Positions 1-64,000 of a stretch of 64,000 nucleotides of DNA are shown piece after piece (the first letter of the stretch is position 1; each line of letters begins with the position of its first letter). The translations under genes and the position numbers were made by a program. Source of the DNA: a bacterium (GTDB taxonomy: Bacteria; SZUA-182; DTGQ01); assembly GCA_040752695.1 (NCBI GenBank), contig JBFMGO010000018.1:804-64803 (forward strand). The letters run 5' to 3'. Under the pieces are notes generated by a model. The model did not search any database, had not been told where the DNA came from, and was given only the letters and a program-made list of their open reading frames with translations.

Positions 1-1100
1 TATCCATCAGGATTCAGAGACCTCAAGTAAGCCCAGCTATTATCGAGGCCATGTGTGGTGTTTCATAGCCTTGGTCGTGGAGCGTGCTCAAAAATGCTTT
101 GCTGTTCCCCTCTTGGGAGAATTAGACAGAGATGAAGTCAACAAAAAAGATGGCCATAGTAAGGCAACTCGGATTGTCTACCAAGCCATCCGCATTGCTG
201 AGAAGATGAATTGTCCCTGCTATCTGAATCTGGACAGCTATTTTGCTGTTGGTCCTGTGTTTTTGCTGGCAGCAGGGACTTACAGTGTCGTGGCTAGAGC
301 TCCCTGGGTACACATTATCACTCATGCCAAGAAAAACACCGTGGCTTATATGGACCCTGAACCTACTCCCCCTGGCAAAAGAGGGCCAAAGAAAAAATAT
401 GGGAAAAAGCTCACCCTGAACAATCTCTTTACAGAAAGAGCCAGTGAGTTTGTAGAGACAACTTGTTGTGTTTATGGCGATACCGAGCTGGTAAAGATTC
501 TGTGTCTTGATCTTTTTTGGAAGCCTATCAAGGGGAAGATCCGCTTTGTTCTGGCTATTACTTCCAGAGGCCCTATTGTTCTGATGTGCTCGGATCTGGC
601 CTTATCGGCAGTTCAGGTGCTGGAACTGTATTGTCGAAGAGCTTCCATCGAGAATATGTTCTGGGTACTGAAAAATCTCATTGGCGGATTAGCTTACCAT
701 TTCTGGTCTAAGCTGATAGAAAAAAAGAGTAGACGCCCCCAGAAGAATAAAGGCTCACATTCTTCTGCTCAAAAAGTTCCTGTGACGGCGGTAGAAGACA
801 AGTTGAGAGCTATCGAAGGGTTTGTGAATTTATCCGGTATCCTGATAGGAATACTTCAAATCCTGGCTCTTCAATTCCCAGAACAAATCTGGAAAGATAA
901 TCAACATTGGCTGAGAACCTTTAGCAACAAGGTTCCTTCTGAGTATATTGTCAAGGGGGTACTGACTCAAACCATCCTGGGGAATTTACACAAAGTCAAT
1001 GCTCATGCGATTTATGGTTTAATTCGTTCCAGACAATCTCAGCCTTGCGACTTTCAGCAACTTAAACGGGCTGCTTGAGATAAAACTTTTAACTGTCGAG
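1..1100 (+). mobile_element. Partial insertion sequence (right end only); right terminus roughly 1080-1100
   Basis: The transposase ORF ends at 1078. The oppositely oriented FG-GAP gene loses its repeat pattern exactly where it runs into the transposase 3' region. Confidence 0.45.
2..1078 (+). CDS. DDE transposase, IS4/IS5-type; 5' end runs off the window start
   Basis: The reading frame stays open back to base 2 with no stop. The C-terminal signature Y-x2-R-x3-E-x6-K (YCRRASIENMFWVLK) and the LDSYF motif match the DDE catalytic region of IS4/IS5-type transposases. Confidence 0.6.
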   Translation: MHQDSETSSKPSYYRGHVWCFIALVVERAQKCFAVPLLGELDRDEVNKKDGHSKATRIVYQAIRIAEKMNCPCYLNLDSYFAVGPVFLLAAGTYSVVARAPWVHIITHAKKNTVAYMDPEPTPPGKRGPKKKYGKKLTLNNLFTERASEFVETTCCVYGDTELVKILCLDLFWKPIKGKIRFVLAITSRGPIVLMCSDLALSAVQVLELYCRRASIENMFWVLKNLIGGLAYHFWSKLIEKKSRRPQKNKGSHSSAQKVPVTAVEDKLRAIEGFVNLSGILIGILQILALQFPEQIWKDNQHWLRTFSNKVPSEYIVKGVLTQTILGNLHKVNAHAIYGLIRSRQSQPCDFQQLKRAA

Positions 1101-1437
1101 TACTTAATCTGTTTGCAGTCACAAAATCAGGATAACCATCCTGGTTGAAATCTCCAAGAACAATTGATTGTGGCCTTTTACCTACCTCATATTTCACAGC
1201 ATCGGAAAAAGTACCATCCTTTTTATTCATAAAGATCGAAACTGTCATTTCTATTTCGTTTGTTACTGCCAGATCAGGGTATCCATCCTGATTGAGATCT
1301 CCAGCAACCATATAATTAAGATTATCACCTGTCGAATAATCAGTAGGAGCATCAAAAAGGGGTTCAAAAGCCTCAGCATTTATAACCGTCAATATACCGA
1401 AAATTATCATCAACGTAAGAATGGCCTTCTTCTTCAT
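1054..1437 (-). CDS. Secreted FG-GAP/VCBS repeat protein, apparently C-terminally truncated by the adjacent IS
   Basis: N-terminal signal peptide (MKKKAILTLMIIFGILTVINA). Two FG-GAP-like repeats (GDLNQDGYPDLAV, GDFNQDGYPDFV). RBS GGAGAAAGGA upstream of the ATG at 1437. The 3' end overlaps the transposase ORF. Confidence 0.55.
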   Translation of the reverse strand: MKKKAILTLMIIFGILTVINAEAFEPLFDAPTDYSTGDNLNYMVAGDLNQDGYPDLAVTNEIEMTVSIFMNKKDGTFSDAVKYEVGKRPQSIVLGDFNQDGYPDFVTANRLSTRQLKVLSQAARLSC

Positions 1438-2279
1438 GATCCTTTCTCCGTTACTGATAAACAATGTTTATCACTTTTCATAGTTAATATTAATATTGGG
1501 CGCTTTATAGCGGTTTGCACTTGACCGGACTACAAATGTGCCTTTGTGCTATTACCTGGAAAAGGCGACGGGCATGGCCACCCCCCTATTCACCGCTCAT
1601 CGGAGGTAATCAGAAAAGAGCCTCCTACTTCCTATTCATCTATGTATAAAAAATATACCAGCACGTAGATTTTTTCTCGAAATTATAAGTATTGTATTAC
1701 CTCCCAGTTCAAAAGAGTAAGAGCGAAATATCCAGCCAGGATCAAGCCGGCGTAAACTCTGACGGAAGAACTAAACAGTGAGCAAACCGATAGAGTATCA
1801 CTACTCAGGCTTTGGTGTTTTCCTCCTTTATGCTCCTTTCTGACTACCCCTGCTCTTTTCACCTGGGGTTATAATTAAGGCTTCTTCTCCTGTGGCCACA
1901 TTACTACTGGCTTCAGTGACCTGTGATATGACTCCATTCTTTCAAGAAACGTTCCATGTGCAAAAAAATGCATATTGAAGAAATCCGAAAAATGAAAAAC
2001 AGAAAGCACGAGAGGGCTCAAGAGCAGGAAGACGAACATGAGTGCACACGGGAAAAATTGAAGGAGTTTATTATGGAGACTATCATTTTGATCCCTCGGA
2101 TTTGCCTACCGAAAGAAAAAGAAAAAATACAGGTACTTATCCCTATGTTGTCCTTCTTACTAATATCCTTCCGGCAGGCTGGTAAAAATGTAATCGTCTA
2201 TTGATGAGGGGTGCCAGCCGACAGCTTCGCGAATGGCTGAAAGGGCTACTTCCAATTCTTTCGAGGAAGGCTCGCGTGT

Positions 2280-2514
2280 GGTCAGAAGCTGCACATCCTG
2301 GAGATGAGAAGAGTAAAAAAGATAGTACCTTGACCGGCTCTTTTTTGGAGAGAATAGCGAGGGCTTCATAAGCCAATCCCAGGAGCAGGAAGAAGACAAG
2401 AAAAATTCCCGCCGTAGGGCCGAAATGTTGGGCGAAAGCCTGGTAAGCACTTACCGGGATGATTAATTCGAGAGTAATATTGATAATTCTGTTTCCCATT
2501 ATGAACATGACCAT
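2280..2514 (-). CDS. Hypothetical small membrane protein
   Basis: Track ORF with two hydrophobic helices and no recognisable domain. The start is uncertain. Confidence 0.2.
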
Positions 2515-2840
2515 TCTTCTTTATGTTTACAGATCCACAGGAAGGACAATTCATTAGTGGCTCCTTTTTCAGAAATTTTATTACTTGGAAGCAACTCTAA
2601 TGAATTGTTGTTCACTTTGCTCACTTTATCCGGAAAAATTCTTACAGCATTACTTGTTTATCACTACTTGTACCCTTAAGGGGAATAGGAAAGGTGACCA
2701 GGCAAAAGTATCCCGGCCACTGAAGTGGACAACGGGCCTCTCATCCATAAAGCAGGATCAGAGGCATATCTTGGATTGTTCATTAGTATTGAACCAGAGC
2801 CGTACTACTGGCCCTGGCACTTCTGGTCCCTGGCCTTACT

Positions 2841-4274
2841 TCAGCTTTTTTCCAGAAATACCTTGTAGGCCTTGAAGGTTTCGTACAGGTCGGCCTTGCT
2901 GGCAATTTCGAAGGGGGAATGCATACCCAAAAGGGGTGGGCCGCAATCGACCATGTCCATGCCGTATTTAGCCTGGAATTTGGCTATGCTTCCGCCGCCG
3001 CCCTCATCTACTTTGCCCAGCTCTTTGGCCTGCCAGACCACACCGTTATCGTTGAAGAGTTTTCGGATTTCGCCCATGTACTCTGCGCTGGCATCGTTCG
3101 TACCGTATTTTCCTCTGGACCCGATATATTTGCAAAGATTTATTCCATAGCCGAGCTGGCAGGCATTGTGTTTTTCGAAGACTTCGGGGTAATTGGGATC
3201 GAATCCGGCATTTACATCCGCTGACAGGGCTTTGGAGCGAAACAGGATTTCGCGTATCAGGTGGTCCTCCGGTTTTATCCCGGCTTTTTGGAGCATCTGA
3301 CCGACCACCATCTCAAAGAAACGGGACTGAGCGCCGGTATTGCCGTCACTTCCGGTTTCTTCCTTATCCATGAAGAGGACCAAAGATGTATGCAGGGGAG
3401 GTTCTGCCTGGGCAAGAATGGCCTGCAACGAAGTGTAGGCGCAGATGCGGTCATCCTGTCCGTATCCGCCGACCATACTGCGATCGAGGCCGACACTTCG
3501 GGCAGGAAGGGCTGGAACCGCCTCTATTTCCGCGCTGATAAAGTCATCCTCGATTATGCCGTACTGCTGGTGCAAGAGGGTGAGGACATTCGACTTGATC
3601 CGTTCCTTTTCCTCATTTTGATTGCCTTTGGGGAGTGGCTGATGGCCAATCAGGATGGTCAGTTTTTCGCCCTCCACTGCATCTTTCAGTTTTTTCTCTT
3701 CCATGATTCTTTGGGACAGGTGCGGCAGAAGATCGCTGATCGTAAAGACCGGGTCCTCCGGGGCCTCCCCGATCCGGAATTCGATTTTGCTGCCGTCGCA
3801 GCGGACCACTACTCCATGGAGAGCCAGAGGGAGAGCCACCCAGTGGTACTTTTTTATTCCTCCATAGTAGTGGGTATGCAAAAGAGCCAGGCTTTGATCT
3901 TCGTAGAGGGGGTTAGGTTTCAGGTCGAGCCGCGGGGCATCGATGTGGGACACAATCAGACGTATTCCCCGACGGATATCTTCCCGGCCAAAACAGCAAA
4001 GGGCAACGTTCTTATCGCGATTACCCTGGTACCATTTTTGCCCGGCCTCCTGCTCCTTTAAAGAGACGTCCTTGAAACCCTGCTCTCTGGCCTGCCTCAG
4101 GATCTCCTGAGCTGCTTCTCTTTCCGTTTTCGCGATATTCAAAAAGTCGATATACTGCTGGGCAAAAGATGATACCCGCTCCTGGTCCTGCTCGGTAAGG
4201 AGATCCCAGGCTATCTTCCCCTTTGATTTTAATTTTTGGAGTAAATCATCCTGTCCCTTTATTTCATCACTCAT
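2841..4274 (-). CDS. M18-family aminopeptidase (aspartyl aminopeptidase-like zinc metallopeptidase)
   Basis: About 478 aa with M18 hallmarks (LIVSHIDAP..., FMDKEETGSDG, GGGGSIA, HSP[F]E). Start at the internal ATG (MSDEIKGQ), which has a GGAGGA RBS. Confidence 0.8.
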   Translation of the reverse strand: MSDEIKGQDDLLQKLKSKGKIAWDLLTEQDQERVSSFAQQYIDFLNIAKTEREAAQEILRQAREQGFKDVSLKEQEAGQKWYQGNRDKNVALCCFGREDIRRGIRLIVSHIDAPRLDLKPNPLYEDQSLALLHTHYYGGIKKYHWVALPLALHGVVVRCDGSKIEFRIGEAPEDPVFTISDLLPHLSQRIMEEKKLKDAVEGEKLTILIGHQPLPKGNQNEEKERIKSNVLTLLHQQYGIIEDDFISAEIEAVPALPARSVGLDRSMVGGYGQDDRICAYTSLQAILAQAEPPLHTSLVLFMDKEETGSDGNTGAQSRFFEMVVGQMLQKAGIKPEDHLIREILFRSKALSADVNAGFDPNYPEVFEKHNACQLGYGINLCKYIGSRGKYGTNDASAEYMGEIRKLFNDNGVVWQAKELGKVDEGGGGSIAKFQAKYGMDMVDCGPPLLGMHSPFEIASKADLYETFKAYKVFLEKS

Positions 4275-4686
4275 ATTGCAGCGTTTCCTCCTTAAGCCCT
4301 CTTCCCTCATCACGAGCTTGTGGCTTTCCCTTGCATGGAACACCTTGCGTGATTCATTGCCTTATTGAAGCCTTATCGAAATGTTTTGGTTTTACATCTC
4401 CGGAATCATCCATCGAAACCGCCCCGTTCCCGGAAAGCCCCCCTAACTGTATGTGTCACCTGAGATATCATCTTGAAAAATAAGGAAGAACATACTTATC
4501 CACTTTAAGGAGAAACAATCGCTCTCAAGGATGAAGAGCAGAAGTGGTATTTCTTCGAGGTAAAAAACGGTCTGAATTTTTGAGGTTAGAGATATAGGTA
4601 TTTGATTAAGGAGCCAAAGATTAACCCCAATAATTTTACCATATGATGAAACAAGGCTTAAAAATAGTTGCCGGCCTGGTCAGACC

Positions 4687-6174
4687 CTATATTTTTTTGC
4701 CCCATTTTTCCTCTAGTTTCGCCTTCAGGATGACTCCTAAAGAACCCAGTTGCGGTTCCTCTTTCGTTTTCTTTCCATTGGAAGGGATATACTCCTGGAC
4801 ATTCTTTTTTTCCGTTGTCTCCATTGCTGACTTTCGGCTCAGCCGGACTTTCTCGTTCTCCCGGTCTATACCCACAACCACCACGCTCATGGATGTTCCA
4901 GTCTTAAACATCTGGCTGTGTTTCGCTCCCTTGGAAGTTCCCATTTCTTCGTTGGGAACAAGACCGGTAAGCCCGCTGGGTAATTTGACAAAAACGCCGT
5001 ATGGTTTGACCGATTCAACGGTTCCTTCCAGAAGATCGCCCTCTTTAAATCCGAGCTCTCCGTTTTTAAACGGATTTACACGCTCTGGCTCCATAGTCAG
5101 GGAGATTCTCCGGCCCTGCTCATCTACCTTGAGAATACGCACGTCTATCTTCTGGCCGATCTCAACGACCTCTTTGGGATGCTTGACATGCTGCTCAACA
5201 TTCAAATTGGAAATATGCACAAGGCCGTCCACACCAGGCTCAAGCTCGACAAAGGCTCCGAACTCGGTCAGCCGCACTACGGTTCCCTGGAGCCATGTTC
5301 CTTCCTGGTACCTTTGACTGACGGTTAACCAGGGATCGGCCTGCGTGTGCTTCAAGGTAAGAGAGATCCTTTGCTTATCCCAATCGATGGAAGTGATCTT
5401 GGCCTGAACCCTTTGGCCGACCTTGAGTACCTCGGAAGGATTCTCAATCCTGCCCCAGCTCATCTCGGACACGGGAATCAGCCCGTCCAAACCTCCCAGA
5501 TCAACAAAAGCGCCGAAATTTTGAATAGAGCGCACCTGCCCTGAAATTTCCAGGCCAACCTGCAGGGTCTCCTTGAGATTGGCGATTTTCTTCTCCTGCT
5601 CTTCTTCCAGAATCTCGCGTCTGGTCAGGATAATGTTTCTGCCGCCTTCTTTGTATTCAAGGATGTGGAACGAAAGACGTTTTCCAATGTACTTGGAAAT
5701 ATTGCCTCCTCTGCGCAGCTCTATGTGAGAGGAAGGACAAAAGGCCCGCACTCCCGAAATCTTCACTTCGAGTCCGCCTTTAATCTCGCCCATGACGTAC
5801 CCTTCTACAGGGATGTGACTTTTGAAGGCATCCTCAAGCTGCTTCTTGTTCGCCTTGGCTCCTCCGACCTTGGTGGTGAGAACAATCTCCCCCTCTTGCA
5901 GGTAAAGGAATTGGGCCTCAATCTCTTCGCCCTCGGCGACCTTGATCTGGCCTTGCTCATCTTCCAACTCACTCCGGGCAATAACTCCTTCACTCTTGCC
6001 CCCACCAAGATCAACGAAAATCCACTCGTCAGAAATCCGGGCAATCTTGCCTCTTATTTTCTGACCCTGTGAATATTTCTTGGGCTTGGTGTTGCTCTTT
6101 TCCAGGAGCTCGGCCATGCTCTCCTCGCTCCCTTCATTGATAGTACCTTCTTGAATTTTTTCTGCTTCGCTCAT
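4687..6174 (-). CDS. S1 RNA-binding domain protein (ribosomal protein S1-like, 4-5 tandem S1 domains)
   Basis: Repeated S1-domain motifs (G.V....FGAFV.L..G..GL.H.S...). Acidic N-terminus. 495 aa. Confidence 0.75.
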   Translation of the reverse strand: MSEAEKIQEGTINEGSEESMAELLEKSNTKPKKYSQGQKIRGKIARISDEWIFVDLGGGKSEGVIARSELEDEQGQIKVAEGEEIEAQFLYLQEGEIVLTTKVGGAKANKKQLEDAFKSHIPVEGYVMGEIKGGLEVKISGVRAFCPSSHIELRRGGNISKYIGKRLSFHILEYKEGGRNIILTRREILEEEQEKKIANLKETLQVGLEISGQVRSIQNFGAFVDLGGLDGLIPVSEMSWGRIENPSEVLKVGQRVQAKITSIDWDKQRISLTLKHTQADPWLTVSQRYQEGTWLQGTVVRLTEFGAFVELEPGVDGLVHISNLNVEQHVKHPKEVVEIGQKIDVRILKVDEQGRRISLTMEPERVNPFKNGELGFKEGDLLEGTVESVKPYGVFVKLPSGLTGLVPNEEMGTSKGAKHSQMFKTGTSMSVVVVGIDRENEKVRLSRKSAMETTEKKNVQEYIPSNGKKTKEEPQLGSLGVILKAKLEEKWGKKI

Positions 6175-6706
6175 AATTAAGTTTAAACCTCCGAAACGTA
6201 TATATGATTATCCTTCTCCTGACATACAGACTTTAGCCATTTTACTGAATTCATCGTCTTTAAAACGATTGAGGCTCGGAATAATCTTTAGACACGGTAA
6301 CTTCCAGATATGGAAATCCCATAAATTCAGCTCTCATACCTCAAGGCCCATGACATCTGGAAAGGATAGTCAATAGAGGGCTATGATATTCCTAGCTTTT
6401 CATTGTTAGACAAAGGGTAAAGTGCAATCTCCTAAGGATACCATTATAAGACGAATAATGCAACAGGGGTTATTGAATTCGCCTCTTTGATAATGAATCC
6501 CAAGAGAAGCCATCCTAAAGCCGATAATATGATTTTAATTCTCTATCTTTTCACAATCATAAAAAATTTGTCAAGGGAAATATGCACCAAAATCATCTCG
6601 AATTCAAAAAAACTCTTACAGATAAGATCGTAAGAGACTCTTCCCACAATCCCACAGCACTATCCCCCATCCTGTCTTCAGTATCACGTCTTCAGCATTC
6701 TGTTTT

Positions 6707-7696
6707 TCAGTAACCTGAGTCAAACAGTTTCAGCCGGATCTTCTTGAATTCCCTGACCGTAGGCAGGATCTTATAGTCCACGGGTTTTATCAGGCCGTGG
6801 AGTTCTGCAACGGTTTTTCTGGCTTCCTCCTCGCTTCGGGCATGGAGCATGGTAAAAAGAGGGTAGGTCCAGTCACCGGCGACTGCTCTTTGATAACAAT
6901 GGCTGATGAGAGGATTCCGAGCAGCCAGTTCCCCGGCTGCATCAATCTCTTCTACCTGCCAGGCGACCATCCAGTTTACGGTGAAGCCGGCATTATGGTG
7001 GCGGAGGATGGCAGCGATTCTGCGAATGATGCCAAGCTTTTTCCATGCATCGACTTTTTCGATCAGGCTCTGCTCATCTGCCCCGCCCCACTGTTCTGAT
7101 ATAATCCTGAAGGGCTCGGGAACAAGTGGCCAGTCCTCCTGGAGGATACGGATCAGGCTCTTTTCCTCGTCGGTGACGGAATAAACCCGGTCATCCGATG
7201 GTGATGGACCCGCAGGACCCTTGGCCTGCCCTGCCGAAGCTAAAGGCAAAACCAGGCTGATCTTGTACGTTTTCACAACAGGCAGGTTAATCCACTTCTT
7301 TGCCCCGCTGGTCCGGGCAAGCCTCTCAAGATGGGCCTTTATGCTCTCGTGCGCAGGAGTGGCCAGCGTAAACCAGAGGTTATACGTATGGTCGCGCTGA
7401 TAGTTGTGCGTTACACCGGGGTGCTGGTTGATGATACCGGCTGCTTCAGCCACCCTGTCAGCAGGGAGGCTGAAGGCGGCCAGCGTGCTCTGATAACCCA
7501 GGGCATGGGTGGAAAATATGGCTCCCAGCCAGCGGACCAGGCCCTGATCCTTCCAGGCGCGCAGATGGGCAAGGACCCCGGCTTCCTCCATCCGACATTG
7601 CCTGCCCACATGTTCAAAGGGGTGGGAAACGGCAGGCAGACCTGCCTGCACGGAGTGCAATAAACTTCGCTCTTCAGTGGTTAGGTTATTGTTCAT
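6707..7696 (-). CDS. Siroheme decarboxylase (fused AhbA/AhbB or NirD/NirL type)
   Basis: Two tandem Lrp/AsnC-like domains (SLLHSVQAGLP... and a second half SLIRILQEDWP...), typical of the AhbAB/NirDLGH family. Start at MNNNLTTEER with a GAAGGAG RBS. Confidence 0.65.
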   Translation of the reverse strand: MNNNLTTEERSLLHSVQAGLPAVSHPFEHVGRQCRMEEAGVLAHLRAWKDQGLVRWLGAIFSTHALGYQSTLAAFSLPADRVAEAAGIINQHPGVTHNYQRDHTYNLWFTLATPAHESIKAHLERLARTSGAKKWINLPVVKTYKISLVLPLASAGQAKGPAGPSPSDDRVYSVTDEEKSLIRILQEDWPLVPEPFRIISEQWGGADEQSLIEKVDAWKKLGIIRRIAAILRHHNAGFTVNWMVAWQVEEIDAAGELAARNPLISHCYQRAVAGDWTYPLFTMLHARSEEEARKTVAELHGLIKPVDYKILPTVREFKKIRLKLFDSGY

Positions 7697-8180
7697 GCTC
7701 TTGTGTGCTCCTTCATCTTTTCCCCGAGCAGGAAAGCGGTAATGCTTCTTTCGCATGCTTTGGCTTCTGCACATCGGTTATTCTTATGATTATTCACTTT
7801 GGCTATTATACACTATCGCCTGCTTGAAATGACAATTTTGTTATTGAATGACAAAATGGGAGTCAAGGTAAAGACATTTTTATCGTCAACGGACACGATA
7901 TCCATAGCCTCCTCTCTTATCAAAATAAGATATCCTTATATCTATCAAGATAAGATACACAATACAGTAACGAGAGTTATATCTCTTTGCCGCCAATAGT
8001 GCTTAACTCACATAGTCATAGAGTACGATTTATGCACTATGATATATTCCGAGTAATGATTATGGGCTTTTCGATGCAGGATAGCCATCGCTTTTTCACT
8101 TCGCTTTATCATTCTCTCATATGGCCGTGCACAGGCAAAATTTTTCCTGAAGCCGGCAGCAGCGGGAAGGAGGTTCCCCC

Positions 8181-9164
8181 GTGAAGAGCAATAAATCCCT
8201 ATACGCAGTAATCATGTCAGTGTTATTAATCGCAGCTTGGGGAGGATGTCAGGCTCATGAGGATTCAGGCTCATCGGTGAATGCAGATTTGTCATCGGCT
8301 GATCCAGGAGGGGAGTATAGGGAAGAGGATTCAGACACAACAGAAAGTTCCTTCGGCTTTCTCGATCTGGGCATAACCGATACCCCGGTTGATGAATTGT
8401 CCGCTATCGTTGTTCAGTTTACGGGAGTGGAAATACAGACTGAGGGAGGGAATCGGCTGCAATTCAATTTCGAAAAGCCACGGCAGATTGACCTTCTCGC
8501 TCTTCACGGAAGTGACAGCGACCTTCTGTTGGACCATCAGAAGTTACCTGCCGGCCGTTATAACTGGATAAGGCTGAACGTAACCGAAGACGGTGTGAAC
8601 GGCCCTGGTTCCTATGTCAGTCTGCCTGATGGGACAGCGCATCCACTGGTGATTCCAAGTGGAGATCAGAGCGGCCTGAAATTGAATAACGGCTTCAATG
8701 TGGCGGCAGGCGATACTGCATCGTTTACCATCGAGTTTAACCTGCGTAAGTCAGTGCACAGGCCATCTCCGCCATCAAGCGGGAAATACAGGCTCAGGCC
8801 GACCCTGCGCCTCGTTGATAATATCGAAGCAGGCAGCGTTGCAGGCTCCATCGACCCTGCTCTCATCTACGACCCCTATGGCCCGGCCTGTGCAATTTAC
8901 ATTTTTGAAGGCAGAGACATAACTCCTCACGATATGAACGGCACAGCTTCTTCTCCGCTTACCACCGCCGTGATCGAACTGAACCCCGATACCGGTGAGT
9001 ATACCTACAGGGCCGGTTTTCTCGTGACGGGAGACTATACCCTGGCCTTTACCTGCCAGGCCGCAGACGATGACCCCGAAACGGATGATTCGATCAATTT
9101 TGGTGAAACCGCCAATGTGGCAGTTCTGGCTGGAGCGGAAACCACCTATGATTTCCTGCCCTAA
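8181..9164 (+). CDS. Predicted lipoprotein (DUF4382-like)
   Basis: GTG start with a GGAAGGAGG RBS. Signal peptide plus lipobox (LLIAAWGGC). Remainder is acidic and Gly-rich. Confidence 0.55.
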   Translation: MKSNKSLYAVIMSVLLIAAWGGCQAHEDSGSSVNADLSSADPGGEYREEDSDTTESSFGFLDLGITDTPVDELSAIVVQFTGVEIQTEGGNRLQFNFEKPRQIDLLALHGSDSDLLLDHQKLPAGRYNWIRLNVTEDGVNGPGSYVSLPDGTAHPLVIPSGDQSGLKLNNGFNVAAGDTASFTIEFNLRKSVHRPSPPSSGKYRLRPTLRLVDNIEAGSVAGSIDPALIYDPYGPACAIYIFEGRDITPHDMNGTASSPLTTAVIELNPDTGEYTYRAGFLVTGDYTLAFTCQAADDDPETDDSINFGETANVAVLAGAETTYDFLP

Positions 9165-9170
9165 GGAGCA

Positions 9171-9216
9171 TCTCTTGAAGAGAAGGCGTTCTTGTATGTA
9201 CAAGAACGCCTTCTTG
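9171..9216. terminator. Perfect palindromic hairpin between convergent genes (aaggcgttcttgtaCAtgtacaagaacgcctt)
   Basis: 14-bp perfect inverted repeat immediately after the 8181..9164 stop and 3' of the minus-strand gene ending at 9437. Confidence 0.5.
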
Positions 9217-9436
9217 TACATACTGTACCTCTATACTTTCACACTTTTCGTCACATTCCCGTGAAATAGGTAAACTCTCTGGCATTTTTTGCCATGAGGG
9301 GTATCCTCTCCTCGCTTGCGGGCAATACTTCCAGGCTAACCCGAAAAAACCGGTTCTGTCCGCATCATCATTACAAATCCTGGTGAAAAGCATAGAGGAG
9401 CGAGGAGAGGATCGAGGTGCTCGTGCGCTCAGTCCG

Positions 9437-9871
9437 TCAGATTCCAAGAGCCAGCAGGGTGGTGGTGGAAGTGCTGCTTCCCGTAAGGAGAAGCGCAGTA
9501 GCTAAACCGATACCGGTAGAACTCGTAGAGTAGGTCGGAGTGGAGTAGGTCGGTGTCGAAGTGACAGTAGGAAATAATGAAGTAGTGTATGTAGGATAGG
9601 TTGTATAGGTTGGATAGGTGCTCGTGTACAAAGTGCTGGTGGAGGTGGGAAGTACTCCCAGGAGGGCGAGTGTGGTCAGCAGTGCCTGAGCACTCCGGTA
9701 AGGAGCGATCTGTGCAGAATCGAAATAGGGAGGAAAGTATCCAAAGGGAACGTAACCATAGGTATAATATGGATCGAAATAATTGTAGTAGGCCTCCGAT
9801 GAGGACGCTGAAAACAATAAAAACATAAACATGCAAAAACACAGCGCGGCTGCCATAAGCTTAGCTCTCAT
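9437..9871 (-). CDS. Secreted Tyr-rich / Ser-Thr-rich low-complexity protein
   Basis: Signal peptide. Tyr-rich block (YYNYFDPYYTYGYVPFGYFPPYF) then PTYTT/STPTYS repeats. AAGGA RBS before the ATG. Confidence 0.4.
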   Translation of the reverse strand: MRAKLMAAALCFCMFMFLLFSASSSEAYYNYFDPYYTYGYVPFGYFPPYFDSAQIAPYRSAQALLTTLALLGVLPTSTSTLYTSTYPTYTTYPTYTTSLFPTVTSTPTYSTPTYSTSSTGIGLATALLLTGSSTSTTTLLALGI

Positions 9872-10337
9872 TGCTTTTTCCTTTCATGATTTTGAGGTTA
9901 TTCAATTACTCCTGGCCAGATCCATCTGTTTTTCATAAACCCGGTCATGCTTACTATGCCATGCTTACTATACCCTGAGATAGTAATTTCGTTTCTCACC
10001 CCCTTTGAATGATAAGCAGCACACCTTTTTGAAAAGTCATCAGGGAGACAATCCGAGGCGGAGAATTGCTCACTAAAGGCAGGCATAATCCGACAAACCA
10101 TACCTGCTCACTATGAATTCTGCAATGCTCATTTTGTACTAAATCGAAACATTTTCTCATTAAGTATCAATTGTGAAAAGATCTTTGAGACAAGTCGTTC
10201 GCCTGACAAGCTGGTAAAAAGGCTGGGTACCCTGACCTGCTATATCATAAGGGTCAAAAGGCTCACTCTGCACATTTTTATACTGTTATAAAATATGCAA
10301 TAAACGTACCAGGGAGTTCACCATAATACGTCTCAAC

Positions 10338-10381
10338 AAAGGGGGCCGCAAGGGTAATTACCCTTGCGGCCCCCTTTGTTT
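10338..10381. terminator. Rho-independent terminator, bidirectional hairpin downstream of fdhB
   Basis: The perfect GC-rich inverted repeat aaagggggccgcaaggg-taatta-cccttgcggccccctttg is flanked by T-runs on both strands, about 115 nt past the fdhB stop. Confidence 0.7.
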
Positions 10382-10423
10382 TTCGTTACCTCAAAGGTCA
10401 GGATTCTCCGCTTCCTGCCCGGT

Positions 10424-10500
10424 TTTTCATTTTTCCTGTTACTTTCCCATCTTCCCTGTTACTTTCCCATTTTTCCTGATACTTTTCCATCTTTCCTAAT
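10424..10500. repeat. Degenerate ~20-nt tandem repeat (cctgttactttcccatcttc) x ~4
   Basis: Visible directly in the sequence between the terminator and the fdhB 3' end. Confidence 0.6.
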
Positions 10501-11233
10501 ACATGGCACTCTTGGACGGAAAGGCGTAAAAACCGGGCTTCCTGGTGAGAACCGAAACAACCCGAAGTCCTCCGAACGGGCCGGTATCTCCATAGATATT
10601 TACTTCCGGGAATTTCGCCTTGACCTTGGGATCATTAGCCCGGCTTTTAGCTTTGGCAATGATGACGCTGCGGTCCCCATACTGTAATGCCCCTGTAGGG
10701 CAGGCTGATACACAGGCAGGGACCAGTTCAGGGCCGTTTAACCAGGCTGAGTCAGGATCTTTGATTGTTTGAGGATAGGTATCTCCCCGCCTGTTGATGC
10801 AGGCTGTACATTTCCAGACTGACTGGGTGTCCGGCTTGGGGATTCCAAATGGGCATCCTGCTGAACATGCGTTGCAGAGAGCGGGCTTGCAGATGTTCTG
10901 GTTAATCTGGACAAATCCATCTTCATCCTTATAAATCGCTTTGTACATGGAGTCACAAACCAGTTTGCACCGGGGATTTTTGCAGTGCATACACCCATAT
11001 TTCAGGAATTGCCAGTTGCCATATCCATCGACATCTGTCCCTTTTTTGCCGCTCCAGAAAAACCTGACCAGGGTGTAGGTAATACTGGAAAGATCTTTGG
11101 GATTCTGATAGCCAGGCCCTCCGAAAAAGGAGGTATCTTCAGCCGGAAGATCGTTCCACTGCTTGCAGGCCACCTGACATCCTCTACAGGCAGTACATTT
11201 GGTTGCGTCAACTAAAATTGCTTTATCGGGCAT
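10496..11233 (-). CDS. fdhB: Formate dehydrogenase iron-sulfur (beta) subunit, 4x[4Fe-4S] ferredoxin-type
   Basis: Multiple CxxCxxCxxxCP ferredoxin motifs. Perfect SD (GGAGGTGATC). Sits immediately downstream of the catalytic subunit. Confidence 0.8.
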   Translation of the reverse strand: MPDKAILVDATKCTACRGCQVACKQWNDLPAEDTSFFGGPGYQNPKDLSSITYTLVRFFWSGKKGTDVDGYGNWQFLKYGCMHCKNPRCKLVCDSMYKAIYKDEDGFVQINQNICKPALCNACSAGCPFGIPKPDTQSVWKCTACINRRGDTYPQTIKDPDSAWLNGPELVPACVSACPTGALQYGDRSVIIAKAKSRANDPKVKAKFPEVNIYGDTGPFGGLRVVSVLTRKPGFYAFPSKSAMY

Positions 11234-11247
11234 TTTAGATCACCTCC

Positions 11248-14200
11248 TCATATCTTCTCGATATTGCACAGGAATGCCTTGGATTCCGGGATCCTGGTGT
11301 TTGCATCCCCTACATGAGAGATCAGTCTATTGGCGCTATGGCCTTTCTTGATGCCTTTATAACCCCAATGCCACAAAACGCCGATGTGGTGGCGCATCTC
11401 ACCATATATCCTGAATGTATTAAACCGGTTCGTTACCAGTGCACGTGCCTGCATATACCCCCGCATGGTTGTGATCTGCACCCGGTCACCGTTATTGATA
11501 CCTTTACTCAAGGCCAGATCCATACTCATTTCCACAATCACATCAGGAAACAGCTCACAAAGCCAGGGAAGGTGGCGTGTTGCAGCCCCTGCCTGCCAAT
11601 GCTCGCTGACCCTGTAGGTAGTGCCGATGATCGGGTAATTCATCGGATTGCCAACCTTGTCCGGCTCATAGATCTTGATGCAGGGATTGATCAGTTGAGA
11701 GTGGCCCGCACCGGAGGGAACAGGATTTTCCCCTCTGGCCGCAAGCGGGGTATCCAGTGGTTCGTAGTGCTCCGGGTAAGGACCCTCGGCCATGCCGGCA
11801 CCATGAAGCCGGGCGTGTCCCTCGTTCCTCATAATGAACGGGCTTCGTTCGATATGACCGCCATACCCGTGAGGATTGGCTATACCATCGTTAACATCGC
11901 CCTTCCAGCTTCCTTCCCACCAGACGACCTTATGAGCGGAGTCCCACGGTCTATCCGTGACACCGCCCCATCCACAGGGCTCAAGGGATGCACCATTATA
12001 GATAATCCTTCTATTGACCGGCCAGGCCCAGGTCCACAGCGGGTAGACAGGAGCCATACCTGCCGCTTGCGTGTTGATCCTCCTCTTGGACAGGTTACTG
12101 CCATCGGTGGGGTACATGCCGCAATAGAGCCAGTTGCCTGATGCGGTGGTGCCGTTATCCAAAAGGTTGGGGAACTTGTCCACCAGAGTACCGTTGGTCC
12201 TTACGCCGTTGATCTCCCGATCGAGGATGTCAGCCGAAGGATCGCATGTCCCGTACCAGCCCGCTCCCATAGTCAGGAAGGTCATTCCATAGTCGTTGGC
12301 TCCGGCTGCTTTGCAGGCATCGAAGAGCAAGTTTACCATGAGAATCTCATGGATGGCATCACCGGGCGGCTCAACGGCTTTATACCTGAACTGAGCCCAC
12401 CGGCTGCTATTGACTACGAATCCTTCTTTCTCCATATGGGCGGCAGCAGGCAGCAGGAATATCTCGGTATCGATGGCAGCCATTTCCGCACTGGTGAGCT
12501 TCTGGCCTGTTGTGCCGTACTGCCAGAAGGCCGCTGTCTCATTTTCCCATAGTTCGGATATAACCATCCAGTCGAGTTTTTGCAGGGCTTCCCTCTCCTT
12601 GACCGAGTTTGGTCCGCCTACGGCCGGGTTGGTACCAAAGGCAAGCAATCCTTTGATCTTCCCCGCATGCATGTCCTCGAACAACTGGATATGCGAGCAG
12701 TTGCCGGGTATCTTGGGTATCCAGGTATAGACTGCCTGAAGCTGCTCCGCCGTAGCCGGATCGGCGGCGGTTGGACTCCCCAGGGCATTCCACCAGTAGC
12801 ACTTCATGAGACTTACGATGTACTTCTTGAAGTTTCCCCACCAGTTCAGCTCGTTTTGATGCATCCTGAATGGTGTCACTCTCTTGATATAGCTCGCCGG
12901 CTGAGCGGGGTGCCCCGGCTCACCTATGGCCGGATCAGTGAGATCGAACCAGGCATCTCCCGGTACGGTGGCATCGGGCTGGCCAAGATACCCCGGCAGG
13001 ATGTGGAACAGCAGGGCGAAATCCGTTGATCCCTGGACATTCGACTCACCACGCTGGGCATTGATGCCGCCCCCTGAAACTCCCATGTTCCCCAGAAGAA
13101 TCTGCAAGGTAGAATAAGCGCGTATGTTCTGGGTTCCGACCGTATGCTGAGTTGTCCCCATTGCGTATAAAATAGTGCCTGCTTTACCTGCCTCTCCGGT
13201 CATGGCAAAGAGTGCGCAGACATCATCGTAGCCGGATGGGTCCGCACCGGTGAGATTGATGACCGTGTCCTTGTCATAGCGGGCGTAATGCAGAAGCATA
13301 TGCTCCCAGACGGTCTTCTGATTGGCCGGATCACCTGCGACCTCAGCCGAAGTGATGATACCGGCAGCTAAAAGATGCTGCCTGAACTTGCCAAGGTAGT
13401 ATGGGCTTTGAGGATCAAGGCTTAAAGTGTCCTTACTGAATCCGCATGAAGTACCGCAGGTGCAGTCGCCAAATCCATCCCAAAAATCGGTGGCAATATT
13501 AAGAGCCTTATATTCATTGACATGGCCCGGTACATATCTGGCATAATCCCAGGATGACTTATCGTACTTTCCGATCTGGCCTAAGGAGGGCACAGGTTGT
13601 GTCAAATCCGGAATAAATCCTGAGAATCTGCCATTTCCCGTTTCAGCCGGACCTTTAAAGTTTTCATTGAGCAGGAACCCGGCATTGCTGTAACTGAGCA
13701 CGTATGGCTGATTGTACTTTTTGTGCTGAATGACGTAATTGATCATCCCATCGACAAAGGCTATGTCAGTCCCTGATCGCAACCTGCAATACATCTGCCT
13801 GCCGTTCCAGACCGACGCTTTCGAGGCTGACCTGGTATAGCGGGGGTCGACCACAATGAGCTTTGCCCCATTGCCATCAAGGCCGGTATTCCCGTATTTA
13901 TTTTCCAGGGCATTGGTGATATGCCGAAAAGCCATAGGATGATTTTCCGCGGGATTCCCGCCTATGATCATAATGACATCACTGGTGCCGATATCCGTCC
14001 ATGTGTTGGTCATGGCCCCTCTTCCGAACGACTCTCCCAGAGCCGATACTGTCGAGGAGTGTCAGAGGCGGGCCTGATGTTCTATGTATACCAGGCCAAG
14101 CCCGGTAAAGAATTTGCGCATCAGGTGGCATTCTTCACTGTCATGGGCCGCACCGCCCATGGCGGCTATGGCCCGGGTGCGGTTTACGATCATGCCATTC

Positions 14201-14691
14201 TGGTCCGTCGTTTCCCAACTGTCTTGCCGGGTCGATGCAATCTTCTGGCCTATCAGAGGGAGAGCTTCTTCCCAACTCATGACTGTCCATTTATCATCGC
14301 CGGCAGCCCGGTGAAGGACTCTGGCCAGTCTTTTGTCTTCAGGCCAGGAATCGATTCGCGACCCAATGGCGTACGTGGTATTCAATTCCTCTTCGCTCAC
14401 TGTCTGGGTGGAAATCTGCCTGGTAGCAACACCCTTGCTGCAGAGCGCTCCCTCGTTTACCGGGTGAGTCGGATCTCCTTCTACATTGATTACCACATCC
14501 TGGCTCACGGTTACAATTACTCCACAGCCACATCCGCAAAAGCAGCAGATGCTGGTGGTCTCGATGCCCTCTTTCAACCCCATACCGGCCAGCGCACTAG
14601 GAATCTTCACCCAGTCAAGCAAAGAGCCTGCCAGCAGGAAAGCTGTCGCTCCACCGGAAAATTTCAAAAAACTTCTTCTCGTTACTTCCAT
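11248..14691 (-). CDS. fdhA: Formate dehydrogenase catalytic (alpha) subunit; molybdopterin, Tat-exported, selenocysteine-containing (UGA at 14062-14064 read as Sec)
   Basis: The upstream 209-aa ORF has a Tat signal (RRSFLK) and a CxxC...C [4Fe-4S] motif. It ends ...IEHQARL-TGA and continues in frame HSSTVSALGESFGRGAMTNTW. This matches the FdnG Sec region (..ARV-U-HGPTV..FGRGAMTN) and the 921-aa molybdopterin oxidoreductase body. Confidence 0.85.
14000..14061 (-). promoter_or_regulatory. Putative SECIS element directing Sec insertion at the fdhA UGA
   Basis: The region immediately 3' of the in-frame UGA in the mRNA contains a short palindrome (CUCUGGGAGAG within CGACAGUAUCGGCUCUGGGAGAGUCG). 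Bacterial SECIS hairpins lie here by rule. The structure was not computed. Confidence 0.35.
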
Positions 14692-14777
14692 TTCCTTCTC
14701 CTTAGTTTTTTTCCAGACCTCATAAGAATTGTTTCATCAAAGGACCATCCATTCCTCTTGCTCCCCCCTTCCTGTTC

Positions 14778-15698
14778 CTATTCCTTGTTTTTCTGCCTTG
14801 CCTTGATCCCGGGGGTTACCACCTCCGAAAGAGAAGACGGAGACAGGTATCCTTTCTGGCGACCTAAGGCGTCAAAGCAGAGAGTAATCATATCCTCTAT
14901 AGCCAGATCAACTGTTCTGGTCTGATCTATTTTCCTCTCATCAACACATTTTATGTAGCGCTTGCAGCGGTCACAGATATAAAGCCGGTAAGGACTTGCT
15001 TCATGGTAGTAGAAAAATCTCAGACTCCTTTGCTCTTCGTTATTGCAGAATGGGCATTTTACCCTGGCAAATTTCCATTCTACGGCGCAGAGGGAACACC
15101 GAAGCATCCTCATTCCATCTTCCCTTCGAATTCTGGCTATGAAGGGAGTACCTCCGCAGGCAGGGCAATAGTTTTGCCACCATGGGTACTCGGCAAGCAT
15201 AGCTTTCATATCCTCGGCTGCCAGTTCGAAAAGAGGCCTCGCCAGAGCGAGAGCCACGAATTCCAGAGTGCTTCCATCGATACCTGTCTTTTGAGAAATT
15301 TCCCGGAGGCAATCCGGATCATAAGAAAGTGTTTTTCGAATGAGGTCTTCCAGATCCCTGCAATTTTCAGAACCGGCAAAATTTTCAATCCGGCCAGGGT
15401 CTTCACATTTCCCGATAATGCTGCAAATCTCTCTGAAATGCTCCCTTAAGTGCTCCCTTAAAGGTCCGATACTCATCCGGTCAAAATGTATAAAAGGGAC
15501 CCTTTCAGCGAGCATTTCCCGGACATCTTTCCGGCCCAAAGATGGGTAAACCGTCTCTTTGACGAGATGGTCTTTGGCCCGATAATGGGCACTGAAGATA
15601 GATTCAAAAAAATTGATATAGGTTTCGGGAATATACTCCACACTTCTCAAACGCTTCAAATCTTCTCGCCACCATTGTGGTTCGGAACTATTCTTCAT
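14778..15698 (-). CDS. fdhE: Formate dehydrogenase accessory protein FdhE
   Basis: Four CxxC pairs (CPACGG, CSLCAVEW, CPFCNN, CDRCKRY). About 306 aa. Immediately upstream of fdhA. Confidence 0.8.
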   Translation of the reverse strand: MKNSSEPQWWREDLKRLRSVEYIPETYINFFESIFSAHYRAKDHLVKETVYPSLGRKDVREMLAERVPFIHFDRMSIGPLREHLREHFREICSIIGKCEDPGRIENFAGSENCRDLEDLIRKTLSYDPDCLREISQKTGIDGSTLEFVALALARPLFELAAEDMKAMLAEYPWWQNYCPACGGTPFIARIRREDGMRMLRCSLCAVEWKFARVKCPFCNNEEQRSLRFFYYHEASPYRLYICDRCKRYIKCVDERKIDQTRTVDLAIEDMITLCFDALGRQKGYLSPSSLSEVVTPGIKARQKNKE

Positions 15699-15789
15699 AA
15701 TTGCACCTCATGATAGTCCATCACCCTTCTCCTTTATAGAAGGACCTCCTGCCCCCCCCTTTTTTCAGTGAAGGCAGGAGGGTCTCATC

Positions 15790-17097
15790 CTAATTGAAAG
15801 GCACCTGGGAAAGTGACGCGATCTTTACGATACAAAAATCACCATCTTCCTCACCGGTCCCGGTGGAGGTTCCCGCAATAATATATCCGCCATCAGCAGT
15901 CTGCTGAATGGATTTCGCATCTTGGTTACCACTTCCGCCGAAGGTCAGATCTTCACTCTTCTCACCCTGTGCATTCAGTTTGAGGATATAAAAGTCATTG
16001 CCGCCGCATCCGGCGACGATGTATCCTCCATCCCTGGTCTTGTGGATAGATGAAGCGTTGTCATAACTGCCCGCTTTCCCAAAGGATTTGGCCCACTCTT
16101 CACTGCCATCCGCACGAAGATTTACGATATAGCAGTCGAAATCGTGATCTTTGGCACTACTGGTAAATCCTGCGGCAATGTATCCTCCATCACGGGTCTG
16201 ACCGATGGAATGAGCTTCCTCATTGCCACCATGATAATCGAAGGTGGCAGTCCAATCGACGACAGCCTTCTTCTGGGTGTTTACGGTAAACTTTACGATA
16301 TAAACATCACTGCCCAGGCCGCTGGCCAAAGAGGTTGTAGATCCGGCGACAACGTATCCGCCATCGCCCGTTTGCTGGATAGAATAGCCTTCTTCTTCGC
16401 CGCCATTATTATCGAAGGTTGCATCCCACTCTTTTTCGATCGCATAATGTGAAGAATTAATTTTAAACTTCACGACGTAGATGTCATTATCCTTATCATC
16501 AAAGATGGCTGATCCGGCAACGATAAATCCTCCATCCGAGGTCTGCTGGACAGCGTAAGCTTCCTCATCGCCTCCATGATCGAAGGTGGCTTCACATTGC
16601 GGAACACCATCTTTATTCAGCTTGACGACATAGAAGTCACTGCCCTCGTCACCGGCAGCAGATCCGGCGACAATATATCCCCCATCGCTCGTTTGCTGGA
16701 CAGCGTTGGCCTCTCCATCGCCATCTTTTCCAAATGGCCTGTCCCAGAGCGTGTTACCATCGCCATCGAGTTTCATGACATAACAATACACATGCTCTGC
16801 CCCGCCGCTGGTTCCTGGAGGGTATCCTGCCGTAGATCCTGCCACGATATACCCGCCATCTGAAGTCTGCTGTACCGAGCGGGCTGTCTCGTCGCCAAAT
16901 TTATGAAAGGTTTTTTTCCAGACGCGAGTATCTTCACTTTTACTCCCTTCCCGCTCACCAGGAGCACTGCTATTTCCACTGCCTCCTCCGCAACCTGACA
17001 ACAGGGGAGAAAAGATGAACAGAAGAAAAAACAGCCCCAATAAGAGATTGCGTACACGACATGACTTTTCTACTTTTACCTCCATATTTGACTCCAT
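15790..17097 (-). CDS. Lipoprotein with ~8 tandem beta-propeller-type repeats (QQTSDGGYIVAGS...)
   Basis: Signal peptide plus lipobox (LLSGCGG). Start at MESNMEV with an AGGAGGGGAG RBS. A ~45-aa repeat with conserved QQT.DGGYIVAG and W.(K/R).FG recurs. It is a paralog of the 45992..47416 protein. Confidence 0.6.
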   Translation of the reverse strand: MESNMEVKVEKSCRVRNLLLGLFFLLFIFSPLLSGCGGGSGNSSAPGEREGSKSEDTRVWKKTFHKFGDETARSVQQTSDGGYIVAGSTAGYPPGTSGGAEHVYCYVMKLDGDGNTLWDRPFGKDGDGEANAVQQTSDGGYIVAGSAAGDEGSDFYVVKLNKDGVPQCEATFDHGGDEEAYAVQQTSDGGFIVAGSAIFDDKDNDIYVVKFKINSSHYAIEKEWDATFDNNGGEEEGYSIQQTGDGGYVVAGSTTSLASGLGSDVYIVKFTVNTQKKAVVDWTATFDYHGGNEEAHSIGQTRDGGYIAAGFTSSAKDHDFDCYIVNLRADGSEEWAKSFGKAGSYDNASSIHKTRDGGYIVAGCGGNDFYILKLNAQGEKSEDLTFGGSGNQDAKSIQQTADGGYIIAGTSTGTGEEDGDFCIVKIASLSQVPFN

Positions 17098-17177
17098 GAT
17101 CTCCCCTCCTCTTTTTTCGGGAAAAACCTCATTGTTTGAATCCTGGTTGTTATCATAAAGCCGCCTTATCGTCATCA

Positions 17178-18746
17178 TCATAAAGCCGCCTTATCATGGT
17201 AGCGATGTCTGGCTTCTTCAGCCTGCTGCATCGTTAGTTTCATTCTTATAGCCTGTTTGACCTCATCGAGCGGTCTGACTTTACCGCCTTTTCTGTCCAT
17301 CAGTTTGATAATTCCATACCCTGCATCCGTCTTGATCACCTCGCTTATTTCCCCTTTTTCCAGAGCAAAAGCCGTTTTTTCCCATGAAGCATCCTTTTCC
17401 CCCCGGCCAAACCAGCCAATCTCTCCTCCCCGTGCAGCCGAAGGGTGTATGGATTTTTTCATGGCCAGATCACAGAAAGAAGCCCCTGCATCGAGTTCCT
17501 TCAGGAGATCTTCAGCCTCTTTGTGCGTTTTAACGATAATGGCTTCGGTCCGAACTTTAACCGGTACGGTGAATTCCTCAAGATGTGATTGGTAAAATTC
17601 CGCAATATCCTGTTCGCTGACCGTGATCTCATCCATGTTTTTCCGGAAAGCATTCGCCAGAGTCCAGGTTACCCTCCTTTTGATCTCTGCCCCTACCTCC
17701 GGATCGCTTTCGAGATTTGCCTCTCTTGCCTTCTTTGAAAAGACACTGGTTTCCACCAGATAGTGAACCCATGCACCTTTGAGTTTTTCTTTTTCCTTTT
17801 CTGAAGCATTACTCAGAAAAGGAAAAAGCATTTCCTCACTGATGACCTCCCCTCCCACTCTGGCCAAGATGTGCTCTTCAGCAGGATGGAAGGATACCTT
17901 TGCCTCTTCAAAGTACTTTTGAAGAAGTTCTCTTCTCCTTTTCTCAAAAAGCCTTGAACGTATGCCTTCTTTAGCCTCTTCAAAGGATACGAGTTGCTCG
18001 TTCTTCGTATCCAGCACTTTCATAATCTGGTAGCCGTCCTTCGTTTTTATGACATCGCTGAGCTTACCGGTTTTCAGGGCAAAGGCTGCCTTTTCCAGGT
18101 CAGGATCTATCCGGCCCTTATATAACCACCCATGTTTTCCCCCTGATTTCCAGCAGCGGCAAATGGATTTCTCTCTGGCCAGGGTTTCGAAGGAGGCACC
18201 TTCCTGCAATGCCCCAAGGAGCTCTTCAGCCCTTTTCCCGCTTTGAACCACAATATGCTGAACCGAGACACTCGCCGGCAGAGCAAAGGCGTCCCTGTTC
18301 TTTTGATAATAGTTCTCAAGATCCTCTCTTGAGATTTGCGCCTCTTTATCGAGACACTTTTTGATAAAAAACCGGGCCAACGTCTCGTCAGTAACTCTCC
18401 TTAATTCCTCCTTTACCTTCCGATCCCTGTCCAATCCGGCCTCTCTCGCTTTGCGAGCAAAAGCCTTCGTCTCTAAAAGCCTGTTCAATACCGTTTCTCT
18501 GAACTCTTCTCTCCTGTGCTCCGGCAACCTCCTGAGAGCAGCCTCCAGCTCCTCTTTGTCTACTTCCTGGTCGCTGCCGGGTTCCGGGTACCTGTTCAGG
18601 TATTTGTCCGGCTCATGATCTTCGAATCTGGCTGCCGCATCTTTTTGAGCATGACAACCATACATACACGGCAGGAGCAGCATGAGCATGCCGAGGGAAA
18701 ACAAGACCCTCCTCTCTATCCTTTTCATGCCTTTTCTCCTTTTCAT
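17178..18746 (-). CDS. Peptidyl-prolyl cis-trans isomerase, parvulin/PpiC-type with two rotamase domains (SurA/PrsA-like lipoprotein)
   Basis: Signal peptide plus Cys (LLPCMYGC). Two parvulin domains (VQHIVVQ...GG..GW, EAIIVKT...GGEIGW). Start overlaps the upstream protease stop. Confidence 0.7.
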   Translation of the reverse strand: MKRRKGMKRIERRVLFSLGMLMLLLPCMYGCHAQKDAAARFEDHEPDKYLNRYPEPGSDQEVDKEELEAALRRLPEHRREEFRETVLNRLLETKAFARKAREAGLDRDRKVKEELRRVTDETLARFFIKKCLDKEAQISREDLENYYQKNRDAFALPASVSVQHIVVQSGKRAEELLGALQEGASFETLAREKSICRCWKSGGKHGWLYKGRIDPDLEKAAFALKTGKLSDVIKTKDGYQIMKVLDTKNEQLVSFEEAKEGIRSRLFEKRRRELLQKYFEEAKVSFHPAEEHILARVGGEVISEEMLFPFLSNASEKEKEKLKGAWVHYLVETSVFSKKAREANLESDPEVGAEIKRRVTWTLANAFRKNMDEITVSEQDIAEFYQSHLEEFTVPVKVRTEAIIVKTHKEAEDLLKELDAGASFCDLAMKKSIHPSAARGGEIGWFGRGEKDASWEKTAFALEKGEISEVIKTDAGYGIIKLMDRKGGKVRPLDEVKQAIRMKLTMQQAEEARHRYHDKAAL

Positions 18747-19240
18747 GCCTCTTCTCCTCTGGTCACATCATTCAGCCCTCCATTCAACTCTTCCATTACC
18801 AGCCTGATGAGTGCAGGAATCCTGGCTTCAATTTCCGGTGAAAGTTCCATCCCCGGTGAAATGTCCTTCGGTTGGATAGCAATAACCATAACGTCTGGTT
18901 TATGGTGAATAATGTGCTCAGCCATTTGTATGACATCGAAAAAACTCGTCTGATGAAAAGAAAATTTTGTCCTGCCGGCAAATTGCGCAAACCCCTCAGG
19001 GGAAAAGCGGTAAATATCCCCCGGGTTCCCTTCCGCCTGAATCGCATCAATGAGAATAACCCTGTTTCTCCCCTCAAGGTAGGGAAGAAGACTTAAACCC
19101 AGGGTTCCGCCATCGAGAATTTCAACATCGGAAGGAAGATCCATCGTCTGAAGCTTTCTCGCTGTATGGACCCCGATTCCCTCATCTTTCAGGAGAATAT
19201 TTCCTACACCGAGTATCAGTCTTGGAAGAATTTCGCTCAT
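18743..19240 (-). CDS. Hydrogenase maturation endopeptidase (HybD/HyaD/HynC-type)
   Basis: ILGVGN..DEGIG...D(A/G) and H..D motifs of the Ni-Fe hydrogenase C-terminal protease family. About 165 aa from the ATG at 19240. Confidence 0.8.
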   Translation of the reverse strand: MSEILPRLILGVGNILLKDEGIGVHTARKLQTMDLPSDVEILDGGTLGLSLLPYLEGRNRVILIDAIQAEGNPGDIYRFSPEGFAQFAGRTKFSFHQTSFFDVIQMAEHIIHHKPDVMVIAIQPKDISPGMELSPEIEARIPALIRLVMEELNGGLNDVTRGEEA

Positions 19241-19399
19241 CTTAGCTCTCTCCCTCATACAACACCGTCATCTCTTCAACTACACCGCAATCTCTTAACC
19301 ATCCCCTCCCCCGCTCATTTTTGAGAGAGGGCAAAAGAGCGGGGAAGCATTCCGCATCTTCCCGCTCTCTTTTGTCACGATGATATATAAGATGAGATG

Positions 19400-21505
19400 T
19401 TAAAGGACCTTGATCTTCTTAACGTTACTCTTTACACCCTTTTCCACCCACATATACAGATACTGTCCAGACCACTCGGGAGGTAAATTCTCCATCTTGA
19501 TCTTGACCATGGTACTGCTCCAGCCCCGGATATTCTCCAGCAATATACCCATGCCGAGGGAGGGGCTCTGTGCATCTTCCAGCGAGCCGATGCGTACTTC
19601 GCCACTTTCCTGAGTAGGACCAAAATTGAGGCCGTAGATCCTCACTACGTTATCGTTGAGGATTCTAAAAGGTGTAAGACGGTATATGACGGGAGTCTTC
19701 GTAAGCTCAAAATACAAAGGATCGCTGGTCATCACCTGGAAAATGGTATCGCCTTCGCTGAGAACTCCATCTGCATCCTCATCACCAAAGAAGATGTACT
19801 TCACATAGACAGCCCACTTGCCAAGAGCCATATCGCTGCACTTGAGATTGACAGGCTCATCCAGATCCTGGACATAATTCCGCCCGCCGGTCTCATCATC
19901 CGCACGATCCTTGTAGAAATCATAGACTCTCACCTCAAAGCTCTCATTGCTCCAGTTCCGGTAATCAAGTGCCGTATACATGCCCTGTGAAGAGGAAAAG
20001 TCCACCAGGCGGCATACTCCGTGGTAGTTATCATCGAACATCTCTGTACGGGTATCGCCAAAACTACCGATACCGTAATCTTCGAATGAAACCGTAATCC
20101 ATGTGCCGCAGGTCCCTGCCTCAGGGGCCGAGGTCAAAATCGGAGGAGCGCAATTCTCCAGGGTAAATACTCTGTGGTTACTTTCGCCAGTCGGAGTCAC
20201 TACCTGTACGTCGAAGTTACCGGCGACCAGCGGCGACCAGCAGGGAACCTCGAACTCGATCAGGTTATCGGTCCAGGCATGGACAGGCATATCGGTCCAT
20301 TCACCATCGACATCCAACTGTACAGCGTAGCCTTCTCCCCTTTGTTCACCGAAGTTCGCTCCCCTTAAAGTAACCACCGTACCGCAGCAGCCGTGGCTTG
20401 GCTGAATGCCGATCGCTTCTTCGTCAAGAGCGGGAGGTGCAGCCGGCGGTGTGGGCGGCTCCGGAAGAGCTACGCCAAAAAGATCCGCATGACATCCCAT
20501 ACACTGCTGATCAGCCGTAAACTGGCCATATTCGGTCGGATCGACATCGAAGTAATCGTCGGGATCGTCAGAGCTGCTGACATGGAACCCTTTGGCTCTC
20601 CATCCGTTGGTGTTCTGGACGTGAGGACCGATTCTGTGAAGAGTGCTGATGCTGTGGCAGATTTCGCAGTAGCGGATAAGATGGGGATCAAAAGGATCCC
20701 AGTTCGGGTTGTTGGGATTCTGTGAGTGACATCGATAGCAATTATACGCCATGTTTCCCTGGAAATTCATATGGTGGGTATCGTAGTTGGCACAAACAGG
20801 CTTTCCATATTCGTAGAAGCCTATATACTCGCCGTGCTCGTTAAAATGCTCCTGAGTCGAAGGATGTCCGGGGCTTTGAGGATCTTTAGTCACTGAGGCA
20901 GTCTGTTCCCAATGACAGTTTTCACAGGAAAATGGAGTGGGAGTTACGACCGATGGAGGATACATCGACATATCGCGAACCGGAGTAATCTCGGCGATCA
21001 GATCGGGACTGTGGCAGGCAACGCAGTTTGAAGAGCCTGACATGTCGGTATTGTGGTGCCAGCCATTGGTATCAAGATCCTGGCTGCTGTGACAGCCACT
21101 GGTTGTGCAGTCCCTTATCACGGATACGCCACTGGGAGCGCCCGGGCTCACCTCGTGGCAGACAATACACCGCTGCTCCTGCACCGCCAAAGGCGTAGCG
21201 TGGTGCCGCTCGGCCAGGCTGTTGCCGTGGCAGCTCCGGCAGTCGGTTTCGGTCAGATTTTCATACCTTGTATCATAGATACCGAGTTCCTGAGGAGCGT
21301 AATCCATGAGAGGATGAGGACGATTGTAATTCGAATTTATAGCCCCGGCGATTCTCGCCAGGCTGAAAACAAGAAATATACCTGTCCCTGCACTCAAAAG
21401 CCACTTTTTCAGGATAGCGCTTTTTGCAGACCTCCCTTTTAACCACCTGAGGGAGAATTTACATGATGTACACATAATCTTCCGCCTTTCTTCCTTGACG
21501 TTCAT
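19400..21505 (-). CDS. Multiheme cytochrome c (at least 7 CxxCH plus one CX4CH) with C-terminal beta-rich (IPT/Ig-like) region; embedded in the hydrogenase operon
   Basis: CxxCH motifs: CRSCH, CIVCH, CVACH, CENCH, CYRCH, CEICH, CMGCH. N-terminal hydrophobic signal/anchor. An alternative start at 21475 is possible. Confidence 0.75.
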   Translation of the reverse strand: MNVKEERRKIMCTSCKFSLRWLKGRSAKSAILKKWLLSAGTGIFLVFSLARIAGAINSNYNRPHPLMDYAPQELGIYDTRYENLTETDCRSCHGNSLAERHHATPLAVQEQRCIVCHEVSPGAPSGVSVIRDCTTSGCHSSQDLDTNGWHHNTDMSGSSNCVACHSPDLIAEITPVRDMSMYPPSVVTPTPFSCENCHWEQTASVTKDPQSPGHPSTQEHFNEHGEYIGFYEYGKPVCANYDTHHMNFQGNMAYNCYRCHSQNPNNPNWDPFDPHLIRYCEICHSISTLHRIGPHVQNTNGWRAKGFHVSSSDDPDDYFDVDPTEYGQFTADQQCMGCHADLFGVALPEPPTPPAAPPALDEEAIGIQPSHGCCGTVVTLRGANFGEQRGEGYAVQLDVDGEWTDMPVHAWTDNLIEFEVPCWSPLVAGNFDVQVVTPTGESNHRVFTLENCAPPILTSAPEAGTCGTWITVSFEDYGIGSFGDTRTEMFDDNYHGVCRLVDFSSSQGMYTALDYRNWSNESFEVRVYDFYKDRADDETGGRNYVQDLDEPVNLKCSDMALGKWAVYVKYIFFGDEDADGVLSEGDTIFQVMTSDPLYFELTKTPVIYRLTPFRILNDNVVRIYGLNFGPTQESGEVRIGSLEDAQSPSLGMGILLENIRGWSSTMVKIKMENLPPEWSGQYLYMWVEKGVKSNVKKIKVL

Positions 21506-21626
21506 AAACCTTTCCTTCCCGTTCAGTTCGTTTTAAAAGTCAGTTCCTTTCAAAGGTCAATTCTTCCCTGGCCTATGTGTTCCCAGGTCAGGACGATTAA
21601 ACATCTTCAAATCTCCGCTGGCAAAA

Positions 21627-23261
21627 TCAAATCTCCACCTGGAATTTCTTTACCTTGCCGGATGGTGTAATCACGTGAACCGCACATGCTATACATGGAT
21701 CGAATGACCGTATGATCCGGCCAATATTGATGGGATTCTCCGGGTCAGGAATCGGGCAGCCTATCAGTGCCTGCTCATAGGGACCCTTGCGGCCATTTCT
21801 ATCCGTGGGCGAGGCATTCCAGGTTCCAGGCACCACACAGGCATACTGGCTGGTCTTATATTTGGAGATCTTGATCCAGTGGCCCAGTGCTCCCCGTGGA
21901 GCTTCAGACATGCCATAGCCCTGGCCTGAATAGGGCGGGTCCCAGTGGGCAGTATCGTGAATTTTGGGAGGAGTGGGGTTTATTCCCTGCTCGTAGGGAG
22001 CAAAAAGAGCATCCAGTTCATCGAGCCACACCACCATGGCATCACAGAGCATAAGGGTTTCGAGGGCGCGGGCTGCATGCCTGGCCACTGCTCCAGGCTG
22101 AACGCCTGCATTGACTAAAGATACGAAGGTCTGAACCGCTGCATGATTATAGGCTGGATGTTCCGGCCTGTTCAGGATCACCATCATTCTGGCTAAGGGG
22201 CCGACCTCCATCGGGTAGCCATTATAGCGTGGTGCTTTGATGAAAGAATATGCACCTGACTTATTCAGATCGAAAGACTGGACGGTCTGGGAGGGACGGC
22301 CGTCGGTGCCTGCCACATACCAGCCTTTGGTCACGTCTTCTGTCAGGAGCGGTTCAATAGCGGCGCGTGAAGTGCTGTTCGGCACCAGAACCCCGTTGAG
22401 TATCACGCCTTCGGGGTAGAGGTAACCTCCATCGGCCATGGGAAACCCGCCGTACGAGAGATAATTCTGATGGCCCACTCCTACGCTCGAGGTGGCCAGT
22501 CCGAGTAAAGGTCCGGTGCCAAGGGTATACACATCGTTTACATACGTATTGGTAATAAAGGCGGTCTGCTCGGCAAGCATGGTCCGGAATGTGTTCCTGG
22601 TGGCCTGATCGGGTGCCTGGGTTACTCCTCCTGCCACAATGCCTGACTGATGGGGCTGCTTGCCAGCCAGCATGGCTGACATTTTCTTGGCCTTTACCTG
22701 CATGAGCAGTGCCTCGAGGTAGTGCCCGACCGCCATCACTACCGTATCGAGATCGCTGATGCAGTACGCATCCGCCTGATACGCCGGAAGGAGAGGGCCT
22801 GCGTATTCACCCTCCACCGGTTGATGACTGACTTCAGCGATTACTTTATCCCGGATCTTCTGGATGTAAGTATCACTGCCGGTATAGCCGGCAAGAACAC
22901 TGAGGTCGAGATAGTCCAGGGCGGAAAGGTGATAGAAGTGCAGCGGATGATCGTGAAGCCAGGCTGCACCGGCAATGAGATTGCGAATGATCCTTGCCGC
23001 TTCCGGCAGGGTGCGGGTGCCCTGGGCCGTCTCTACGGCCATGCAGGAGGTCCATCCGTGAGCTGCAAAACAGACACCGCAGATGCGCTCGGTCACATAT
23101 GTGGCATCTCGCGGGTCCTTGCCAACCAGCAGCTTTTCAAGACCGCGCGCCATGGTGCCGCCCACCCGGGCATCCGTCACAACACCCCCATCTACTGTCA
23201 CTTCTACCTTCAGATGACCTTCTATTCTGGTAAGGGGATCAACAATAATAGTCTGAGACAT
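21627..23261 (-). CDS. [NiFe] hydrogenase large subunit
   Basis: N-terminal RICGVC..H and C-terminal DPCIACAVH Ni-binding motifs. 544 aa. The C-terminal motif is Cys, not Sec. Confidence 0.9.
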   Translation of the reverse strand: MSQTIIVDPLTRIEGHLKVEVTVDGGVVTDARVGGTMARGLEKLLVGKDPRDATYVTERICGVCFAAHGWTSCMAVETAQGTRTLPEAARIIRNLIAGAAWLHDHPLHFYHLSALDYLDLSVLAGYTGSDTYIQKIRDKVIAEVSHQPVEGEYAGPLLPAYQADAYCISDLDTVVMAVGHYLEALLMQVKAKKMSAMLAGKQPHQSGIVAGGVTQAPDQATRNTFRTMLAEQTAFITNTYVNDVYTLGTGPLLGLATSSVGVGHQNYLSYGGFPMADGGYLYPEGVILNGVLVPNSTSRAAIEPLLTEDVTKGWYVAGTDGRPSQTVQSFDLNKSGAYSFIKAPRYNGYPMEVGPLARMMVILNRPEHPAYNHAAVQTFVSLVNAGVQPGAVARHAARALETLMLCDAMVVWLDELDALFAPYEQGINPTPPKIHDTAHWDPPYSGQGYGMSEAPRGALGHWIKISKYKTSQYACVVPGTWNASPTDRNGRKGPYEQALIGCPIPDPENPINIGRIIRSFDPCIACAVHVITPSGKVKKFQVEI

Positions 23262-23473
23262 ATGATTTCCTTCCTTGCAATCCCCCTGGCGGATTTATCG
23301 GGCCGCATGAGACCTTGAGCAGGCCATGAGCACAATGGCTGCTCGACATCTGCACCCTGCGGCTTTGTCCATACCACCGTCGAGGATTGGATTATCACCA
23401 TTCAACAAGCGGCTCGCCAGGCTGCCAACCAGGCGGCTTACCGGCTGGCTTGCCAGGTGGTTCGCCAATTGGC

Positions 23474-24415
23474 TTACCGCGGTAATATTATTGGACCGAA
23501 GGGGCCGAAAACTACGCCGGTTGCTATATACAGCGGACTGAACTTATCGTAAAATTTGGGTTCGGTGCATCCTGCACAGGGAGAACCGCAGCCAATGCAC
23601 CAGTTGACTCCGTCGTTCCACTTGAGAGAGGGGCAGTCAGAATTGGTCTGGATCCCCTTGCATCCTTTCAGAAACAAACACCAGTCCTTCGTGGATGGAT
23701 TATTCCAATCGCTCAAAAACTCTCCCCTTTCAAAGTGAGGACGGCGGGGGCAATTGTCGTGAATGTTCTGTCCAAAATGAGCCACTGGACGAAGGTTCGC
23801 ATCGAGAGGGGGAACTTCACCACCCAGATACGTAAGAACCGTATCGTAGAACCATGTGGGATGAATGGGGCAGCCTGGCAGGTTGATAAACGGCTTGGAT
23901 ATGGCATACTTGTTTAAGAAATACTCCACACCCTGCCCTTTGCTCACCGTGCCCCTTGGTATGCCTCCATAACAGGCACAGGCCCCAACGGCAATAATTG
24001 CGGCAGCATTACTGGCCGCAGCGATAAAGGTTGCCTCGAAGGCACTGTCAGCGACCATGAGGTATCTTGAATCTGCGGAAGGAATAGAACCCTCTACCAC
24101 AAGAACATATCCGCCTTCCTCAATGGCTTTCACCAGGGCATATTCGGTTACTTCACCGGTTCCGGCCATAATAGTCTCGTGATACCGAATAGTGACGACA
24201 TCAAGGATAACATCCCGCAGATCCGGCGTCAGGCAAGAGAGGACGGACTCTGTACATCCGGTACAGTCTTGACCTTCGAGCCAGACCACCGCAGGCTTCT
24301 TCGACACATCGGCCATAAGTAACTTTGGCCAACCCAACTGGCTTATGCCCAGGGCTGCTGTCGCACCCATGGTCATCTTCATGAATTGGCGCCGAGTAAA
24401 AACGAAAGACTTCAT
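23474..24415 (-). CDS. [NiFe] hydrogenase small subunit, Tat-exported, short periplasmic type
   Basis: Twin-arginine signal (TRRQFMKMTMGATAALG). CxGC...GxCxxxG FeS cluster motifs. 313 aa with no C-terminal membrane anchor. Confidence 0.9.
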   Translation of the reverse strand: MKSFVFTRRQFMKMTMGATAALGISQLGWPKLLMADVSKKPAVVWLEGQDCTGCTESVLSCLTPDLRDVILDVVTIRYHETIMAGTGEVTEYALVKAIEEGGYVLVVEGSIPSADSRYLMVADSAFEATFIAAASNAAAIIAVGACACYGGIPRGTVSKGQGVEYFLNKYAISKPFINLPGCPIHPTWFYDTVLTYLGGEVPPLDANLRPVAHFGQNIHDNCPRRPHFERGEFLSDWNNPSTKDWCLFLKGCKGIQTNSDCPSLKWNDGVNWCIGCGSPCAGCTEPKFYDKFSPLYIATGVVFGPFGPIILPR

Positions 24416-25433
24416 ACACTCACCTCATCTTGGTTTGATTTTTTGATCATCACACTGGGATAGATACCCATGCTTTCTTTGCAATTCCCTTCTTCTGGTC
24501 CGGTTTCACCTCCTTTAACCAGAGTCCGAAAGCTTGATGAGTTATCCGGTAGTTCTCGCTGGTGCTGGCATAGGGAAAAACACAGCGTGGTCACAGGGGA
24601 GCCATATGCTTGAATTTCAAAAAATCATCATCTGTAAATATCCTGAAGAAACGTATGTTTACCGGAGATCTAAAAAATAATTTTCCAGATGCTTTTTACA
24701 CTTTAATTGAATGAGCTTCACTTTTTCGTATAGGCATAAGCCGTGCCTTGTATTCCGGGGAGGAAAACGGAAAGAAGTAACGTTAAGTTATAATTCATGT
24801 TTTTTACTCCTGGTTAAAATATATATCATATATTTAATGTAAAGAATTATTCTCAATTGTTTATATATTGTAAGTTTTTCTGTACATATTAAAACCTCCA
24901 GTCATGTCTTAAGAATGATCCTATGGTAACCTTATAGGATCTGAATGGTAAATGGACTCCCCCCGGCCCAGAGGCGAGGATTCATGTTTCACTAAAGAAA
25001 CATGAACCAGTAAAAAAAGAGATGCTGAAAAGGGGGAAGCAGGAAAGAAAAACCACAGGCAGGCCAGGTATCTGCCTTTGACAACTGGCCTGCCAATAAC
25101 ATGACACAACCAGCATTAGGCAATAAATCAACCTGTTACACAATTCCAAAGATACCGATATCTGAATACCGTTCGATTCTTAAAAATTCTCTGCGCGAAC
25201 GAGCCAGTCATGAGACAACTATATGGCTGCCTTTTCTTGCTGTAAGGAAATATGCCCAGTTGTTAAAAATGTGTAAAGTATTCTATACATCTAAAAATTA
25301 GAATTATACTTCAAATAATTTTGGATATTTTTAATCATTATATCAATGGATTGCACGGATTATTCAGGCAGGTGCGTTAGTTACTATTTCACCGATGAAA
25401 CATCTTCAAGGGATAAGAGAACAATAGGAATGG

Positions 25434-25512
25434 GAAGAAAAGGAACCAGGAACAGGAAGAAAGGAACCAGGACCGGGAAGAACAGGAACCAGGACCGGGA
25501 AGAAAGGAACCT
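25434..25512. repeat. ~21-nt tandem repeat (gaagaaaggaaccaggaccgg) x ~3.5
   Basis: Direct reading of the sequence. Confidence 0.7.
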
Positions 25513-25564
25513 TAATGCAGGAAGGGGCAAAAGAGCAGGTGTTATATCGAGAAAGGAGAGTACT

Positions 25565-25614
<50 letters not shown>

Positions 25615-25683
25615 CCCTTACAGGGGAGAGGGATAACATGCATCCCAATCCCCTGCAAGGGGAGAAAGACAGATCAGGCCAGG

Positions 25684-25707
25684 TCTGATCTGATCTGATC
25701 TGATCTG
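25684..25707. repeat. (TCTGA)n pentanucleotide repeat, ~5 copies
   Basis: Direct reading (gatctgatctgatctgatctg). Confidence 0.85.
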
Positions 25708-25720
25708 GGCGGGGCGGGCC

Positions 25721-28700
25721 TTACTGGACTACCTCAAAAGAACCCACTGTCTGATCCAGCCTGCCCGTGGCATCCTGGGCTGTCAACTGGAGGTTATATA
25801 TTCCATACCCTGTCGATGGCGGGACAACCACCGTCACACTGTAGGTATGATCATGAGCGGTTGAATCTCCATGAGTGCCATCGTCGTACATTACCTGGGA
25901 TGAGCTTCCGGCCAGAGGACTCAAGTCAACGGTAACCGTGGTCAGATCGTTATCCGTATCAAAGGCATAGACCGTGATCAAGACAGTCTGACCCGCCGGA
26001 ATGGTTTGAGGCTCTACCCTGGCTGCTGAGATGGCCGGAGAGGATGCGGCCTTCGGCACGATGCTTGGGTGAGTGTAAAAGAGATTGTCGTGGCAGCCGA
26101 CACAGCTATGGTTGTAGATGATGTTATTCGGCTTGACCATATTTCCCCCAATGCTCTCACTGTAGGAAGCGGTATCATTCCGTTTCGACTTCCTGTAATA
26201 GCGGAAATTAGCGCCGTAATGAGTTGAAATAGTGCCTTTTGTCCATGTCCCTTGAAATTCGGCATTGGGATTATCGACAATGATAACCGATCCGTCGGCT
26301 ACTGACTTAAATCGAACGGCATCGGCAATAACATAACTGAGTGCGTCTCGCCGTGGAGTAGCGCTGCTGCTTACCGTGTCTTCAATATCTTCGGAAGTAA
26401 GCTGGACATAGCCGGAAGTTCCCTGATTGAAGGAAAAGGTTCCCAGAAGGTTCCATACGATCGGGCTTTGTCCTGCGTTTTCCCGCTGATCTTCATAGAT
26501 GATGTCTTCTCCGTTAGCGTGGCTGACCTTATACTTGGCGTGGGATGAATTCAAGCTGGGATCGATTGAGCTGATATCGGACCAGGTTGCGAATACCTTA
26601 TACTGCCCGGCTGCCGGGATATCAGGCCTATAGATGGCAGAGCCGCCTTCGTCTTTGACCAACCAGCCAAAATCGAAGGCAGGTACATAGCTCTGTGTTC
26701 CAGGCGGGCTGATCAATTCACCGTGCCTGATCATGGCAGGAGAAGGCGATCCATGGACATTATGGCAGGTCGTGCAGGTCGAGGCAGCATCACCCTGGCC
26801 ATCAAAATCGGAATCACAGTAATTTCTGACATTCAGTGCAAGGTGCCAGTGATGCTCGTTCCTGTGGGTCCCGAAATTCGTGCCGTAGGGCGGATCTTTG
26901 TGCCATAGGCCCGTTCCCTCGCTGTGGCCCAAAAGCTCATATTTATTATGGCAGCTCAGGCAGAGGGCAAAATCGTCCCACGACTGGGTCGGATCCAAGA
27001 TCATCGGCGGAGTGTTTCTTATAGTCAGGGCCTGATTACCATCGACCATCCGCAGCCTGTATCCTGCCTGATAGTTACCTGACGCATAGCTGTAGGTCCT
27101 GTGCTGATGATCAACGTGCAAAAGGGAAGGATCGTGGCAGTCCGTGCAGCCTACAAGGTCCCTTTTTCCATGCCCTGTTTTATAATATCCGTAAGGATTG
27201 GGGGCGCTTTCATTGCCGATCACGGCCGGGGCAGCTACTCCTGAGCCGTCGGCCCTGCTCATGGCTGGAATCTCGTCATGGCAGCCTGCACACCATTTTT
27301 CCTTGCCTGCCTTGAGCCTGCTGCCCTGATAGACGCTGCCGTTCCAGTTGTTCTTGGCACCGATGACCGGATCGCTTACCCCGTCGTAGCTTCCTTCAGT
27401 GCTGTGGCAGGGATCGCAAACATGGGTTTCGGTCAGGGGTTTATTATCTTTGAAAAGAAAGGTATGAGGGCTGTCTTCATTGCCGGGAGCGTGGCAATCC
27501 CAGCATCCGATGGAAGGGCCTTTGGCCGCGCTCAGGTGGGTGTGGTGGCTTGTTTGAGTCTGCACCATGCTTTCATGGCAATTCTGGCAGGTGGCGACAG
27601 GAGTGCGCTGGTAGGCAACCTGATCGTTATGGCACATGTTGCACATGGCATTCTTTGCGATTGAGCCGGGGCCAGGGCCATAGAATTGAGTCTGGCCGCC
27701 GGTGCTTTCCATGACATCCATAAGATCGGGGTTCGCCTTTTCATCAGCGTCCAGGTACTGAAAGTTGAACAGGGGGGATTTGTCTGCCGGTGTACTGGCC
27801 AATTCGCCATGTCTGGTCATGGCGGGATTGGGAGAGCCGTGAACATTGTGACAGGTAGGGCAGCTCTGCGGTGAGTCCGCGGTTGCATCCCAGTCCGAAT
27901 CCCAGTCCTTGGTGTTTCCGCAATACCCGCGCCCTCTAAGATGGCGAAGATGTTCATTGCTCACCTTTCCGTTCTCATCCGTATGACTGTCGTTGCGGAA
28001 ATTGGTCGCTGGAGGATCTTGCAGGAAACCGTCCGTACCATAGGCATCGCCCAGCAGTTTGTATTTATCGTGGCAGGCAAAGCACAGGGCAAAGTCGTTG
28101 CCGGTCCTGGGATTTTCGCCACTGTTGCAGCCGATCCGGGGAATTTCCAGAGGCGGGTAAGATATCCCATCCACCTGCACACTATTCAGCCGGTACCCAC
28201 TCTGATAGTTGTTCAGGCTGGCCCGGTAGGTTCCGGCCACACCATCGATATGCGCACTGGCCGTATCATGACAGTGCTCACACCCGAACCTATGGCCATT
28301 GACATAGTAGCCGTATCGCAGGTCTTCCTTTACTTCGAATTCACGAAGATGACCTATGCTCAAAGGCCATGGGCTGACCTTAAGCAGTTTGAGATAGCGG
28401 GCCGGAATGAATCTATCCAGCCTGATCTCGTTCCATCCTCCCTCGGTCCCTGTCTGCCAGGTGGGAGAGGCAAAAAGGGTGGATCGGCCCAATAAGACCT
28501 TCACAGCACAGCCGGGATCATCGCCGCCGTAGACATTCCAGTTGAACCCGGAGCCAGGGGCGGTATACAGCCTGATATGCGTAACGTCGTCAGAATCTGC
28601 AAGGTCAAAGGTAATGTATCCTCCACCCGTACCGGTACTTCCCGTGTTATTGTCCCGGTCCAGCAGGTTTTCCGCACCCTGGATATCCGAAGCCTCTATG

Positions 28701-29149
28701 CTGTCAGGACTCTGCCAGTCTCCGCTCAGGGATTTTCCTGCAATGTTCGGCGCGGATACACCCTGAATTTGGCATGATCCATCATCATGACAACCGACAC
28801 ACCATTTCTCCTTGCCCGGCTTCAACGAACCGCCCTCATACACACCGCCTGTCAGCCAATTGGCCTTGGCCCCTGTAACCTCATCCCCTACTCCGTCAAA
28901 CTGTCCGGCTGGGCTATGACAATGACCGCAGATACTGGTGGTGGCCAGACCTAAACCATCCTTCAGATAGCCTGGATAAGGGTCATCATGGCAATAGGCG
29001 CAGTCAAGCTGCGGCCCGTTGAGGCTGCTCTGATGCACGGCGCAGAGTTGACCTGCCAGCCCCCTTTCAGGATTTCCCCACATACCAAGCAGGCAAAAAA
29101 TGAGAATAAAAACCGCTTCCAGTCCTCTGCAATTCTCTCTCTTACACAT
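25721..29149 (-). CDS. Very large multiheme cytochrome c (15 CxxCH), secreted, with internally duplicated ~500-aa halves
   Basis: CxxCH motifs counted: CAYCH, CGHCH, CVGCH, CEHCH, CFACH, CPTCH, CNMCH, CQNCH, CWDCH, CDPCH, CAGCH, CTDCH, CLSCH, CTTCH, CVGCH. The two halves repeat blocks such as ...CxxCHD...KWCxGCHD... and ...CxTCHNVHGSP.PAM.RHGEL.... Signal peptide from the ATG at 29149 with an AAGGAGA RBS. Confidence 0.8.
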   Translation of the reverse strand: MCKRENCRGLEAVFILIFCLLGMWGNPERGLAGQLCAVHQSSLNGPQLDCAYCHDDPYPGYLKDGLGLATTSICGHCHSPAGQFDGVGDEVTGAKANWLTGGVYEGGSLKPGKEKWCVGCHDDGSCQIQGVSAPNIAGKSLSGDWQSPDSIEASDIQGAENLLDRDNNTGSTGTGGGYITFDLADSDDVTHIRLYTAPGSGFNWNVYGGDDPGCAVKVLLGRSTLFASPTWQTGTEGGWNEIRLDRFIPARYLKLLKVSPWPLSIGHLREFEVKEDLRYGYYVNGHRFGCEHCHDTASAHIDGVAGTYRASLNNYQSGYRLNSVQVDGISYPPLEIPRIGCNSGENPRTGNDFALCFACHDKYKLLGDAYGTDGFLQDPPATNFRNDSHTDENGKVSNEHLRHLRGRGYCGNTKDWDSDWDATADSPQSCPTCHNVHGSPNPAMTRHGELASTPADKSPLFNFQYLDADEKANPDLMDVMESTGGQTQFYGPGPGSIAKNAMCNMCHNDQVAYQRTPVATCQNCHESMVQTQTSHHTHLSAAKGPSIGCWDCHAPGNEDSPHTFLFKDNKPLTETHVCDPCHSTEGSYDGVSDPVIGAKNNWNGSVYQGSRLKAGKEKWCAGCHDEIPAMSRADGSGVAAPAVIGNESAPNPYGYYKTGHGKRDLVGCTDCHDPSLLHVDHQHRTYSYASGNYQAGYRLRMVDGNQALTIRNTPPMILDPTQSWDDFALCLSCHNKYELLGHSEGTGLWHKDPPYGTNFGTHRNEHHWHLALNVRNYCDSDFDGQGDAASTCTTCHNVHGSPSPAMIRHGELISPPGTQSYVPAFDFGWLVKDEGGSAIYRPDIPAAGQYKVFATWSDISSIDPSLNSSHAKYKVSHANGEDIIYEDQRENAGQSPIVWNLLGTFSFNQGTSGYVQLTSEDIEDTVSSSATPRRDALSYVIADAVRFKSVADGSVIIVDNPNAEFQGTWTKGTISTHYGANFRYYRKSKRNDTASYSESIGGNMVKPNNIIYNHSCVGCHDNLFYTHPSIVPKAASSPAISAARVEPQTIPAGQTVLITVYAFDTDNDLTTVTVDLSPLAGSSSQVMYDDGTHGDSTAHDHTYSVTVVVPPSTGYGIYNLQLTAQDATGRLDQTVGSFEVVQ

Positions 29150-29269
29150 AGACAGATCTCCTTGACTATTCGTTTTGAGGGAAAATTGTGCCAGGCCATG
29201 GCCACGTCTTTGCCAGACCATTTTTGTTTTCCCTCAAGATCCTTTTCTCTCCTCGTGTATATCTCACCT

Positions 29270-30154
29270 TCAATCAATTGACTCGCTATTAGTTTCATCA
29301 TGGACTTCTGCACTGCTGGCAGGCAGGTAGTTGACTCCTGTCTGATGAAAATTTCCGGCAGCATTTTGGCTGGATACATTTTTGATGGCATAGCTATAGT
29401 CATGATCAAGATATATTCCATATCCGCCATTCTCCAGTATGATATTTCCTTCAAGAAGGCATTTATCGACAGCATAGAGACCATGGGAACCATTGGAATG
29501 AGCCGTGCAGTCGATTACCGTGGAAGATTCGACGTGCAGGCCACAGGAACCGTTGAAATCGGCCGTACAGTTGATTATGGTGGATGAATCGGCTCTGATG
29601 CCATCAGAACCGTTGTAATTGGCCCGGCAATTGTCTATGAGAGAGGATTCTGCATCGATGCCGCAGGAACGGTTATACAAGGTACTGATACCTTTCACCT
29701 GATGATCCTTTCCAGAAAGGCTGATACCGCAGGAGAACCCCTGCACCGTTCCATTTACGATCTCGATATTCTTCCTCCCAAAGGCGCATATGCCTATGCC
29801 TGTTGAGGCATCGTTTGAGATTCCATCGCTTCCTGGCCCCGTAATGATATTGCCCTGTAAGTCAAGGGTCACATCGTCAGCCTTGATCTCAATGCAGCAG
29901 GTGCCGGTAGTGAATACGGTCAAATTTTTGGCCAGGGTATAGTTTCCCGGCTGGTCAATGACAATGGGGAAAGGAGCGGCCAGTTGCAGCCTGCTCTCGA
30001 TGGGCCTCATATCGGCCAGCCTGGTATCAACCCGTCCGATACCAACCTGCCCTTCTGTCTTGCCGGAACCGGGAGACATACAGAAAATGACATGGATAAG
30101 TACTGTGAATAATAAAGCCCCTAAGGTTAAACGAAGATTTTTTCTCATTTTCAT
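29270..30154 (-). CDS. Secreted right-handed parallel beta-helix repeat protein (NosD/pectate-lyase-like fold)
   Basis: Signal peptide. ~22-aa PbH1-like repeats (IDNCRANYNGSDGIRADSSTIINCTADFNGSCGLHVESSTVIDCTAHSNGSHGLY). Directly upstream of, and co-directional with, the large cytochrome. Confidence 0.5.
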   Translation of the reverse strand: MKMRKNLRLTLGALLFTVLIHVIFCMSPGSGKTEGQVGIGRVDTRLADMRPIESRLQLAAPFPIVIDQPGNYTLAKNLTVFTTGTCCIEIKADDVTLDLQGNIITGPGSDGISNDASTGIGICAFGRKNIEIVNGTVQGFSCGISLSGKDHQVKGISTLYNRSCGIDAESSLIDNCRANYNGSDGIRADSSTIINCTADFNGSCGLHVESSTVIDCTAHSNGSHGLYAVDKCLLEGNIILENGGYGIYLDHDYSYAIKNVSSQNAAGNFHQTGVNYLPASSAEVHDETNSESID

Positions 30155-30540
30155 CAATTTATTCTCCCTGAACAGAAAACTCTGTCCATAGACAAACAAA
30201 TTCGTATCCATAGGCAGGGTAATGTCCATGGTAATTGCTGGTCCAACGGTTGAGTTTTTATCAATGTGGTGCTGTTATACAGTGATGATGTCACCTCCTT
30301 TGATTATCCATGACAAGATATATCCATAGACTTTGTTTAATAAGGTATATTAGACTTCCCAATGTCTTCTTCAGACCAGGTCAAGAGAATGATCAAAATG
30401 AGGAATACACTTCATTAATTAAGCATAAGCAGTGCCAATTCAGGGTAAAAGTTCAGCCATTGAATGCACTGCTGTCAGGGCAACAGGATCACCCTGCCGA
30501 TAAGATGAGGCAACCAAATTTCCTGTCAGGAGAAAAGGAG

Positions 30541-30933
30541 ATGAAACACTCTTTGTCCCAGGCTCTTCCCCCTGCATCCCGGACGGAGCAGGAAAATTAT
30601 CACCTTCGTCTTCGCTTTGAATATGGTCCTCTGGACGATGGGACCCTCTGGATACGGATTGGGGTGCGGGGACTTTTCCATGCAGACTGGATGACTCTGC
30701 GGCTCCTTCTGGAATTGAATGGTGGAAGATCAATAACCGCGCTGGCTGAAAAGTATAAGATTGAGCAGCAGGAATTGCACGCTCTCCTTGTGAGTCTTGA
30801 GAAAGGGGGCTCAATTGTTTCTGCAGGGCAGGGGAAAATCACCATGGGGCGTCAGTGGGATGATATTCACCTATTCTGGGAAGGGTCATCCTTCCTTTTT
30901 TTCATTGATCAAGGAGATGGATATGCAGCTTGA
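30541..30933 (+). CDS. PqqD-family protein (RiPP recognition element-like peptide chaperone)
   Basis: The winged-helix PqqD pattern (LWIRIGVRGLFHADWMTLRLLLELNGGRSITALAEKYKIEQQELHALLVSLEKGGSIV) is present. Start chosen at MKHSLSQ, which has a GGAGAAAAGGAG RBS. The 3' end overlaps the next gene's start. Confidence 0.55.
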   Translation: MKHSLSQALPPASRTEQENYHLRLRFEYGPLDDGTLWIRIGVRGLFHADWMTLRLLLELNGGRSITALAEKYKIEQQELHALLVSLEKGGSIVSAGQGKITMGRQWDDIHLFWEGSSFLFFIDQGDGYAA

Positions 30934-33079
30934 ATTTTTAAAGAATCTTCTTTATCTCATGGCTGTTGCTGTTCTTATTGCCTCGACCTGCAGGATACTG
31001 AAAGAATATGAGCGGGCGGTTATTTTTCGCCTGGGAAAATTGCGGGACACGAAAGGTCCGGGACTGGTCTTTCTGATCCCGCTGGTTGACCGGATGCACA
31101 GGATTGACCTTCGGCTTGTATCGATTGATGTTCCCCGGCAGGATATCATGACCAGGGATAATGTTCCGGTAACCGTGGATGCAGTCGTTTACTTCAATAT
31201 CACTGATCCGGCCAGGGCAATCACCCGTATACAAAACATTTACCAGTCAACATTTCTGATCGCTCAGGCTACTCTGCGCAATGTCCTTGGTCAGGCAGAG
31301 CTGGATGACCTCCTCAGCCAGCAGGCGAAAATCAATCAGCAGTTGCAGCAGATTATCGCCGTAAACACCGGCCACTGGGGAATCTCGATTCCCATAGTTG
31401 AAATCAAGGAAGTTACCCTGCCGGAAGAAATGAAGCGGGCTATGGCTAAACAGGCGGAAACCGAGCGGGAGAGGCGGGCTCTTTTGATCGATGCCCAGGG
31501 TGAATACCAGGCTGCAAAGACCCTGGCCAAAGCAGGCCAGATTCTGTCCGGCAACCCTCAAAGCCTGCAACTGCGCTACCTTCAAACCCTGCGGCATATT
31601 TCCACCCAGCAAGGCTCGACTATCCTTTTTCCGCTGCCTCTGGATCTGATCAGCCCCTTTGTCAACGGGATAAAAGGGCTTCGGCCCAGGAGTGAGGAGG
31701 GAACGGCTATGAGTATGGGTTTGGATGTGGGTTTGGATAAAGCTATAGGTATGGACACGAATGTGGGTACGAATATGAGGGAAGATGAAGCCGCTGCCAC
31801 TGCCATCAGCGGCCTGAGCGGCAACTTCTCCGATGGTCCCATCCGGCAGGATACGGCGGATATATCACCAAAGATGCCAAACGTGAATCCAAAGATGCCA
31901 AACGTGAGCGATCTGTCAGGTTCCTTTTCTCTGCATGAATCAGCTCCCCTGAGGCAGCAGTCCCCGCTGAAGCAGCCGCCCCCGCTTAAACAGCCTTCAC
32001 CCCAAAAGGTTCTCCTGACCCAATACCAGCAGAAGTGGCGTAGCGGCCGGCTTCGGCCCCAGTTTGTGCAATGGCTGAGTACGAATCGCTGCCAGTTTCG
32101 ATGCACGCATTGCGAAACGACGGCCGGGCAGGCCAGCCCGGGAGAATTGACCACCAGTGAGGTCAAAAAGATAATTGATGATCTGGCTGATCTGGGATGC
32201 GAATTCTTTTCCATTACCGGCGGTGAACCCCTGCTGCGGCCCGATATCTTTTTGCTTGCCCGGCATGCCCACGAGCGGGGGATGAAAGTAGGGCTCACCA
32301 CAAATGGTCAGGCCACGGAGGAAAATCTCCTGGCCTTCGAGCAGGCGCGTTTTGATTCCTTGATTATTACCCTGGATGGCTGTCAGGGTACTCAGGACCG
32401 CCTGCGCGGCTGCCCGGGATCTTACGAGCGGGGAATCCGGACTATCGAATTCTACCATGACCTTGGGGCTCCCTTCATCGGGGTCAGCACCACACTTCTG
32501 GAAGAAAACATCAGGGATCTTCCGCAACTGACCGACGAGGTTTTTCGGGCCGGCGCCCACCAGCTCCAGCTTCAGCCCCTCCTTTTTCAGCATGGTCGGC
32601 CTAGCCGCAATAGCCCGGAAACAGTAAAAAATGCCTTCCGGTTTATCCTGGAAGCCAGAGGACGCGGGGTTGCCGTAGAACCGTCAGAGTCTTTCGGTTA
32701 TCTGGGGCCTTTGGAACCCCTGATCCGGACTAATCCTTTTTTTTGCGGCTGCGGCTGGAATACCTTCTGCCTGACCCATGAAGGAGAAGTATCAGGCTGT
32801 GCGGTACCGGTTCTCTCAGGCCAGACTGAGGGAAATATCCGGGATGGTTCTCTCAAAAAGATCTGGGAGCAGGAGTTTGGCAATTTCCGCAGGAATCTGC
32901 CAGCCGGGCTTTCCAATACGTGCCGGCAATGCCCGCACCTTTCACTTTGCCGGGGCGGATGCTGGCTCTTTCGCGCTCAAGGATTGAACCCCTGCTTCCT
33001 TCCGGAGGCAGAACAAGTGGAGGTCTTTTATGCGCTATATCCTCAAACTGCTGAAGGAAAAACCCAGGTATTACCTTGA
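30923..33079 (+). CDS. Fusion protein: N-terminal membrane SPFH/band-7 (stomatin/prohibitin-like) domain, low-complexity linker, C-terminal radical SAM + SPASM domain enzyme
   Basis: N-terminus: TM helix plus SPFH motifs (YERAVIFRLGKL...GPGLVFLIP...DAVVYFNI...). Linker: PKMPNV and PLRQQSPLKQPPPLKQ repeats. C-terminus: CX3CX2C (CQFRCTHC), a GGEPLL glycine-rich SAM motif, and SPASM cysteines (CGCGWNTFC...C...CRQCPHLSLCRGGC). One uninterrupted ORF. Start at ATG 30923 with an AAGGAG RBS. Confidence 0.7.
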   Translation: MQLEFLKNLLYLMAVAVLIASTCRILKEYERAVIFRLGKLRDTKGPGLVFLIPLVDRMHRIDLRLVSIDVPRQDIMTRDNVPVTVDAVVYFNITDPARAITRIQNIYQSTFLIAQATLRNVLGQAELDDLLSQQAKINQQLQQIIAVNTGHWGISIPIVEIKEVTLPEEMKRAMAKQAETERERRALLIDAQGEYQAAKTLAKAGQILSGNPQSLQLRYLQTLRHISTQQGSTILFPLPLDLISPFVNGIKGLRPRSEEGTAMSMGLDVGLDKAIGMDTNVGTNMREDEAAATAISGLSGNFSDGPIRQDTADISPKMPNVNPKMPNVSDLSGSFSLHESAPLRQQSPLKQPPPLKQPSPQKVLLTQYQQKWRSGRLRPQFVQWLSTNRCQFRCTHCETTAGQASPGELTTSEVKKIIDDLADLGCEFFSITGGEPLLRPDIFLLARHAHERGMKVGLTTNGQATEENLLAFEQARFDSLIITLDGCQGTQDRLRGCPGSYERGIRTIEFYHDLGAPFIGVSTTLLEENIRDLPQLTDEVFRAGAHQLQLQPLLFQHGRPSRNSPETVKNAFRFILEARGRGVAVEPSESFGYLGPLEPLIRTNPFFCGCGWNTFCLTHEGEVSGCAVPVLSGQTEGNIRDGSLKKIWEQEFGNFRRNLPAGLSNTCRQCPHLSLCRGGCWLFRAQGLNPCFLPEAEQVEVFYALYPQTAEGKTQVLP

Positions 33080-34166
33080 TAAGATAAAATATTATCCCAG
33101 GAACGTCGTTTGGGAGCTGACCCTGCGCTGCAACATGAATTGCGCTCATTGCGGTTCTGCGGCAGGCCCTGAACGGAGCAGGGAACTGAACCAGGAAGAG
33201 GCCCTGGATCTTTGCCATCAACTGGGGCGACTGGGCTGCGAGATTCTGACCCTGCTGGGAGGTGAACCCTTCCTGCGGGAAGACTGGGACGATCTGGCCC
33301 AATGCCTTAATGAGTATGGCGTTAAAGTGAATGCCATCTCCAACGGCTACCTCATGGACCAGGCCCTGGTGGACCGGATCAGGAAGGCCGGCCTTATCAA
33401 TGTGGCCATAAGCCTGGACGGACTTCAGGAAACTCACGAGAAGATCCGGCGAAAGCCAGGATCATATCACAGGGTGCTGAACGCCCTCACCCTGCTCCGC
33501 CGGAACGAGGTTTCAACTGCCGTGGTCACCACTATTTGCAAAAATAACCTGGCCGAGTTGGATGAGCTCTGCCGGATCGTCACGGAAAGCGGGGCGGAGA
33601 TCTGGCAGGTGCAGCTTGGCGTCCCCCGCGGGAGGCTGTGCGAACACGCCGAGTTTATTATCCAGCCTGAGGACATGCACACTGTCGAGCAATTTATTAT
33701 CCGGGTTCGCCAAAAGGGCCTGATCCGCCTGGATGTGGCCGACAACATCGGCTACTTCGGCCAGCATGAGGAGGCCCTCCGGGCAAATATACCCGGACGG
33801 ATGCCCCTATGGACCGGCTGCTTTGCCGGTGTGCAGGCCCTTGGCATCGAGGCCAACGGGGACATCAAAGGCTGCCTCTCCATGCCCTCTTTACCGGAGT
33901 TCAAAGAGGGCAACATCCGGCAGGAATCCCTGACCGCTATCTGGAACAAGCCTGGAAATTTCGCCTACAACCGCAGCTTTCATACCAGCCTGCTGGAAGG
34001 AGACTGCGCAGACTGTGCATATGACTATGTCTGCCGGGGAGGATGCAAATCTACAGCCTACTGCTTTACCGGCTCGATCTTCAACAATCCCTACTGTCTC
34101 TATCGACTGGAAAAGAAGGCAAGGGAAATAAAGCAGCCATCACCGGTTAGTCTGCATCTTCTTTGA
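33030..34166 (+). CDS. Radical SAM / SPASM domain protein (second maturase-like enzyme)
   Basis: CX3CX2C (CNMNCAHC), GGEPFL, and a SPASM twin-cluster region (CFAGV...C...CADCAYDYVCRGGC). GGAGG RBS. Overlaps the upstream gene by 50 nt, suggesting translational coupling. Confidence 0.8.
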   Translation: MRYILKLLKEKPRYYLDKIKYYPRNVVWELTLRCNMNCAHCGSAAGPERSRELNQEEALDLCHQLGRLGCEILTLLGGEPFLREDWDDLAQCLNEYGVKVNAISNGYLMDQALVDRIRKAGLINVAISLDGLQETHEKIRRKPGSYHRVLNALTLLRRNEVSTAVVTTICKNNLAELDELCRIVTESGAEIWQVQLGVPRGRLCEHAEFIIQPEDMHTVEQFIIRVRQKGLIRLDVADNIGYFGQHEEALRANIPGRMPLWTGCFAGVQALGIEANGDIKGCLSMPSLPEFKEGNIRQESLTAIWNKPGNFAYNRSFHTSLLEGDCADCAYDYVCRGGCKSTAYCFTGSIFNNPYCLYRLEKKAREIKQPSPVSLHLL

Positions 34167-34331
34167 AAATGGTCTCTGTCTTCTTTAAAAACCGGCATTC
34201 TTGCGGTATTCAATAAGGATCCACGATACCAATGAGCCATAATTTTTCTTTTTAAGGCCGATAAGGGAGAGGAAAAATCATAAACTTCGGGCCTCGTCAA
34301 AAGAGAGGATGAAAACAAGGAGACAATCACT

Positions 34332-34631
34332 ATGGCTCATATCTTTTTTGAAAAGCTGGAAAACCGGCAAAGCACTCAGGCGCTGTATGGAGGGGCTGGA
34401 CTCCCTGCTAAAAATAAGCCCGTTACTTCCGAGTGGGGAGGATCTGGCTGGTTTGAAGAGCATCCGGTATCGGTTTTGGAATATGCAGGGCCCACTCCCT
34501 GGACGCCACCTGGTGGCGGCAGGTTAAGCGGCTTCATAAGTGCCTGGTGGAATACCATGCTCGCATATTGGGAGGAGTGGGCTTTTCATCAGAGATTGAT
34601 GTATATGATATACCCGCCTGAAAAGAAATAA
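34332..34631 (+). CDS. Small Trp/Gly-rich hypothetical protein (99 aa); candidate substrate/precursor or accessory of the adjacent rSAM cassette
   Basis: Good RBS (AAGGAGA, 8-nt spacing). No Cys. W-rich (WGGSGWF, PWTPPGGG, AWWNTMLAYWEEW). Contains the string ...QSTQALYGG-AG.... Confidence 0.45.
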   Translation: MAHIFFEKLENRQSTQALYGGAGLPAKNKPVTSEWGGSGWFEEHPVSVLEYAGPTPWTPPGGGRLSGFISAWWNTMLAYWEEWAFHQRLMYMIYPPEKK

Positions 34632-35126
34632 TATTCGCAATACAACCTAAAAAGGATGAGATCCGGAAGAAATGCTCATGTCCAGGAGGGGGATAAAACC
34701 GGACATGAGCACCGGATATATCTTTTTCAGCCCTCCCCCGTATCCTTCCTATCCCGGATCAACCACGATAGTCTTAAGCCGTCTGCACGAATACCTCTAT
34801 AGTTTTAAGCCGTCTATACGGATACCGCTTCCGGATGCACTGCCCCATTTTAAATATTCGTAGAAAGTCTTTCCGTAACCGTAATAGAATGGAATCAATT
34901 ACCGCCTGATTAAAAATAGAAATTTGACTTAACCATCATGAATCTATCCCCAAAGAGGAATCTTTCTGTTAAAAACCCTTCAATGGTCGCTAAGGGGGTC
35001 CCATCCCTCTTGAGAAAAACGGGAGAAGCGGCATTTTGACAAGGAGGAAGAGGAGGAGGTATTTTGGGACAGACTCATGGAAAGACGTAAACAGCAAGGA
35101 AAGATGTGAATAAGGAGAACGGTAAG

Positions 35127-36863
35127 ATGATCACCATGAAACATTCAAAAAAGCATTTCTCTCTCACCCTGATCTTTACTATTGGCTTAGCAATAGTTCT
35201 TTGTACCACCTGCCTGCTTTGGCCCGCCCCTGTTACCGCTTCAGTAGAGTTTCTCTCTTTGTCAGATCTTCTTCCTTACTCATACCCTGCACTGACTTTT
35301 ACCGATATTTTCCGTCAATCCCTGTCAACGCTGTCACCCTCTCTGCCACTTTTGCCCTCTCTGCCGCTTTTGCCTTCACTCTCCAACTGGCAAAATCCGG
35401 CACCTTTCCTGACCTTGCCAGCCGCTCTTCAACCGGCACCAGGAGAGTTCCCGAATATTCTGGCTGGTCCCGGCCCTTCTTTTCTCTCCCTTCCTTCTCT
35501 TCTCCCCACCCCTTCCTTTCTCTCCGCTCCGCCTGCACCTTTAGCCCGTGTCGCTGCCGGGATTGTTCCTCCTCCACTGAACCCTGTTGTCGCCTCGCTC
35601 ACACCCCCGGTTCCTGTGGGGATCGACACACTCCAACTCCGAAATGGGCCGCTTGTTGCTTTGCAATCCCTGGGATCATTTATCCCTGGTGTGCCGACCT
35701 ACGTAAACGGCCAGGTCATGGTCACTTTTCTGCCCGGCACTCCCCCGGCTGAAATGGCCAGAGTCTATACCGCCAACCAGTGCCGTGAGATATACGCAAG
35801 TCCCTATGCTGGCTTTAAGCTCCTGGCCATACCAGCCCTTGTGTCACCGCTCGATATGACCCGACAGCTTGCCATGGAGCCTTCGGTCCTCTACGTAAGC
35901 CCCAATTATTACCGCCACGCCCATCTTATTCCCAATGATCCGTATTACACCTACCAGTGGCACCTGCCCAGGCTGAACGCCAGCTATGCCTGGGATTTTA
36001 GTACCGGCACCGGAGCACTGGTCGGCATCCTGGACTCCGGCGTGGCCTATGAGACAACCGCCACCTATGCCCTGGCGCCCGATCTTGCCGGGACACTTTT
36101 CGCACCCGGCTATGACTTTATCAACCTCGATACCAATCCGGATGACGATTACGGGCATGGAACGCATATGGCAGGATGCATCGCCCAGACGACCAACAAC
36201 CTGCTGGGGTGCGCGGGTGTGGCCTTCAATGCCACCATCATGCCGGTCAAGGTAATGGACAGCACCGGCAACGCGCCAATCAGTGCTGAAGTCGACGGCA
36301 TTTACTTTGCGGCCAACAGCGGAGTGAATATTATCAGCATGAGCCTTGGAGGAGCCGGTACCGACGCTACCGAGGCGGCAGCCGTTACCTATGCCTATAC
36401 GAATGGAGTATCCATCATCTGCTCAGCAGGCAACGCAGGCTCCAGCATCCCGGAATACCCGGCTTCCTACCCCGAATGCATTTCCGTAAGCGCTATCCGC
36501 TATGACTACACGATACCTGCTTACTCCAATTACGGGCAATACATCGACGTTTGCTCTCCGGGCGGAGATCTCACCGTTGACCAGAACCTCGACGGCTTTG
36601 GCGACGGGGTCCTGCAGCAAACCTTTGCATCACCCAATTATACGACCTTCTACTACTATTTCATGGAGGGTACTTCTCCTGCCGCAGCATTAGTCTCCGG
36701 AGCCGCTGCTCTCATCGTGAGTAAGAGCACGCTTCCCCTTACACCGCTTCAGGTGACCAATATTCTGGAGGGCAGCGCTACCGACCTGGGTACTGTCGGT
36801 TGGGATCAGTACTATGGCTACGGCCTGGTGAATCCCTACCTGGCCGTGCTCCAGACACCGTAG
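35127..36863 (+). CDS. Subtilisin-like serine protease (S8 family) with Pro/Leu-rich low-complexity N-terminal region
   Basis: Catalytic triad motifs: VGILDSG (Asp), HGTHMAG (His), GTSPAAALVSGAAAL (Ser). Signal peptide. AAGGAGAA RBS with 7-nt spacing. Confidence 0.85.
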   Translation: MITMKHSKKHFSLTLIFTIGLAIVLCTTCLLWPAPVTASVEFLSLSDLLPYSYPALTFTDIFRQSLSTLSPSLPLLPSLPLLPSLSNWQNPAPFLTLPAALQPAPGEFPNILAGPGPSFLSLPSLLPTPSFLSAPPAPLARVAAGIVPPPLNPVVASLTPPVPVGIDTLQLRNGPLVALQSLGSFIPGVPTYVNGQVMVTFLPGTPPAEMARVYTANQCREIYASPYAGFKLLAIPALVSPLDMTRQLAMEPSVLYVSPNYYRHAHLIPNDPYYTYQWHLPRLNASYAWDFSTGTGALVGILDSGVAYETTATYALAPDLAGTLFAPGYDFINLDTNPDDDYGHGTHMAGCIAQTTNNLLGCAGVAFNATIMPVKVMDSTGNAPISAEVDGIYFAANSGVNIISMSLGGAGTDATEAAAVTYAYTNGVSIICSAGNAGSSIPEYPASYPECISVSAIRYDYTIPAYSNYGQYIDVCSPGGDLTVDQNLDGFGDGVLQQTFASPNYTTFYYYFMEGTSPAAALVSGAAALIVSKSTLPLTPLQVTNILEGSATDLGTVGWDQYYGYGLVNPYLAVLQTP

Positions 36864-36987
36864 CCCAAAAGAATGCCAAAGACACCATCAACGGCCTTCA
36901 AGAACCGCCTTAAGGCTCCCCTGCACCGCTGCAAATGTGCAGCGGGCGTACAACAGGTTGATTTAAGGAGATAGACAAAAAACAAAG

Positions 36988-37485
36988 ATGCGGCCAAATG
37001 TCCAGGAATATATTTCAAGAGTTGAACAACTCTATGGCCGGATCGACCTGTGGCTTAGGAAACAAGCTTTGACTGCTCAAAGAGTGTTCATTGAAGTCGA
37101 TGAAGGGGGGCCGGAACGCTATAAAGCTCCACAACTTTTGATATGGAAAAAAAGGAAAACACTCGTTGCTGAGCTGCGGCCTATGGGCGTCTGGATAGCA
37201 GGTGCCAAAGGACGCATTGATATTATTGGACAGTTTGAGACAAAGGTTTTGGTCTACATGGAGATGATGAAGCTCAAGGCCAGTCCCCAGGATACGATCA
37301 GTGGCAAAGAGGAAAAAAGCAGTCTGAAACCACTGTTTGGGGAAATAGACCAATCAGGCTGGTACTGGATAGAAGACAAGCACCAGGGAAAAGCGCGACT
37401 TGTGGATGCTGCACTTTTCCCTGAGCTTTTGCTGGATGTTTCAGGATACGAATTATCCCCCCTCACACCGCCATTCTCCCCTTAA
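36988..37485 (+). CDS. Hypothetical protein
   Basis: ORF only. No recognisable domain. The RBS is distant. Confidence 0.3.
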   Translation: MRPNVQEYISRVEQLYGRIDLWLRKQALTAQRVFIEVDEGGPERYKAPQLLIWKKRKTLVAELRPMGVWIAGAKGRIDIIGQFETKVLVYMEMMKLKASPQDTISGKEEKSSLKPLFGEIDQSGWYWIEDKHQGKARLVDAALFPELLLDVSGYELSPLTPPFSP

Positions 37486-37705
37486 GAGGGGCACAAGAGC
37501 CCGCACGTGCAGATATTTTCTGCCCTAAGATACACATTAACAAGGATAATGGCCATATCCCCTTAATAATGCCGATCTATCAGAGCGAGCGCTTTTCTGG
37601 CAGAACAAGCGCTTTTCTGGATAGTCCTCAAAATTCAAGGTATAAGCAGTCATAACCCAATTTACCTCCAGCAGTCACAGACGAGGAAGATTAAGGAGAA
37701 TAATT

Positions 37706-38581
37706 ATGGCTCACCAGGTATATTATCAGGAAGAGGAGAAACTTCCTCCGCAACATCAGGACAGGCAGCCCGGCATTCAATCCATCATGATACCCCAGCC
37801 GAAGGAGAAAGGAACCTGGTATCATGGCAGCGACAAGCTGCTCGATAAGGTTGCGCTGATAACGGGGGGCGACAGCGGCATAGGGCGTGCAGTGGCTTTA
37901 TTTTTTGCCAGAGAGGGAGCGCACGTGGCTATTACCTATTATGATGAACATGAGGATGCTGAAAAAGCTCAGCAGATGGTTCAGGAGGAAGGACGCCGCT
38001 GCCTTCTCATAGCGGGGGATATACGTGACGATGCCTTTTGCAGGAGTGCAGTGCAAAGGACAGTCAATGAACTCAACCACCTGGACATTCTCGTCAATAA
38101 TGCTGCTTTCCAGACCTATCAGGAAAACCTGGAGTCCGTGACCAACGAGCAGATCGAGCGAATCTTTCGCACCAATATTTTCTCCTATTTTTATATGGCC
38201 AGAGCAGCAATCAGGCATATGAAACCGGGAAGTGCAATCATTAACACAACCTCGGTGACTGCTTATCGGGGGAGCACTCATTTTCTTGACTATTCATCAA
38301 CCAAAGGCGCTATTGTCTCCTTTACCCGGTCACTGGCCCTGTCTTTAGTCAATAAAGGAATCAGGGTAAATGGGGTGGCACCCGGCCCGATCTGGACTCC
38401 CCTGATACCCTCAAGCTTTCCGGCTGAAGCCGTACCTCAGTTCGGCACAGATGTGCCGATGGGGCGGGCCGGGCATCCTGAAGATGTTGCGCCGTGTTAT
38501 GTGTTTCTTGCCTCACGTGATTCTTCGTACATGACTGGACAAATCCTGCACCCGAATGGCGGCGAAATCATTAACGGCTAG
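37706..38581 (+). CDS. SDR-family NAD(P)-dependent oxidoreductase (YghA/general-stress-protein-39-like)
   Basis: TGGDSGIGRA cofactor motif, NNAA, and a catalytic Y...K (YSSTKGA). AAGGAGAATAATT RBS. Confidence 0.85.
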   Translation: MAHQVYYQEEEKLPPQHQDRQPGIQSIMIPQPKEKGTWYHGSDKLLDKVALITGGDSGIGRAVALFFAREGAHVAITYYDEHEDAEKAQQMVQEEGRRCLLIAGDIRDDAFCRSAVQRTVNELNHLDILVNNAAFQTYQENLESVTNEQIERIFRTNIFSYFYMARAAIRHMKPGSAIINTTSVTAYRGSTHFLDYSSTKGAIVSFTRSLALSLVNKGIRVNGVAPGPIWTPLIPSSFPAEAVPQFGTDVPMGRAGHPEDVAPCYVFLASRDSSYMTGQILHPNGGEIING

Positions 38582-38914
38582 GAAACGGTAATCAGGGCCG
38601 AATCTGTACCTGTTCCGGATCTGTTCAGGAAAAACCGCAAATAAGTCAGCCTAAATTCATATTAATCCGATATTCAGTTGTGAGATGCAAGATGCTGGAT
38701 GCTGAGCGTCAGGTACTGAAGAAGGCGGGCTGTGCCTGTCGTTCATGGCTTAACATTCCTGTTTGAGTGCCCATGCCTGGATTCGAATTTGAGTGCCCTG
38801 GATTCGAAATGGAGGTTGAGGACAGGCTTAGAGGCATCCCAAAACCTCCGGCAACTGGCAAACCATCTGCCCCAAATGCAGTTTTGGGATAGGCTCCTTA
38901 GTACACTGCGCATT

Positions 38915-38985
38915 AAATACGCAGCCAGATAGTGTGTAGTAATCCTTCGTCATTCCCGCGAAGGCGGGAATGACGGTTGGGTGGA
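38915..38985. repeat. Dispersed repeat copy A: conserved ~45-nt arm (cattaaatacgcagccagatagtgtgtagtaatccttc) plus perfect palindrome gtcattcccgcgaaggcgggaatgac
   Basis: The same arm recurs at 54957-55000. The palindromic core recurs at 57317-57340. Confidence 0.7.
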
Positions 38986-39019
38986 CTTTTTCTTAAAAGT
39001 GTCCGCTAAAAGGACAGAA

Positions 39020-39065
39020 ACAACCGATTGCGTAATTCCCGCTGCCTGTACTTAGGGATTTTTCA
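39020..39065. repeat. Short dispersed repeat (gtaattcccgc..c.tgtacttag); a second copy at 41637-41680 flanks the other side of glgX
   Basis: Two near-identical ~25-nt strings bracket the glgX CDS. Confidence 0.55.
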
Positions 39066-39090
39066 AGGACAGGCTCTTAGGAGGATACCT

Positions 39091-41250
39091 ATGGAAGTAT
39101 GGCTTGGACACCCCTACCCACTGGGAGCAACCTGGGATGGTTCGGGGGTCAATTTTGCCCTCTTTTCAGAAAATGCCACCGCAGTGGAGTTATGCATCTT
39201 CGATGGCCCGGAAGGAGAGCGTGAAAAACATGAAATCCGTATTATGATGCCCGAACAGACGGACCAGGTATGGCATGCCTATCTGCCTGAAGCACGTCCC
39301 GGCATGCTCTACGGATACCGGGTATATGGCCCGTATGCCCCGCAGGAAGGCCATCGCTTCAATCCAGCCAAGCTCCTGCGAGACCCTTATGCCAGAGCGG
39401 TCACTGGAACCATACGGTGGAACGACGCCCTGTTCGGCTATACCGTCGGGCATCAGGCCGGCGACCTGTCGAGGGACGACCGGGACAGTGCGCCGTTTCA
39501 ACCAAAATGCGTTGTCGTGGACCAGGCGTTCAGTTGGGGAAATGATGCTCCCCCAAATATCCCATGGTACAAAACAATTATCTATGAGGTGCATGTCAAG
39601 GGATTCACCAGGCTCAATCAAAAAGTGCCGGAAGAACTTCGCGGTACCTATGCAGGACTGGTCAGCCCGGCAGCAATGGACTATCTCCTTTCCCTCGGCA
39701 TTACTGCGGTTGAGTTGATGCCGGTGCATCAGTTCATACATGATCGCAGGCTTTTTGATCTCGGTCTTCGCAATTACTGGGGGTACAACTCCATCAACTT
39801 TTTCGCTCCGCATTCGGAGTATTCCAGTACTGGATCTCAGGGTCAGCAGGTAGCGGAATTCAAAACCATGGTCAAGACCCTGCACAGGGAAGGGATTGAG
39901 GTAATTCTGGATGTAGCTTATAACCATACAGGTGAAAGTGACCATCTTGGGCCGACTCTGTGTTTTCGCGGTATCGATAATGTCTCTTATTACCGGCTGC
40001 ACGAGAAAGAACGTCGCTATTATACGGATTACACCGGCACCGGTAACACCCTCAACATGATGCACCCGCGCGCGCTTCAGCTCATCATGGACAGCCTGCG
40101 CTATTGGATACTGGAGATGCACGTGGACGGGTTTCGTTTCGATCTGGCAGCGGCCCTGGCACGGGAACTTCACGCCGTAGACCGGCTGGGAGCATTCTTT
40201 GACATTATCCACCAGGACCCGGTGATTTCACAGGTCAAACTGATCGCCGAGCCCTGGGACCTGGGAGAGGGAGGGTATCAGGTCGGTAACTTTCCAGTCC
40301 TGTGGACTGAATGGAATGGTGAATACCGTGACACGGTTCGCCGCTATTGGAAGAAAGATGCCGGGCAGATAGGGAATCTGGCATATCGGCTGACCGGCAG
40401 CAGCGACCTGTATGAAAAAACCGGCCGCAGGCCATACACCAGTATCAATTTCGTTACTTCGCATGACGGCTTCACCCTCCATGATCTGGTAAGCTACGAC
40501 GACAAGCATAACGAAGACAACGGTGAGGAAAACCGCGATGGCACGGATAATAACCTGAGCTGGAACTTCGGTGCGGAAGGGCCAACCGATGATCCGGAGG
40601 TGCTGAGATTGCGGATGCGTCAGCAGCGCAACTTTCTGGCCACCCTGTTTTTCTCGCAAGGAGTGCCGATGCTTCAATCCGGTGACGAGACCGGGCACAG
40701 CAAACGGGGAAACAATAATACCTACTGCCAGGACAACGCGCTTTCCTGGCTCAACTGGCACCTTAACCAGTCTCAGCGCAGGTTGCTGGAATTTACCCGG
40801 TTCGTGATTCATCTCAGACGCCGTCACCCGGTCTTTCGACGGCAGAGTTTTTTTCGCGGCAGAGCCATGGTCAATACGAATCTCAAGGATGTAGGCTGGT
40901 TTCGACCCGATGGAAAGGAGATGACTCCCGGTGATTGGGGCAATGAGAACCTGCGCAGCCTTGGGATGCTTCTGGCAGGGGACGCTATCGATGAGCAGGA
41001 CGAGCGGGGAAATCCTGTCCTGGATGATACCATCCTGGTATTGATGAATGCAGGTGAATCCATAGTTTTCGTCTTGCCTTCCTTCCACGAGGCCGGCAGT
41101 TGGGAGTTGACTCTCGATACCAGATGCCCAAAAGGAAGGCCGAAGTATCAACTGATGCATCATGGCGACTCTTACACGCTGGAGGGACTTTCTCTTGCCA
41201 TTTTCCGGTTGCGCAAAGCTGAAGAGGAGGAGAATATCGATACGAATTAA
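39091..41250 (+). CDS. glgX: Glycogen debranching enzyme GlgX (isoamylase-type, GH13)
   Basis: N-terminal CBM48 motifs (PLGATWDGSGVNFALFS). GH13 catalytic regions (GFRFDLA, EPWD, HDGFTL). AGGAGGA RBS before the ATG at 39091. Confidence 0.85.
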   Translation: MEVWLGHPYPLGATWDGSGVNFALFSENATAVELCIFDGPEGEREKHEIRIMMPEQTDQVWHAYLPEARPGMLYGYRVYGPYAPQEGHRFNPAKLLRDPYARAVTGTIRWNDALFGYTVGHQAGDLSRDDRDSAPFQPKCVVVDQAFSWGNDAPPNIPWYKTIIYEVHVKGFTRLNQKVPEELRGTYAGLVSPAAMDYLLSLGITAVELMPVHQFIHDRRLFDLGLRNYWGYNSINFFAPHSEYSSTGSQGQQVAEFKTMVKTLHREGIEVILDVAYNHTGESDHLGPTLCFRGIDNVSYYRLHEKERRYYTDYTGTGNTLNMMHPRALQLIMDSLRYWILEMHVDGFRFDLAAALARELHAVDRLGAFFDIIHQDPVISQVKLIAEPWDLGEGGYQVGNFPVLWTEWNGEYRDTVRRYWKKDAGQIGNLAYRLTGSSDLYEKTGRRPYTSINFVTSHDGFTLHDLVSYDDKHNEDNGEENRDGTDNNLSWNFGAEGPTDDPEVLRLRMRQQRNFLATLFFSQGVPMLQSGDETGHSKRGNNNTYCQDNALSWLNWHLNQSQRRLLEFTRFVIHLRRRHPVFRRQSFFRGRAMVNTNLKDVGWFRPDGKEMTPGDWGNENLRSLGMLLAGDAIDEQDERGNPVLDDTILVLMNAGESIVFVLPSFHEAGSWELTLDTRCPKGRPKYQLMHHGDSYTLEGLSLAIFRLRKAEEEENIDTN

Positions 41251-41723
41251 GGAGCCAGAAGGCAAAATACAAAGAGAGAGAACGCGGATATATGAGGGAA
41301 CCACTGAGGCTCCTTGGCCGATCTGAGGTATGGTTACAGCTATACAAAGTCGATAAGCTCCTTGAGCGCCAGGCAGCACAGCGGGTTTTGGGGCAGCCGG
41401 AAAATTCACCTGCCCCTTGCACGGGGTAAAAACAAGGCAAATAGTGATCGAGCAAATGATGATCGAAAAGCAATCATTATTCAGTTCAAATACCGATATA
41501 CCCATAAACTAGGTACACCGCGACAAGAAATACGCGGACGGGTTTTGTCATCCCCCCTGCCTGATAAGGGTCTTTATCCCCTCTTTATAAGGGGGATTGA
41601 GGGGAATTTTCGACAAATGGACCTCTTCAGTAACTGGTCGGGTAATTCCCGCAACATGTACTTAGCCTGTAAATTCATGAAACCGGCTGGCAGGCTTATG
41701 AAACCGGCTCAAAAGGTGAGAGC

Positions 41724-41969
41724 ATGGATAAGCATATTTTAATCACCGGTGGAGCAGGCTTTATCGGCTCGCACCTGGCAGATGCATTGATCCGGAATGG
41801 CTACAGCGTTGAGGTTCCCAATAACCGGTCAGAGCAGATCCATGGAACGGGAAGGCGAGGATGGAGGGCGGCCTGTCTCAACCCTGAGATTAAATTGATC
41901 GAGGGGGAATTGATCATTGACGGCATCTCGGCTCCCGATTGTCTACCAGTCCTGGACAGCGGGGCCTGA
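41724..41969 (+). pseudogene. Remnant N-terminal fragment of an NAD-dependent epimerase/dehydratase (81 codons)
   Basis: Begins MDKHILITGGAGFIGSHLADALIRNGYSVEV (Rossmann GxxGxxG), then degenerates and stops. The full-length epimerase follows immediately with its own Rossmann motif. Confidence 0.4.
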
Positions 41970-41973
41970 ACAT

Positions 41974-43050
41974 ATGAATATGAGATCCACAGTCCGAACT
42001 TTTGACCGGCCTTATGTGATGATCACCGGCGGATGCGGTTTCATTGGAACGAATCTCGCCCATAGACTGCTGAAATCGGGTAAGTCTGTCCTGATCTATG
42101 ACAATCTCAGCAGGCCCGACGGAGAAAGGAATGCGCAATGGCTGTGCGACGAGTATGGAAAAAAAGTTCTGGTTAAAGTGGCTGATGTGCGCAACCGCTG
42201 TGCCCTGCGTGAGGCTGTCCAACATGCCGGGCACATATTCCACCTGGCAGCGCAGGTGGCCGTAACCGCCAATCGCCAGAATCCGGTTCAGGACTTCGAG
42301 GTCGATGTCCAGGGAACGATAAATCTGCTCGAAGAATTGCGGACCGTAAAAAACCCTCCGTTCCTTTTCTATACATCCACCAATAAGGTGTATGGATCGC
42401 TGAACAGCATCAACCTGCGCAAATGCAGCACACGCTATGAGCCGGCAGATCCTTTGACAAAGGAAAGAGGAATCAATGAAGACTATCCCTTGAGCTTCCG
42501 GACTCCCTATGGCTCCTCTAAGGGAGCGGCGGAACAATACGTGCTCGACTATGCCCGCACCTATCACCTGCCTGCCGTAGTCTTTCGAATGAGCTGCATC
42601 TACGGACCCCGTCAATTCGGCCATCAGGGCTGGGTTGCCCGTTTCCTGATCCAGGCACTGAAAAAGCAGCCCATTACCCTTTTCGGTGATGGAAGGCAGG
42701 TGCGGGACATCCTCTTTGTCGAGGATCTCATCGAGGCTTTCCTTCTGGCTATGGCTCATATGAAAAAGCTTTCGGGCAAGGTCTTCAATGTCGGAGGAGG
42801 AACGCAAAACTGTCTCAGCCTGCTTGAACTCATTGATCTCATTACCGAGATCCATCAGAATAAACCCGTCTGCCTCTTCAGCCGGTGGCGAGTCGGAGAT
42901 CCATGGTATTATGTTACTGATACCACAAGGTTCCGCAAGGCTACAGGCTGGTACCCGAAAGTCGGTGTCCGGCAGGGCGTTGAAAGCCTCAATACATGGC
43001 TGCGTCAGGCAGAGGATAACCCTTCCGGGGATCTGGTTGCCATGGGGTGA
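41974..43050 (+). CDS. NAD-dependent epimerase/dehydratase (nucleotide-sugar epimerase, CDP-paratose/UDP-glucose-epimerase-like)
   Basis: ITGGCGFIGTNLAHRL, catalytic YGSSKGAAE (YxxxK), and an extended SDR fold. Confidence 0.8.
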   Translation: MNMRSTVRTFDRPYVMITGGCGFIGTNLAHRLLKSGKSVLIYDNLSRPDGERNAQWLCDEYGKKVLVKVADVRNRCALREAVQHAGHIFHLAAQVAVTANRQNPVQDFEVDVQGTINLLEELRTVKNPPFLFYTSTNKVYGSLNSINLRKCSTRYEPADPLTKERGINEDYPLSFRTPYGSSKGAAEQYVLDYARTYHLPAVVFRMSCIYGPRQFGHQGWVARFLIQALKKQPITLFGDGRQVRDILFVEDLIEAFLLAMAHMKKLSGKVFNVGGGTQNCLSLLELIDLITEIHQNKPVCLFSRWRVGDPWYYVTDTTRFRKATGWYPKVGVRQGVESLNTWLRQAEDNPSGDLVAMG

Positions 43051-43192
43051 ATGAGGGATGCGAACGGTCGAAAGCTGTCGAGAAGGATCGAGGAACCATA
43101 CGGGAGGATCGGGAATCAGTTGAGGTTGATAGCCGTCAAGCTTACCAGAACCAATAAGGACAAGCTTACCAGAACCAATAAGGAGAAATCCT

Positions 43193-44353
43193 ATGCGGGT
43201 TTTTATGTTTTATCATTCCCTGATTTCTGATTGGAACCATGGCAATGCCCACTTTTTGCGGGGTATTGCCACCGAGCTTCTAAAACAGGGGCACGATGTC
43301 CATATTTATGAACCAAAGGATGCCTGGAGTGTCCAGAACCTTATAGCTCACCACAGGTTTGAGCCAATCCGAAAGTTTCAGGAAGCATATCCTCATCTGA
43401 TCAGCCACCGCTATGCACCTGATGCGATCGAACTCGATAAGGTCCTTGACACTGCTGACCTGGTCATTGTCCACGAGTGGAATGAGCCCGAACTGGTGGA
43501 TCGCATCGGACACTATCGCAGCAGCGGAGGAAGTTTCCGGCTCCTCTTCCACGATACTCACCACCGCATGGTGACTGACCGGCAAAGACAGGCCAGGTAT
43601 AATCTCAAAAATTACGACGGCGTCCTGGCCTTTGGCAGCGTAATCCGCGATTTTTACCTTTCACGTGGCTGGACCGGCCGCGCCTGGACCTGGCACGAGG
43701 CTGCGGATACCCGCGTCTTTTACCCAAGGGACAGGGGCAGAAACCAGGGGGATCTGGTCTGGATAGGCAACTGGGGGGACGGAGAGCGGGCACATGAGCT
43801 CTATGAGTTTCTCCTCGACCCGGTCAAAGAACTTGGGCTGCAGGCCACCGCCTATGGGGTCCGGTATCCGCATCATGCCCGGGTCGCTCTCAAAGAGTCG
43901 GGAGTGGACTATGCCGGATGGGTGCCCAATTATGAAGTGCCTGAGCTATTTTCGCAATTCAAGGTCACGATCCACGTTCCTCGACGGCCATATGTTAAAA
44001 GCTTGGCCGGTATCCCCACTATCCGCACCTTCGAAGCCATGGCTTGCGGCATTCCTCTCATCTGCTCTCCATGGGAAGATACCGAAGAGCTGTTTACCCC
44101 TGGCCGGGATTTCCTGGTAGCAGCCAATGGAGATGAGATGAAACGCCATCTTAAAACTATCCTCCATGACAGAGAAATGGCCAGGGAAATAGCCCATAAT
44201 GCCTATAATACCATTGTAACCCGGCATACGTGCGCTCATCGCGTTCAGGAGCTCATGGACATTTGCAGGGCTCTGGGTCTGGATCTAAGCTCTCCTCATC
44301 CGGCGGCCAGCCGCGAGCCTTCCTCCATCCGGGAGGAAAAGGCCAATGAGTAA
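43193..44353 (+). CDS. Glycosyltransferase, GT1/CgeB-like (DUF3880-type N-domain)
   Basis: C-terminal EAMACGIPLI...E...E motif of GT4/GT1 retaining transferases. Confidence 0.65.
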   Translation: MRVFMFYHSLISDWNHGNAHFLRGIATELLKQGHDVHIYEPKDAWSVQNLIAHHRFEPIRKFQEAYPHLISHRYAPDAIELDKVLDTADLVIVHEWNEPELVDRIGHYRSSGGSFRLLFHDTHHRMVTDRQRQARYNLKNYDGVLAFGSVIRDFYLSRGWTGRAWTWHEAADTRVFYPRDRGRNQGDLVWIGNWGDGERAHELYEFLLDPVKELGLQATAYGVRYPHHARVALKESGVDYAGWVPNYEVPELFSQFKVTIHVPRRPYVKSLAGIPTIRTFEAMACGIPLICSPWEDTEELFTPGRDFLVAANGDEMKRHLKTILHDREMAREIAHNAYNTIVTRHTCAHRVQELMDICRALGLDLSSPHPAASREPSSIREEKANE

Positions 44354-44480
44354 ACGAGGAGTAAGTATTGAGTAAATATGGGGTAAATAAGGAGGGAAAC
44401 ATCTGTTAAGGAAGGAAAGCTCCCGTTGAGGAGAAGAAAATGCCTGTGAAGGAAGGAAAGTACCCGCTGAGGGGAGAAAA

Positions 44481-45839
44481 ATGCCTGTGAGGGAAGGGAA
44501 ACACATTGCCTTTTTTGGCTCAAGCCTTGTTTCTGGCTACTGGAACGAAGCAGCAACCTACTACCGGGGTATCATCCGGGCGCTTTCGGCAGAGGGCTAC
44601 CGGATTACCTTCTATGAGCCCGATGCCTTCGAGCGGCAGAATTATCGCGATATCCCCGATCCTCCCTGGGCAAAAGTAGTAGTCTACTCAGCCAGAAATG
44701 AAGATGCGGTCCGTGAAATCCTGGATGAAGCCCAAAATGCCGATCTGATCATCAAAGCCAGTGGCGTTGGCGTTTTCGATCAGTTACTTGAAGCCGCCGT
44801 AGTTGAAACAGCCGAGAAAGCCAGAAAGCAGAGGCCATACACCCTGTCCATATTCTGGGATGTTGATGCACCGGCCACCATCGACCGCATCCATCATAAT
44901 CCGGATGATCCTTTTCAGTCACTTATTCCCCGCTATGATCTTATCCTCACCAATGGAGGCGGGAAACCTATCGTGGATGCCTATCAGGCACTCGGCGCCA
45001 GACAATGCGTCCCTGTTTACAACGCGCTTGACCCTTTAACCCATTACCCCGTATCACCAGACAGCCGCTTTGCCTCAGACCTTGGGTTTTGCGGTGACCG
45101 ATTGCCGGATCGGGAGATGAGGGTCCGGGAATTCCTTTTCAAAGCAGCTTCTACCCTCCCCACGCATCGCTTCCTGCTGGCAGGAAGCGGCTGGCCCGTA
45201 ATAAGCACCTGGCGTGAAAACAGCGCGCCGGATCATATCCCCGAAACAAGAGCAGGCCACAGACCGGAAGCGGGGGGCGGGCAAGGACACAAAACTGAGA
45301 CCGACCAAAGACGCAAAGCGAAAACCGGAATCAACCCAAAATCCGAGACCGCATCAGGATTCGAAACCGGCATAAGAGCCGAAGATGACGCAGGAACTAA
45401 AACTGACCTAAGAGCCGGAACCAGACGCAGACATGATACGATGCTGCCTGAAAATGTATGCTCTATCGGGCATCTCTACACCCAGGAACATAATGCCTTT
45501 CATTGCTCGGCCAGGGTTGTTTTGAACATCAGCCGCGAAGGTACGGCCAGATATGGATTTTCTCCGTCCATCAGGATCTTCGAAGCTGCGGGTGCAGGTG
45601 CATGCATCATTACCGACGCCTGGGAGGGGCTGGAAATGTTCCTTGAGCCCGGTACCGAGATCCTGACCGCTAAAAATGGGCTCGAGGTGGCTGAGCATCT
45701 ACTCAGCCTGACTCCTGCGACCATCCAGGCCATTGGTCAGGCTGCCCGCAGAAGGGTTCTGGCTGAACATACCTATGAACACAGGGCCAGGCAACTGGTA
45801 TCTTTGCTTGAGACCTTTAATGCCGAGGGTAAGTTTTAA
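44481..45839 (+). CDS. Glycosyltransferase, GT1/CgeB-like paralog with an internal ~75-aa low-complexity insertion
   Basis: C-terminal IFEAAGAGACIIT. Homologous to the preceding gene. An insertion at about 45240-45430 encodes a Gly/Thr/Arg-rich disordered stretch. Confidence 0.6.
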   Translation: MPVREGKHIAFFGSSLVSGYWNEAATYYRGIIRALSAEGYRITFYEPDAFERQNYRDIPDPPWAKVVVYSARNEDAVREILDEAQNADLIIKASGVGVFDQLLEAAVVETAEKARKQRPYTLSIFWDVDAPATIDRIHHNPDDPFQSLIPRYDLILTNGGGKPIVDAYQALGARQCVPVYNALDPLTHYPVSPDSRFASDLGFCGDRLPDREMRVREFLFKAASTLPTHRFLLAGSGWPVISTWRENSAPDHIPETRAGHRPEAGGGQGHKTETDQRRKAKTGINPKSETASGFETGIRAEDDAGTKTDLRAGTRRRHDTMLPENVCSIGHLYTQEHNAFHCSARVVLNISREGTARYGFSPSIRIFEAAGAGACIITDAWEGLEMFLEPGTEILTAKNGLEVAEHLLSLTPATIQAIGQAARRRVLAEHTYEHRARQLVSLLETFNAEGKF

Positions 45840-45840
45840 C

Positions 45841-45857
45841 TCTCTCTCTCTCTCTCT
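45841..45857. repeat. (CT)8-9 microsatellite immediately after the glycosyltransferase stop
   Basis: Direct reading of the sequence. Confidence 0.85.
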
Positions 45858-45991
45858 TGCAAGATGAATTATTGCCCCCTTTCCGGTTTTCCTCAAGATT
45901 TTTTCCCAAGAGAATCAAGTTTTGACCTCCTACCCTTGGGGCGTAGAAATTTGTATCGTTAAAAATTATCCATACTCCCCCAGCTTAATCC

Positions 45992-47416
45992 TTAGTAATT
46001 GAATTTCAATAAAAGGCCAGCTATCTGATGCCGGAGATACAGGATAAAACAGCCACTTTTCGAGGGAAATTGTGGAGGCGCAGTTTTCGGATCTTTTTGC
46101 ATACTACCGTTTGCATCTGTTTTTATAATGTATAGATAACACATTTTTATCTTAATATTAGGGTCGTTAGCCTCTTCTTCTATTAACCTGGAACCGCCAA
46201 TAATATATCCTCCATCAGATGTTTCCTGGACAGAGTGAGCTGTTGCTCCATTATCATAGATCTTGTCCCAAACCTTGGTACCTCTATTGTTCAGCTTTAT
46301 TATATAGATATTAGGTTCGGGCCTAATTCGTGTGTAATCATCTTCCCAATAAGGGGTGTCATATATATGTCCGGCAACAATGTAACCATCATCTGAAGTC
46401 TGCCGGATACATGTGGCTTCATTCAAGCTTCTTTTTTTGTAAGTATTTTCCCAGACTTTGTTGCCATCATTGTCAAGTTTAATCACATAAAAGTAGGTAC
46501 TTTCAGTTGGCGAAATAATTCCAGCAACAATGTATCCGCTATCTGATGTCTGTTGAATTGACTTAGCAGATCCTCTATCATATATTTTTTCCCACTTCTT
46601 ATCGCCATTACTATCGAGTTTAATAATATAGATACCTGAGAACTCATTTTGTTCGGCAAAGTACCTGCCATTCCCAACTACAATATATCCGTCGTCTGAT
46701 GTCTGTTGAACAGCGTTAGCCCTATTGATACTTACTTCACTGCATTTGTAGGTTTTTTCCCATGCCTTATCACCATTATCATCAAGTCTTATTACATAAA
46801 TATCCTGAAGTCTATAGTTATACTTCTCATCTTCTCCACCGGGGGATGAAGTCGTGGCAGTATACGTATCACCAGTATACGTATGTCCAGCAACAATGTA
46901 TCCACCATCAGTAGTTTGCTGAATTGATTCAGCCCAGTCAAATTCATCCCCCCCATAGTGTTTTTCCCAAATTTTATTGCCACTGTCATTAAGCTTTATT
47001 ATACGCACATCAGGTTTCTGTTCATCGATACCCGTGGTGTCAAAACTCTCGGTGCCAGTCGACCCAGCGACTATGTATCCTCCATCAAAAGCCTGCTGAA
47101 TGGAGGTAGCAGCCCCACCAAAAGCCTTTTCCCATATTTTATCGCCATTGCTATCAAGCTTTATGATAGTACCCTCACTGGTAATGAGAATATATCCTCC
47201 ATCACACGTTTGTTGGATGGAGTTAACAAAACCGGGATTGTCGAAGGTTTTTTCCCAAGTTTTTAGTGACGTTCTCAATAAAGGTCTATTCTGTATATCA
47301 TTATTTTTTGCAAATACAGGGCTTAAAAAATATAAAATAATTAAAACAGTAGGTAACAGGAAAAATAAAAAGCGTGATGAACAATGGAAATGGAATAAAT
47401 CTGCTTTTATCTTCAT
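45992..47416 (-). CDS. Secreted beta-propeller-type repeat protein (paralog of 15790..17097)
   Basis: The same ~45-aa repeat (IQQT.DGGYI(V/I)AG...(K/R)LD..G.K.WEK..) recurs about 8 times. Signal peptide. Start at MKIKADLF with a GGAG RBS. Confidence 0.6.
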   Translation of the reverse strand: MKIKADLFHFHCSSRFLFFLLPTVLIILYFLSPVFAKNNDIQNRPLLRTSLKTWEKTFDNPGFVNSIQQTCDGGYILITSEGTIIKLDSNGDKIWEKAFGGAATSIQQAFDGGYIVAGSTGTESFDTTGIDEQKPDVRIIKLNDSGNKIWEKHYGGDEFDWAESIQQTTDGGYIVAGHTYTGDTYTATTSSPGGEDEKYNYRLQDIYVIRLDDNGDKAWEKTYKCSEVSINRANAVQQTSDDGYIVVGNGRYFAEQNEFSGIYIIKLDSNGDKKWEKIYDRGSAKSIQQTSDSGYIVAGIISPTESTYFYVIKLDNDGNKVWENTYKKRSLNEATCIRQTSDDGYIVAGHIYDTPYWEDDYTRIRPEPNIYIIKLNNRGTKVWDKIYDNGATAHSVQETSDGGYIIGGSRLIEEEANDPNIKIKMCYLYIIKTDANGSMQKDPKTAPPQFPSKSGCFILYLRHQIAGLLLKFNY

Positions 47417-47595
47417 TTTCAACTCCGATAATTCTGAATGGAAAAAACCTGGAGGGTCTGACACCTGGCAGGTAATACCATCACATTTTTTTCATAGAAA
47501 TTAATTGATGTCCTACACACAAAATCTGATTATGCCACCAAGATCCAATTTTTTTTCATAATATCCTGTCCATCTTTGGCTTTTCTTAATATAGT

Positions 47596-48030
47596 AACCT
47601 TGCGTAAGGCCGATAGTCAAAAAAATATTGGGAAAATCACAGATAGGTTATTGATAATGAAGATTTTTCTAAAATAAAGAAAATGTGGCTTAATATAATA
47701 AACCTATGGCTCAGAATAATGAAACTGTTGCAGAGACGAGTAGCATTAAGGATTGATAGGCTGACGAGGGAACTTAGGCGGATAATGGAGGGCGTTTGGT
47801 GTTTCTTTGACCTGGCAGAAACAAAAAAACGTCGGTATTTATAAGCTTTGTTTACTTTCCCTTTTGGGGAGGACTATCATCGGAGAGTTTCCTCCCTGAT
47901 AAAATTTTCACAACGTCTATAATGCTGATGGCCAAAAATCTTTAAGGACGGCCCCTGATGGGACCGCCCACATAGAGCCAGTTACTAATCCGTTTATCAG
48001 TACCGGTGTCTTACCGACGCAAGGTTACAA
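47596..48030. repeat. Possible MITE-like element: ~430-bp AT-rich segment bounded by 13-bp inverted repeats (gtaaccttgcgt ... acgcaaggttac)
   Basis: Inverted termini read directly from the sequence. No ORF is contained. Confidence 0.25.
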
Positions 48031-48590
48031 TTCTCTCCAGTGTAGATTTTGGGGATGTCTTCTCAGAGAATTATTTACCTTCTTAATTCTTTCCATCTCT
48101 GAGTTGTTCTTTTTACTTTGCAAAAATCTATATTCCGCTAAAGGAATAGTCATACCAGAGGGGTAAAGATAGTGCGGGAAGGCTATCCACATCTTTTTGC
48201 TTTTCATAAATAAACACCTCCTTCTATCTTCTGCGAAAGTTATACTGCTACTCTTAATCTTATCCCATAATGGTTGACGCAACTAATAAAAGGATGATTA
48301 CGAATTTTAGGCAATTTAATTTTAGGCAATTTATCAGTCGGGCCTAAAGCAAACGCCCACATTTTTCAAGAGCACCTACTTCCCTTTCCCAAAGGCATTA
48401 TTTATTTCCCACTGATCAGAGAGGAGCAGGCGGAGGATTTATGGATAATTTTTTGCCAGGCGGAAGATTCGAGGGTGGTTTTTACATCAACCAAGCGGGG
48501 ATATGGGGACAGTTTTTTCCTCAATCAAATTTCCACTCCATGGTTACCAGAGCAGTTTTCAATTATGTATGTTCCGGATGTTGGAAATCG

Positions 48591-48637
48591 CCCATTACTT
48601 ACGCCCCCTTTACGAAAGGGGGCGTAAGTAATGGGGG
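48591..48637. repeat. Perfect 21-bp-stem palindrome (cccattacttacgcccccttt-acg-aaagggggcgtaagtaatggg), 3' of the glutaminyl-cyclase gene
   Basis: Direct reading. The motif gggcgtaagtaa also recurs near 57158. Confidence 0.7.
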
Positions 48638-48726
48638 CCTTTATAAGCGAGGATAGTACCTTCTGCGAAGTAAGCTCAGAGAACCTGTGTACCTTGATCA
48701 AGCCAAAACCCCGTTATAGCGCCTGC

Positions 48727-50295
48727 TCAGGGCAGCGGAACAAGATCGATTTCAAAGAGTTTTGGCCAGAACTTTCCGGTCACAAACAGCCGGTCATTTT
48801 TAGCATCATAGGCAATGCCGTTGAGTACATCAACCGGGTAGACAAGGTCTGCCGGAGTCAATAGCCCGCTCAGATCTATATATCCAACTACCTGGCCTGT
48901 CAGGGGCGAAATTATGGCTATGCGGTCTGTCAGCCAGACGTTAGCGTAAATCACCCCTTTGATGTATTCCAACTCGTTGAGATTCGTTACCGGGCCATCC
49001 TGGTCATAGACATCAATCGAGCTGACTTCTGCAAAGGTTACTGGGTCCAGAAAATGCAATGTTGCCGTGCCGTCACTCATGATCAGGTTCGTTCCATCGT
49101 GAGTGATACCCCAGCCCTCGGTTGGATAGGTGAAACTCTGAAGCTGGACAAAGGTAAACTTATCGTAAACGAATCCGATATTATGCAGCCAGGTCAACTG
49201 GATAATCTTGTTTGCGTAGATGGTTATTCCCTCACCCCAGTATGGAGCAGGCAGATCAAGGCTTTGCAGAATCGTTCCGGTCGATAGATCAACCCGGCGT
49301 ATTTGTGAGTGTCCGGGAATCCCGGTCCCTTCGTAGAGAAAGCCATTGCTAAAAACTAATCCCTGGGTGAAGGCAATTCGGTCATGCGGATATGCATTGA
49401 CCACTGTATAAGTGTAATAGACCGGTACAACAGGGGCTACCACCTCAGCCCTGGGCCAGCTTATCAAACCGCCTTGAAGAGCCGCATATGGGAGGACTGA
49501 ATATGGTTGGGATATATACGGCTGAGTTGCATACGGCTGAGCTGTATACGGATGAGCTATATACGGCTGAGCTGCATATGACTGAAAACCTTGAGACCCG
49601 ATGGAAATGGAACCCAATGATCCCAGACCCAAAAGGGTATTGGCTACGTAATTGCCCGAATTGGACACGGAAAAGGCATTCACCGGAGTCTGGGGAATGG
49701 TCGCAGCGATTAGATTGGAATTTAAAAGCCCATTGGCGAGCGAAAGGGTTAAGGCTCCTTGAGGGAAGAGATTTAATCTATACGTTCCATACATCCCGGC
49801 AGCCGAGGGGACCCCGGCAACAGATACATTTATCACCTGCTGGGGTGAAGCTTGACTGCTGTAACGTCCGCTGAGAGAGCCATTTTGTCCAGAGATCAAA
49901 AATACACTATCGGGAATCAAAGATAGGTCGGCAATCAAGGACGGATCAAAATTCAAAGGCAAACCAGGGCTTAAGGATAAACTTGAAACCTGGGACAGAC
50001 CGGGATTCAAGAGCAGACCAGGAAGCAAGGACAGACCGGGATTCAACGTCGGACCAGGATTCAAAGTCAGACCAGAAATTGAGGACAGACCGGGATTCAA
50101 CATCAGGCTAGAGATTGAGGACAGATCAGGATTCAAAGATAAAGATGAAGCATACCGACTGTCAGCAGGAGCAGTCAAGGAATAGGGAAAAAGTTTATTC
50201 CCGAAGGAGCTGAACTGGGCATTACCGGTTGGGACAAACAAGAGAACTGCGAAACCTGTTATCAAGGATAAACAGATTGCAATAATTCTGGGCAT
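48727..50295 (-). CDS. Secreted fusion protein: low-complexity N-region (LNPGLS and QPY repeats) plus C-terminal glutaminyl-peptide cyclotransferase (bacterial/plant beta-propeller QC)
   Basis: C-terminal ~250 aa carry QC-family motifs (GLVFSNGFLYEGTGIPGHSQIRRVDLSTG..., WLHNIGFVYDKFTF, GWGITHDG, LNELEYIKGVIYANVW). Signal peptide. Predicted signal peptidase cleavage GNA|QF would leave N-terminal Gln. Confidence 0.65.
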   Translation of the reverse strand: MPRIIAICLSLITGFAVLLFVPTGNAQFSSFGNKLFPYSLTAPADSRYASSLSLNPDLSSISSLMLNPGLSSISGLTLNPGPTLNPGLSLLPGLLLNPGLSQVSSLSLSPGLPLNFDPSLIADLSLIPDSVFLISGQNGSLSGRYSSQASPQQVINVSVAGVPSAAGMYGTYRLNLFPQGALTLSLANGLLNSNLIAATIPQTPVNAFSVSNSGNYVANTLLGLGSLGSISIGSQGFQSYAAQPYIAHPYTAQPYATQPYISQPYSVLPYAALQGGLISWPRAEVVAPVVPVYYTYTVVNAYPHDRIAFTQGLVFSNGFLYEGTGIPGHSQIRRVDLSTGTILQSLDLPAPYWGEGITIYANKIIQLTWLHNIGFVYDKFTFVQLQSFTYPTEGWGITHDGTNLIMSDGTATLHFLDPVTFAEVSSIDVYDQDGPVTNLNELEYIKGVIYANVWLTDRIAIISPLTGQVVGYIDLSGLLTPADLVYPVDVLNGIAYDAKNDRLFVTGKFWPKLFEIDLVPLP

Positions 50296-50844
50296 ACAAC
50301 ATTCCTCTCTATAGGTTAGCTCCAGGATAATTTTTCTGATTTCCAGTGCATTTCCGATGCATTTTCAATGCATTTTCAATGCCCGGTCATCCGGAGAATG
50401 GACCCGAATCTCCGCCCCCGTATGGACAATATGGACAATATCAGGTTTTTTTCTTCTCCCCCTTTCAAAATACCTCCGTTTTCCTTTTCTAAAAGGGGAC
50501 GGGTAGATTTTAAATTCAGGAATATATGTTGAAGATAGGTGCTTTGTGGTTCTTTTGCTAATTATATTACTTATTGGCTCTTATTAGCAGTGTATTGAGC
50601 GCGATATGTATTAATTCTCACACACACTACTCAAGCCATCCGAGTACTATTCTGGTATCAATCCATCAGAGTTCTATTCCGGTAGCGATCAAAAACCTAT
50701 AACGCCGATCATTAAGACGGGTGGTAAGGTTTTATGGAAAATGAGTTGAAAAATGACTCAGTTTCCAGGAATTCCACTTTTCAGGGATTCCAAAACCTTA
50801 ACGATCACTGAAAAAAATCTATTTCATGAAGAAGGACTTATATC

Positions 50845-51486
50845 ATGGCAAGCAGGTCAGATTTTGAACAACGTGAATGGCAATTATTGATAAATGCGCC
50901 TCACCTGATTTATTCTTTGCTCACTGGTGGCGCTGATGAAGTAACCAGGGCAGAGGCATCGGCAATGCACAAGTTCCTGGAAGGTTTCCAAACTGCCAGC
51001 CCACTTATTCAAGAGGTACTGGCGGCAAGTAAACAGATGGAGCCTGGCAAGGGCGTCGCAGAAGCTGCACAGCCCGGAGGTATCCCGACCGGGTCGGCCA
51101 TGCAAAACCTTGAACAAATAGGGAATATTCTGAGCCACAAGGTCAATCGGTTAGAAGCTGACGAGTTTCGCAACTTTTTGATGACCCTTGGACGTAAGAT
51201 TGCCGAAGCATCGAGCGAGAAATTCCTGGGCCTGGGCAAAAAGGTGAGCGGTGAGGAAGCCAGTACACTGGATTCCATTGCTGCTGCACTGAAAACCTCT
51301 GTGGCAGAGGCTGCTCCGGGAATGGGAGAACGCATCTATGAAGTAAAGCCCGGCGACACCTTAAGCAAGATCGCCATGAACTTTTACGGGAATGCGTCTG
51401 ATTGGCCGAAGATTTATGAAGCCAATAAGGAACAGATTGATAATCCAGATTTAATTAAACCTGGTCAAAAATTTCGCATTCCATAG
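50845..51486 (+). CDS. Hypothetical protein with C-terminal LysM peptidoglycan-binding domain
   Basis: YEVKPGDTLSKIAMNFYGNASDWPKIYEANKEQIDNPDLIKPGQKFRIP is a canonical LysM. Confidence 0.6.
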   Translation: MASRSDFEQREWQLLINAPHLIYSLLTGGADEVTRAEASAMHKFLEGFQTASPLIQEVLAASKQMEPGKGVAEAAQPGGIPTGSAMQNLEQIGNILSHKVNRLEADEFRNFLMTLGRKIAEASSEKFLGLGKKVSGEEASTLDSIAAALKTSVAEAAPGMGERIYEVKPGDTLSKIAMNFYGNASDWPKIYEANKEQIDNPDLIKPGQKFRIP

Positions 51487-51499
51487 GATTCCTCTCCAG

Positions 51500-51545
51500 A
51501 GGGAGTCACTCGCAGATGAGCCAGCGCCACCCTTGGCGCTGGCTC
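51500..51545. terminator. Perfect 19-bp-stem hairpin between convergent genes (cgcagatgagccagcgcca-ccctt-tggcgctggctcatctgcg)
   Basis: Direct reading. Sits between the LysM gene stop (51486) and the methyltransferase stop (51657). Confidence 0.6.
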
Positions 51546-51656
51546 ATCTGCGGCCAGTCGTTTAATTCGCATGCGCTCTTTCGTATGAGCTCTATTGATA
51601 TCCTTTCCTGGTGAAAAACGCTCTTATACTTTCGTAGGACAAAGAGCCGCGTTTTT

Positions 51657-52490
51657 TCATTCCTTCTGTGCCGTCAGGTAAATACGGTTGAATTGCAATT
51701 CTACTCTATTTTCTGAATCCGCTTGCTTTTCAAACGCCTCCTTTATTATCTTCAGGAAATCATGCTCATAACCCGCCGACAACTCCGTGTCGTAAAACTC
51801 CTGGTTAAGATATCCTGCGATCGCTCCAGAGGAGAATATAGCAAACACCTCCTCTGGCGTATGCTTTGTGTTGATGGTTTCGATTTTTGAAAAGCTCACC
51901 TTAAATCCCGCATTCTCAAAAAAATGAGTATATTCCTCTGCTGTCTCGAAGAAAATCCAGGGTTCCCTGAAACAGGCAAAGATATCCCTGGTTCTTGGGT
52001 CCTCTGTTACCTTATCAATAGCGCCTATAAAATGAGGACAATATACTCTCTTGGCAGGCGACTGAATACCTATCCTGCCATTCTTCCTGAGTGCATTAAA
52101 ACAATTAAGAAGAGCCTTTTGAGGATTCCTGAACCACTGGAATGCTGAGTTGCAGAAGATCACATCAAAGCAATTGTGATAATCCATCGTTTCTGCACTC
52201 TCTCCATGAAAGGTTATATCAGCCTGCCTGCTTCTGGCTTCTGCAATCATCTTCTCCGATGGATCTATTCCGACCACTCTGCCTTTTGAAAGCTCCCTGA
52301 TTTTCCTGGTAAGATTGCCAACACCGCACCCTATATCCAGAATATCATCGTGCTCTTTAATTTCCAACAGATTCAGGAGCGTCTCTGCTGCCGGTCTCTG
52401 AACAAGCGAATTCTTTGCATAGCTGGAAGCGATTTTAGAAAAATCAACCACTTTGCATCTTCCTTTCCCTCTGTCCGGAAATTCACTCAC
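51657..52490 (-). CDS. Class I SAM-dependent methyltransferase (trans-aconitate methyltransferase / BioC-like)
   Basis: Motif I DILDIGCGVGNLT. Post-I acidic residue (VVGIDPS). Motif II DVIFCNSAFQW. The track start is GTG. An internal GTG at 52451 with a GGGAAAGGAAG RBS is an alternative start. Confidence 0.75.
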   Translation of the reverse strand: MSEFPDRGKGRCKVVDFSKIASSYAKNSLVQRPAAETLLNLLEIKEHDDILDIGCGVGNLTRKIRELSKGRVVGIDPSEKMIAEARSRQADITFHGESAETMDYHNCFDVIFCNSAFQWFRNPQKALLNCFNALRKNGRIGIQSPAKRVYCPHFIGAIDKVTEDPRTRDIFACFREPWIFFETAEEYTHFFENAGFKVSFSKIETINTKHTPEEVFAIFSSGAIAGYLNQEFYDTELSAGYEHDFLKIIKEAFEKQADSENRVELQFNRIYLTAQKE

Positions 52491-52707
52491 TGGCGACTAT
52501 TCGTCTTGTCATTCCGAGTCTTCTCAGTTCCTCATAGAATTAGTTATTATTATAATATAATACTGTTGAGCAGGCTGTCGTATCTGACGTTCGATCATTC
52601 AAGGCATAAGTATCAGCATGGCCAGCGCTTCAGAAATATGGCTTTTACTTGATTTCAGATGAGAAGTGATGTAAGTTATACCGCCCTGATTGTTTTCTCT
52701 CTGGACT

Positions 52708-52947
52708 TCACCTCTCTGCTTGTTTTTTCTCTGGTGTGCACTTTCCATTCTGAATGCAGGTGCAGTATGAGTGCACATTAGCGCAAATACCGCCAAAGAT
52801 AGAGAACACCCCCCAGAATAATGGCTTTGTCAGAATACCAATAAAAGTCGGCTTACTTACAGGCAGGAGGTATATTCCCAATGTGACAAGGTAGCAGCCT
52901 GCTATGATGCAGGTATGGCCAAATAATGCATATAATCTTCTCATCAT
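52708..52947 (-). CDS. Hypothetical small membrane protein (79 aa)
   Basis: Two predicted TM helices. No homology recognised. Confidence 0.25.
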   Translation of the reverse strand: MMRRLYALFGHTCIIAGCYLVTLGIYLLPVSKPTFIGILTKPLFWGVFSIFGGICANVHSYCTCIQNGKCTPEKKQAER

Positions 52948-52992
52948 ATTGTGCCGGTCCTATTAACGAGAATAAGTCGTTAACATTTTTTT

Positions 52993-53514
52993 TTATTTAC
53001 CAGGTGCACGCTCATTCTCCTTTGCCCTTAGATAATTGAGCAACGGCCTCAAACTATCTGGCTTTACTTCATCGAAATCAGTCCGCATCCCCTTTTTTGT
53101 CTCTTCATCCTTTTCCATCGATGAACCGACAAACATCAGCAATTTGTCCAGGAGACTCAGGTTCCTGTTTATCTGCCTGCCCCTGAGCGGGAAATATTTT
53201 ATTTTCCTTCTCATGTTTTCCTGCAAACTATTTTCATAAGCCTTTTTGACCAACGGATGCCCTACCGGCAAACCAGAGGTTGTAAAAAAAAGAATTTCTT
53301 TATTCTCTATCTTATCCCAGTTATTTTTTATGTTTTGTGCTATCACTATCTTTCCCATTCGCAAATAGCCTCCGAACACAATCACATCATAGCTTTTGAA
53401 ATCCGGATGCTCTTTTTCAATGTCTACAAGGTCGCTTTTTACCTCTTTGTGCAGCCATTCTGCATATTGCCTTGTACTTCCATATTTGCTTCGGTAGCAG
53501 ATTAACGTTTTCAC
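52993..53514 (-). CDS. Flavodoxin-like protein (HemG/protoporphyrinogen-oxidase-like or NrdI-like fold)
   Basis: N-terminal MKTLICYRSKYGSTRQYAEW (flavodoxin FMN phosphate-binding loop T/S-x-T-G-x-T pattern). About 173 aa. YDVIVFGG. Confidence 0.6.
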   Translation of the reverse strand: MKTLICYRSKYGSTRQYAEWLHKEVKSDLVDIEKEHPDFKSYDVIVFGGYLRMGKIVIAQNIKNNWDKIENKEILFFTTSGLPVGHPLVKKAYENSLQENMRRKIKYFPLRGRQINRNLSLLDKLLMFVGSSMEKDEETKKGMRTDFDEVKPDSLRPLLNYLRAKENERAPGK

Positions 53515-53871
53515 TATTATTCCACCTCCTAAATTCGGCTGTTACGTCTTCATTGCTTTCCTGCTTTTTTGCTTTTTGTACATGCTCCAGAAAAAACATT
53601 GTACTCGCCTTACTTATCAAACTCAAGAAATAAGCAAACTGTTTCTGCTCAAGGGATTTTCCATTTTCTGTTTTGCCGTTTACAAAGCCTGTTCATTAGT
53701 ATATGATAAAATAGTGAAATGGGGAAAAAAAAGGAACTGATCCAGGTACGGGAAAATGCATATAAGAGAAAGAAGCTCAGTCCAGGGTGGAGTCCCTTTT
53801 CCTATTTCCTGATATGATTTTCAGGCCGTACTTTTCATATGATTTTCAGGCCGCACCTTTCAAAGGATGGT

Positions 53872-54441
53872 ATGGGGTTGATACCTCTTATCGAAGCAAT
53901 TATGGAAAGGCGATCCGTTCGTTTCTATGAACCGAAACCTGTTCCCCGTGACATAATGCAGACGATTATTCAGGCTGGCAATTTAGCTCCATCTGGAGCC
54001 AATGCACAGCAGTGGAGATTCGTTGTCGTTGAAAACGAGGATTTCAGGAAAAAACTGGCAGACCTAGCACTTCCACGCTACAAGAGATGGATTGAAAATG
54101 CACCCGAGCAATTCAAGGCTATGCGGGCGGAAATTGATGCGGTTGCTCATGATCCTGTTTACTATTCCGCTCCTGCAATCGTTTTCATTATCGGAACGGG
54201 TATGACAGCCGATTACGATTGTCCGATGGTCTGCGAAAACATGATGATTGCCGCTACATCACTGGGCATAGGAAGTTGCTGGGTATTTTTCGGGCAGTTG
54301 GTATTGAATGATCAGGAAGTAAGAAATTCACTCGGCTTGGTCGAAGGCGAAAAGGTGTATGGCCCGATTCTGCTGGGATATCCAAAAGAGAACCTACCGG
54401 AGCGCGCTTCTAAAAAAGATCCCGTTATCAAATGGCTGTAG
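53872..54441 (+). CDS. Nitroreductase-family (NAD(P)H-flavin oxidoreductase) protein
   Basis: LIEAIMERRSVRFY...NLAPSGANAQQWRFVVV matches the nitroreductase N-terminal signature. Confidence 0.8.
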   Translation: MGLIPLIEAIMERRSVRFYEPKPVPRDIMQTIIQAGNLAPSGANAQQWRFVVVENEDFRKKLADLALPRYKRWIENAPEQFKAMRAEIDAVAHDPVYYSAPAIVFIIGTGMTADYDCPMVCENMMIAATSLGIGSCWVFFGQLVLNDQEVRNSLGLVEGEKVYGPILLGYPKENLPERASKKDPVIKWL

Positions 54442-54717
54442 GATGGATGTCAGGGGACGGGTGAACCGCAGGGGACAGATGACTGGCAGGGGGCGGATGA
54501 CTTAAGGTGTATCCTCTGCTAAAATCCCCCATTCCCTTTAGAAAAGAGGGGAAGTCAGTGATGGAAAGCTGATACAGGGAATTGTTATTTCACCACGAAA
54601 AGCACGAAGCGTTTGCTGATCCAGCTTCTTCAGCGTCGTGATCTTCGTGATCTTCGTGGTGAAAATAGGTGAACGTTTTTGGGTTCCAGCTTTTCAGAGC
54701 CTAAAACTTGATTATTA

Positions 54718-54897
54718 TCACCCTGCTTCGCCAAAATCAAAGATTCCTCCATTGCCATTGGCATCCCCAAACAATGCGTACCAGGCGCGGGAGGTATTAT
54801 AGCCGCCTAAAATCTTCCTCATCTCTTCAACTTTCAGCTTTTCATCATCACTGAGATCATTGATTTTGATTCTGGTAACTTCAATTTTATCCTGCAT
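54718..54897 (-). CDS. Double-glycine (GG) leader peptide precursor, 59 aa (MQDKIEVTRIKINDLSDDEKLKVEEMRKILGG | YNTSRAWYALFGDANGNGGIFDFGEAG); too short for the ORF track
   Basis: Hand-translated from the minus strand. Strong RBS (AAAGGGAGGATAGAAATC-ATG). The leader has hydrophobic residues at -4 (I), -7 (M), -12 (L) and ends in GG, matching the LSxxELxxIxGG consensus. It lies ~2.5 kb upstream of the C39-peptidase ABC transporter and is followed by an imperfect hairpin (54589-54665). Confidence 0.55.
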   Translation of the reverse strand: MQDKIEVTRIKINDLSDDEKLKVEEMRKILGGYNTSRAWYALFGDANGNGGIFDFGEAG

Positions 54898-54956
54898 GAT
54901 TTCTATCCTCCCTTTGTTAGGTTAAAGCATCTTGAAATGAGTTAAGTACACCGAAC

Positions 54957-55075
54957 ATTAAATACGCAGCCAGATAGTATGTAGTAATCCTTCGTCATTC
55001 TGAGCGAAAGCTCAGAATCCAGAAGCCCTGGAAAAGCCTGGATTCTGAGCCTCCGCTCAGAATGACGGGTGATGC
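54957..55075. repeat. Dispersed repeat copy B: the same ~45-nt arm as 38915, followed by a long imperfect palindrome (gtcattctgagcgaaagctcagaatccag...ctggattctgagcctccgctcagaatgac)
   Basis: The arm acattaaatacgcagccagatagtatgtagtaatccttcgtcattc is near-identical to 38918-38960. Confidence 0.7.
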
Positions 55076-55480
55076 TTTTCCTTAAGTGAAAAGTCCAAAA
55101 CTCCTTCCGGACATGCCTCTTCCGGTATTTTTGCTCTTTTTTACCCTCCTTTCCTGGTGATATTAGCTGGGAATTGTTTCCTCATCGAGGATCTCATTAT
55201 AATAGGAATTCAATCATCCTCTATTTATTTTTTCGGCTGTTTCAGCAGATCATTCAGGGGAATTCGCCTTTCAAGAAGTTTTTTCTCGTTTTTTCCCGGC
55301 AGGTAATGAGAGCCCAAGGGATGAATACGAAGACAGATTAAAAGCAGGACGAAAAAAAATTTGTATTATCAGTTTCAGGCAAAATCACAATTAAGTTTTA
55401 TCTCTAATAGCCTGCTAAATCGTCACAGCATCTGTTTGCTTCATGTGCAATTTTTGTCTCATGTGCAATTCCGGAATCTT

Positions 55481-57136
55481 ATGAAAAAATTGAGTCATAA
55501 AATTCAACCGATAATTATCCTCTTGCCTCCTCTCAGCCGCAGTTCTCTGCTCCTCAGTTCCCAGTTCCTCAGTTCCCTGCTCATCGGTTCCCTGCTCCTC
55601 GGCTCTTCGTTCCTCAGTTCTCTGTTTCTCAGTCCTCTGCTCAGCCGTGATGCAGCCGCTGCCGGATACATGGATAACACGAACACCCTTTCACTGTCTG
55701 ACAGCCTGAGCATTGCTCTGAAAGAAAATACAGATATCCAGTATTATCTGCTTGATAAGGATAAGGCCGAAAAAGAGGTTGATTATCAGAAGGCTGTCTA
55801 TCTTCCTTATCTGAAATTAAACACTAAAATGGGCACCTATGCCTATGATGTTTTAACACTTGATAATTACCGCAATCACCGCATCATGGACTTCGACCTC
55901 GCCCTCAGTAAAAGGCATTCTTTTGCCGGGGCATCCTCCATTCATTTTTCGACTGCCAGTGACAGGAGCACGTACTATACTCCGCGTATTCATCAGGATG
56001 AGTATACATCAGCTATCTTTTTCAAATATGATCAGCCCTTATTAAAGGGCTGGGGCCGGAAAATGGCAGATCTGGAAATAGAAAAAGCCGGGATACACAG
56101 GGAACTGGCTATTCAGAAATTAAAAGATATGAAAAATACTATTCTCTTCAATGTATTCAGGGACTATTTTTTACTTTACCTGACTGGAGAAGAACTCCGT
56201 CTGAAACGCGAAATAAGAAATAATACAGAAGAAATATACAATGTCGTAAATGAAAAAGTGAAGATGCAAAAGCTCCCGATAACAACCTTGAATAAGATGA
56301 AAGCAACATTGCTTATTCAGGATAAGGAAATGGCTGATCTGGAAAACGAAAAGAAAAAAAAAGAACATGCCCTTGTGCTCTCCCTTTATAACAAATCACA
56401 CTATCATGGCTCACAACAGCATGACCTGCAATATCGTGACTCACAACAACATCACTCACAATCAGGTTCGGATACCAGGGTTATCCTTGCAACGAGGCCC
56501 GATTCCGTGATTAATTCCTTTCCTGCGCCTTCCTGGCCGGATTTACAGATTAGATTGGAAGAGGTGGATTTTGCCTTAATAGACTATGGCCACCGATTAC
56601 AATTAGCAGAAAAAGAAAGAGAAAAGGCTCTGAACGACTTGAAGCCGGATCTTACGATATCCCTGGAAGCAGGAATAAACGGTTATGATTCGCATGAATG
56701 GTCAAGCTCGATCGGAGGTATTTCTTCGAGCAATTACCGCGCCCTCCTCACCGGAATGCTTGGTCTTCCCCTGAAGAATACTGCGGCTAAAGCTAACCTC
56801 GCGGCAGCAGAAAATCAGAACAGGCAGCTTTTGATACAGATAGGCAATCGCCGGGAGGAAATCAAAAATCTGATTAACGAACTCCGGGATGATATGGAAA
56901 CAGTGAGGAACAATATGGAGTTAAGTGAAAAGATCGCGGCTATCTCAAAAGAAAACCTTGAAAACGAAATAGAGCTCCTGGTAGGAGAGAAAAGCACTGT
57001 TCTGGATACTCTCGATTATCAGACAGCCTTTATCAGTGCGAAGCTGAATATGCTCAACACAAGGATAGATTATGTAATGCTTATTGGCACCTATTATCTG
57101 TTGAGAAGAGAAATGGAGTATCTTATAAGTCACTAA
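55481..57136 (+). CDS. TolC-family outer membrane efflux/type I secretion protein
   Basis: OEP-family start (LSLSDSLSIALKENTDIQYYLL...). Two coiled-coil-rich repeats. Long Ser/Leu low-complexity signal region encoded by a tandem DNA repeat (55540-55650). Confidence 0.6.
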   Translation: MKKLSHKIQPIIILLPPLSRSSLLLSSQFLSSLLIGSLLLGSSFLSSLFLSPLLSRDAAAAGYMDNTNTLSLSDSLSIALKENTDIQYYLLDKDKAEKEVDYQKAVYLPYLKLNTKMGTYAYDVLTLDNYRNHRIMDFDLALSKRHSFAGASSIHFSTASDRSTYYTPRIHQDEYTSAIFFKYDQPLLKGWGRKMADLEIEKAGIHRELAIQKLKDMKNTILFNVFRDYFLLYLTGEELRLKREIRNNTEEIYNVVNEKVKMQKLPITTLNKMKATLLIQDKEMADLENEKKKKEHALVLSLYNKSHYHGSQQHDLQYRDSQQHHSQSGSDTRVILATRPDSVINSFPAPSWPDLQIRLEEVDFALIDYGHRLQLAEKEREKALNDLKPDLTISLEAGINGYDSHEWSSSIGGISSSNYRALLTGMLGLPLKNTAAKANLAAAENQNRQLLIQIGNRREEIKNLINELRDDMETVRNNMELSEKIAAISKENLENEIELLVGEKSTVLDTLDYQTAFISAKLNMLNTRIDYVMLIGTYYLLRREMEYLISH

Positions 57137-57316
57137 TACAACTGAGTCACTAACACAACAGGGCGTAAGTAACTGGTTTCGTTTTCAGTTAAGGGAGGGG
57201 AGTACCTGATGCTACACCGAGGCTTTCACATGGGAGCTTGCACTGATGCTTCATCCTACTCAGGAATTGTTCCTCCCTAATTTACTAAAATCAATGTCAT
57301 TACCATAATCAATGTC

Positions 57317-57340
57317 ATTCCCGCGAAAGCGGGAATCCAG
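57317..57340. repeat. Third copy of the palindromic core gtcattcccgcgaaagcgggaat
   Basis: Direct reading. Immediately upstream of the ABC transporter start. Confidence 0.7.
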
Positions 57341-57356
57341 GCTTTTCAAGATACCT

Positions 57357-60300
57357 ATGGATATCAACGACCTTTTACAATTTATCCGGAAGATTACGCT
57401 TTTTTCCATTTTCAGTGATGAAGAACTGGCCCAACTGACCAGAGTGGCCGAGCTCAAGTCGATCAGTGCAGGTGGGCTTATCTTCGACCAGGGCACTTCA
57501 GGGAAAGAATTTTACCTTGTTTACAGCGGGAAGGTTCGCATAGTACAAAAGAACGAAAAAAAGCAGGAAATCAACCTTGGGGTCAGAACCAGGGGAGACC
57601 ATTTCGGAGAAACCGCCCTTATTACTGATAAGGCACGAAATGCAGCAGCCCGGGCAGCGGAAGACAGCGTTCTCGTATCCATCGACAGGCAACTGTTTTA
57701 TGACTACTTTTATTCTAAACCCGAGTTGAGGGAATATTTTGACAAGTTTATTCGGTACACCTCCATTCATCAGTTCTTGAAGTCGTGCACAGAGCTCTCA
57801 TCCGTGCCTCCGCAGCAGTTACAGGCTCTGGTGCAGAATTTTCATTCAGAGTTCTTTAAAGAAGGCGATGTGGTCTTCAGGCAGGGTGCTGAACCGGATA
57901 AATTTTATCTGGTGGAAAGCGGAAAACTGAAGGTGGTCCGGTGGGGAGGGAAGAGCCGGCAGATCATCAATTTTTTGCGTGAAGGCGATTTTTTTGGTGA
58001 AAAGGCCCTGGTGGAGGATAGCCGACGGTATGCAGATGTAGTTTGCCTCACCAATTGCACCTTATTCTCTCTTTCCAAAGAGACATTTTATGAGCTGGTG
58101 CCTCATTCACCAAAAATAAAAAAAGTGTTTGAAGACCGCATCCGGTCTTACCTGACAGATAAGCCGCCCATACCCTACCAGGAAATCATTAAGCAGGAGA
58201 TGGCCGCACTCCAGGATATTCACGTTCAAAAAGGTGACTCTCAAGGTAACTCTCAAGGTGCCTCCAAAGGCACATCCAAGGATGCCTCCAAGCGTGCCTC
58301 CAGGGGTTACTCAGGGGAAGAGGCATCTCCTCTCGATGAAAAACCGGGCTATGGAAAAAGATTCTCGACCCTGTATTACCGGAATATTCATTTTCCTTTT
58401 ATCATGCAGCACGATCAGATGACCTGCGGTACAACCTGCCTCATGATGATCGCCAGGTATTATGGGAAAAATTTTTCTTCCAGCAGATTGCGTGAGCTGG
58501 CCCATGTTGACCTCAGCGGCTCGTCGCTGGCCAATCTTGCCTCGGCAGCGGAGCAACTGGGCTTTTCCACCAGGGGGATGAAGCTTCGTTACGATACCCT
58601 GATAGCCGTCCACCTGCCCTGTATTGTACACTGGCAGGGTTATCATTATGTGGTTGTTTATCGGGCAAGTGAAAAGAATGTGCGGGTTGCAGATCCTGCT
58701 CTCGGCCTTCGTATATACACCAGAGAAAAATTCCTGGATAACTGGAATGGGATAACCCTCTCTCTTGAGCCCACCCCTGAATTCGAGAAGCAGACAGAGG
58801 ATAAAACATCGTTCAGGAATTTTATCCAGTTTGTCCGCCCTTATAAATTGATTCTCCTGGAGATTCTGGTCGCCTCAATTCTCATGAACCTCTTCGGTCT
58901 GGCTACCCCTATCTTCACCCAGAACGTGATCGACAAGGTCTTGTTTCACCATAATGCTTCCATGCTGAATATCATGCTTACAGGGATGGTTCTTGTTCTG
59001 ATCTTTCAGTTCCTGGTGAGTGTCCTGCGGCAATACCTGATCGTGCATACCAGCATGAAAATAGACCTCAGGATGCTGGTGGCCTTTTACAAGCATATGC
59101 TTTCCCTACCCCTTGGCTATTACAAGGTGCGCAAGGTGGGCGATTTCATCTCACGGTTCGGCGAGAATAAGAAAATACGCAGCTTTCTGACCAATACGGC
59201 CCTGACTATGGTTCTTGATACGATCCTGATCAGCGTCTACCTGTCTTTAATGTTCTATTACAATGTGCAGATGACCGGTCTTGCCCTTCTGTTCATGCCC
59301 ATTTTTATTACCATTACGCTGATCTTTACGCCAATGTTCAAGAAATTGAATGTCGATTCCTTTGCGGCTCAGGCCGAGTCCGAATCCCACCTGATCGAAT
59401 CAGTCAATGGAATCGATACGGTCAAGGCCATGAACATCGAATATCCCACGCGATGGAAATGGGAGGACAAGTATATTAAGAGCCTGAATATCGATTTCAA
59501 GCTCTTCAACACAGCCATTTATTTTCATTCCCTGGGAGACTTCGTTGGAGCATTAAGCTCGACCATCATTCTCTGGTACGGCGCCCAAAAGGTCATGCAG
59601 GGGACCATAAGCGTTGGTGAATTGATGGCCTTTATGGCCCTCATGGGCAGTGTCATAACTCCTGTCAACCGGATTATAACCGCCTGGGATACGATTCAGC
59701 AGACCATGGTCTCCGTCGATTTGCTCAACGACGTATTCACTGCCAAAGCGGAGTTCTCCGAATCAATGGAAGAGGCAACCGGCCTGGTAATCAGTGAGCC
59801 GCGCGGCGAAATCGCTTTTGAAAATGTTTATTTCAGATACGGCGGAGAAAATGACGCCTATATTTTATCCAACATAACCTTACGGATCGCCCCCGGCCAG
59901 ACTGCGGCCATCGTTGGACGAAGCGGTTCAGGGAAATCTACCCTGGTGAAGCTCATTGCCCGGTTCTACGATGTGACGGAGGGGAAAATTTCCATCGACG
60001 GATGTGACCTGAAAAATATCGATCTGACGAGCCTGCGGAATATGGTGGGATTTATCCTTCAGGACAACTTTATCTTCAACGCAAGCATACGCGAAAACAT
60101 ATCCTTTGGCGATCCGGAAGAAACCATGGGCAAGGTTATCGAAGCCGCAAGACTGGCCAATGCCCACGATTTCATTTCAGGACTCGGCCAGGGGTATGAA
60201 ACCAGAGTTGGTGACAGCGGGCTTCAACTGTCAGGCGGCCAGAAGCAGAGGATCGCTATTGCCAGAGTGCTGTATCGCAATCCAAAGATCATTATCTTCG

Positions 60301-60536
60301 ACGAAGCCACCAGTTCGCTCGATACCGAATCGGAGCAGGCCATCCAGAAGAACATGAGGGTCATTCTGCAAGGGAAAACCGCCCTCATCATTGCCCACAG
60401 GCTGAGCACGGTACGAAATGCTGACATCATTTTCGTTATCGATAACGGAGAAATTATCGAACAGGGGACGCATGAAGAGTTGATGAAAAGGCGCGGCCTG
60501 TACCACTACCTGAATCATCAACAGCTTAACTTGTAG
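57357..60536 (+). CDS. Peptidase-C39-domain ABC transporter with two N-terminal cyclic-nucleotide-binding (cNMP) domains (bacteriocin/peptide processing exporter)
   Basis: Two cNMP motifs (GG.IFDQG....FYLV.SG.V....RGDHFGE.AL; GDVVFRQGA...FYLVESGKL....REGDFFGEKAL). C39 active site (QMTCGTTCL Cys, HYVVVY His). Six-TM ABC membrane domain. Walker A (GRSGSGKST), LSGGQKQR, Walker B (IIIFDEATS). Confidence 0.85.
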   Translation: MDINDLLQFIRKITLFSIFSDEELAQLTRVAELKSISAGGLIFDQGTSGKEFYLVYSGKVRIVQKNEKKQEINLGVRTRGDHFGETALITDKARNAAARAAEDSVLVSIDRQLFYDYFYSKPELREYFDKFIRYTSIHQFLKSCTELSSVPPQQLQALVQNFHSEFFKEGDVVFRQGAEPDKFYLVESGKLKVVRWGGKSRQIINFLREGDFFGEKALVEDSRRYADVVCLTNCTLFSLSKETFYELVPHSPKIKKVFEDRIRSYLTDKPPIPYQEIIKQEMAALQDIHVQKGDSQGNSQGASKGTSKDASKRASRGYSGEEASPLDEKPGYGKRFSTLYYRNIHFPFIMQHDQMTCGTTCLMMIARYYGKNFSSSRLRELAHVDLSGSSLANLASAAEQLGFSTRGMKLRYDTLIAVHLPCIVHWQGYHYVVVYRASEKNVRVADPALGLRIYTREKFLDNWNGITLSLEPTPEFEKQTEDKTSFRNFIQFVRPYKLILLEILVASILMNLFGLATPIFTQNVIDKVLFHHNASMLNIMLTGMVLVLIFQFLVSVLRQYLIVHTSMKIDLRMLVAFYKHMLSLPLGYYKVRKVGDFISRFGENKKIRSFLTNTALTMVLDTILISVYLSLMFYYNVQMTGLALLFMPIFITITLIFTPMFKKLNVDSFAAQAESESHLIESVNGIDTVKAMNIEYPTRWKWEDKYIKSLNIDFKLFNTAIYFHSLGDFVGALSSTIILWYGAQKVMQGTISVGELMAFMALMGSVITPVNRIITAWDTIQQTMVSVDLLNDVFTAKAEFSESMEEATGLVISEPRGEIAFENVYFRYGGENDAYILSNITLRIAPGQTAAIVGRSGSGKSTLVKLIARFYDVTEGKISIDGCDLKNIDLTSLRNMVGFILQDNFIFNASIRENISFGDPEETMGKVIEAARLANAHDFISGLGQGYETRVGDSGLQLSGGQKQRIAIARVLYRNPKIIIFDEATSSLDTESEQAIQKNMRVILQGKTALIIAHRLSTVRNADIIFVIDNGEIIEQGTHEELMKRRGLYHYLNHQQLNL

Positions 60537-60619
60537 GATCTGACATCCATGGAATCTGAAGAAACAGGGACAGGGGATCTGAAGATAGCAGGGACAAGGG
60601 GTCTCAAGAAAGCAGGAAC

Positions 60620-62260
60620 ATGGAATCTGAAGAAAACAGGGGTAGTGAATTTGGGCAATCCGGTTTGGCAAAAGCGGCACCGGATGAGCGGCAGATTGCG
60701 CAATCCGGTCTAACGAAAGCGGCGCCGGATGACCGGCAGATTGATCAATCAAATCTCCTGAAGGTAACACCCAATGACTCACCTTCTGAGAATTACCTGG
60801 TGACGGAGCATCTTCAAAAGATGCCCAGTCTGTTTGCCAGGGGATTGGTCTATGTCATAGTATTGATGCTGGCTGTCGCCCTGGTCTATTCCCTGGTAAG
60901 CAAAATCGATATTGTCGTGGAAGCCTTATCCCTTGCCCGGCCCGTCTCACATAAGATAAGAGTCGTTTCCGACAGGACCGGATACATAGTTGATATAGGG
61001 ATCTCAGAAGGTCAGAACATTCAAAAGGGCGCACCTTTGTTTTTCATCCTGTCAAAAGAGGCGATCTCGTACCGGTCCAGAATCGATGAGCTGCATCATA
61101 CAATCCCTCTTAAGGAGGAATACTATCGAAACAGCATATCATCTGCCCAGGACGAATTGGATCGCCTGAGAAGAGAGCTGCCGAACACCTTGACGGTAAA
61201 AAGACTGAAGCTTGAGCAGAACCGGCTTTCCCTTCATGCACTTGAAGTTGATCTTGCCTTCTGGCAGGAGGAAGTCACGAATTTGAAGAAGGAGTTTGAA
61301 AACACGCGAAAACTGTTTGAAAAACAGCTTACCTCGATAGCGGAATATAACAATATCAAGAGCCGGTTTGAGCGGGCAGGTACAGAAGTGAATAAGATTA
61401 TTTCCCAAAAGGATATTACGGAAAAAGAATATCGGATTATGCAACAGGAGTTCGAAAATACGCAATCTGGCTATGAAAGCAAAATAGCTTCTCTTGAGAA
61501 GGAGATCGAGAATCTTGAGCTTGAAAAAAAGTCCGCCATTCAGTCTCTTCATAGTGAGCTGGAAATGAAGGAGAAGATGCTCTCACTGCACGGAGATGCC
61601 TCGTATGGAGATACGCCACGTGGAAATCCATCACGTAGAAATGCATCACGTGGAAATGCATCCCATGGTGAGAAGCAGCGTAGAGATATATCGCATGAAA
61701 ATGCCGGTTTCAGTGCCAATACTCCTTTTGATACTAATATTTCTATTGTTACCAATACTCTTTTTGGTATCGATATTCCTTTTGGTATCGATACTCCTGT
61801 ACAACCGTCCGATGAAAAAGATAAAGGGACCATCATAAGAGCAGACAGGGCAGGCATTATTTCGGAGCTTTATTTCAGAAACAAGGGCGAGTACGTCCGG
61901 GAATCCGATCTTTTGTGCACCATTCTCCCACTGGACAGCCCTCTTCATATGGATATTATGGTGGCTAATAAGGACATCGGCTTTATCGAGGTTGATATGG
62001 AAATAAAATATAAATTTGATGCTTTCCCCTATGCTGATTACGGGACCCTATCCGGGAAGGTGCTCTCCATTTCTCCCTCAGCCGTTGAAGATAAAAACCA
62101 GGGATTTATCTACCATATCAGAGGGAGCCTCCAAAGGCCGTACTATGAAATTAAGGGAAAAAAATATTTTCTGAAACCCGGCATGACGGCTACAGCCGAG
62201 CTGGTAACCGAGAAAAAAAGCATCTTTTCAATTTTGTTTCGCAAGGTGAAAATGCGATAG
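60620..62260 (+). CDS. HlyD-family membrane fusion protein (type I secretion adaptor) with an internal low-complexity insertion
   Basis: N-terminal TM. Long coiled coil. C-terminal beta-barrel segment (LSGKVLSISP...). Insertion encoded by a 15-nt tandem repeat (catcacgtggaaatg) at about 61590-61680. Confidence 0.75.
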   Translation: MESEENRGSEFGQSGLAKAAPDERQIAQSGLTKAAPDDRQIDQSNLLKVTPNDSPSENYLVTEHLQKMPSLFARGLVYVIVLMLAVALVYSLVSKIDIVVEALSLARPVSHKIRVVSDRTGYIVDIGISEGQNIQKGAPLFFILSKEAISYRSRIDELHHTIPLKEEYYRNSISSAQDELDRLRRELPNTLTVKRLKLEQNRLSLHALEVDLAFWQEEVTNLKKEFENTRKLFEKQLTSIAEYNNIKSRFERAGTEVNKIISQKDITEKEYRIMQQEFENTQSGYESKIASLEKEIENLELEKKSAIQSLHSELEMKEKMLSLHGDASYGDTPRGNPSRRNASRGNASHGEKQRRDISHENAGFSANTPFDTNISIVTNTLFGIDIPFGIDTPVQPSDEKDKGTIIRADRAGIISELYFRNKGEYVRESDLLCTILPLDSPLHMDIMVANKDIGFIEVDMEIKYKFDAFPYADYGTLSGKVLSISPSAVEDKNQGFIYHIRGSLQRPYYEIKGKKYFLKPGMTATAELVTEKKSIFSILFRKVKMR

Positions 62261-62404
62261 GTAAAGATAAGGTTAGGTGAGATTGAGGTAAGTGAAGTTG
62301 AGGTAGGCGAGGCTGAGGTAGATAAGGTTGATATAGATAAAAATGAAGTAGATAAGGAAGTACCCAGGAATGAATATACTTCAAGACCAGGGAATGCCTT
62401 CGAT

Positions 62405-62438
62405 TCCCCCTTTTATAAAGGGGAGTTGGGGGATTTTT
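62405..62438. repeat. Short palindromic repeat ccccttttataaaggggagttgggggattttt (second copy at 41573-41608), here nested inside longer inverted repeats (ccagggaatgccttc ... gaaggcattccttggg)
   Basis: Direct reading of both copies. Confidence 0.55.
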
Positions 62439-62538
62439 GATATAAAATGGGGAAGGCATTCCTTGGGAAATCCCTAAGAATAAGGGAGATAAAAACGAGG
62501 GAAGAAATAAGGGAAGAATTGAGAAAAACATCTAACAT

Positions 62539-63285
62539 GTGGAGGTATTGGTCATGGAAACGGGTTATGCGCAGGGAAAAATTTCGTTTGAAGAAATAGT
62601 AAAATTTCTTGCCTTAAGCGGTATGGCTTATAGCATTTATCCCGAAGTCATAAAATATAAAGAGACGCGAAAAAAAGCAGGGGAACTTGGATTAACGGTT
62701 TCAGATGAACAGCTTCAGACATTTGCTGATAATTACAGGAAAGCTCGGGATCTCTATTCGGCCAGGGACACACATGCTTTTCTGGAAAACTCCGGCCTTA
62801 CGGCAGGCGATCTTGAATCCTTTTGTGAATCGATGATATTAATAGACCTTCTCAAGGAACACCTGGCAGATGAAAGGAAGGTAGAAGAATGCTTCGTCAA
62901 TAACCGCGCTGATTTCGATTTGGCCAGAATTTCAATCATAGCCGTAAAAGAAGAGAATCTGGCCAATGAGATTATCATGCAGGTGACAGAGGATGGCGAA
63001 GATTTTCATGCCCTGGCCAGAAAACATTCCATGGACCAGAAAAGCAAATATTCCGGCGGCCATATTGGCCTGATATCTCGTCGTTTGCTTGGACCAGAAA
63101 TAGCTGCCAAGGTATTTAATGCGTCAAGTGGAGATGTGCTTGGCCCGTTTAAGATCAATGGCCTGTTTCAATTGATCCTGGTCGAGGAAGTGATAAGAGC
63201 CGATCTCTCCAACCTGAAGGTTAAGGAAAAAGTTAAAGAGAGAATATTCAACGAATGGATTGGGCAATTATACCCAAGGAATTAA
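62539..63285 (+). CDS. Parvulin/PpiC-type PPIase-domain protein (NifM/PrsA-like), downstream of HlyD
   Basis: C-terminal rotamase-like segment (ISIIAVKEEN...FHALARKHSMDQKSKYSGGHIGLISRRLLGPEIAAKVF...GDVLGPFKINGLFQLILVEEV). Confidence 0.45.
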   Translation: MEVLVMETGYAQGKISFEEIVKFLALSGMAYSIYPEVIKYKETRKKAGELGLTVSDEQLQTFADNYRKARDLYSARDTHAFLENSGLTAGDLESFCESMILIDLLKEHLADERKVEECFVNNRADFDLARISIIAVKEENLANEIIMQVTEDGEDFHALARKHSMDQKSKYSGGHIGLISRRLLGPEIAAKVFNASSGDVLGPFKINGLFQLILVEEVIRADLSNLKVKEKVKERIFNEWIGQLYPRN

Positions 63286-64000
63286 CAGGAAAAAGGTTCA
63301 CTTTCGGGCAGCCCGGCCAATAAGTCACTGAGTACACGTTGGGAGAGGTATTTTTTCTTGACAATCCTTTTATATGAGTGACACCACCTTCACTATAGTT
63401 TACCACCGCAAGGACGAGCGAATCAGGTCTCATGCAGTTCTCCGTTGGCTGGGTCCTCTTATGCTTATTCATAAAGCAGAGAGTGAAGCGCTTTGTTGTG
63501 CGCTAATATTCTCAAATATCAATTAGCCAATTACACAATGATACGACTTGGCCTTCATTGGTTAAATTTGCACCGTTTGTTAGAGTACAATTCTCTAATT
63601 GATTATATTAAACTCCTATTTCTAAGATGCTTTAGAATTTTGCCAATCACTGCCAATCATGGCCATGTATAATGTCCCAATTCACTCAACTACCTTGGAT
63701 TGATGGCATACAACGCTTCTTTATGTAACTAATCAGTGCGATCAGGTTATTTCCCATAGAGGAAGATTATGAGGATTGAAATCTTTCTATCGTTTGCTTT
63801 AAGAAGAAAAATTTAAGGAATCGATTACATCAAACATTAATATGGCGATAAACAGCACACTATGGGCCAGAATGCCGGGGAAGGCATGAAATCGAGGTAG
63901 CGTTGGAAAAGGATATCTCTAATTACCAAAGTCTTATCCTTGTCTATTGTTGTTTCTACCCGATGTGCTTGCCTTATCATCTCCTTGAAAATACTGAATG

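Follow-up and report, generated by a model that had tools for sequence, protein, structure and literature searches.

A distant OmcZ-family octahaem cytochrome encoded within a soluble [NiFe] hydrogenase and formate dehydrogenase gene cluster

The 701-aa multihaem cytochrome whose gene lies inside the [NiFe] hydrogenase operon described here is, on the evidence of sequence profiles and a predicted structure, a distant relative within the OmcZ family, and we lean towards the reading that it serves the soluble enzymes HynAB and FdhAB of the same cluster as their dedicated c-type electron acceptor, a role to which conserved gene linkage points. In many uncultured sediment bacteria its relatives are encoded next to genes for hydrogenase or formate dehydrogenase, and this suggests that electrons go straight from these enzymes to an OmcZ-type haem chain; we found no published description of a linkage between an OmcZ-type cytochrome and Hyn or Fdh genes. 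All coordinates refer to the 64-kb stretch of DNA that was analysed (the window), in which the genes of the cluster all lie on the minus strand:

23474..24415, minus strand: hynB, [NiFe] hydrogenase small subunit, 313 aa (PF01058, PF14720, TAT_signal; TIGR00391 above cutoff)
21627..23261, minus strand: hynA, [NiFe] hydrogenase large subunit, 544 aa (PF00374, E 2.5e-132; NF033181 645.6 against a cutoff of 600)
19400..21505, minus strand: OmcZ-family octahaem cytochrome, 701 aa (Sec signal peptide, haem domain, Pro-rich linker, beta-sandwich tail)
18743..19258, minus strand: HyaD/HybD-type (HycI) hydrogenase maturation endopeptidase (PF01750, E 5.5e-28; TIGR00072 above cutoff)
17178..18746, minus strand: double-parvulin peptidyl-prolyl isomerase (PPIase), 522 aa (two Rotamase domains)
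15790..17181, minus strand: beta-propeller lipoprotein with delta-60/DUF5122 repeats (PF17164 and TIGR02608 matches; LSGC lipobox)
14778..15698, minus strand: FdhE-like accessory protein (PF24859, PF24860; TIGR01562 below cutoff)
11248..14691, minus strand: FdhA, Tat-exported Sec formate dehydrogenase catalytic subunit (TIGR01553, E 5e-206, C-terminal part)
10496..11233, minus strand: FdhB, iron-sulfur subunit (PF13247; FDH-beta and HybA-like matches)

The order hynB, hynA, cytochrome, maturation protease, proposed in an earlier note made from the letters alone, was recovered in full, as were the overlap of the protease stop with the PPIase start, which measures 4 nt, and the FdhE, FdhA and FdhB genes further downstream; between the PPIase stop and the start of the beta-propeller gene there is likewise a 4-nt overlap. 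HynB carries the Tat motif RRQFMK, no hydrophobic segment or membrane anchor was found at its C-terminus, and its closest solved relatives are periplasmic enzymes of A. vinosum and Desulfovibrio. HynA, which among solved structures comes nearest to the Desulfovibrio [NiFeSe] and [NiFe] enzymes, ends in DPCIACAVH (the CxxCxxH Ni-site motif) followed by a 15-aa extension, the substrate of the maturation protease; because of this motif its active site is read as Cys rather than Sec. FdhA has the Tat motif TRRSFLK and a single in-frame TGA at 14062-14064 (context HQARL-U-HSSTV) within one reading frame, and no transmembrane helix or hydrophobic segment was found in FdhB. The cluster indeed lacks a typical HupC/HyaC cytochrome b, as had been claimed, and equally a HybA-type gene, with no b-type cytochrome or HybAB gene at 10-30 kb of the window. 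These observations support the assignment of the hydrogenase as a soluble periplasmic Desulfovibrio-type enzyme (Group 1) without a membrane subunit. A c-type partner would be needed, as HynB and FdhB are anchor-less and neither a cytochrome b nor a HybA gene accompanies them, and the only open reading frames of the 64-kb window with at least two CxxCH motifs encode the 701-aa cytochrome and a neighbouring 15-haem cytochrome.

The 701-aa protein divides into two parts, each with its counterpart in OmcZ:

20471..21340, minus strand: haem domain, aa 56-345 (8 haem sites, 8 conserved distal His)
19403..20407, minus strand: beta-sandwich tail, aa 367-701 (three predicted IPT/Ig-like domains; AF2, Foldseek, hhalign)

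A direct phmmer comparison with OmcZ (8D9M; PMC9473688) gave E 1.1e-7, which a profile of the cytochrome family improved to E 4.3e-21 with coverage of OmcZ residues 31-454, and hhalign aligned the two over 408 columns with a probability of 100% (E 1.5e-48). The haem motifs had been put at no fewer than seven CxxCH plus a CX4CH; we count seven CxxCH and one Cx4CH (CTTSGCH), and since all eight are invariant across 146 homologues from both subfamilies, they are not chance occurrences. Each of the distal histidines H101, H102, H150, H151, H244, H245, H290 and H308 is either invariant or conserved to 90% or more in the joint alignment, so that every haem is likely to be bis-His ligated. OmcZ of G. 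sulfurreducens (GSU2076; PDB 8D9M, 7LQ5) has its eight haem sites in one-to-one order with these and the same eight distal His, the proportion of proline in the haem domain is similar (~8% against 7% in OmcZ), and the AF2 model of the domain (mean pLDDT 84.7) adopts the OmcZ fold. Both proteins run from a signal peptide through the haem domain into tandem Ig/IPT domains; the Ig/IPT-like C-terminus previously noticed is confirmed by an IPT/TIG domain match, is modelled with pLDDT ~90 (aa 350-701), and returns plexin IPT and FN3 tandems in Foldseek, its first two domains aligning with the pair of Ig domains in the OmcZ precursor (hhalign reach: aa 533).

The relationship is nonetheless distant. 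Pairwise identity is just 24%, and the window protein is longer (701 against 473 aa); its tail has an additional beta-sandwich domain and another that is enlarged. At haem II it has CxxCH (CIVCH) where OmcZ has Cx14CH, and at haem III Cx4CH where OmcZ has CxxCH; a canonical haem II motif is already known in a subset of accepted OmcZ homologues (PMC11208441). We rejected an assignment as class III tetrahaem cytochrome c3 (a ~110-aa fold), as c3 chains match over one local stretch at E 0.045-0.8 only; the Pfam Cytochrome_C7 match also falls below cutoff.

The resemblance extends to the genes alongside. In omcZ loci of Geobacter and Desulfobacteraceae the order is omcZ, S8 protease, parvulin PPIase, and in the window, too, a parvulin PPIase gene lies downstream of the cytochrome, its product 31-33% identical to PPIases of Geobacter omcZ operons although built of two parvulin domains and longer (522 aa against ~330 aa). 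Transposon insertions in the omcZ-operon PPIase gene GSU2074 impair electrode growth (PMC5585712), and expression of OmcZ requires its operon's prolyl isomerase (bioRxiv 10.64898/2026.07.18.739370). Neither the OmcZ homology of the cytochrome nor the omcZ-operon type of the PPIase had been picked up in the earlier note.

These likenesses bear on a second reading, in which the window protein would itself be an extracellular cytochrome of the true OmcZ type, forming nanowires or part of the matrix: a 70-kDa precursor would be cut in the Pro-rich linker by a protease encoded elsewhere, the freed haem domain would polymerise outside, and the gene would sit in hyn and fdh operons for co-regulation, H2 and formate being the donors of extracellular respiration, with no contact between the proteins implied. 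The OmcZ fold and the conservation of every haem ligand agree with this, OmcZ itself is extracellular, which also weighs against a periplasmic acceptor, and a PPIase with a repeat-rich beta-propeller gene beside the cytochrome recalls cytochrome-nanowire operons (bioRxiv 10.64898/2026.07.18.739370). Extra beta domains in the OmcZ precursor and the canonical haem II subset are moreover known among presumed Borg nanowire formers (PMC11208441), and the neighbouring 15-haem cytochrome bears matrix-binding-like modules. The window does encode an S8 protease, a subtilase at 35106-36863, 13.6 kb from the cytochrome, and together with a cuttable Pro-rich linker this makes processing and secretion possible; the subtilase, however, shares just 29-32% identity with OzpA homologues, and among NCBIfam models it comes closest to a mycosin-type one, below cutoff. 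There is no adjacent OzpA gene, unlike at omcZ, and an S8 gene lies directly downstream at none of 54 positions in the cytochrome family against 4 of 5 OmcZ-proper loci, the sole S8 gene beside a family locus (L010) being upstream and on the opposite strand. The FGNSS cleavage context of OmcZ is not conserved either, the window protein reading LFGVALPEPP there, and the window holds no outer-membrane conduit. We regard this reading as rather unlikely. The earlier argument that a low haem density marks an extracellular cytochrome is weak for the 701-aa protein, whose 8 haems lie within ~290 residues, the remainder being beta-sandwich tail.

Environmental relatives of OmcZ are known from ANME archaea and from Methanoperedens and its Borgs, and the window family resembles them in this respect: the Black Borg OmcZ precursor has two additional beta-rich domains (PMC11208441), and ANME-2a/2b homologues adjoin very large multihaem cytochromes (PMC9012536). 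The window family differs in that several of those homologues retain the protease-isomerase cluster and have been discussed solely as nanowires; in that literature we found no reported link to a hydrogenase or formate dehydrogenase.

In the present family such a link recurs. We identified 73 distinct family genes, 64 with usable flanks, and scored neighbours within 9 kb. Hyn and/or FdhAB lies within this distance at 25 of the 64 loci, whereas Hyn or Fdh is nearby at 0 of the 5 OmcZ-proper loci checked. The adjoining gene encodes HynB in 14 of 54 cases, and a PPIase, which also ends several Hyn clusters, adjoins the cytochrome at 10 of 54 downstream positions. One contig (L035) is collinear with the window except that the beta-propeller gene, kept after the PPIase in L001, L004, L005, L008 and L030, is missing; in L001, L004, L008, L030 and L033 an orthologue (55-65% identity) begins ~20-55 bp after FdhB; and in distant relatives the cytochrome gene is placed before a two-subunit Tat hydrogenase. 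Family-linked hydrogenases at other loci are likewise two-subunit enzymes with a Tat signal, and they belong to two lineages only ~30% identical to each other, with cytochrome identities from 65% down to 30%. The conservation of this linkage gives a functional coupling of the embedded cytochrome with hydrogenase and formate dehydrogenase good support at the level of gene order. Roughly half of the members lack Hyn, Fdh and PPIase genes in their surroundings; the family thus extends beyond such a role, and this counts against the acceptor reading. Its members come from sediment MAGs assigned to Desulfobacterales or to unclassified bacteria.

Under the acceptor reading, which also draws support from the position of the cytochrome gene between hynA and the gene for the protease on which HynA depends, the 701-aa protein would be exported by Sec and loaded with haem in the periplasm, its folding aided by the co-encoded double-parvulin prolyl isomerase as for OmcZ. 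Its ~290-residue N-terminal domain of OmcZ fold would hold eight bis-His c-type haems in a chain, and with no cognate OzpA gene it would probably keep its beta-sandwich tail and stay a periplasmic monomer. HynAB, from its own operon, and the selenocysteine-containing FdhAB encoded 3 kb downstream would be the donors; the octahaem chain may pass electrons on to other carriers, among which the neighbouring 15-haem cytochrome is one speculative candidate, and flow through the chain could also run in reverse. No downstream acceptor of the Qrc, Tmc or porin-cytochrome conduit type is encoded in the window, a point against this reading.

The conserved gene linkage suggests for the cytochrome the role that tetrahaem cytochrome c3 has in Desulfovibrio. 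The periplasmic HynAB and FdhAB of that genus are, like the window enzymes, soluble, Tat-exported and two-subunit, with no membrane subunit, and a c-type cytochrome gene shares the operon there as it does here, c3 genes being encoded in Desulfovibrio fdh or hyn operons (FdhC3-type). The acceptor in Desulfovibrio is TpIc3 (PMC5539420). In contrast to c3, the window protein is an unrelated octahaem fold, ~70 kDa and acidic, and our proposal is that it works like c3 without being one. The mature cytochrome has a pI of 4.7 and mature HynB one of 5.25; with both acidic, the classic docking of basic c3 to acidic hydrogenase is not obviously applicable, a further point against the acceptor reading.

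Gene linkage says nothing of direction, and the cytochromes might instead be wired the other way, the OmcZ-like and 15-haem proteins importing electrons from a mineral, a cathode or a syntrophic partner while HynAB and FdhAB make H2 or formate, or reduce CO2. Both kinds of enzyme, periplasmic [NiFe] hydrogenases and Sec/Mo-W formate dehydrogenases, can work in either direction, and the sediment MAGs in which the family occurs would suit such a life. We consider this very unlikely: the closest solved relatives of the hydrogenase are the Desulfovibrio- and Allochromatium-type periplasmic enzymes, which serve mainly in H2 uptake, and the window shows no sign of an electron-uptake lifestyle.

The genes could also be neighbours with no redox meaning, either through a shared envelope-biogenesis module (PPIase, propeller lipoprotein) or as a redox-gene island that shuffles as a unit, with small c3-type cytochromes encoded elsewhere serving both enzymes. 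Gene order is fluid, the cytochrome following hynA here, following FdhB in close relatives and preceding hynB in others; together with the family members that have none of these neighbours and the acidity of both proposed partners, this fits such an account. We nevertheless give it little credence, as the cytochrome is found again and again with two enzymes that are not homologous, and with both of the divergent hydrogenase lineages, over that whole range of cytochrome identities; spacing to the enzyme genes is short (tens of bp after FdhB), and in the window hynA and the gene of its protease are parted by the cytochrome gene.

Signals for transcription complicate the operon:

25670..25692, minus strand: hairpin resembling a terminator, immediately past the stop of the 15-haem gene (z -2.0; supported at consensus level only)
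24816..25346, minus strand: AT-rich intergenic region upstream of hynB (five sigma-70-like matches)
19333..19371, minus strand: stable hairpin followed by UUUU, 30 nt past the cytochrome stop (-28.3 kcal/mol, z -2.97)

The sigma-70-like matches upstream of hynB are weak, as their overall count is not above shuffled expectation, and the AT-rich region is not conserved in the collinear contig. The cytochrome gene has a good ribosome-binding site, and between it and hynA there is no structure comparable to the hairpin that follows it (z +0.41). That hairpin, which the earlier note did not mention, is a possible partial terminator or mRNA stabiliser; with its U-tract it means that the protease, PPIase and beta-propeller genes may be partly separate transcripts and that operon structure is not simple, which counts against the acceptor reading.

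Upstream of hynB lie the second cytochrome and its partner:

25721..29221, minus strand: 15-haem cytochrome, 1166 aa (carbohydrate-binding-like and Ig-like domains alongside a 6-haem module present twice)
27737..29038, minus strand: its repeat 1, aa 62-495 (self-BLASTP; CBM32/discoidin-like insert at ~aa 165-300)
26648..27541, minus strand: its repeat 2, aa 561-858 (45% and 43% identical to repeat 1 by self-BLASTP)
29270..30229, minus strand: secreted right-handed beta-helix protein, 319 aa (PF13229, E 1.9e-14; one N-terminal hydrophobic segment)

The cytochrome has exactly 15 CxxCH motifs, the number first reported, in a protein of 1166 aa from the first ATG or 1142 aa in the NCBI annotation, and the predicted separation from the hydrogenase of ~1.3 kb is a gap of 1305 bp to hynB. 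An internal duplication had been proposed as two homologous ~500-aa halves; the duplication is real, though not in clean halves. Self-alignment pairs residues 62-162 with 561-670 (45% identity) and 303-495 with 677-858 (43%, E 2e-37), and because the self-match covers only those segments the conserved repeat is ~300 aa in two blocks. Similarly, the partner described as NosD-like is a beta-helix protein, whereas the NosD model itself falls below cutoff.

Pfam identifies Cytochrome_C7, Paired_CXXCH_1 and Golvesin_C in the cytochrome, and its family profile matches the xanthan lyase C-terminal domain 6f2p (E 2e-29), CBM32 4a42 (profile positions 152-218) and a Bap Ig domain; over its whole length the protein matched no family that is solved or named. 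It resembles large surface multihaem cytochromes in having c7-like triplets and paired-CXXCH blocks interleaved with non-haem modules, and the carbohydrate-binding-like modules fit a location at the surface or in the matrix, which is likely on this evidence. Homologues include a Methanoperedenaceae protein (P0129). Loci L001, L004, L008, L030, L033 and L035 keep the cytochrome gene upstream of their Fdh or Hyn cluster, and its pairing with the beta-helix gene beside this cluster is conserved as well; the pair occurs as two tandem copies in GCA_040755755.1 (L115), and fusions of beta-helix and multihaem domains exist (P0168, P0173). The six-haem module, duplicated in the window protein, is present in single copy in 618-aa relatives, which adjoin OmcZ-like genes at three loci (L048, L028, L107).

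Gene calls, Pfam and NCBIfam matches and motif counts confirmed the earlier note's account of a periplasmic [NiFe] hydrogenase operon with an embedded multihaem cytochrome and of the genes flanking it. Each gene assignment is backed by Pfam and NCBIfam, and all genes of interest lie on the minus strand.

Genes of the hydrogenase, cytochrome and formate dehydrogenase region (window positions)
29270-30229, minus strand: beta-helix protein (PF13229)
25721-29221, minus strand: 15-haem cytochrome (15 CxxCH)
24416-25720, minus strand: AT-rich gap of 1305 bp
23474-24415, minus strand: hynB, hydrogenase small subunit
21627-23261, minus strand: hynA, hydrogenase large subunit
19400-21505, minus strand: 701-aa cytochrome (7 CxxCH plus CTTSGCH)
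18743-19258, minus strand: maturation protease, HyaD/HybD type (hycI)
17178-18746, minus strand: double-parvulin prolyl isomerase (PPIase), 4-nt overlap with the protease stop
15790-17181, minus strand: beta-propeller lipoprotein, 4-nt overlap with the PPIase stop
14778-15698, minus strand: FdhE, formate dehydrogenase accessory protein
11248-14691, minus strand: FdhA, with an in-frame TGA
10496-11233, minus strand: FdhB, iron-sulfur subunit

Motif counting returned exactly the haem numbers previously ascribed to the two cytochromes (15 CxxCH; 7 CxxCH plus CTTSGCH), which are the only multihaem open reading frames in the 64-kb window. The description of an anchor-less, Tat-exported hydrogenase was borne out, as HynB carries a Tat motif and no C-terminal anchor, and the cluster contains no cytochrome b, as claimed, nor any HybA/HybB gene. 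No transmembrane segment was found in FdhB, and the absence of membrane subunits is established. The hydrogenase is nearest to the periplasmic [NiFe] and [NiFeSe] enzymes of Desulfovibrio and to the Allochromatium enzyme; because HynA passes NF033181 and its C-terminus reads DPCIACAVH followed by a 15-residue extension, it is a Cys-type enzyme. FdhA (11248-14691, minus strand) is one frame with a single TGA at codon 210 (14062-14064) in the canonical context HQARL-U-HSSTV, making it a selenocysteine formate dehydrogenase; ORF callers break it into pieces of 209 and 921 aa. Within one cluster, the hydrogenase thus uses Cys whereas FdhA uses selenocysteine.

The 701-aa cytochrome is an OmcZ-family octahaem cytochrome, as profile matches, profile-profile matches and the conservation of haem motifs and His residues demonstrate. 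Homologues numbered 195 in a search of 5.8 billion proteins. The best 120 of these are mostly 630-780 aa long and originate from metagenomes and from MAGs bearing the labels bacterium, Deltaproteobacteria or Desulfobacterales; where named, they are nearly all "hypothetical protein" (the NCBI MAG contig matching the window carries locus tag AB1847_06080). The family shows no variation at its eight haem sites or at a set of His residues. In the PDB, its profile matched 7lq5_A and residues 31-454 of 8d9m_A (E = 4.3e-21), which is the Geobacter sulfurreducens OmcZ nanowire (PMC9473688); the single sequence already matches 8d9m_A (E = 1.1e-7). We rebuilt OmcZ residues 31-454 from the printed alignment and used this fragment to gather an OmcZ-family alignment. 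The rebuilt fragment is 24% identical to the window protein (BLASTP, E = 3e-18), and profile-profile comparison of the two families gave a probability of 100% (E = 1.5e-48, 408 aligned columns), the match spanning the signal peptide to both Ig domains of the OmcZ precursor. Across a joint alignment of 146 sequences all eight haem motifs are invariant and eight further His residues are invariant or at least 90% conserved (H101, H102, H150, H151, H244, H245, H290 and H308), in agreement with the eight bis-His haems of OmcZ. Homology to OmcZ and its fold, together with conserved haem sites and ligands, are established. AF2 run with a 30-sequence alignment left the haem domain at pLDDT <50 and the tail alone usable, a problem fixed by the 146-sequence alignment. 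By homology to OmcZ, a continuous haem chain should run through the protein, which answers, as far as prediction allows, the question raised in the earlier note of whether its haems form a wire.

Membership of the cytochrome c3 or c7 families, raised by the Cx4CH motif, was ruled out, with marginal local matches only, and NCBIfam holds no model for the 701-aa protein. Searching 1.84 billion representatives with the profile gave 327 proteins at E ≤1e-30. Among the matches listed, the full-length ones reduce to a few dozen 50%-identity clusters, drawn from sediment Desulfobacterales, Thermodesulfobacteriota and unclassified bacteria; many of the other matches are giant Ig-repeat proteins, matched in the tail only.

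Compared with OmcZ, the window protein is ~230 residues longer and has three predicted tail beta-sandwich domains (aa ~367-450, 455-603 and 604-701) against two in the OmcZ precursor. Haem II has a canonical CxxCH where OmcZ has Cx14CH, haem III has Cx4CH where OmcZ has CxxCH, and the haem domain contains 8% proline against 7% in OmcZ; in place of the FGNSS cleavage context of OmcZ stands LFGVALPEPPTPPAAPP. Among Borg homologues, a canonical motif at haem II is already on record, as is an OmcZ precursor carrying additional beta domains (PMC11208441). We examined five loci of OmcZ proper (G. pickeringii, a Geobacter MAG, a Desulfobacteraceae MAG, a Thermodesulfobacteriota MAG and one other): four have the order omcZ, S8 protease, single-parvulin PPIase, one is without the protease, and none of the five has hydrogenase or formate dehydrogenase genes nearby. 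In the family of the window protein, an S8 gene never lies directly downstream, and the lack of an adjacent gene for OzpA, the S8 protease of the omcZ operon, is established. The PPIase is kept, here with two parvulin domains and 31-33% identity to Geobacter PPIases. It is important for OmcZ, since Tn-seq insertions in GSU2074 of the omcZ operon impair electrode growth (PMC5585712) and deletion of the isomerase lowers OmcZ expression in Shewanella (bioRxiv 10.64898/2026.07.18.739370); 20% of prolines are cis in the OmcZ structure solved in that Shewanella work (bioRxiv 10.64898/2026.07.18.739370).

We scanned 109 loci with family members (24 from GTDB representative genomes, 79 from JGI metagenomes and 6 from exact-protein look-ups) by tblastn, with the window proteins and a divergent hydrogenase from one of these loci, L015, as queries. 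Locus L035 is collinear with the window at 72-82% nucleotide identity (15-haem, HynB, HynA, OmcZ-like, HycI, PPIase, FdhE, FdhA, FdhB), and its hynA-cytochrome spacer falls within one alignment block; the sole gene missing is that for the beta-propeller lipoprotein (window 15790-17181 against L035 10656-10714), FdhE following directly after the PPIase. The closest relatives, at 55-65% identity (L001/L002, L004, L008, L030 and L033), have the gene order 15-haem, FdhE, FdhA(Sec), FdhB, OmcZ-like, PPIase; in these Fdh-linked loci the cytochrome gene starts ~20-55 bp past FdhB, and the beta-propeller gene follows the PPIase where the contig reaches. Members at 30-48% identity, mostly from Desulfobacterales/Desulfobacteria MAGs, show the order OmcZ-like, HynB', HynA', sometimes followed by HycI and PPIase, where HynB'A' is a Tat-exported, two-subunit hydrogenase with no membrane subunit and ~30% identity to that of the window. 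Two combined clusters, L048 and L107, hold FdhAB, FdhE, a single-module 15-haem relative, OmcZ-like, HynB'A' and HycI; a PPIase ends the L048 cluster, and L107 has just a weak PPIase-like match upstream of the cytochrome. In Desulfobacterales MAGs the divergent hydrogenase lies directly downstream of the OmcZ-like gene, as in L013 (12355-16037), L015 (3437-6673) and L048 (10557-13954), and likewise in L019, L022, L052, L062, L068 and others; its small subunit is unusually long (456-459 aa), with a large subunit of 576-640 aa.

Removal of duplicates left 73 genes, 64 with usable flanks. Hydrogenase and/or formate dehydrogenase genes lie within 9 kb in 25/64, rising to 31/64 when the PPIase is counted as well, and the next gene downstream is HynB in 14 of 54 cases, PPIase in 10/54 and HycI in 4/54. 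Conserved linkage to a soluble periplasmic hydrogenase, formate dehydrogenase and parvulin PPIase is thus established. Because the association recurs with two non-homologous enzymes and with two hydrogenase lineages, gene neighbourhood provides strong evidence that the OmcZ-like cytochrome is functionally coupled to hydrogenase and formate dehydrogenase. The other half of the family is located elsewhere, often as additional paralogues within the same genome. In the closest relative, a 391-aa OmcZ-like paralogue lies between the 15-haem gene and FdhE (L001 2920-4095; = L115 18096-19271); aa 19-143 at the N-terminus and aa 457-700, the last beta-sandwich region, are retained, and the central haem core is lost.

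The 15-haem cytochrome had been described as two homologous halves. Its duplication is real, but it extends over two blocks (62-162 against 561-670 and 303-495 against 677-858, 43-45% identity), repeat 1 being broken up by an inserted domain. The family is large, with many paralogues (at least two further copies in the source MAG), and includes a homologue in a Methanoperedenaceae genome. Single-sequence PDB searches with this cytochrome and with the beta-helix protein gave no match; the 15-haem family profile matched c7-like haem domains, an Ig domain of a biofilm-associated protein, a CBM32 module (located within repeat 1) and, over the stretch that Pfam assigns to Golvesin_C, the C-terminal domain of a Paenibacillus xanthan lyase (6f2p, E = 2e-29). 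These carbohydrate-binding-like modules suggest that the protein may be fixed to a polysaccharide matrix or to the cell surface. The beta-helix/15-haem pair is conserved and cluster-linked, since GCA_040755755.1 carries two tandem copies of it a short distance upstream of its cluster of Fdh and OmcZ-like genes, and the beta-helix is fused to this type of cytochrome in two homologues (P0168 and P0173). In more distant lineages, OmcZ-like genes have single-module relatives of the 15-haem cytochrome, of ~618 aa, immediately upstream (L048 5907-7763, L028, L107, L046 and L043). Their placement suggests that the two cytochrome types may work together.

Within the window, the 121-bp hynA-cytochrome spacer is no more stably folded than shuffled sequence (z = +0.41), and the ribosome-binding site GGAAGGAAAGG stands at its end. 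Thirty nucleotides past the cytochrome stop, a hairpin followed by UUUU (19333-19371, minus strand; -28.3 kcal/mol, z = -2.97) could attenuate transcription into the maturation genes, and 4-nt overlaps join hycI, the PPIase and the propeller gene. Past the 15-haem gene lies a terminator-like hairpin, and the gap ahead of hynB contains five promoter-like matches. Because totals in the promoter and terminator scan are not above shuffled expectation, we infer the operon boundaries: hynB, hynA and the cytochrome would share a core transcript with attenuated read-through into the maturation genes, and the 15-haem gene appears to be a separate transcription unit. The 1.3-kb gap between the 15-haem gene and hynB gave no Rfam match and no protein remnant, and its nucleotide sequence is not conserved in the collinear L035. 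A (CAGAT)x4 pentanucleotide run (25665-25700, minus strand) forms part of the hairpin right after the 15-haem stop.

High conductivity of Geobacter biofilms is due to OmcZ, and in anaerobes the two classic enzymes of periplasmic electron input are hydrogenase and formate dehydrogenase. We propose that the 701-aa cytochrome would fold with the help of the PPIase, remain full-length in the periplasm, and take electrons from the distal clusters of HynB and FdhB, much as cytochrome c3 serves as acceptor in Desulfovibrio (PMC5539420); onward transfer to the 15-haem protein, and then to outside acceptors, might follow, more speculatively. Both proposed partners have an acidic pI (4.7 for the mature cytochrome, 5.25 for mature HynB), which counts against direct docking of the classic type. 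The main rival explanation is that a protease encoded elsewhere cuts the 701-aa protein, which then assembles into OmcZ-like filaments; a subtilase is indeed encoded in the window (35106-36863), but one just 29-32% identical to OzpA homologues and 13.6 kb off. A further reading, which strikes us as rather improbable, connects the two soluble enzymes of the periplasm, hydrogenase and formate dehydrogenase, directly to an OmcZ-type haem wire: the octahaem protein, as a monomer or processed polymer, would move electrons from H2 or formate towards the surface and the carbohydrate-binding 15-haem cytochrome, bypassing the quinone pool, and in reverse would let extracellular electrons feed H2 or formate production. 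If true, this reading would name an enzyme that naturally donates electrons to an OmcZ-family cytochrome, and would suggest that the Geobacter nanowire may derive from a periplasmic hydrogenase/formate dehydrogenase partner by gaining OzpA cleavage.

Homologues of OmcZ accompanied by genes for a protease and an isomerase have a wide distribution across bacteria and archaea (PMC9473688, PMC9012536, PMC11208441). In the literature searched, whose incomplete coverage leaves room for an earlier description, we found no OmcZ subfamily reported in hydrogenase or formate dehydrogenase operons, or without OzpA in such a manner. All components belong to known families; their pairing and implied role are, as far as checked, new. 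The window reveals a distinct OmcZ subfamily whose genes are repeatedly tied to periplasmic hydrogenase and formate dehydrogenase. It offers a concrete candidate donor-acceptor pair (HynAB or FdhAB with the octahaem protein), indicates an alternative to cytochrome c3 for H2 and formate metabolism in uncultured sulfate-reducer-like lineages, and supplies a natural OzpA-free comparison for what makes OmcZ polymerise.

Several other genes in the window deserve mention. The S8 subtilase (35106-36863, plus strand) has a fervidolysin-like prodomain and is the sole candidate in the window for processing the OmcZ-like protein, nothing connecting the two. Its assignment as an OzpA orthologue is unsupported: it shares 29-32% identity with Geobacter OzpA homologues, its best NCBIfam match is a mycosin-type model, below cutoff, and it lies 13.6 kb away on the opposite strand. 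Of two radical SAM/SPASM proteins (30797-33079 and 33030-34166, plus strand), the former carries a fused SPFH/Band-7 domain. Both were ruled out as AhbC/AhbD of haem synthesis, scoring far below the cutoffs; peptide-maturase models outscore AhbC/AhbD, likewise below cutoffs, and with the subtilase the pair may form a peptide-modification cluster. A fused AhbA-AhbB siroheme decarboxylase of the alternative haem biosynthesis pathway (6707-7774, minus strand; both NCBIfam cutoffs passed) lies 2.7 kb from the Fdh genes, beside a cytochrome set that needs 23 haems. At the window edge, a lower-GC region (53-1078, plus strand) has a weak DDE transposase match, below the Pfam cutoff. Finally, 55361-62260 (plus strand) encodes a TolC-like outer-membrane protein, a 1074-aa ABC exporter that combines two cyclic-nucleotide-binding domains with a C39 peptidase domain, and then a 546-aa ORF, and resembles a system for type I secretion or bacteriocin export with an unusual cNMP-sensing N-terminus.

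What the first reader, a model, noticed from the sequence alone, without database searches (positions are those of the whole stretch)
30541..36863. PqqD-like protein + SPFH-fused radical SAM/SPASM + second radical SAM/SPASM + Trp-rich small protein + S8 protease: a maturase cassette with an unusual membrane-scaffold fusion
Three genes are translationally coupled. The PqqD-like RRE stop overlaps the start of gene 2, and gene 3 starts 50 nt inside gene 2.

Gene 2 is one uninterrupted 718-codon ORF. A transmembrane SPFH/band-7 (stomatin-like) domain is joined through a repeat-rich linker (PKMPNV x2, PLRQQSPLKQPPPLKQ) to a complete CX3CX2C radical SAM core and a SPASM auxiliary-cluster domain.

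The combination of a PqqD-family partner and two rSAM/SPASM proteins is the architecture described for the uncharacterised GeoRSP system in Geobacter-type genomes. It is also the logic of PQQ, mycofactocin and streptide maturation. SPFH domains normally organise membrane microdomains and pair with NfeD. I do not know of any description of an SPFH domain fused to a peptide-modifying rSAM. Such a fusion would localise a RiPP-like maturase to a membrane scaffold.

No Cys-rich precursor is nearby. The only adjacent small gene (34332..34631, good RBS) encodes a Cys-free, Trp/Gly-rich 99-aa protein. This could be a substrate for Trp- or Tyr-based C-C or C-N crosslinking (streptide- or darobactin-like chemistry), or the enzymes could act on a protein. 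A subtilisin-like protease 500 nt further on could be the leader peptidase.
Basis: partly seen in the sequence, partly recalled or inferred. Interest (0 to 1): 0.85.

Follow-up and report, generated by a model that had tools for sequence, protein, structure and literature searches.

The report
Membrane-scaffold-fused radical SAM peptide-maturation cassette
The stomatin (SPFH) membrane-scaffold protein fused to a radical SAM enzyme is real and conserved in a few uncultivated bacteria, where it belongs to a four-gene cassette that probably modifies tyrosine motifs in a repeat-rich precursor protein, but the copy in this window has lost its protease domain and most of its precursor.

Summary
The ORFs, their overlaps and the domains are as described. 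Gene 2 is one 718-aa protein: a full stomatin/SPFH module, a low-complexity linker, then a radical SAM/SPASM enzyme.

The fusion is not an artefact. Nineteen full-length sequence clusters (49-73% identity) carry it, all from metagenomes or MAGs labelled only "bacterium".

Synteny in about ten loci shows the real cassette:
- a winged-helix domain fused to an M50-like intramembrane HExxH protease;
- the stomatin-rSAM fusion;
- a second rSAM/SPASM;
- one or two proteins of 180-250 aa with a conserved N-terminus (MAHIFFEKLENRxSTQxL) and 2-6 (L/Y)-Y-G-(V/I) sites.

Gene 3 scores best against TIGR04103. I recall this as the PlpX tyramine-splicease family, whose members act on X-Y-G motifs. The score is below the family cutoff.

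No PqqD or GeoRSP model is matched. The S8 protease is not a conserved neighbour. "Gene 1" is a stub left by a ~0.6-kb deletion of the protease domain. The 99-aa gene is a truncated family member that lacks the repeat sites.

No paper in the searched library describes an SPFH-rSAM fusion. I rate it a new variant of a RiPP-like pathway. The chemistry and the scaffold's role are inferred, not shown.

The parts
30541..30933 (+). g1: 130-aa stub. It is the conserved N-terminal soluble domain (weak winged-helix signal, candidate leader-recognition domain) of a gene that elsewhere is 306-340 aa and carries an M50-like intramembrane protease.
   Evidence: Homology to full-length proteins ends at residue 111, nt 30873. 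Alignments A2 and A3. MarR_2 E=0.007. No PqqD hit.
30873..30908 (+). Relic of the ancestral 3' end of the protease gene (ILGRVILPFFH*). It is readable out of frame with g1. It marks a deletion of about 0.6 kb (about 200 codons) that removed the HExxH / NPxxxGDG membrane domain.
   Evidence: DNA alignment with L001 and L004 and direct reading. No protease domain lies elsewhere in the window.
30923..33079 (+). g2: a 718-aa fusion of stomatin/SPFH, a linker and a radical SAM/SPASM enzyme.
30935..31003 (+). The single N-terminal hydrophobic anchor of g2 (residues ~5-27). It is followed by basic residues (RILKEYER), so the bulk of the protein is inferred to be cytoplasmic.
   Evidence: Hydropathy scan. 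The topology is an inference from the positive-inside rule.
30968..31663 (+). Full stomatin module (SPFH plus the C-terminal helical part).
   Evidence: E=4e-62 to human stomatin 9oh9 over residues 16-247. Also matches PH stomatin, QmcA and HflK/C. Band_7 131.6 bits.
31670..32032 (+). Low-complexity Pro/Gln/Ser-rich linker. Its length varies by roughly 170 residues among orthologues (fusion proteins 619-884 aa).
   Evidence: Alignment A1.
32078..32935 (+). Radical SAM core (CX3CX2C at 32090-32113) and SPASM domain of g2. All cluster cysteines are invariant in 19 orthologues.
33030..34166 (+). g3: a stand-alone radical SAM/SPASM enzyme, 31-32% identical to the g2 rSAM part. Its best curated match is the splicease-type family TIGR04103.
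   Evidence: TIGR04103 275.6 bits, E=5.5e-82, cutoff 725. AF2 model pLDDT 91.9. Closest folds are PqqE, CteB, SkfB, SuiB and anSME.
34332..34631 (+). g4: a 99-aa truncated member of the precursor family. It keeps the conserved N-terminus (34332-34385) and a remnant of the central motif. It has no (L/Y)YG(V/I) site in its body.
35106..36863 (+). Secreted or membrane-anchored S8 subtilase. It is adjacent but is not part of the conserved cassette.
   Evidence: Peptidase_S8 160.7 bits. Absent from L001, L003, L004 and L005.

Best explanation
The window holds a partly eroded copy of a conserved, membrane-associated RiPP-like maturation cassette.

In its intact form (for example GCA_040755755.1, contig JBFLZW010000055.1, about 92.6-98.5 kb) the cassette encodes four components:
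1. An intramembrane M50-like HExxH metalloprotease with a cytoplasmic winged-helix N-domain.
2. A stomatin whose C-terminus is tethered by a flexible linker to a radical SAM/SPASM enzyme.
3. A second radical SAM/SPASM enzyme of the tyramine-splicease type.
4. One or two precursor proteins of 180-250 aa. These have a conserved 18-residue N-terminal recognition sequence and several (L/Y)-Y-G-(V/I) sites.

Proposed mechanism (inferred):
- The precursor N-terminus is recognised in the cytoplasm by the winged-helix domain, by the rSAMs directly, or by both.
- g3 acts radically on the Tyr of the X-Y-G sites. [quoted passage not shown] The g2 rSAM may act on the same sites or on a second site class.
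- The stomatin part oligomerises into a ring or cage on the inner face of the membrane. This holds many rSAM copies next to the intramembrane protease.
- The protease then removes the leader or cuts the modified protein.

Shown: the gene content, the fusion, the conservation, the motif enrichment and the family similarities.
Inferred: the chemistry, the scaffold role, the order of steps and the topology.

In this window the protease domain is deleted and the precursor is truncated. This copy is therefore probably not producing the normal product.
For: Fusion and rarity:
- The fusion is conserved in 19 full-length clusters at 49-73% identity, with all Fe-S cysteines invariant.
- Among the 150 best-scoring of 1.84 billion 50%-identity representatives, only one cluster combines SPFH and rSAM.

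Cassette:
- The four-gene order with overlapping g2/g3 occurs in L001/L002, L003, L004, L005, L007 and L088.
- Full-length g1 homologues match the RiPP intramembrane proteases daptide_HExxH (E 1e-11 to 1e-14) and YydH/LiaK (E 1e-10 to 1e-14), and carry HE(M/L)GHY and NPxxxGDG motifs.

Precursors:
- They share M[APS]HIFFE[KRP]LE[KN]R..TQ.L.
- Each has 2-6 YG[VIL] sites against 0.1-0.7 expected; shuffle P<=0.01 in all 10 full-length members.
- The native PlpA3 splice site is AAMYGVVFPW.

Link to spliceases:
- The top NCBIfam hit of g3 is TIGR04103 at 275.6 bits.
- PlpX is placed in IPR026482 (PMC11002830).
- Spliceases act on X-Y-G (PMC11414181, PMC9811515, PMC11626197).
- A 46%-identical relative of g3 lies 20 nt downstream of a protein with 4x (L/K)YG(I/V)PFE.

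Scaffold link:
- The distant variant L093 has a precursor-like gene, a g3-type rSAM, a wHTH-M50 protease and a stand-alone stomatin in a row. Protease, stomatin and rSAM are therefore linked even when unfused.
- 78 ordinary stomatin loci have no such neighbours.
- The stomatin part is closest to cage-forming stomatins: 9oh9 (16 chains in the entry) and QmcA 8z5g (26 chains).
Against: - g3 scores far below the TIGR04103 cutoff (275.6 vs 725) and almost as well on TIGR03913 (254.9). It is a relative of the splicease family, not a member.
- The equivalence IPR026482 = TIGR04103 is from my memory.
- The precursors also carry (I/L)Y(A/S)(A/V) sites.
- The closest large clade of g3 relatives (about 47-51% identity; the three members examined are coupled to an ATP-grasp enzyme) sits next to small ORFs with Y(A/S)(V/I)GEED repeats, not Y-G, in two of those loci. 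The shared feature may therefore be 'Tyr + small + aliphatic', and the chemistry may be something other than splicing.
- No transporter is in the conserved cassette.
- The winged-helix/RRE assignment rests on E-values of 0.007-0.04. The single-sequence AF2 model was unusable (pLDDT 38.8).
- Only about ten loci were examined, all from uncultivated organisms.
- Nothing about oligomerisation, topology or protease-stomatin contact was tested.
Confidence: 0.55

Rival explanations
1. Same cassette, different chemistry. The rSAM/SPASM enzymes make Tyr-centred crosslinks, for example a three-residue cyclophane between the Tyr ring and the beta-carbon of the V/I/A two residues on (triceptide-like). Alternatively they epimerise, rather than excising tyramine.
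For: The broader motif across the superfamily is Y-(G/A/S)-(V/I/A). This includes Y-A-V and Y-S-V repeats in relatives and fits an aromatic-X-X cyclophane motif. g3 is below the splicease family cutoff. The fold matches crosslinking enzymes such as SuiB and PqqE equally well.
Against: The top two curated models are the splicease-type TIGR04103 and TIGR03913. No cyclophane-maturase model (XyeB, GrrM or FxsB type) is among the 25 best hits, all of which score >=68.7 bits. Y-G is by far the commonest form of the site: 38 YG[VIL] sites in 11 proteins.
Confidence: 0.25
2. The locus in this window is a decaying, non-functional remnant. The deletion of the protease domain and the shortened, motif-less precursor mean that no product is made here, even though the two rSAM genes are still intact. 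This is compatible with the best explanation for the family.
For: A ~0.6-kb out-of-frame deletion has the old stop still visible. g4 is 99 aa against 178-251 aa elsewhere, with 0 YG[VIL] sites in its body. No other copy of the protease or precursor lies in the 64-kb window. Every other locus with enough sequence has the full-length gene.
Against: g2 and g3 are full length with all catalytic cysteines. g1 and g4 keep good RBSs and open frames. A free winged-helix protein could still serve as a discrete recognition subunit, as PlpY does. g4 retains one L-Y-G at residues 18-20. Reads could not be inspected, so a MAG assembly error is not excluded.
Confidence: 0.45
3. One reading: a GeoRSP- or PQQ-like system in which a PqqD-family chaperone presents a substrate to two rSAM/SPASM enzymes, with the S8 subtilase as leader peptidase.
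For: It has two rSAM/SPASM genes plus a small upstream protein with a helix-turn-helix-like core. PqqE is the top structural match of g3.
Against: GeoRSP_rSAM scores 72 and 119 bits against a cutoff of 400. No PqqD or GeoRSP_PqqD hit appears at E<=5. The S8 gene is not conserved next to the cassette. The conserved protease is the M50-like domain.
Confidence: 0.05
4. The two rSAMs are tetrapyrrole enzymes (AhbC/AhbD/NirJ-like) and the SPFH fusion is incidental.
For: AhbD and NirJ models give 120-180 bits.
Against: All are far below their cutoffs (500-650) and below the peptide-maturase models. There are no heme or siroheme genes in any of the loci. The conserved neighbours are a RiPP-type protease and a repeat-rich precursor.
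Confidence: 0.03
5. The SPFH-rSAM fusion is an assembly or gene-calling artefact.
For: None beyond the general possibility in MAGs.
Against: The same architecture occurs in 19 independent clusters from NCBI, JGI, ENA and Logan assemblies. Linkers differ and both halves are conserved.
Confidence: 0.01

Closest known systems
Spliceotide pathways (PlpA/PlpX/PlpY of Pleurocapsa sp. PCC 7319; RhaX/RhaA and RcsX/RasX of Rheinheimera)
   Same: Both have an rSAM/SPASM enzyme next to precursors carrying X-Y-G sites; the native site AAMYGVVFPW compares with LLYGVFPNP and AYYGVPAPW here. Both involve a small winged-helix/RRE-like partner, or a leader helix. Multi-site and protein-sized substrates have been reported for spliceases.
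   Different: g3 does not reach the TIGR04103 cutoff. The leader here is not of the Nif11 or NHLP type. A second rSAM is fused to a stomatin. The recognition domain is fused to an intramembrane protease. The precursors are 180-250 aa, low-complexity and rich in aromatic residues, Gly, Ser and Pro, with 2-6 sites.
Epipeptide system YydFGHIJ / LiaK, and the daptide intramembrane metalloprotease
   Same: Both pair an rSAM-modified (or otherwise modified) ribosomal peptide with an M50-like membrane HExxH protease. Full-length g1 homologues hit both protease models at E 1e-10 to 1e-14.
   Different: Scores are far below the family cutoffs (44-54 bits vs 225-300). The protease here has an extra cytoplasmic winged-helix domain. 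There is no ABC transporter. The rSAMs are SPASM enzymes of another clade than YydG/EpeE.
SPFH-protease pairs: stomatin-NfeD/STOPP operons and HflK/C-FtsH
   Same: A membrane protease gene lies directly next to a stomatin-type SPFH gene (L093: 15 nt apart). The stomatin part is a close relative of cage-forming stomatins.
   Different: The protease is M50-like, not a ClpP-like serine protease or the AAA+ protease FtsH. No NfeD is present. The stomatin carries an enzyme at its C-terminus.
GeoRSP system (TIGR04303 and partners)
   Same: Two rSAM/SPASM genes plus a small accessory protein.
   Different: Model cutoffs are not met, there is no PqqD-family hit, and the neighbours differ.
Triceptides (three-residue cyclophane-forming rSAM/SPASM enzymes)
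   Same: Both have precursors with many repeats of an aromatic-X-X motif and an rSAM/SPASM maturase.
   Different: No cyclophane-maturase model is among the best hits of g3. The second position is strongly Gly, as at splice sites.

Membership tests
SPFH / stomatin | Band_7 domain above the Pfam cutoff, an N-terminal membrane anchor, and similarity over the whole stomatin module | tested here: met
   PF01145 131.6 bits (cutoff 23.6). E=4e-62 to human stomatin over residues 16-247. One hydrophobic segment at residues 5-27.
Radical SAM / SPASM | CX3CX2C motif and a seven-Cys SPASM domain | tested here: met
   g2: C390/C394/C397, plus C608, C626, C667, C670, C676, C680 and C691, invariant in 19 orthologues. 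g3: C34/C38/C41, plus C264, C282, C326, C329, C335, C339 and C356, invariant in 40 homologues. Pfam SPASM scores 30.4 and 35.5 bits (cutoff 21.5).
Spliceotide pathway (tyramine splicease) | rSAM belongs to the PlpX family (IPR026482 / TIGR04103) | tested here: inconclusive
   TIGR04103 is the best hit of g3 (275.6 bits, model positions 5-351 of 412) but falls below the 725-bit cutoff. TIGR03913 follows closely at 254.9 bits. The g2 rSAM part scores only 134.7 bits.
Spliceotide pathway (tyramine splicease) | X-Y-G sites in the adjacent precursor | tested here: met
   Met in the family: 2-6 YG[VIL] sites per protein, P<=0.01 against shuffles in 10 of 10 full-length members. In this window g4 has only L-Y-G at residues 18-20 and none in its body.
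Spliceotide pathway (tyramine splicease) | [quoted passage not shown] | not testable with these tools
   Needs co-expression and MS.
GeoRSP system | rSAM reaches the TIGR04303 cutoff and a GeoRSP PqqD-family partner is present | tested here: not met
   72 bits (g2) and 119 bits (g3) vs a cutoff of 400. No PqqD-type model hit for g1.
PqqD / RRE domain | Match to PqqD-family profiles, or a three-strand plus three-helix winged-helix fold that binds the leader | tested here: inconclusive
   No PF05402 or NCBIfam PqqD hit at E<=5. No PqqD chain in a PDB profile search at E<=10; the best hits are other winged helices. AF2 from a single sequence gave pLDDT 38.8.
RiPP intramembrane M50-like metalloprotease (daptide_HExxH, YydH/LiaK) | HExxH and NxxPxxxxDG motifs in transmembrane helices, and a score above the cutoff | tested here: inconclusive
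   Homologues carry HE(M/L)GHY and NPxxxGDG plus at least 3 hydrophobic segments. They hit both models at E 1e-10 to 1e-14, but with 39-54 bits vs cutoffs of 225-300. In the window the whole domain is absent.
AhbC/AhbD/NirJ heme-pathway rSAMs | Score above the equivalog cutoff and heme-pathway neighbours | tested here: not met
   The best is AhbD at 180.5 bits vs a cutoff of 500. No heme genes appear in any locus.

The most novel reading that the evidence does not exclude
The stomatin ring acts as a dedicated membrane 'maturasome'. A homo-oligomeric SPFH cage encloses or gates the M50-like intramembrane protease and displays a crown of tethered radical SAM enzymes. A multi-site precursor would then be modified and cleaved in one confined place. 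This would be the first SPFH microdomain known to organise a biosynthetic pathway, and the first RiPP-type pathway built on such a scaffold.
Probability: 0.3. Interest if true: 0.85.

Novelty: new variant of a known kind. Interest (0 to 1): 0.68.

Why it matters
What most prokaryotic SPFH proteins do is still debated. The best-understood cases are cages around membrane proteases.

This family is a natural gene fusion. It ties a stomatin to an rSAM peptide maturase and, through gene order, to a RiPP-type intramembrane protease. That gives a concrete client for a stomatin that can be tested genetically.

For natural-product research it defines a new precursor family: a conserved 18-residue N-terminus and multiple X-Y-G-(V/I) sites in proteins of about 200 aa. 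It also offers a probable new branch of tyramine-splicing or related Tyr-directed rSAM enzymes. Spliced products characterised so far are protease inhibitors and useful protein-engineering handles.

The family also shows that recognition, modification and proteolysis modules can be fused in unexpected combinations: winged helix with protease, and scaffold with rSAM.

Tried and rejected
Rival ideas tested and rejected:
- GeoRSP and PqqD membership. HMM cutoffs are not met.
- A heme-pathway (AhbD/NirJ) reading. Scores are lower and there are no heme neighbours.
- The fusion as an artefact. Rejected by 19 conserved clusters.
- The S8 subtilase, the beta-helix protein and the multiheme cytochrome as cassette members. 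They are not conserved in other loci.
- An anti-phage defence system. PADLOC gives only generic viperin-type rSAM similarity.
- A generic stomatin neighbourhood. 78 ordinary stomatin loci show no g1-like or g3-like genes.
- Frameshifted remains of a longer precursor downstream of g4. None are convincing.

Searches and tools that led nowhere:
- The search for homologous proteins with g1 returned only g1 itself.
The single-sequence model was useless.
- The afdb50 fold library was not available.
- Scott et al. 2022 (Chem 8:2659) and Morinaka et al. 2018 (Science) are not held. I therefore could not check whether this cassette type was already catalogued among spliceases.
- No PlpX or RhaX sequence could be obtained for a direct comparison.
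- The window's own contig could not be looked up.
Full report
**1. Observation.**
All five ORFs exist at the stated coordinates.
- g1 (30541-30933) has a GGAG RBS and ends 11 nt inside g2.
- g2 (30923-33079) is an open 718-codon frame.
- g3 (33030-34166) begins 50 nt inside g2. The same 29-53-nt overlap is kept in orthologous loci.

Pfam places Band_7 (residues 25-194), Radical_SAM (386-538) and SPASM (608-671) in g2. It places Radical_SAM and SPASM in g3, and Peptidase_S8 in 35106-36863.

g1 does not hit PqqD or any RRE model. Only weak winged-helix models appear (MarR_2 E=0.007). g4 (34332-34631) has an AAGGAG 9 nt upstream and no family hit.

**2. The fusion is real, conserved and rare.**
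A search of 5.8 billion clusters found 19 full-length proteins with Band_7 + Radical_SAM (+SPASM) at 49-73% identity. All come from metagenomes or from MAGs named only "bacterium".

In their alignment the stomatin part and both Fe-S motifs are invariant, while the linker varies by roughly 170 residues (fusion proteins 619-884 aa).

An exhaustive HMMER pass over 1.84 billion 50%-identity representatives listed only one fusion cluster among the 150 best. A 584-aa two-stretch hit proved to be a double Band_7 with no rSAM.

The N-terminal 250 residues are a complete stomatin. They match human stomatin at E=4e-62 (the entry holds 16 chains), and also QmcA and HflK/C.

A full-text search found no paper describing an SPFH-radical SAM fusion.

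**3. The real cassette.**
Six loci with enough sequence share one gene order:
- a protein of 306-340 aa;
- the fusion;
- a 368-aa rSAM/SPASM;
- one or two proteins of 178-251 aa.

The flanks differ from locus to locus. The S8 protease, the beta-helix protein and the multiheme cytochrome of this window do not recur.

The first protein consists of the domain seen in window g1 followed by a membrane domain with HE(M/L)GHY and NPxxxGDG motifs. That domain matches the RiPP intramembrane metalloproteases of daptides (E 1e-11 to 1e-14) and of epipeptides (YydH/LiaK, E 1e-10 to 1e-14), though below the family cutoffs.

The last proteins share the N-terminus M[APS]HIFFE[KRP]LE[KN]R..TQ.L, which is the same as window g4. 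They also share a central SP(L/F)WNIFGGLFG-like block and a body rich in Tyr, Trp, Gly, Ser and Pro.

**4. This window's copy is eroded.**
Homology between g1 and the full-length genes stops at residue 111 (nt 30873). The last 11 codons and the stop of the ancestral gene (ILGRVILPFFH*) are still readable out of frame at 30873-30908. About 0.6 kb encoding the whole protease domain has therefore been lost.

No protease domain lies elsewhere in the 64 kb. Every other locus has the full gene.

g4 keeps the leader and a trace of the central block but stops at 99 aa. It has none of the repeat sites in its body. g2 and g3 are intact.

I could not inspect reads, so an assembly error at the junction is not excluded.

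**5. What the enzymes probably do.**
The precursors carry 2-6 copies of (L/Y)-Y-G-(V/I)-x-x-P, against 0.1-0.7 expected from composition. Shuffle P is <=0.01 in all ten full-length members.

[quoted passage not shown] The native PlpA3 site is AAMYGVVFPW (PMC10533398 supplement).

The best curated model for g3 is TIGR04103, "nif11-class peptide radical SAM maturase 3": 275.6 bits, E=5.5e-82, nearly full length, but with a cutoff of 725. Next is TIGR03913 at 254.9 bits.

PlpX is said to belong to IPR026482 (PMC11002830). I recall this as the InterPro form of TIGR04103, and that link is not verified here.

A 46%-identical relative of g3 (299 bits on TIGR04103) lies 20 nt after a 281-aa protein with four (L/K)YG(I/V)PFE repeats.

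The AF2 model of g3 (pLDDT 91.9) matches peptide-modifying SPASM enzymes: PqqE, CteB, SkfB, SuiB, anSME and ChlB. It has no RRE domain of its own, so recognition must come in trans or from the leader.

Some evidence cuts against splicing. The precursors also have (I/L)Y(A/S)(A/V) sites. The nearest large clade of g3 relatives (about 47-51% identity) is coupled to RimK-like ATP-grasp enzymes in the three loci examined. In two of them the neighbours are small ORFs with T-x-Y-(A/S)-(V/I)-G-E-E-D repeats. The common denominator may therefore be "Tyr, small residue, aliphatic residue", and another Tyr-directed reaction remains possible.

The g2 rSAM part is only 31-32% identical to g3. It has no clear nearest family, and stand-alone homologues of it exist.

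**6. Why a stomatin.**
The distant variant L093 has four genes in a row:
- a precursor-like gene (MIVEDLEHRKSTSSL..., with KYGPG, IYSVP and LYSAP repeats);
- a g3-type rSAM;
- a wHTH-M50 protease;
- 15 nt later, a stand-alone stomatin.

Protease, stomatin and rSAM were thus linked before, or independently of, the fusion. The fused rSAM looks like an added paralogue.

Ordinary stomatin loci (78 examined) have no such neighbours.

It is established knowledge that SPFH proteins form cages around, or pair with, membrane proteases (HflK/C-FtsH; stomatin-NfeD/STOPP). By analogy I infer that the stomatin ring organises the M50-like protease and tethers the rSAM beside it on the cytoplasmic face. The single N-terminal anchor followed by basic residues supports that topology. 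None of this was tested.

**7. Modular relatives.**
g1-like wHTH-M50 proteases also occur directly after an ATP-grasp gene of apparently the same kind (similar C-terminal sequences by eye; not tested) in L091 and L092. The recognition-protease module is thus shared between rSAM and ATP-grasp systems, which fits a RiPP-type role.

**8. Verdict.**
The interpretation needs correcting on four points:
- there is no PqqD or GeoRSP;
- the S8 enzyme is not the leader peptidase;
- the conserved protease is an M50-like enzyme that is missing from this window;
- the likely substrate family carries X-Y-G sites that point to splicease-type chemistry.

I class it as a new variant of a known kind (rSAM RiPP-like maturation). 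Its scaffold architecture is undescribed in the literature I could search. Better exemplars than this window are the intact loci in GCA_040755755.1, GCA_049472395.1 and GCA_049472355.1.

Noticed in passing
L096 713-3077; L098 2040-4401; L094 3069-5227: A clade of g3 relatives (47-48% identity for these three) is translationally coupled to a RimK-like ATP-grasp gene. In L096 and L098, small ORFs of 64-68 aa on the opposite strand (L096 2871-3077, L098 4207-4401) carry 2-3 repeats of T-x-Y-(A/S)-(V/I)-G-E-E-D. This may be an undescribed rSAM + ATP-grasp peptide family.
   Followed up: partly
L091 548-2392; L092 7044-8885: An ATP-grasp gene of apparently the same kind (similar C-terminal sequences by eye; not tested) is directly followed (stop/start adjacent) by a g1-like winged-helix + M50-like protease. 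There is no rSAM or stomatin, and no precursor was identified.
   Followed up: partly
L095 3135-3980: A 281-aa protein has an N-terminal hydrophobic segment. It has four to five Cys/Asp-rich repeats (DNDGDGTVDC...), most followed by (L/K)YG(I/V)PFE. It lies 20 nt upstream of a g3 relative.
   Followed up: partly
L005 10725-11630; L006 8026-8934; L007 10974-11879: A third radical SAM gene (Radical_SAM + DUF3463; PTO1314-family-like, 142 bits) follows the cassette in the more distant sub-clade. In L006 it directly follows the fusion, and g3 and the precursor are absent.
   Followed up: partly
L001 11822-11893: A 23-aa leader-only ORF (MAHIFFERLENRQSTQALYGGED*) sits between the two full precursors. 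Its sequence is the closest match to the N-terminus of window g4.
   Followed up: no
window 25721-29221 (-): A 1166-aa protein has many CXXCH heme-binding motifs (cytochrome c7/c3-type hits) and a Golvesin_C domain. It lies next to a right-handed beta-helix protein at 29270-30229 (-).
   Followed up: partly
window 21627-24415 (-): Large and small subunit genes of a [NiFe] hydrogenase lie here. Together with the rSAM genes, this is consistent with an anaerobic host.
   Followed up: partly
window 46001-48000: G+C drops to 0.38 against about 0.50 for the rest of the window. This could be foreign DNA. It was not examined.
   Followed up: no
window 36988-37485 (+): A 165-aa ORF just after the S8 gene has no Pfam or NCBIfam hit.
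   Followed up: no

Follow-up and report, generated by a model that had tools for sequence, protein, structure and literature searches.

A double-glycine leader peptide gene divergent from a candidate long-type C39-ABC export module in an uncultured bacterium

Results

Organization of the locus

In the window, i.e. the whole 64,000-nt stretch of DNA that was analysed, a small gene for a 59-aa peptide lies divergent from four genes encoding a TolC-family outer-membrane factor, a C39 peptidase-containing ABC transporter, a HlyD-family adaptor and a PpiC-like protein (Table 1). An earlier note on this DNA had made these domain calls (OEP/TolC-like; two cNMP_binding, Peptidase_C39, ABC_membrane and ABC_tran; HlyD; PpiC rotamase) and they were confirmed, as was the divergent 59-aa double-glycine (GG) leader ORF, whose translation is exactly as written there. 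The note had described the peptide as unannotated, but GenBank carries it as 'MAG: hypothetical protein AB1847_06215'. The same five-gene module is present in an independent MAG (L006) with unrelated flanks, where the TolC-like ortholog matches at E 4e-237. The HlyD gene is syntenic, and the adjacent HlyD and rotamase-domain genes keep the same order, in L001, L002, L006 and many genome loci; TolC-like genes adjoin the cassette in L009, L013, L017, L018, L020 and L022.

Table 1. Genes and other features of the export locus (positions in the window)
Feature	Position	Strand	Remarks
Long hairpin	54588..54664	-	shortly 3' of peptide stop; fold dG -48.6 kcal/mol
Precursor peptide gene	54718..54897 (stop included)	-	59 aa: 32-aa double-glycine leader + 27-aa core
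Conserved non-coding block	55290..55387		about 95-190 nt upstream of TolC-like start
TolC-family outer-membrane factor	55481..57136	+	Pfam OEP 1.8e-17, two stretches
23-aa ORF	57209..57280	+	TolC-ABC spacer; probably not a gene
Peptidase-containing ABC transporter, long type	57357..60536	+	1059 aa; Pfam, NCBIfam, alignments
HlyD-family periplasmic adaptor	60620..62260	+	Pfam HlyD_3 4.6e-15; TIGR01843 5e-42
Cytoplasmic PrsA/SurA-like protein	62554..63285	+	243 aa; Pfam Rotamase 2.5e-13

The start of the TolC-like gene was revised from 55361 to 55481 (MKKLSHK), most likely the true start, and the start region is conserved in L006; with the start placed there, the gap to the peptide gene is 583 nt instead of the ~460 nt given earlier. 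This gap contains a block with 76.5% identity to L006 over 98 nt, the remaining spacer being unalignable. The translated frames of the block hold stop codons, an Rfam search with it gave no match, and it is a candidate promoter or operator of the export operon. A tiny ORF in the TolC-ABC spacer had been suggested as a leader or attenuator peptide, a suggestion that did not hold: the ORF is not conserved, the spacer cannot be aligned with L006 and is missing in other loci, where the TolC gene abuts or overlaps the ABC gene, and the ORF is probably not a gene. The transporter start was fixed at 57357 (MDINDL) by alignment with L006, since the first 15 codons of the longer, 1074-aa ORF come from a palindromic repeat element that L006 lacks. 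The start of the PpiC-like gene is 62554, as in GenBank.

The precursor peptide

The prepeptide consists of the leader MQDKIEVTRIKINDLSDDEKLKVEEMRKILGG and the core YNTSRAWYALFGDANGNGGIFDFGEAG, and the ribosome-binding site AAGGGAGGA precedes its ATG. The core starts with Tyr, has no Cys and reads as Gly-rich, anionic and hydrophobic-aromatic, with many aromatic residues; the entire prepeptide has no proline. By motif scan and phmmer this is the sole GG-leader ORF within the 64 kb, and a leader HMM run on the window gave the peptide at E 6e-9, the next best match being at E 1.5. A Pfam scan of the peptide gave no match. TIGR04149 aligns to residues 8-39, the leader region only, with 23.3 bits against a cutoff of 25, so the peptide is not a member by score, and no companion radical SAM (rSAM) gene was found in the module, either in the window or in L006 (two distant rSAM genes of the window are discussed below). 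The leader positions I-4, M-7 and L-12 are hydrophobic and match the contacts at -4, -7 and -12 in the LahT-leader co-crystal (PMC6363468), which was counted in favor of GG-leader processing.

The L006 ortholog of the peptide has the same length and position, and its ribosome-binding site is conserved. The two coding sequences share 90% nucleotide identity, differing by 11 synonymous and 7 conservative nonsynonymous changes (dN/dS 0.13 overall, 0.07 in the core), and outside the coding sequence identity collapses. The peptide is under purifying selection and, from this comparison, is taken as a real conserved gene beyond what chance would produce. GG-leader peptides thus occur in orthologous loci; a lack of such peptides there, which the earlier note had named as evidence against its reading, did not come about. 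The same core is found in a third context (P0002) behind an unrelated Nif11 leader, with the similarity beginning exactly after the GG and an overlapping uncharacterised gene coming next; three sequences with homologous cores are known in all. The hairpin downstream of the peptide gene has a z of -4.9 (0/200 shuffles were equally stable) and its stem arms are kept in L006 with a different loop. It has no U-tract and would likely serve as a terminator or mRNA stabiliser.

Across several phyla, a leader profile retrieved 54 peptides, spread over 20 cassette loci, and none in the non-cassette control loci, which links the leader family to the cassette. The consensus is approximately KKRxxVKDLPxxxKxLSxxExKKVKGG and the cores are hypervariable; in L025-L027 and L038 they form multi-copy arrays. 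Among the organisms in the set are the cultured Desulfamplus magnetovallimortis and several species of Paenibacillus and Cohnella.

The C39-ABC transporter

The transporter is arranged as tandem cyclic-nucleotide-binding-type (CNB) domains (~residues 7-263), a C39 peptidase domain (~346-474), a transmembrane domain and a nucleotide-binding domain (Pfam: cNMP_binding in two stretches, 1.7e-44; Peptidase_C39, 2e-37; ABC_membrane, 2.4e-48; ABC_tran, 6.4e-34), so that an N-terminal extension of ~300 aa with CNB-type domains precedes the peptidase as in long-type cassettes. In an alignment with PCAT1, its catalytic residues, the site of the Cys-to-Ala variant among them, fall on Q351 (oxyanion), C357, H430 and D446; of 28 family members, 26-27 keep this Gln and the Cys/His/Asp triad. 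The N-terminal C39 domain therefore has the residues of a peptidase-containing ABC transporter (PCAT) of C39 type, and the intact active site reported earlier is supported. The ABC exporter part is likewise complete, with Walker A (GRSGSGKS at 854), the signature motif (LSGGQ at 958) and Walker B (IIIFDE at 978) following the transmembrane domain. The protein scores below the curated NCBIfam cutoffs of TIGR01193 (516 vs 524) and TIGR01846 (632 vs 726).

The two CNB domains, also called earlier, resemble the tandem CNBs of PKG/PKA (E 6e-30). Their phosphate-binding cassettes (PBC) are FGETALITDKARNA (PBC-A) and FGEKALVEDSRRYA (PBC-B); the Arg of each aligns to the PKG PBC Arg, and 27-28 of 28 family members share the PBC-B residues G214, E215, R224 and A226, which gives, by sequence, the Gly-Glu ... 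Arg-x-Ala pattern of a phosphate-binding cassette. Genes for class III cyclases lie next to the cassette in L001, L012 and L021, and L015 has one within the operon; in the 64-kb window no cyclase gene was found.

The PpiC-like protein

The PpiC-like protein has no signal peptide and is composed of a helical chaperone-type N-terminal domain and a parvulin domain whose active site is non-canonical. It gives 79.9 bits over residues 48-241 against TIGR04500 (PpiC_rel_mature, putative peptide maturation system protein; cutoff 180) and is related to this family but no member by the curated threshold. The AF2 model (pLDDT 93) predicts a fold whose top Foldseek matches are PrsA, SurA and PEB4 (E 1e-10). 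For the active site, the reference was E. coli Par10, in which the conserved His pair is that of ALHIL and GYHII. By BLASTP against this sequence, the His positions are occupied by I128/S127 and Q206 and the Cys position by D161; the His pair is absent, and the full set of an active parvulin-type PPIase (His pair plus Cys/Asp) is incomplete. S127 is invariant or nearly so in two family alignments. Of the earlier assignment as a PpiC-type PPIase, the rotamase domain stands, while isomerase action on the peptide is unlikely because the prepeptide has no proline and both catalytic His residues are replaced. The gene co-occurs with cNMP-PCAT genes in about 27 loci, and fold and context suggest a chaperone role.

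Discussion

Relation to known systems

The type of locus has already been described in cyanobacteria, although it is mechanistically little studied; the architecture is thus not new, and the earlier note had called the regulatory arrangement little studied. The group I/II/VI bacteriocin clusters catalogued in 2011 (Wang, Fewer and Sivonen, PMC3140520) contain a long-type CAP_ED-C39-ABC transporter, HlyD, a SurA-type rotamase and GG precursors. They share with our locus the three-gene core, the domain order with nucleotide-binding before C39 and the nearby GG precursors, here the 59-aa peptide; the 'KIxDL...GG' signature of their HetP-like precursors (PMC3140520) resembles KINDL...GG in our leader. 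In contrast to those clusters, the host here is not a cyanobacterium but an uncultured anaerobe known from a MAG, as its NiFe hydrogenase and multihaem cytochrome genes suggest, the operon includes a TolC-like gene, there is a single divergent precursor, and the rotamase falls below the TIGR04500 cutoff.

HetC of Nostoc PCC 7120, the one biochemically studied transporter of this architecture, likewise combines cNMP, C39 and ABC domains; its cNMP domain bound ppGpp/GTP with no effect of cAMP and is essential in vivo (PMC10986499). This precedent calls for caution about the ligand, and the earlier statement that processing and export are "gated by cAMP/cGMP" is not supported even though the PBC residues are conserved. 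For HetC, one cNMP domain is annotated, no adaptor gene lies next to its gene and the substrate is not known, whereas the present transporter carries two CNB domains whose phosphate-binding cassette is conserved and has an obvious candidate substrate encoded beside it. PteB of Synechococcus elongatus, similar to HetC in domain organisation, secretes the small GG-motif proteins EbfG1-4 (PMC4997328). The catalytic Cys is needed for function in HetC, where the His is also required (PMC10986499), and in PteB (PMC4997328).

CvaB, PCAT1, ComA and LahT share with our transporter the C39 triad and, as predicted here, the leader contacts at -4, -7 and -12 and cleavage at the double glycine, and CvaB-CvaA-TolC, the class II microcin exporter, also shares the predicted tripartite route of ABC transporter, adaptor and outer-membrane factor in diderm bacteria. 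Unlike the locus described here, these systems have neither N-terminal CNB domains nor a dedicated cytoplasmic PrsA/SurA-like partner. The Nif11 leader of P0002 in front of the same core is like the known leader-swapping among GG-type precursors.

Proposed mechanism and alternatives

We consider it probable that the locus forms a complete module of its own, of the long-type PCAT kind, for processing and exporting a peptide, and the claim of a genuine GG-leader precursor beside its cognate C39-ABC/HlyD/TolC exporter is supported. The prepeptide would be made from its own divergent transcription unit, its leader would insert as an amphipathic helix with I-4, M-7 and L-12 into the C39 groove of the transporter, and Cys357/His430/Asp446 would cut after Gly31-Gly32. 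The Cys-free and Pro-free, Tyr-first core would then leave the cell by way of the ABC dimer, HlyD adaptor and TolC-like channel, much as CvaAB-TolC exports class II microcins. Owing to the tandem N-terminal CNB domains, transport or cleavage may depend on a phosphate-containing nucleotide signal, and the PrsA/SurA-like protein may act as a dedicated holdase or adaptor for the prepeptide, not as a prolyl isomerase.

That the peptide is a chance ORF with a GG motif, the real substrates of the exporter being encoded elsewhere, is suggested by its 59-aa length, the lack of a Pfam match and the mere three homologous cores. This explanation is effectively refuted, its probability being negligible, by the L006 module and the peptide ortholog with its conserved length, position and ribosome-binding site, by the substitution pattern beside collapsing flanks, and also by the leader HMM score and the recurrence of the core behind a different leader. 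Modification before export, e.g. aromatic cross-links introduced by radical SAM/SPASM enzymes encoded elsewhere, with the GG leader serving both maturase and exporter, is in our view rather unlikely. In its favor, the leader resembles TIGR04149 (GG_sam_targ_CFB), a family named for rSAM-modified RiPPs whose threshold it just misses. The many aromatic residues of the core, the L002 locus, where three radical SAM genes come after a leader peptide of this family, and the P0002 arrangement of Nif11 leader and overlapping gene also point to modification, as do two rSAM/SPASM genes in the window (30797..34166), whose best matches, 'nif11-class peptide radical SAM maturase 3' and 'GDL motif peptide-associated maturase', are well below threshold. 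The latter genes, however, lie 20 kb off with unrelated genes between and have no homologs near any other cassette locus; the module shared with L006 is free of modifying enzymes over 10 kb to each side, an adjacent rSAM gene is missing from most of the cassette loci that carry this leader family, and the core lacks Cys.

An unmodified class II microcin-like bacteriocin, with immunity encoded elsewhere or provided by a missing receptor, is a more serious contender that we still hold to be doubtful. Microcin V is exported by CvaB/CvaA/TolC, to which the machinery here is analogous; the composition of the core is like that of class II microcins, and hypervariable family cores in multi-copy arrays are expected for antagonism. 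Microcin loci carry an immunity gene, though, and none was seen here: neither MAG has a conserved small membrane or immunity ORF adjoining the peptide, nor was a conserved immunity gene or sensor kinase found in the module. The core is moreover conserved across distant contexts and not diversifying, and the peptides that PteB exports in Synechococcus are not toxins but have a role in biofilm formation (PMC4997328). For the core we somewhat favor a secreted, unmodified peptide serving as signal or matrix, and next a microcin-like toxin.

Significance

Nothing established is overturned by the locus. It joins a single, unambiguous predicted substrate to a long-type, putatively nucleotide-sensing PCAT, a pairing missing for HetC. 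The comparative set of leader-family peptides gives a handle on the CNB ligand and its coupling to cleavage or transport, and on the role of a cytoplasmic PrsA/SurA-like protein without the His pair for peptides that may lack proline. As a tentative and wider proposal, one leader family in at least eight phyla may address hypervariable peptides to a transporter switched post-translationally by a second messenger on its own CNB domains, with an in-operon cyclase in some lineages and a degenerate cytoplasmic SurA/PrsA-like holdase, and the Tyr-first 27-aa core may represent a novel peptide that anaerobic sediment bacteria use outside the cell as a signal or matrix component.

Peptide gene and export module

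The minus-strand ORF, listed in the table with its stop codon included, translates as a double-glycine (GG) leader precursor, MQDKIEVTRIKINDLSDDEKLKVEEMRKILGG-YNTSRAWYALFGDANGNGGIFDFGEAG, and the RBS-like sequence AAGGGAGGA lies a few bases 5' of its ATG, which bears out the GG-leader ORF described in the earlier note. It is not unannotated, as that note had it: a GenBank entry exists (hypothetical protein of an unclassified MAG) and the ORF was absent only from the 60-aa track then used. It is the sole GG-leader ORF of the 64-kb window by motif scan and phmmer, and a leader profile run on the window gave E values of 6e-9 for this ORF and 1.5 for the runner-up.

The closest relative of the window rotamase (PpiC/parvulin-like) protein is P0128 (77% identity), whose gene lies in another MAG, GCA_040755755.1, on a contig of 164 kb (locus L006). 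The same five genes are found there in the same arrangement: a 59-aa minus-strand gene (product MQEKVEVTRIKINDLSEDERLKVEEMKKILGGYNTSRAWYALFGDSKGNGGIFDFGEAG) and divergent OEP, cNMP-C39-ABC, HlyD, and rotamase genes. The domain calls made earlier for the plus-strand genes were confirmed, i.e. OEP/TolC-like, two cNMP_binding domains followed by Peptidase_C39, ABC_membrane and ABC_tran, HlyD, and PpiC-type rotamase. The module flanks are unrelated between the two MAGs, with nitroreductase and flavodoxin genes at the peptide side in the window, and with Cas3 and a response regulator at opposite ends in L006; no long ORF was found in the 715 nt from the rotamase gene to the window end. Nitroreductase and flavodoxin were rejected as peptide-modifying enzymes because the L006 module does not include them.

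The two peptide coding sequences are 90% identical, with 11 synonymous and 7 conservative nonsynonymous differences (dN/dS 0.13 overall, 0.19 in the leader and 0.07 in the core). Judged from this comparison, the peptide is a real gene on which purifying selection acts. Beyond the coding sequence the identity to L006 drops at once, the only exceptions being the RBS and the stem arms of the hairpin 3' of the gene. A promoter/terminator scan gave weak consensus matches only, none of them convincing for the peptide gene.

Nucleotide similarity to L006 upstream of the transporter gene starts exactly at an ATG (MDINDLLQF), and the first 15 codons (MSFPRKRESRLFKIP) of the 1074-aa transporter ORF are a false N-terminal extension, derived from a palindromic repeat (GTCATTCCCGCGAAAGCGGGAATCCAGGCTTTTC) missing in L006; the transporter is therefore 1059 aa. 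For the TolC-like gene, MKKLSHK is the most likely start, given the matching MK(K/R) start in L006; this makes the divergent spacer 583 nt long instead of the approximately 460 nt proposed before.

Features of the window and of related cassette loci
Feature	Locus	Coordinates	Strand	Remark
Oxidoreductase/hydrogenase genes	window	10496..24415		see text
Second PpiC-type rotamase gene	window	17178..18746		two-domain
Multihaem cytochrome gene	window	25721..29221		1166 aa
Two rSAM/SPASM genes	window	30797..34166		first gene apparently fused in one ORF to Band_7/SPFH domain
Subtilase (S8) gene	window	35106..36863
Glutamine cyclotransferase gene	window	48727..50295	-	522 aa; C-terminal PF05096, 9.5e-93
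Hairpin 3' of peptide gene	window	54588..54664	-	fold -48.6 kcal/mol, z -4.9
Peptide gene	window	54718..54897	-	32-aa leader, 27-aa core
Palindromic repeat copies	window	54994..55066
Conserved non-coding block	window	55290..55387		98 nt; 76.5% identity to L006, rest of divergent spacer unalignable
TolC-like gene, most likely start	window	55481	+
23-aa ORF	window	57209..57280		most likely spurious
Palindromic repeat copy	window	57312..57345
Transporter gene	window	57357..60536	+	1059 aa
Rotamase gene, GenBank start	window	62554	+	P0126, 243 aa
CHASE2 class III cyclase gene	L001	7411..9768		immediately upstream of transporter gene
Half-homolog of rotamase protein	L001	14947..15360		about 137 aa
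CHASE2 class III cyclase gene	L012	3196..5706		immediately upstream of transporter gene
Class III adenylate/guanylate cyclase gene	L015	5869..7617		between ABC and HlyD genes
Class III adenylate/guanylate cyclase gene	L021	14424..17630		about 4 kb away

Intergenic elements

The conserved non-coding block, located about 95-190 nt before the start of the TolC-like gene, contains stops in the translated frames and has no Rfam match; it is a candidate for the promoter, an operator or the 5' UTR of the export operon. The spacers also carry a family of short palindromic repeats (GTCATTC-stem-loop-stem-GAATCCAGGCTTTTC). Two inverted copies form one long hairpin in the peptide-TolC spacer, the third produces the false transporter extension, and all are missing at the equivalent places in L006. 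Rfam searches of positions 54300-57500 returned only sub-threshold microRNA-like matches on this repeat, which are spurious.

The 23-aa ORF, although preceded by a strong SD-like run, sits in a TolC-ABC spacer that could not be aligned with L006, and at three other cassette loci (L009, L013, L022) the TolC and ABC genes abut or overlap without a spacer. The suggestion that it encodes a leader or attenuator peptide was rejected because the ORF is not conserved, and most likely it is not a gene.

Cassette loci and leader family

Metagenomes frequently contain homologs of the rotamase protein and of the transporter N-terminal half. A scan of genomes with the rotamase alignment yielded 39 loci, in Syntrophaceae, Desulfobacteraceae, Desulfarculaceae, Latescibacterota, Aminicenantes, Kiritimatiellota, Victivallales, Pyrinomonadaceae, Chthonomonadales, the cultured Desulfamplus magnetovallimortis, and several Paenibacillus and Cohnella species. 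A cNMP-C39-ABC gene adjoins the rotamase gene in about 27 loci, that is, in all with a sufficiently long contig; HlyD is present and TolC often present in the diderm loci, and both are missing in Firmicutes. In L001 and L002 the cNMP-C39-ABC / HlyD / rotamase order is kept and is followed by a GG peptide with a similar leader (...ITIKDLPKDKKISKDEMKRVFGG^FYYGPP... and ...LSIKDLAGKEVDKQETKKVKGG^TRIICYS..., respectively), the latter preceding three radical SAM (rSAM) genes.

The earlier note had named orthologous loci devoid of GG-leader peptides as evidence against its reading; instead, an iterated leader profile (consensus KKRTKVKDLPKKEKELSKDEMKKVKGG) found 54 peptides in 20 loci, with hypervariable cores of 10 to 48 aa, and none in six cassette-free loci. 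In the acidobacterial loci L025, L026, L027, and L038 (Pyrinomonadaceae), the 8-10 precursor genes have leaders that are nearly the same and short cores that are unrelated to one another. A common 17-aa core (DLHVGTKPIIKKVTIRP or similar) occurs just 5' of the rotamase gene in L033, L036, L037, and L040 (Paenibacillus and a Bacillota MAG).

Core peptide and cleavage junction

The window core is anionic, rich in Gly, Asn and aromatic residues, and devoid of Cys and Pro. A single core homolog beyond the window peptide came from the word-index search and from HMMER run exhaustively against 1.84 billion representatives: P0002, a 94-aa protein with a Nif11-type leader (PF07862) ending in ...LESVAGG followed by YNTSQAWYALFGDANGNGGIFDF. 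The similarity between the two proteins starts precisely at the first residue past GG, so that the 27-aa core is the conserved functional unit and GG the junction; the predicted cleavage site is thus supported by a natural leader swap. The L006 ortholog was found via synteny and not by these searches or the JGI metagenome pattern scan. The core family, with three sequences in all (window, L006, P0002), is very rare. The JGI scan gave no true relative; its one match (L005) was rejected as a chance occurrence of GYNTSRAW in a non-genic frame opposite a radical SAM gene. No immunity-like ORF or sensor kinase is conserved in the module between window and L006, the spacers having been checked for an immunity ORF.

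A minority reading takes the peptide as a RiPP precursor. The leader comes close to the TIGR04149 threshold, L002 couples a peptide with the same type of leader to radical SAM enzymes, and the Nif11-led P0002 gene is overlapped by a downstream gene of at least 237 aa. The window itself contains two rSAM/SPASM genes 20 kb off, for which Nif11-class and GDL-motif peptide maturases are the top-scoring families, at scores far below threshold. However, none of the other cassette loci has a homolog of these genes nearby, and their link to the peptide module was rejected on that ground; no modifying enzyme was found in the module of either MAG. The rSAM/SPASM region, which is followed by a 940-nt gap free of long ORFs and then a subtilase (S8) gene, may be a separate RiPP-like cluster, in which no precursor was found.

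Among other window genes, the glutamine cyclotransferase, whose N-terminal half is long, low-complexity, and Ser/Leu/Pro-rich, was not linked to the peptide, the core beginning with Tyr and not Gln. Farther away lie genes for a molybdopterin oxidoreductase with an FdhE-like gene, NiFe hydrogenase large and small subunits, and the HycI maturation protease, with the second rotamase gene among them, and for the multihaem cytochrome. These genes point to an anaerobic host with hydrogen or formate metabolism.

Rotamase protein

An AlphaFold2 model of the rotamase protein (39-sequence alignment, pLDDT 93) consists of a helical N-terminal chaperone-type domain and a parvulin domain. Among PDB structures Foldseek ranks full-length PrsA, SurA, PEB4, and related chaperone-foldases highest (E ~1e-10). 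Unlike PrsA, SurA and PEB4, the window protein lacks a signal peptide and a lipobox and begins with two short strands and a helix; it should therefore be cytoplasmic, as far as its sequence tells. In comparison with E. coli Par10, the His pair is replaced by I128/S127 and Q206, and D161 takes the place of the Cys; across the family, D161 and S127 vary little or not at all. Since the His pair is replaced and the prepeptide contains no proline in leader or core, we infer a holdase or adaptor, and the PPIase proposed earlier probably does not act as one. NCBIfam TIGR04500 ("putative peptide maturation system protein", a rotamase partner) scores the window protein at 79.9 bits, below its threshold of 180. 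A second protein, homologous only to the N-terminal chaperone-type half, is encoded in L001 and also after the rotamase gene in L009, L010, L012, L013, L018, L020, L021, and L022; it is missing from window and L006.

Transporter

The transporter C39 domain aligns to PCAT1 (a peptidase-containing ABC transporter), ComA, and LahT, with Q351 as the PCAT1 oxyanion Gln and C357, H430, and D446 as catalytic triad; the Cys position was confirmed by the PCAT1 Cys-to-Ala variant in PDB, and the four residues are kept in 26-27 of 28 family members. Counted back from the cleavage site, the window leader has I-4, M-7, and L-12, the positions that occupy hydrophobic pockets in the LahT-leader co-crystal (PMC6363468).

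The N-terminal ~260 residues form a tandem pair of cyclic-nucleotide-binding (CNB) domains, nearest to PKG and PKA regulatory subunit pairs (E 6e-30). Both phosphate-binding cassettes (FGETALITDKARNA and FGEKALVEDSRRYA) keep the Gly-Glu and the cyclic-phosphate-contacting Arg, and in the second domain G214, E215, R224, and A226 are kept in 27-28 of the 28 members, across phyla. No cyclase gene was found in the 64-kb window. The class III cyclase genes by the cassette in unrelated lineages (L001, L012, L015, L021) give some further support to a cyclic-nucleotide signal. Gating of the transporter by cAMP/cGMP is a hypothesis, and its sole experimental precedent, HetC of Nostoc, does not favour cAMP. 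HetC (cNMP + C39 + ABC) requires its peptidase residues, ATPase residues and cNMP domain; in vitro, GTP and ppGpp (Kd 59 uM) stabilised that domain, whereas cAMP and 2-oxoglutarate did not (PMC10986499).

Relation to known systems

The novelty earlier ascribed to the cNMP-domain arrangement was overstated. Among 145 cyanobacterial clusters catalogued in 2011, C39 ABC transporters of the "long type" are distinguished by an additional CAP_ED domain at the N-terminus; groups I, II, and VI combine them with HlyD and a rotamase-domain "SurA" protein, group I was present in nearly all genomes examined, and a KIxDL...GG signature was reported for HetP-like precursors (Wang et al. 2011, PMC3140520). 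PteB of Synechococcus, described as HetC-like in domain organisation, exports the GG-motif proteins EbfG1-4, on which biofilm formation depends (PMC4997328). Together with HetC and TIGR04500, these systems place the arrangement among known kinds. The window locus differs from the cyanobacterial long-type clusters in being non-cyanobacterial, in its extra TolC gene, and in having a clear single putative substrate.

The finding of the earlier note is real and its outline reading correct. The cassette system is widespread and its mechanism little studied, and the window locus and the cultured relatives offer clean test cases.
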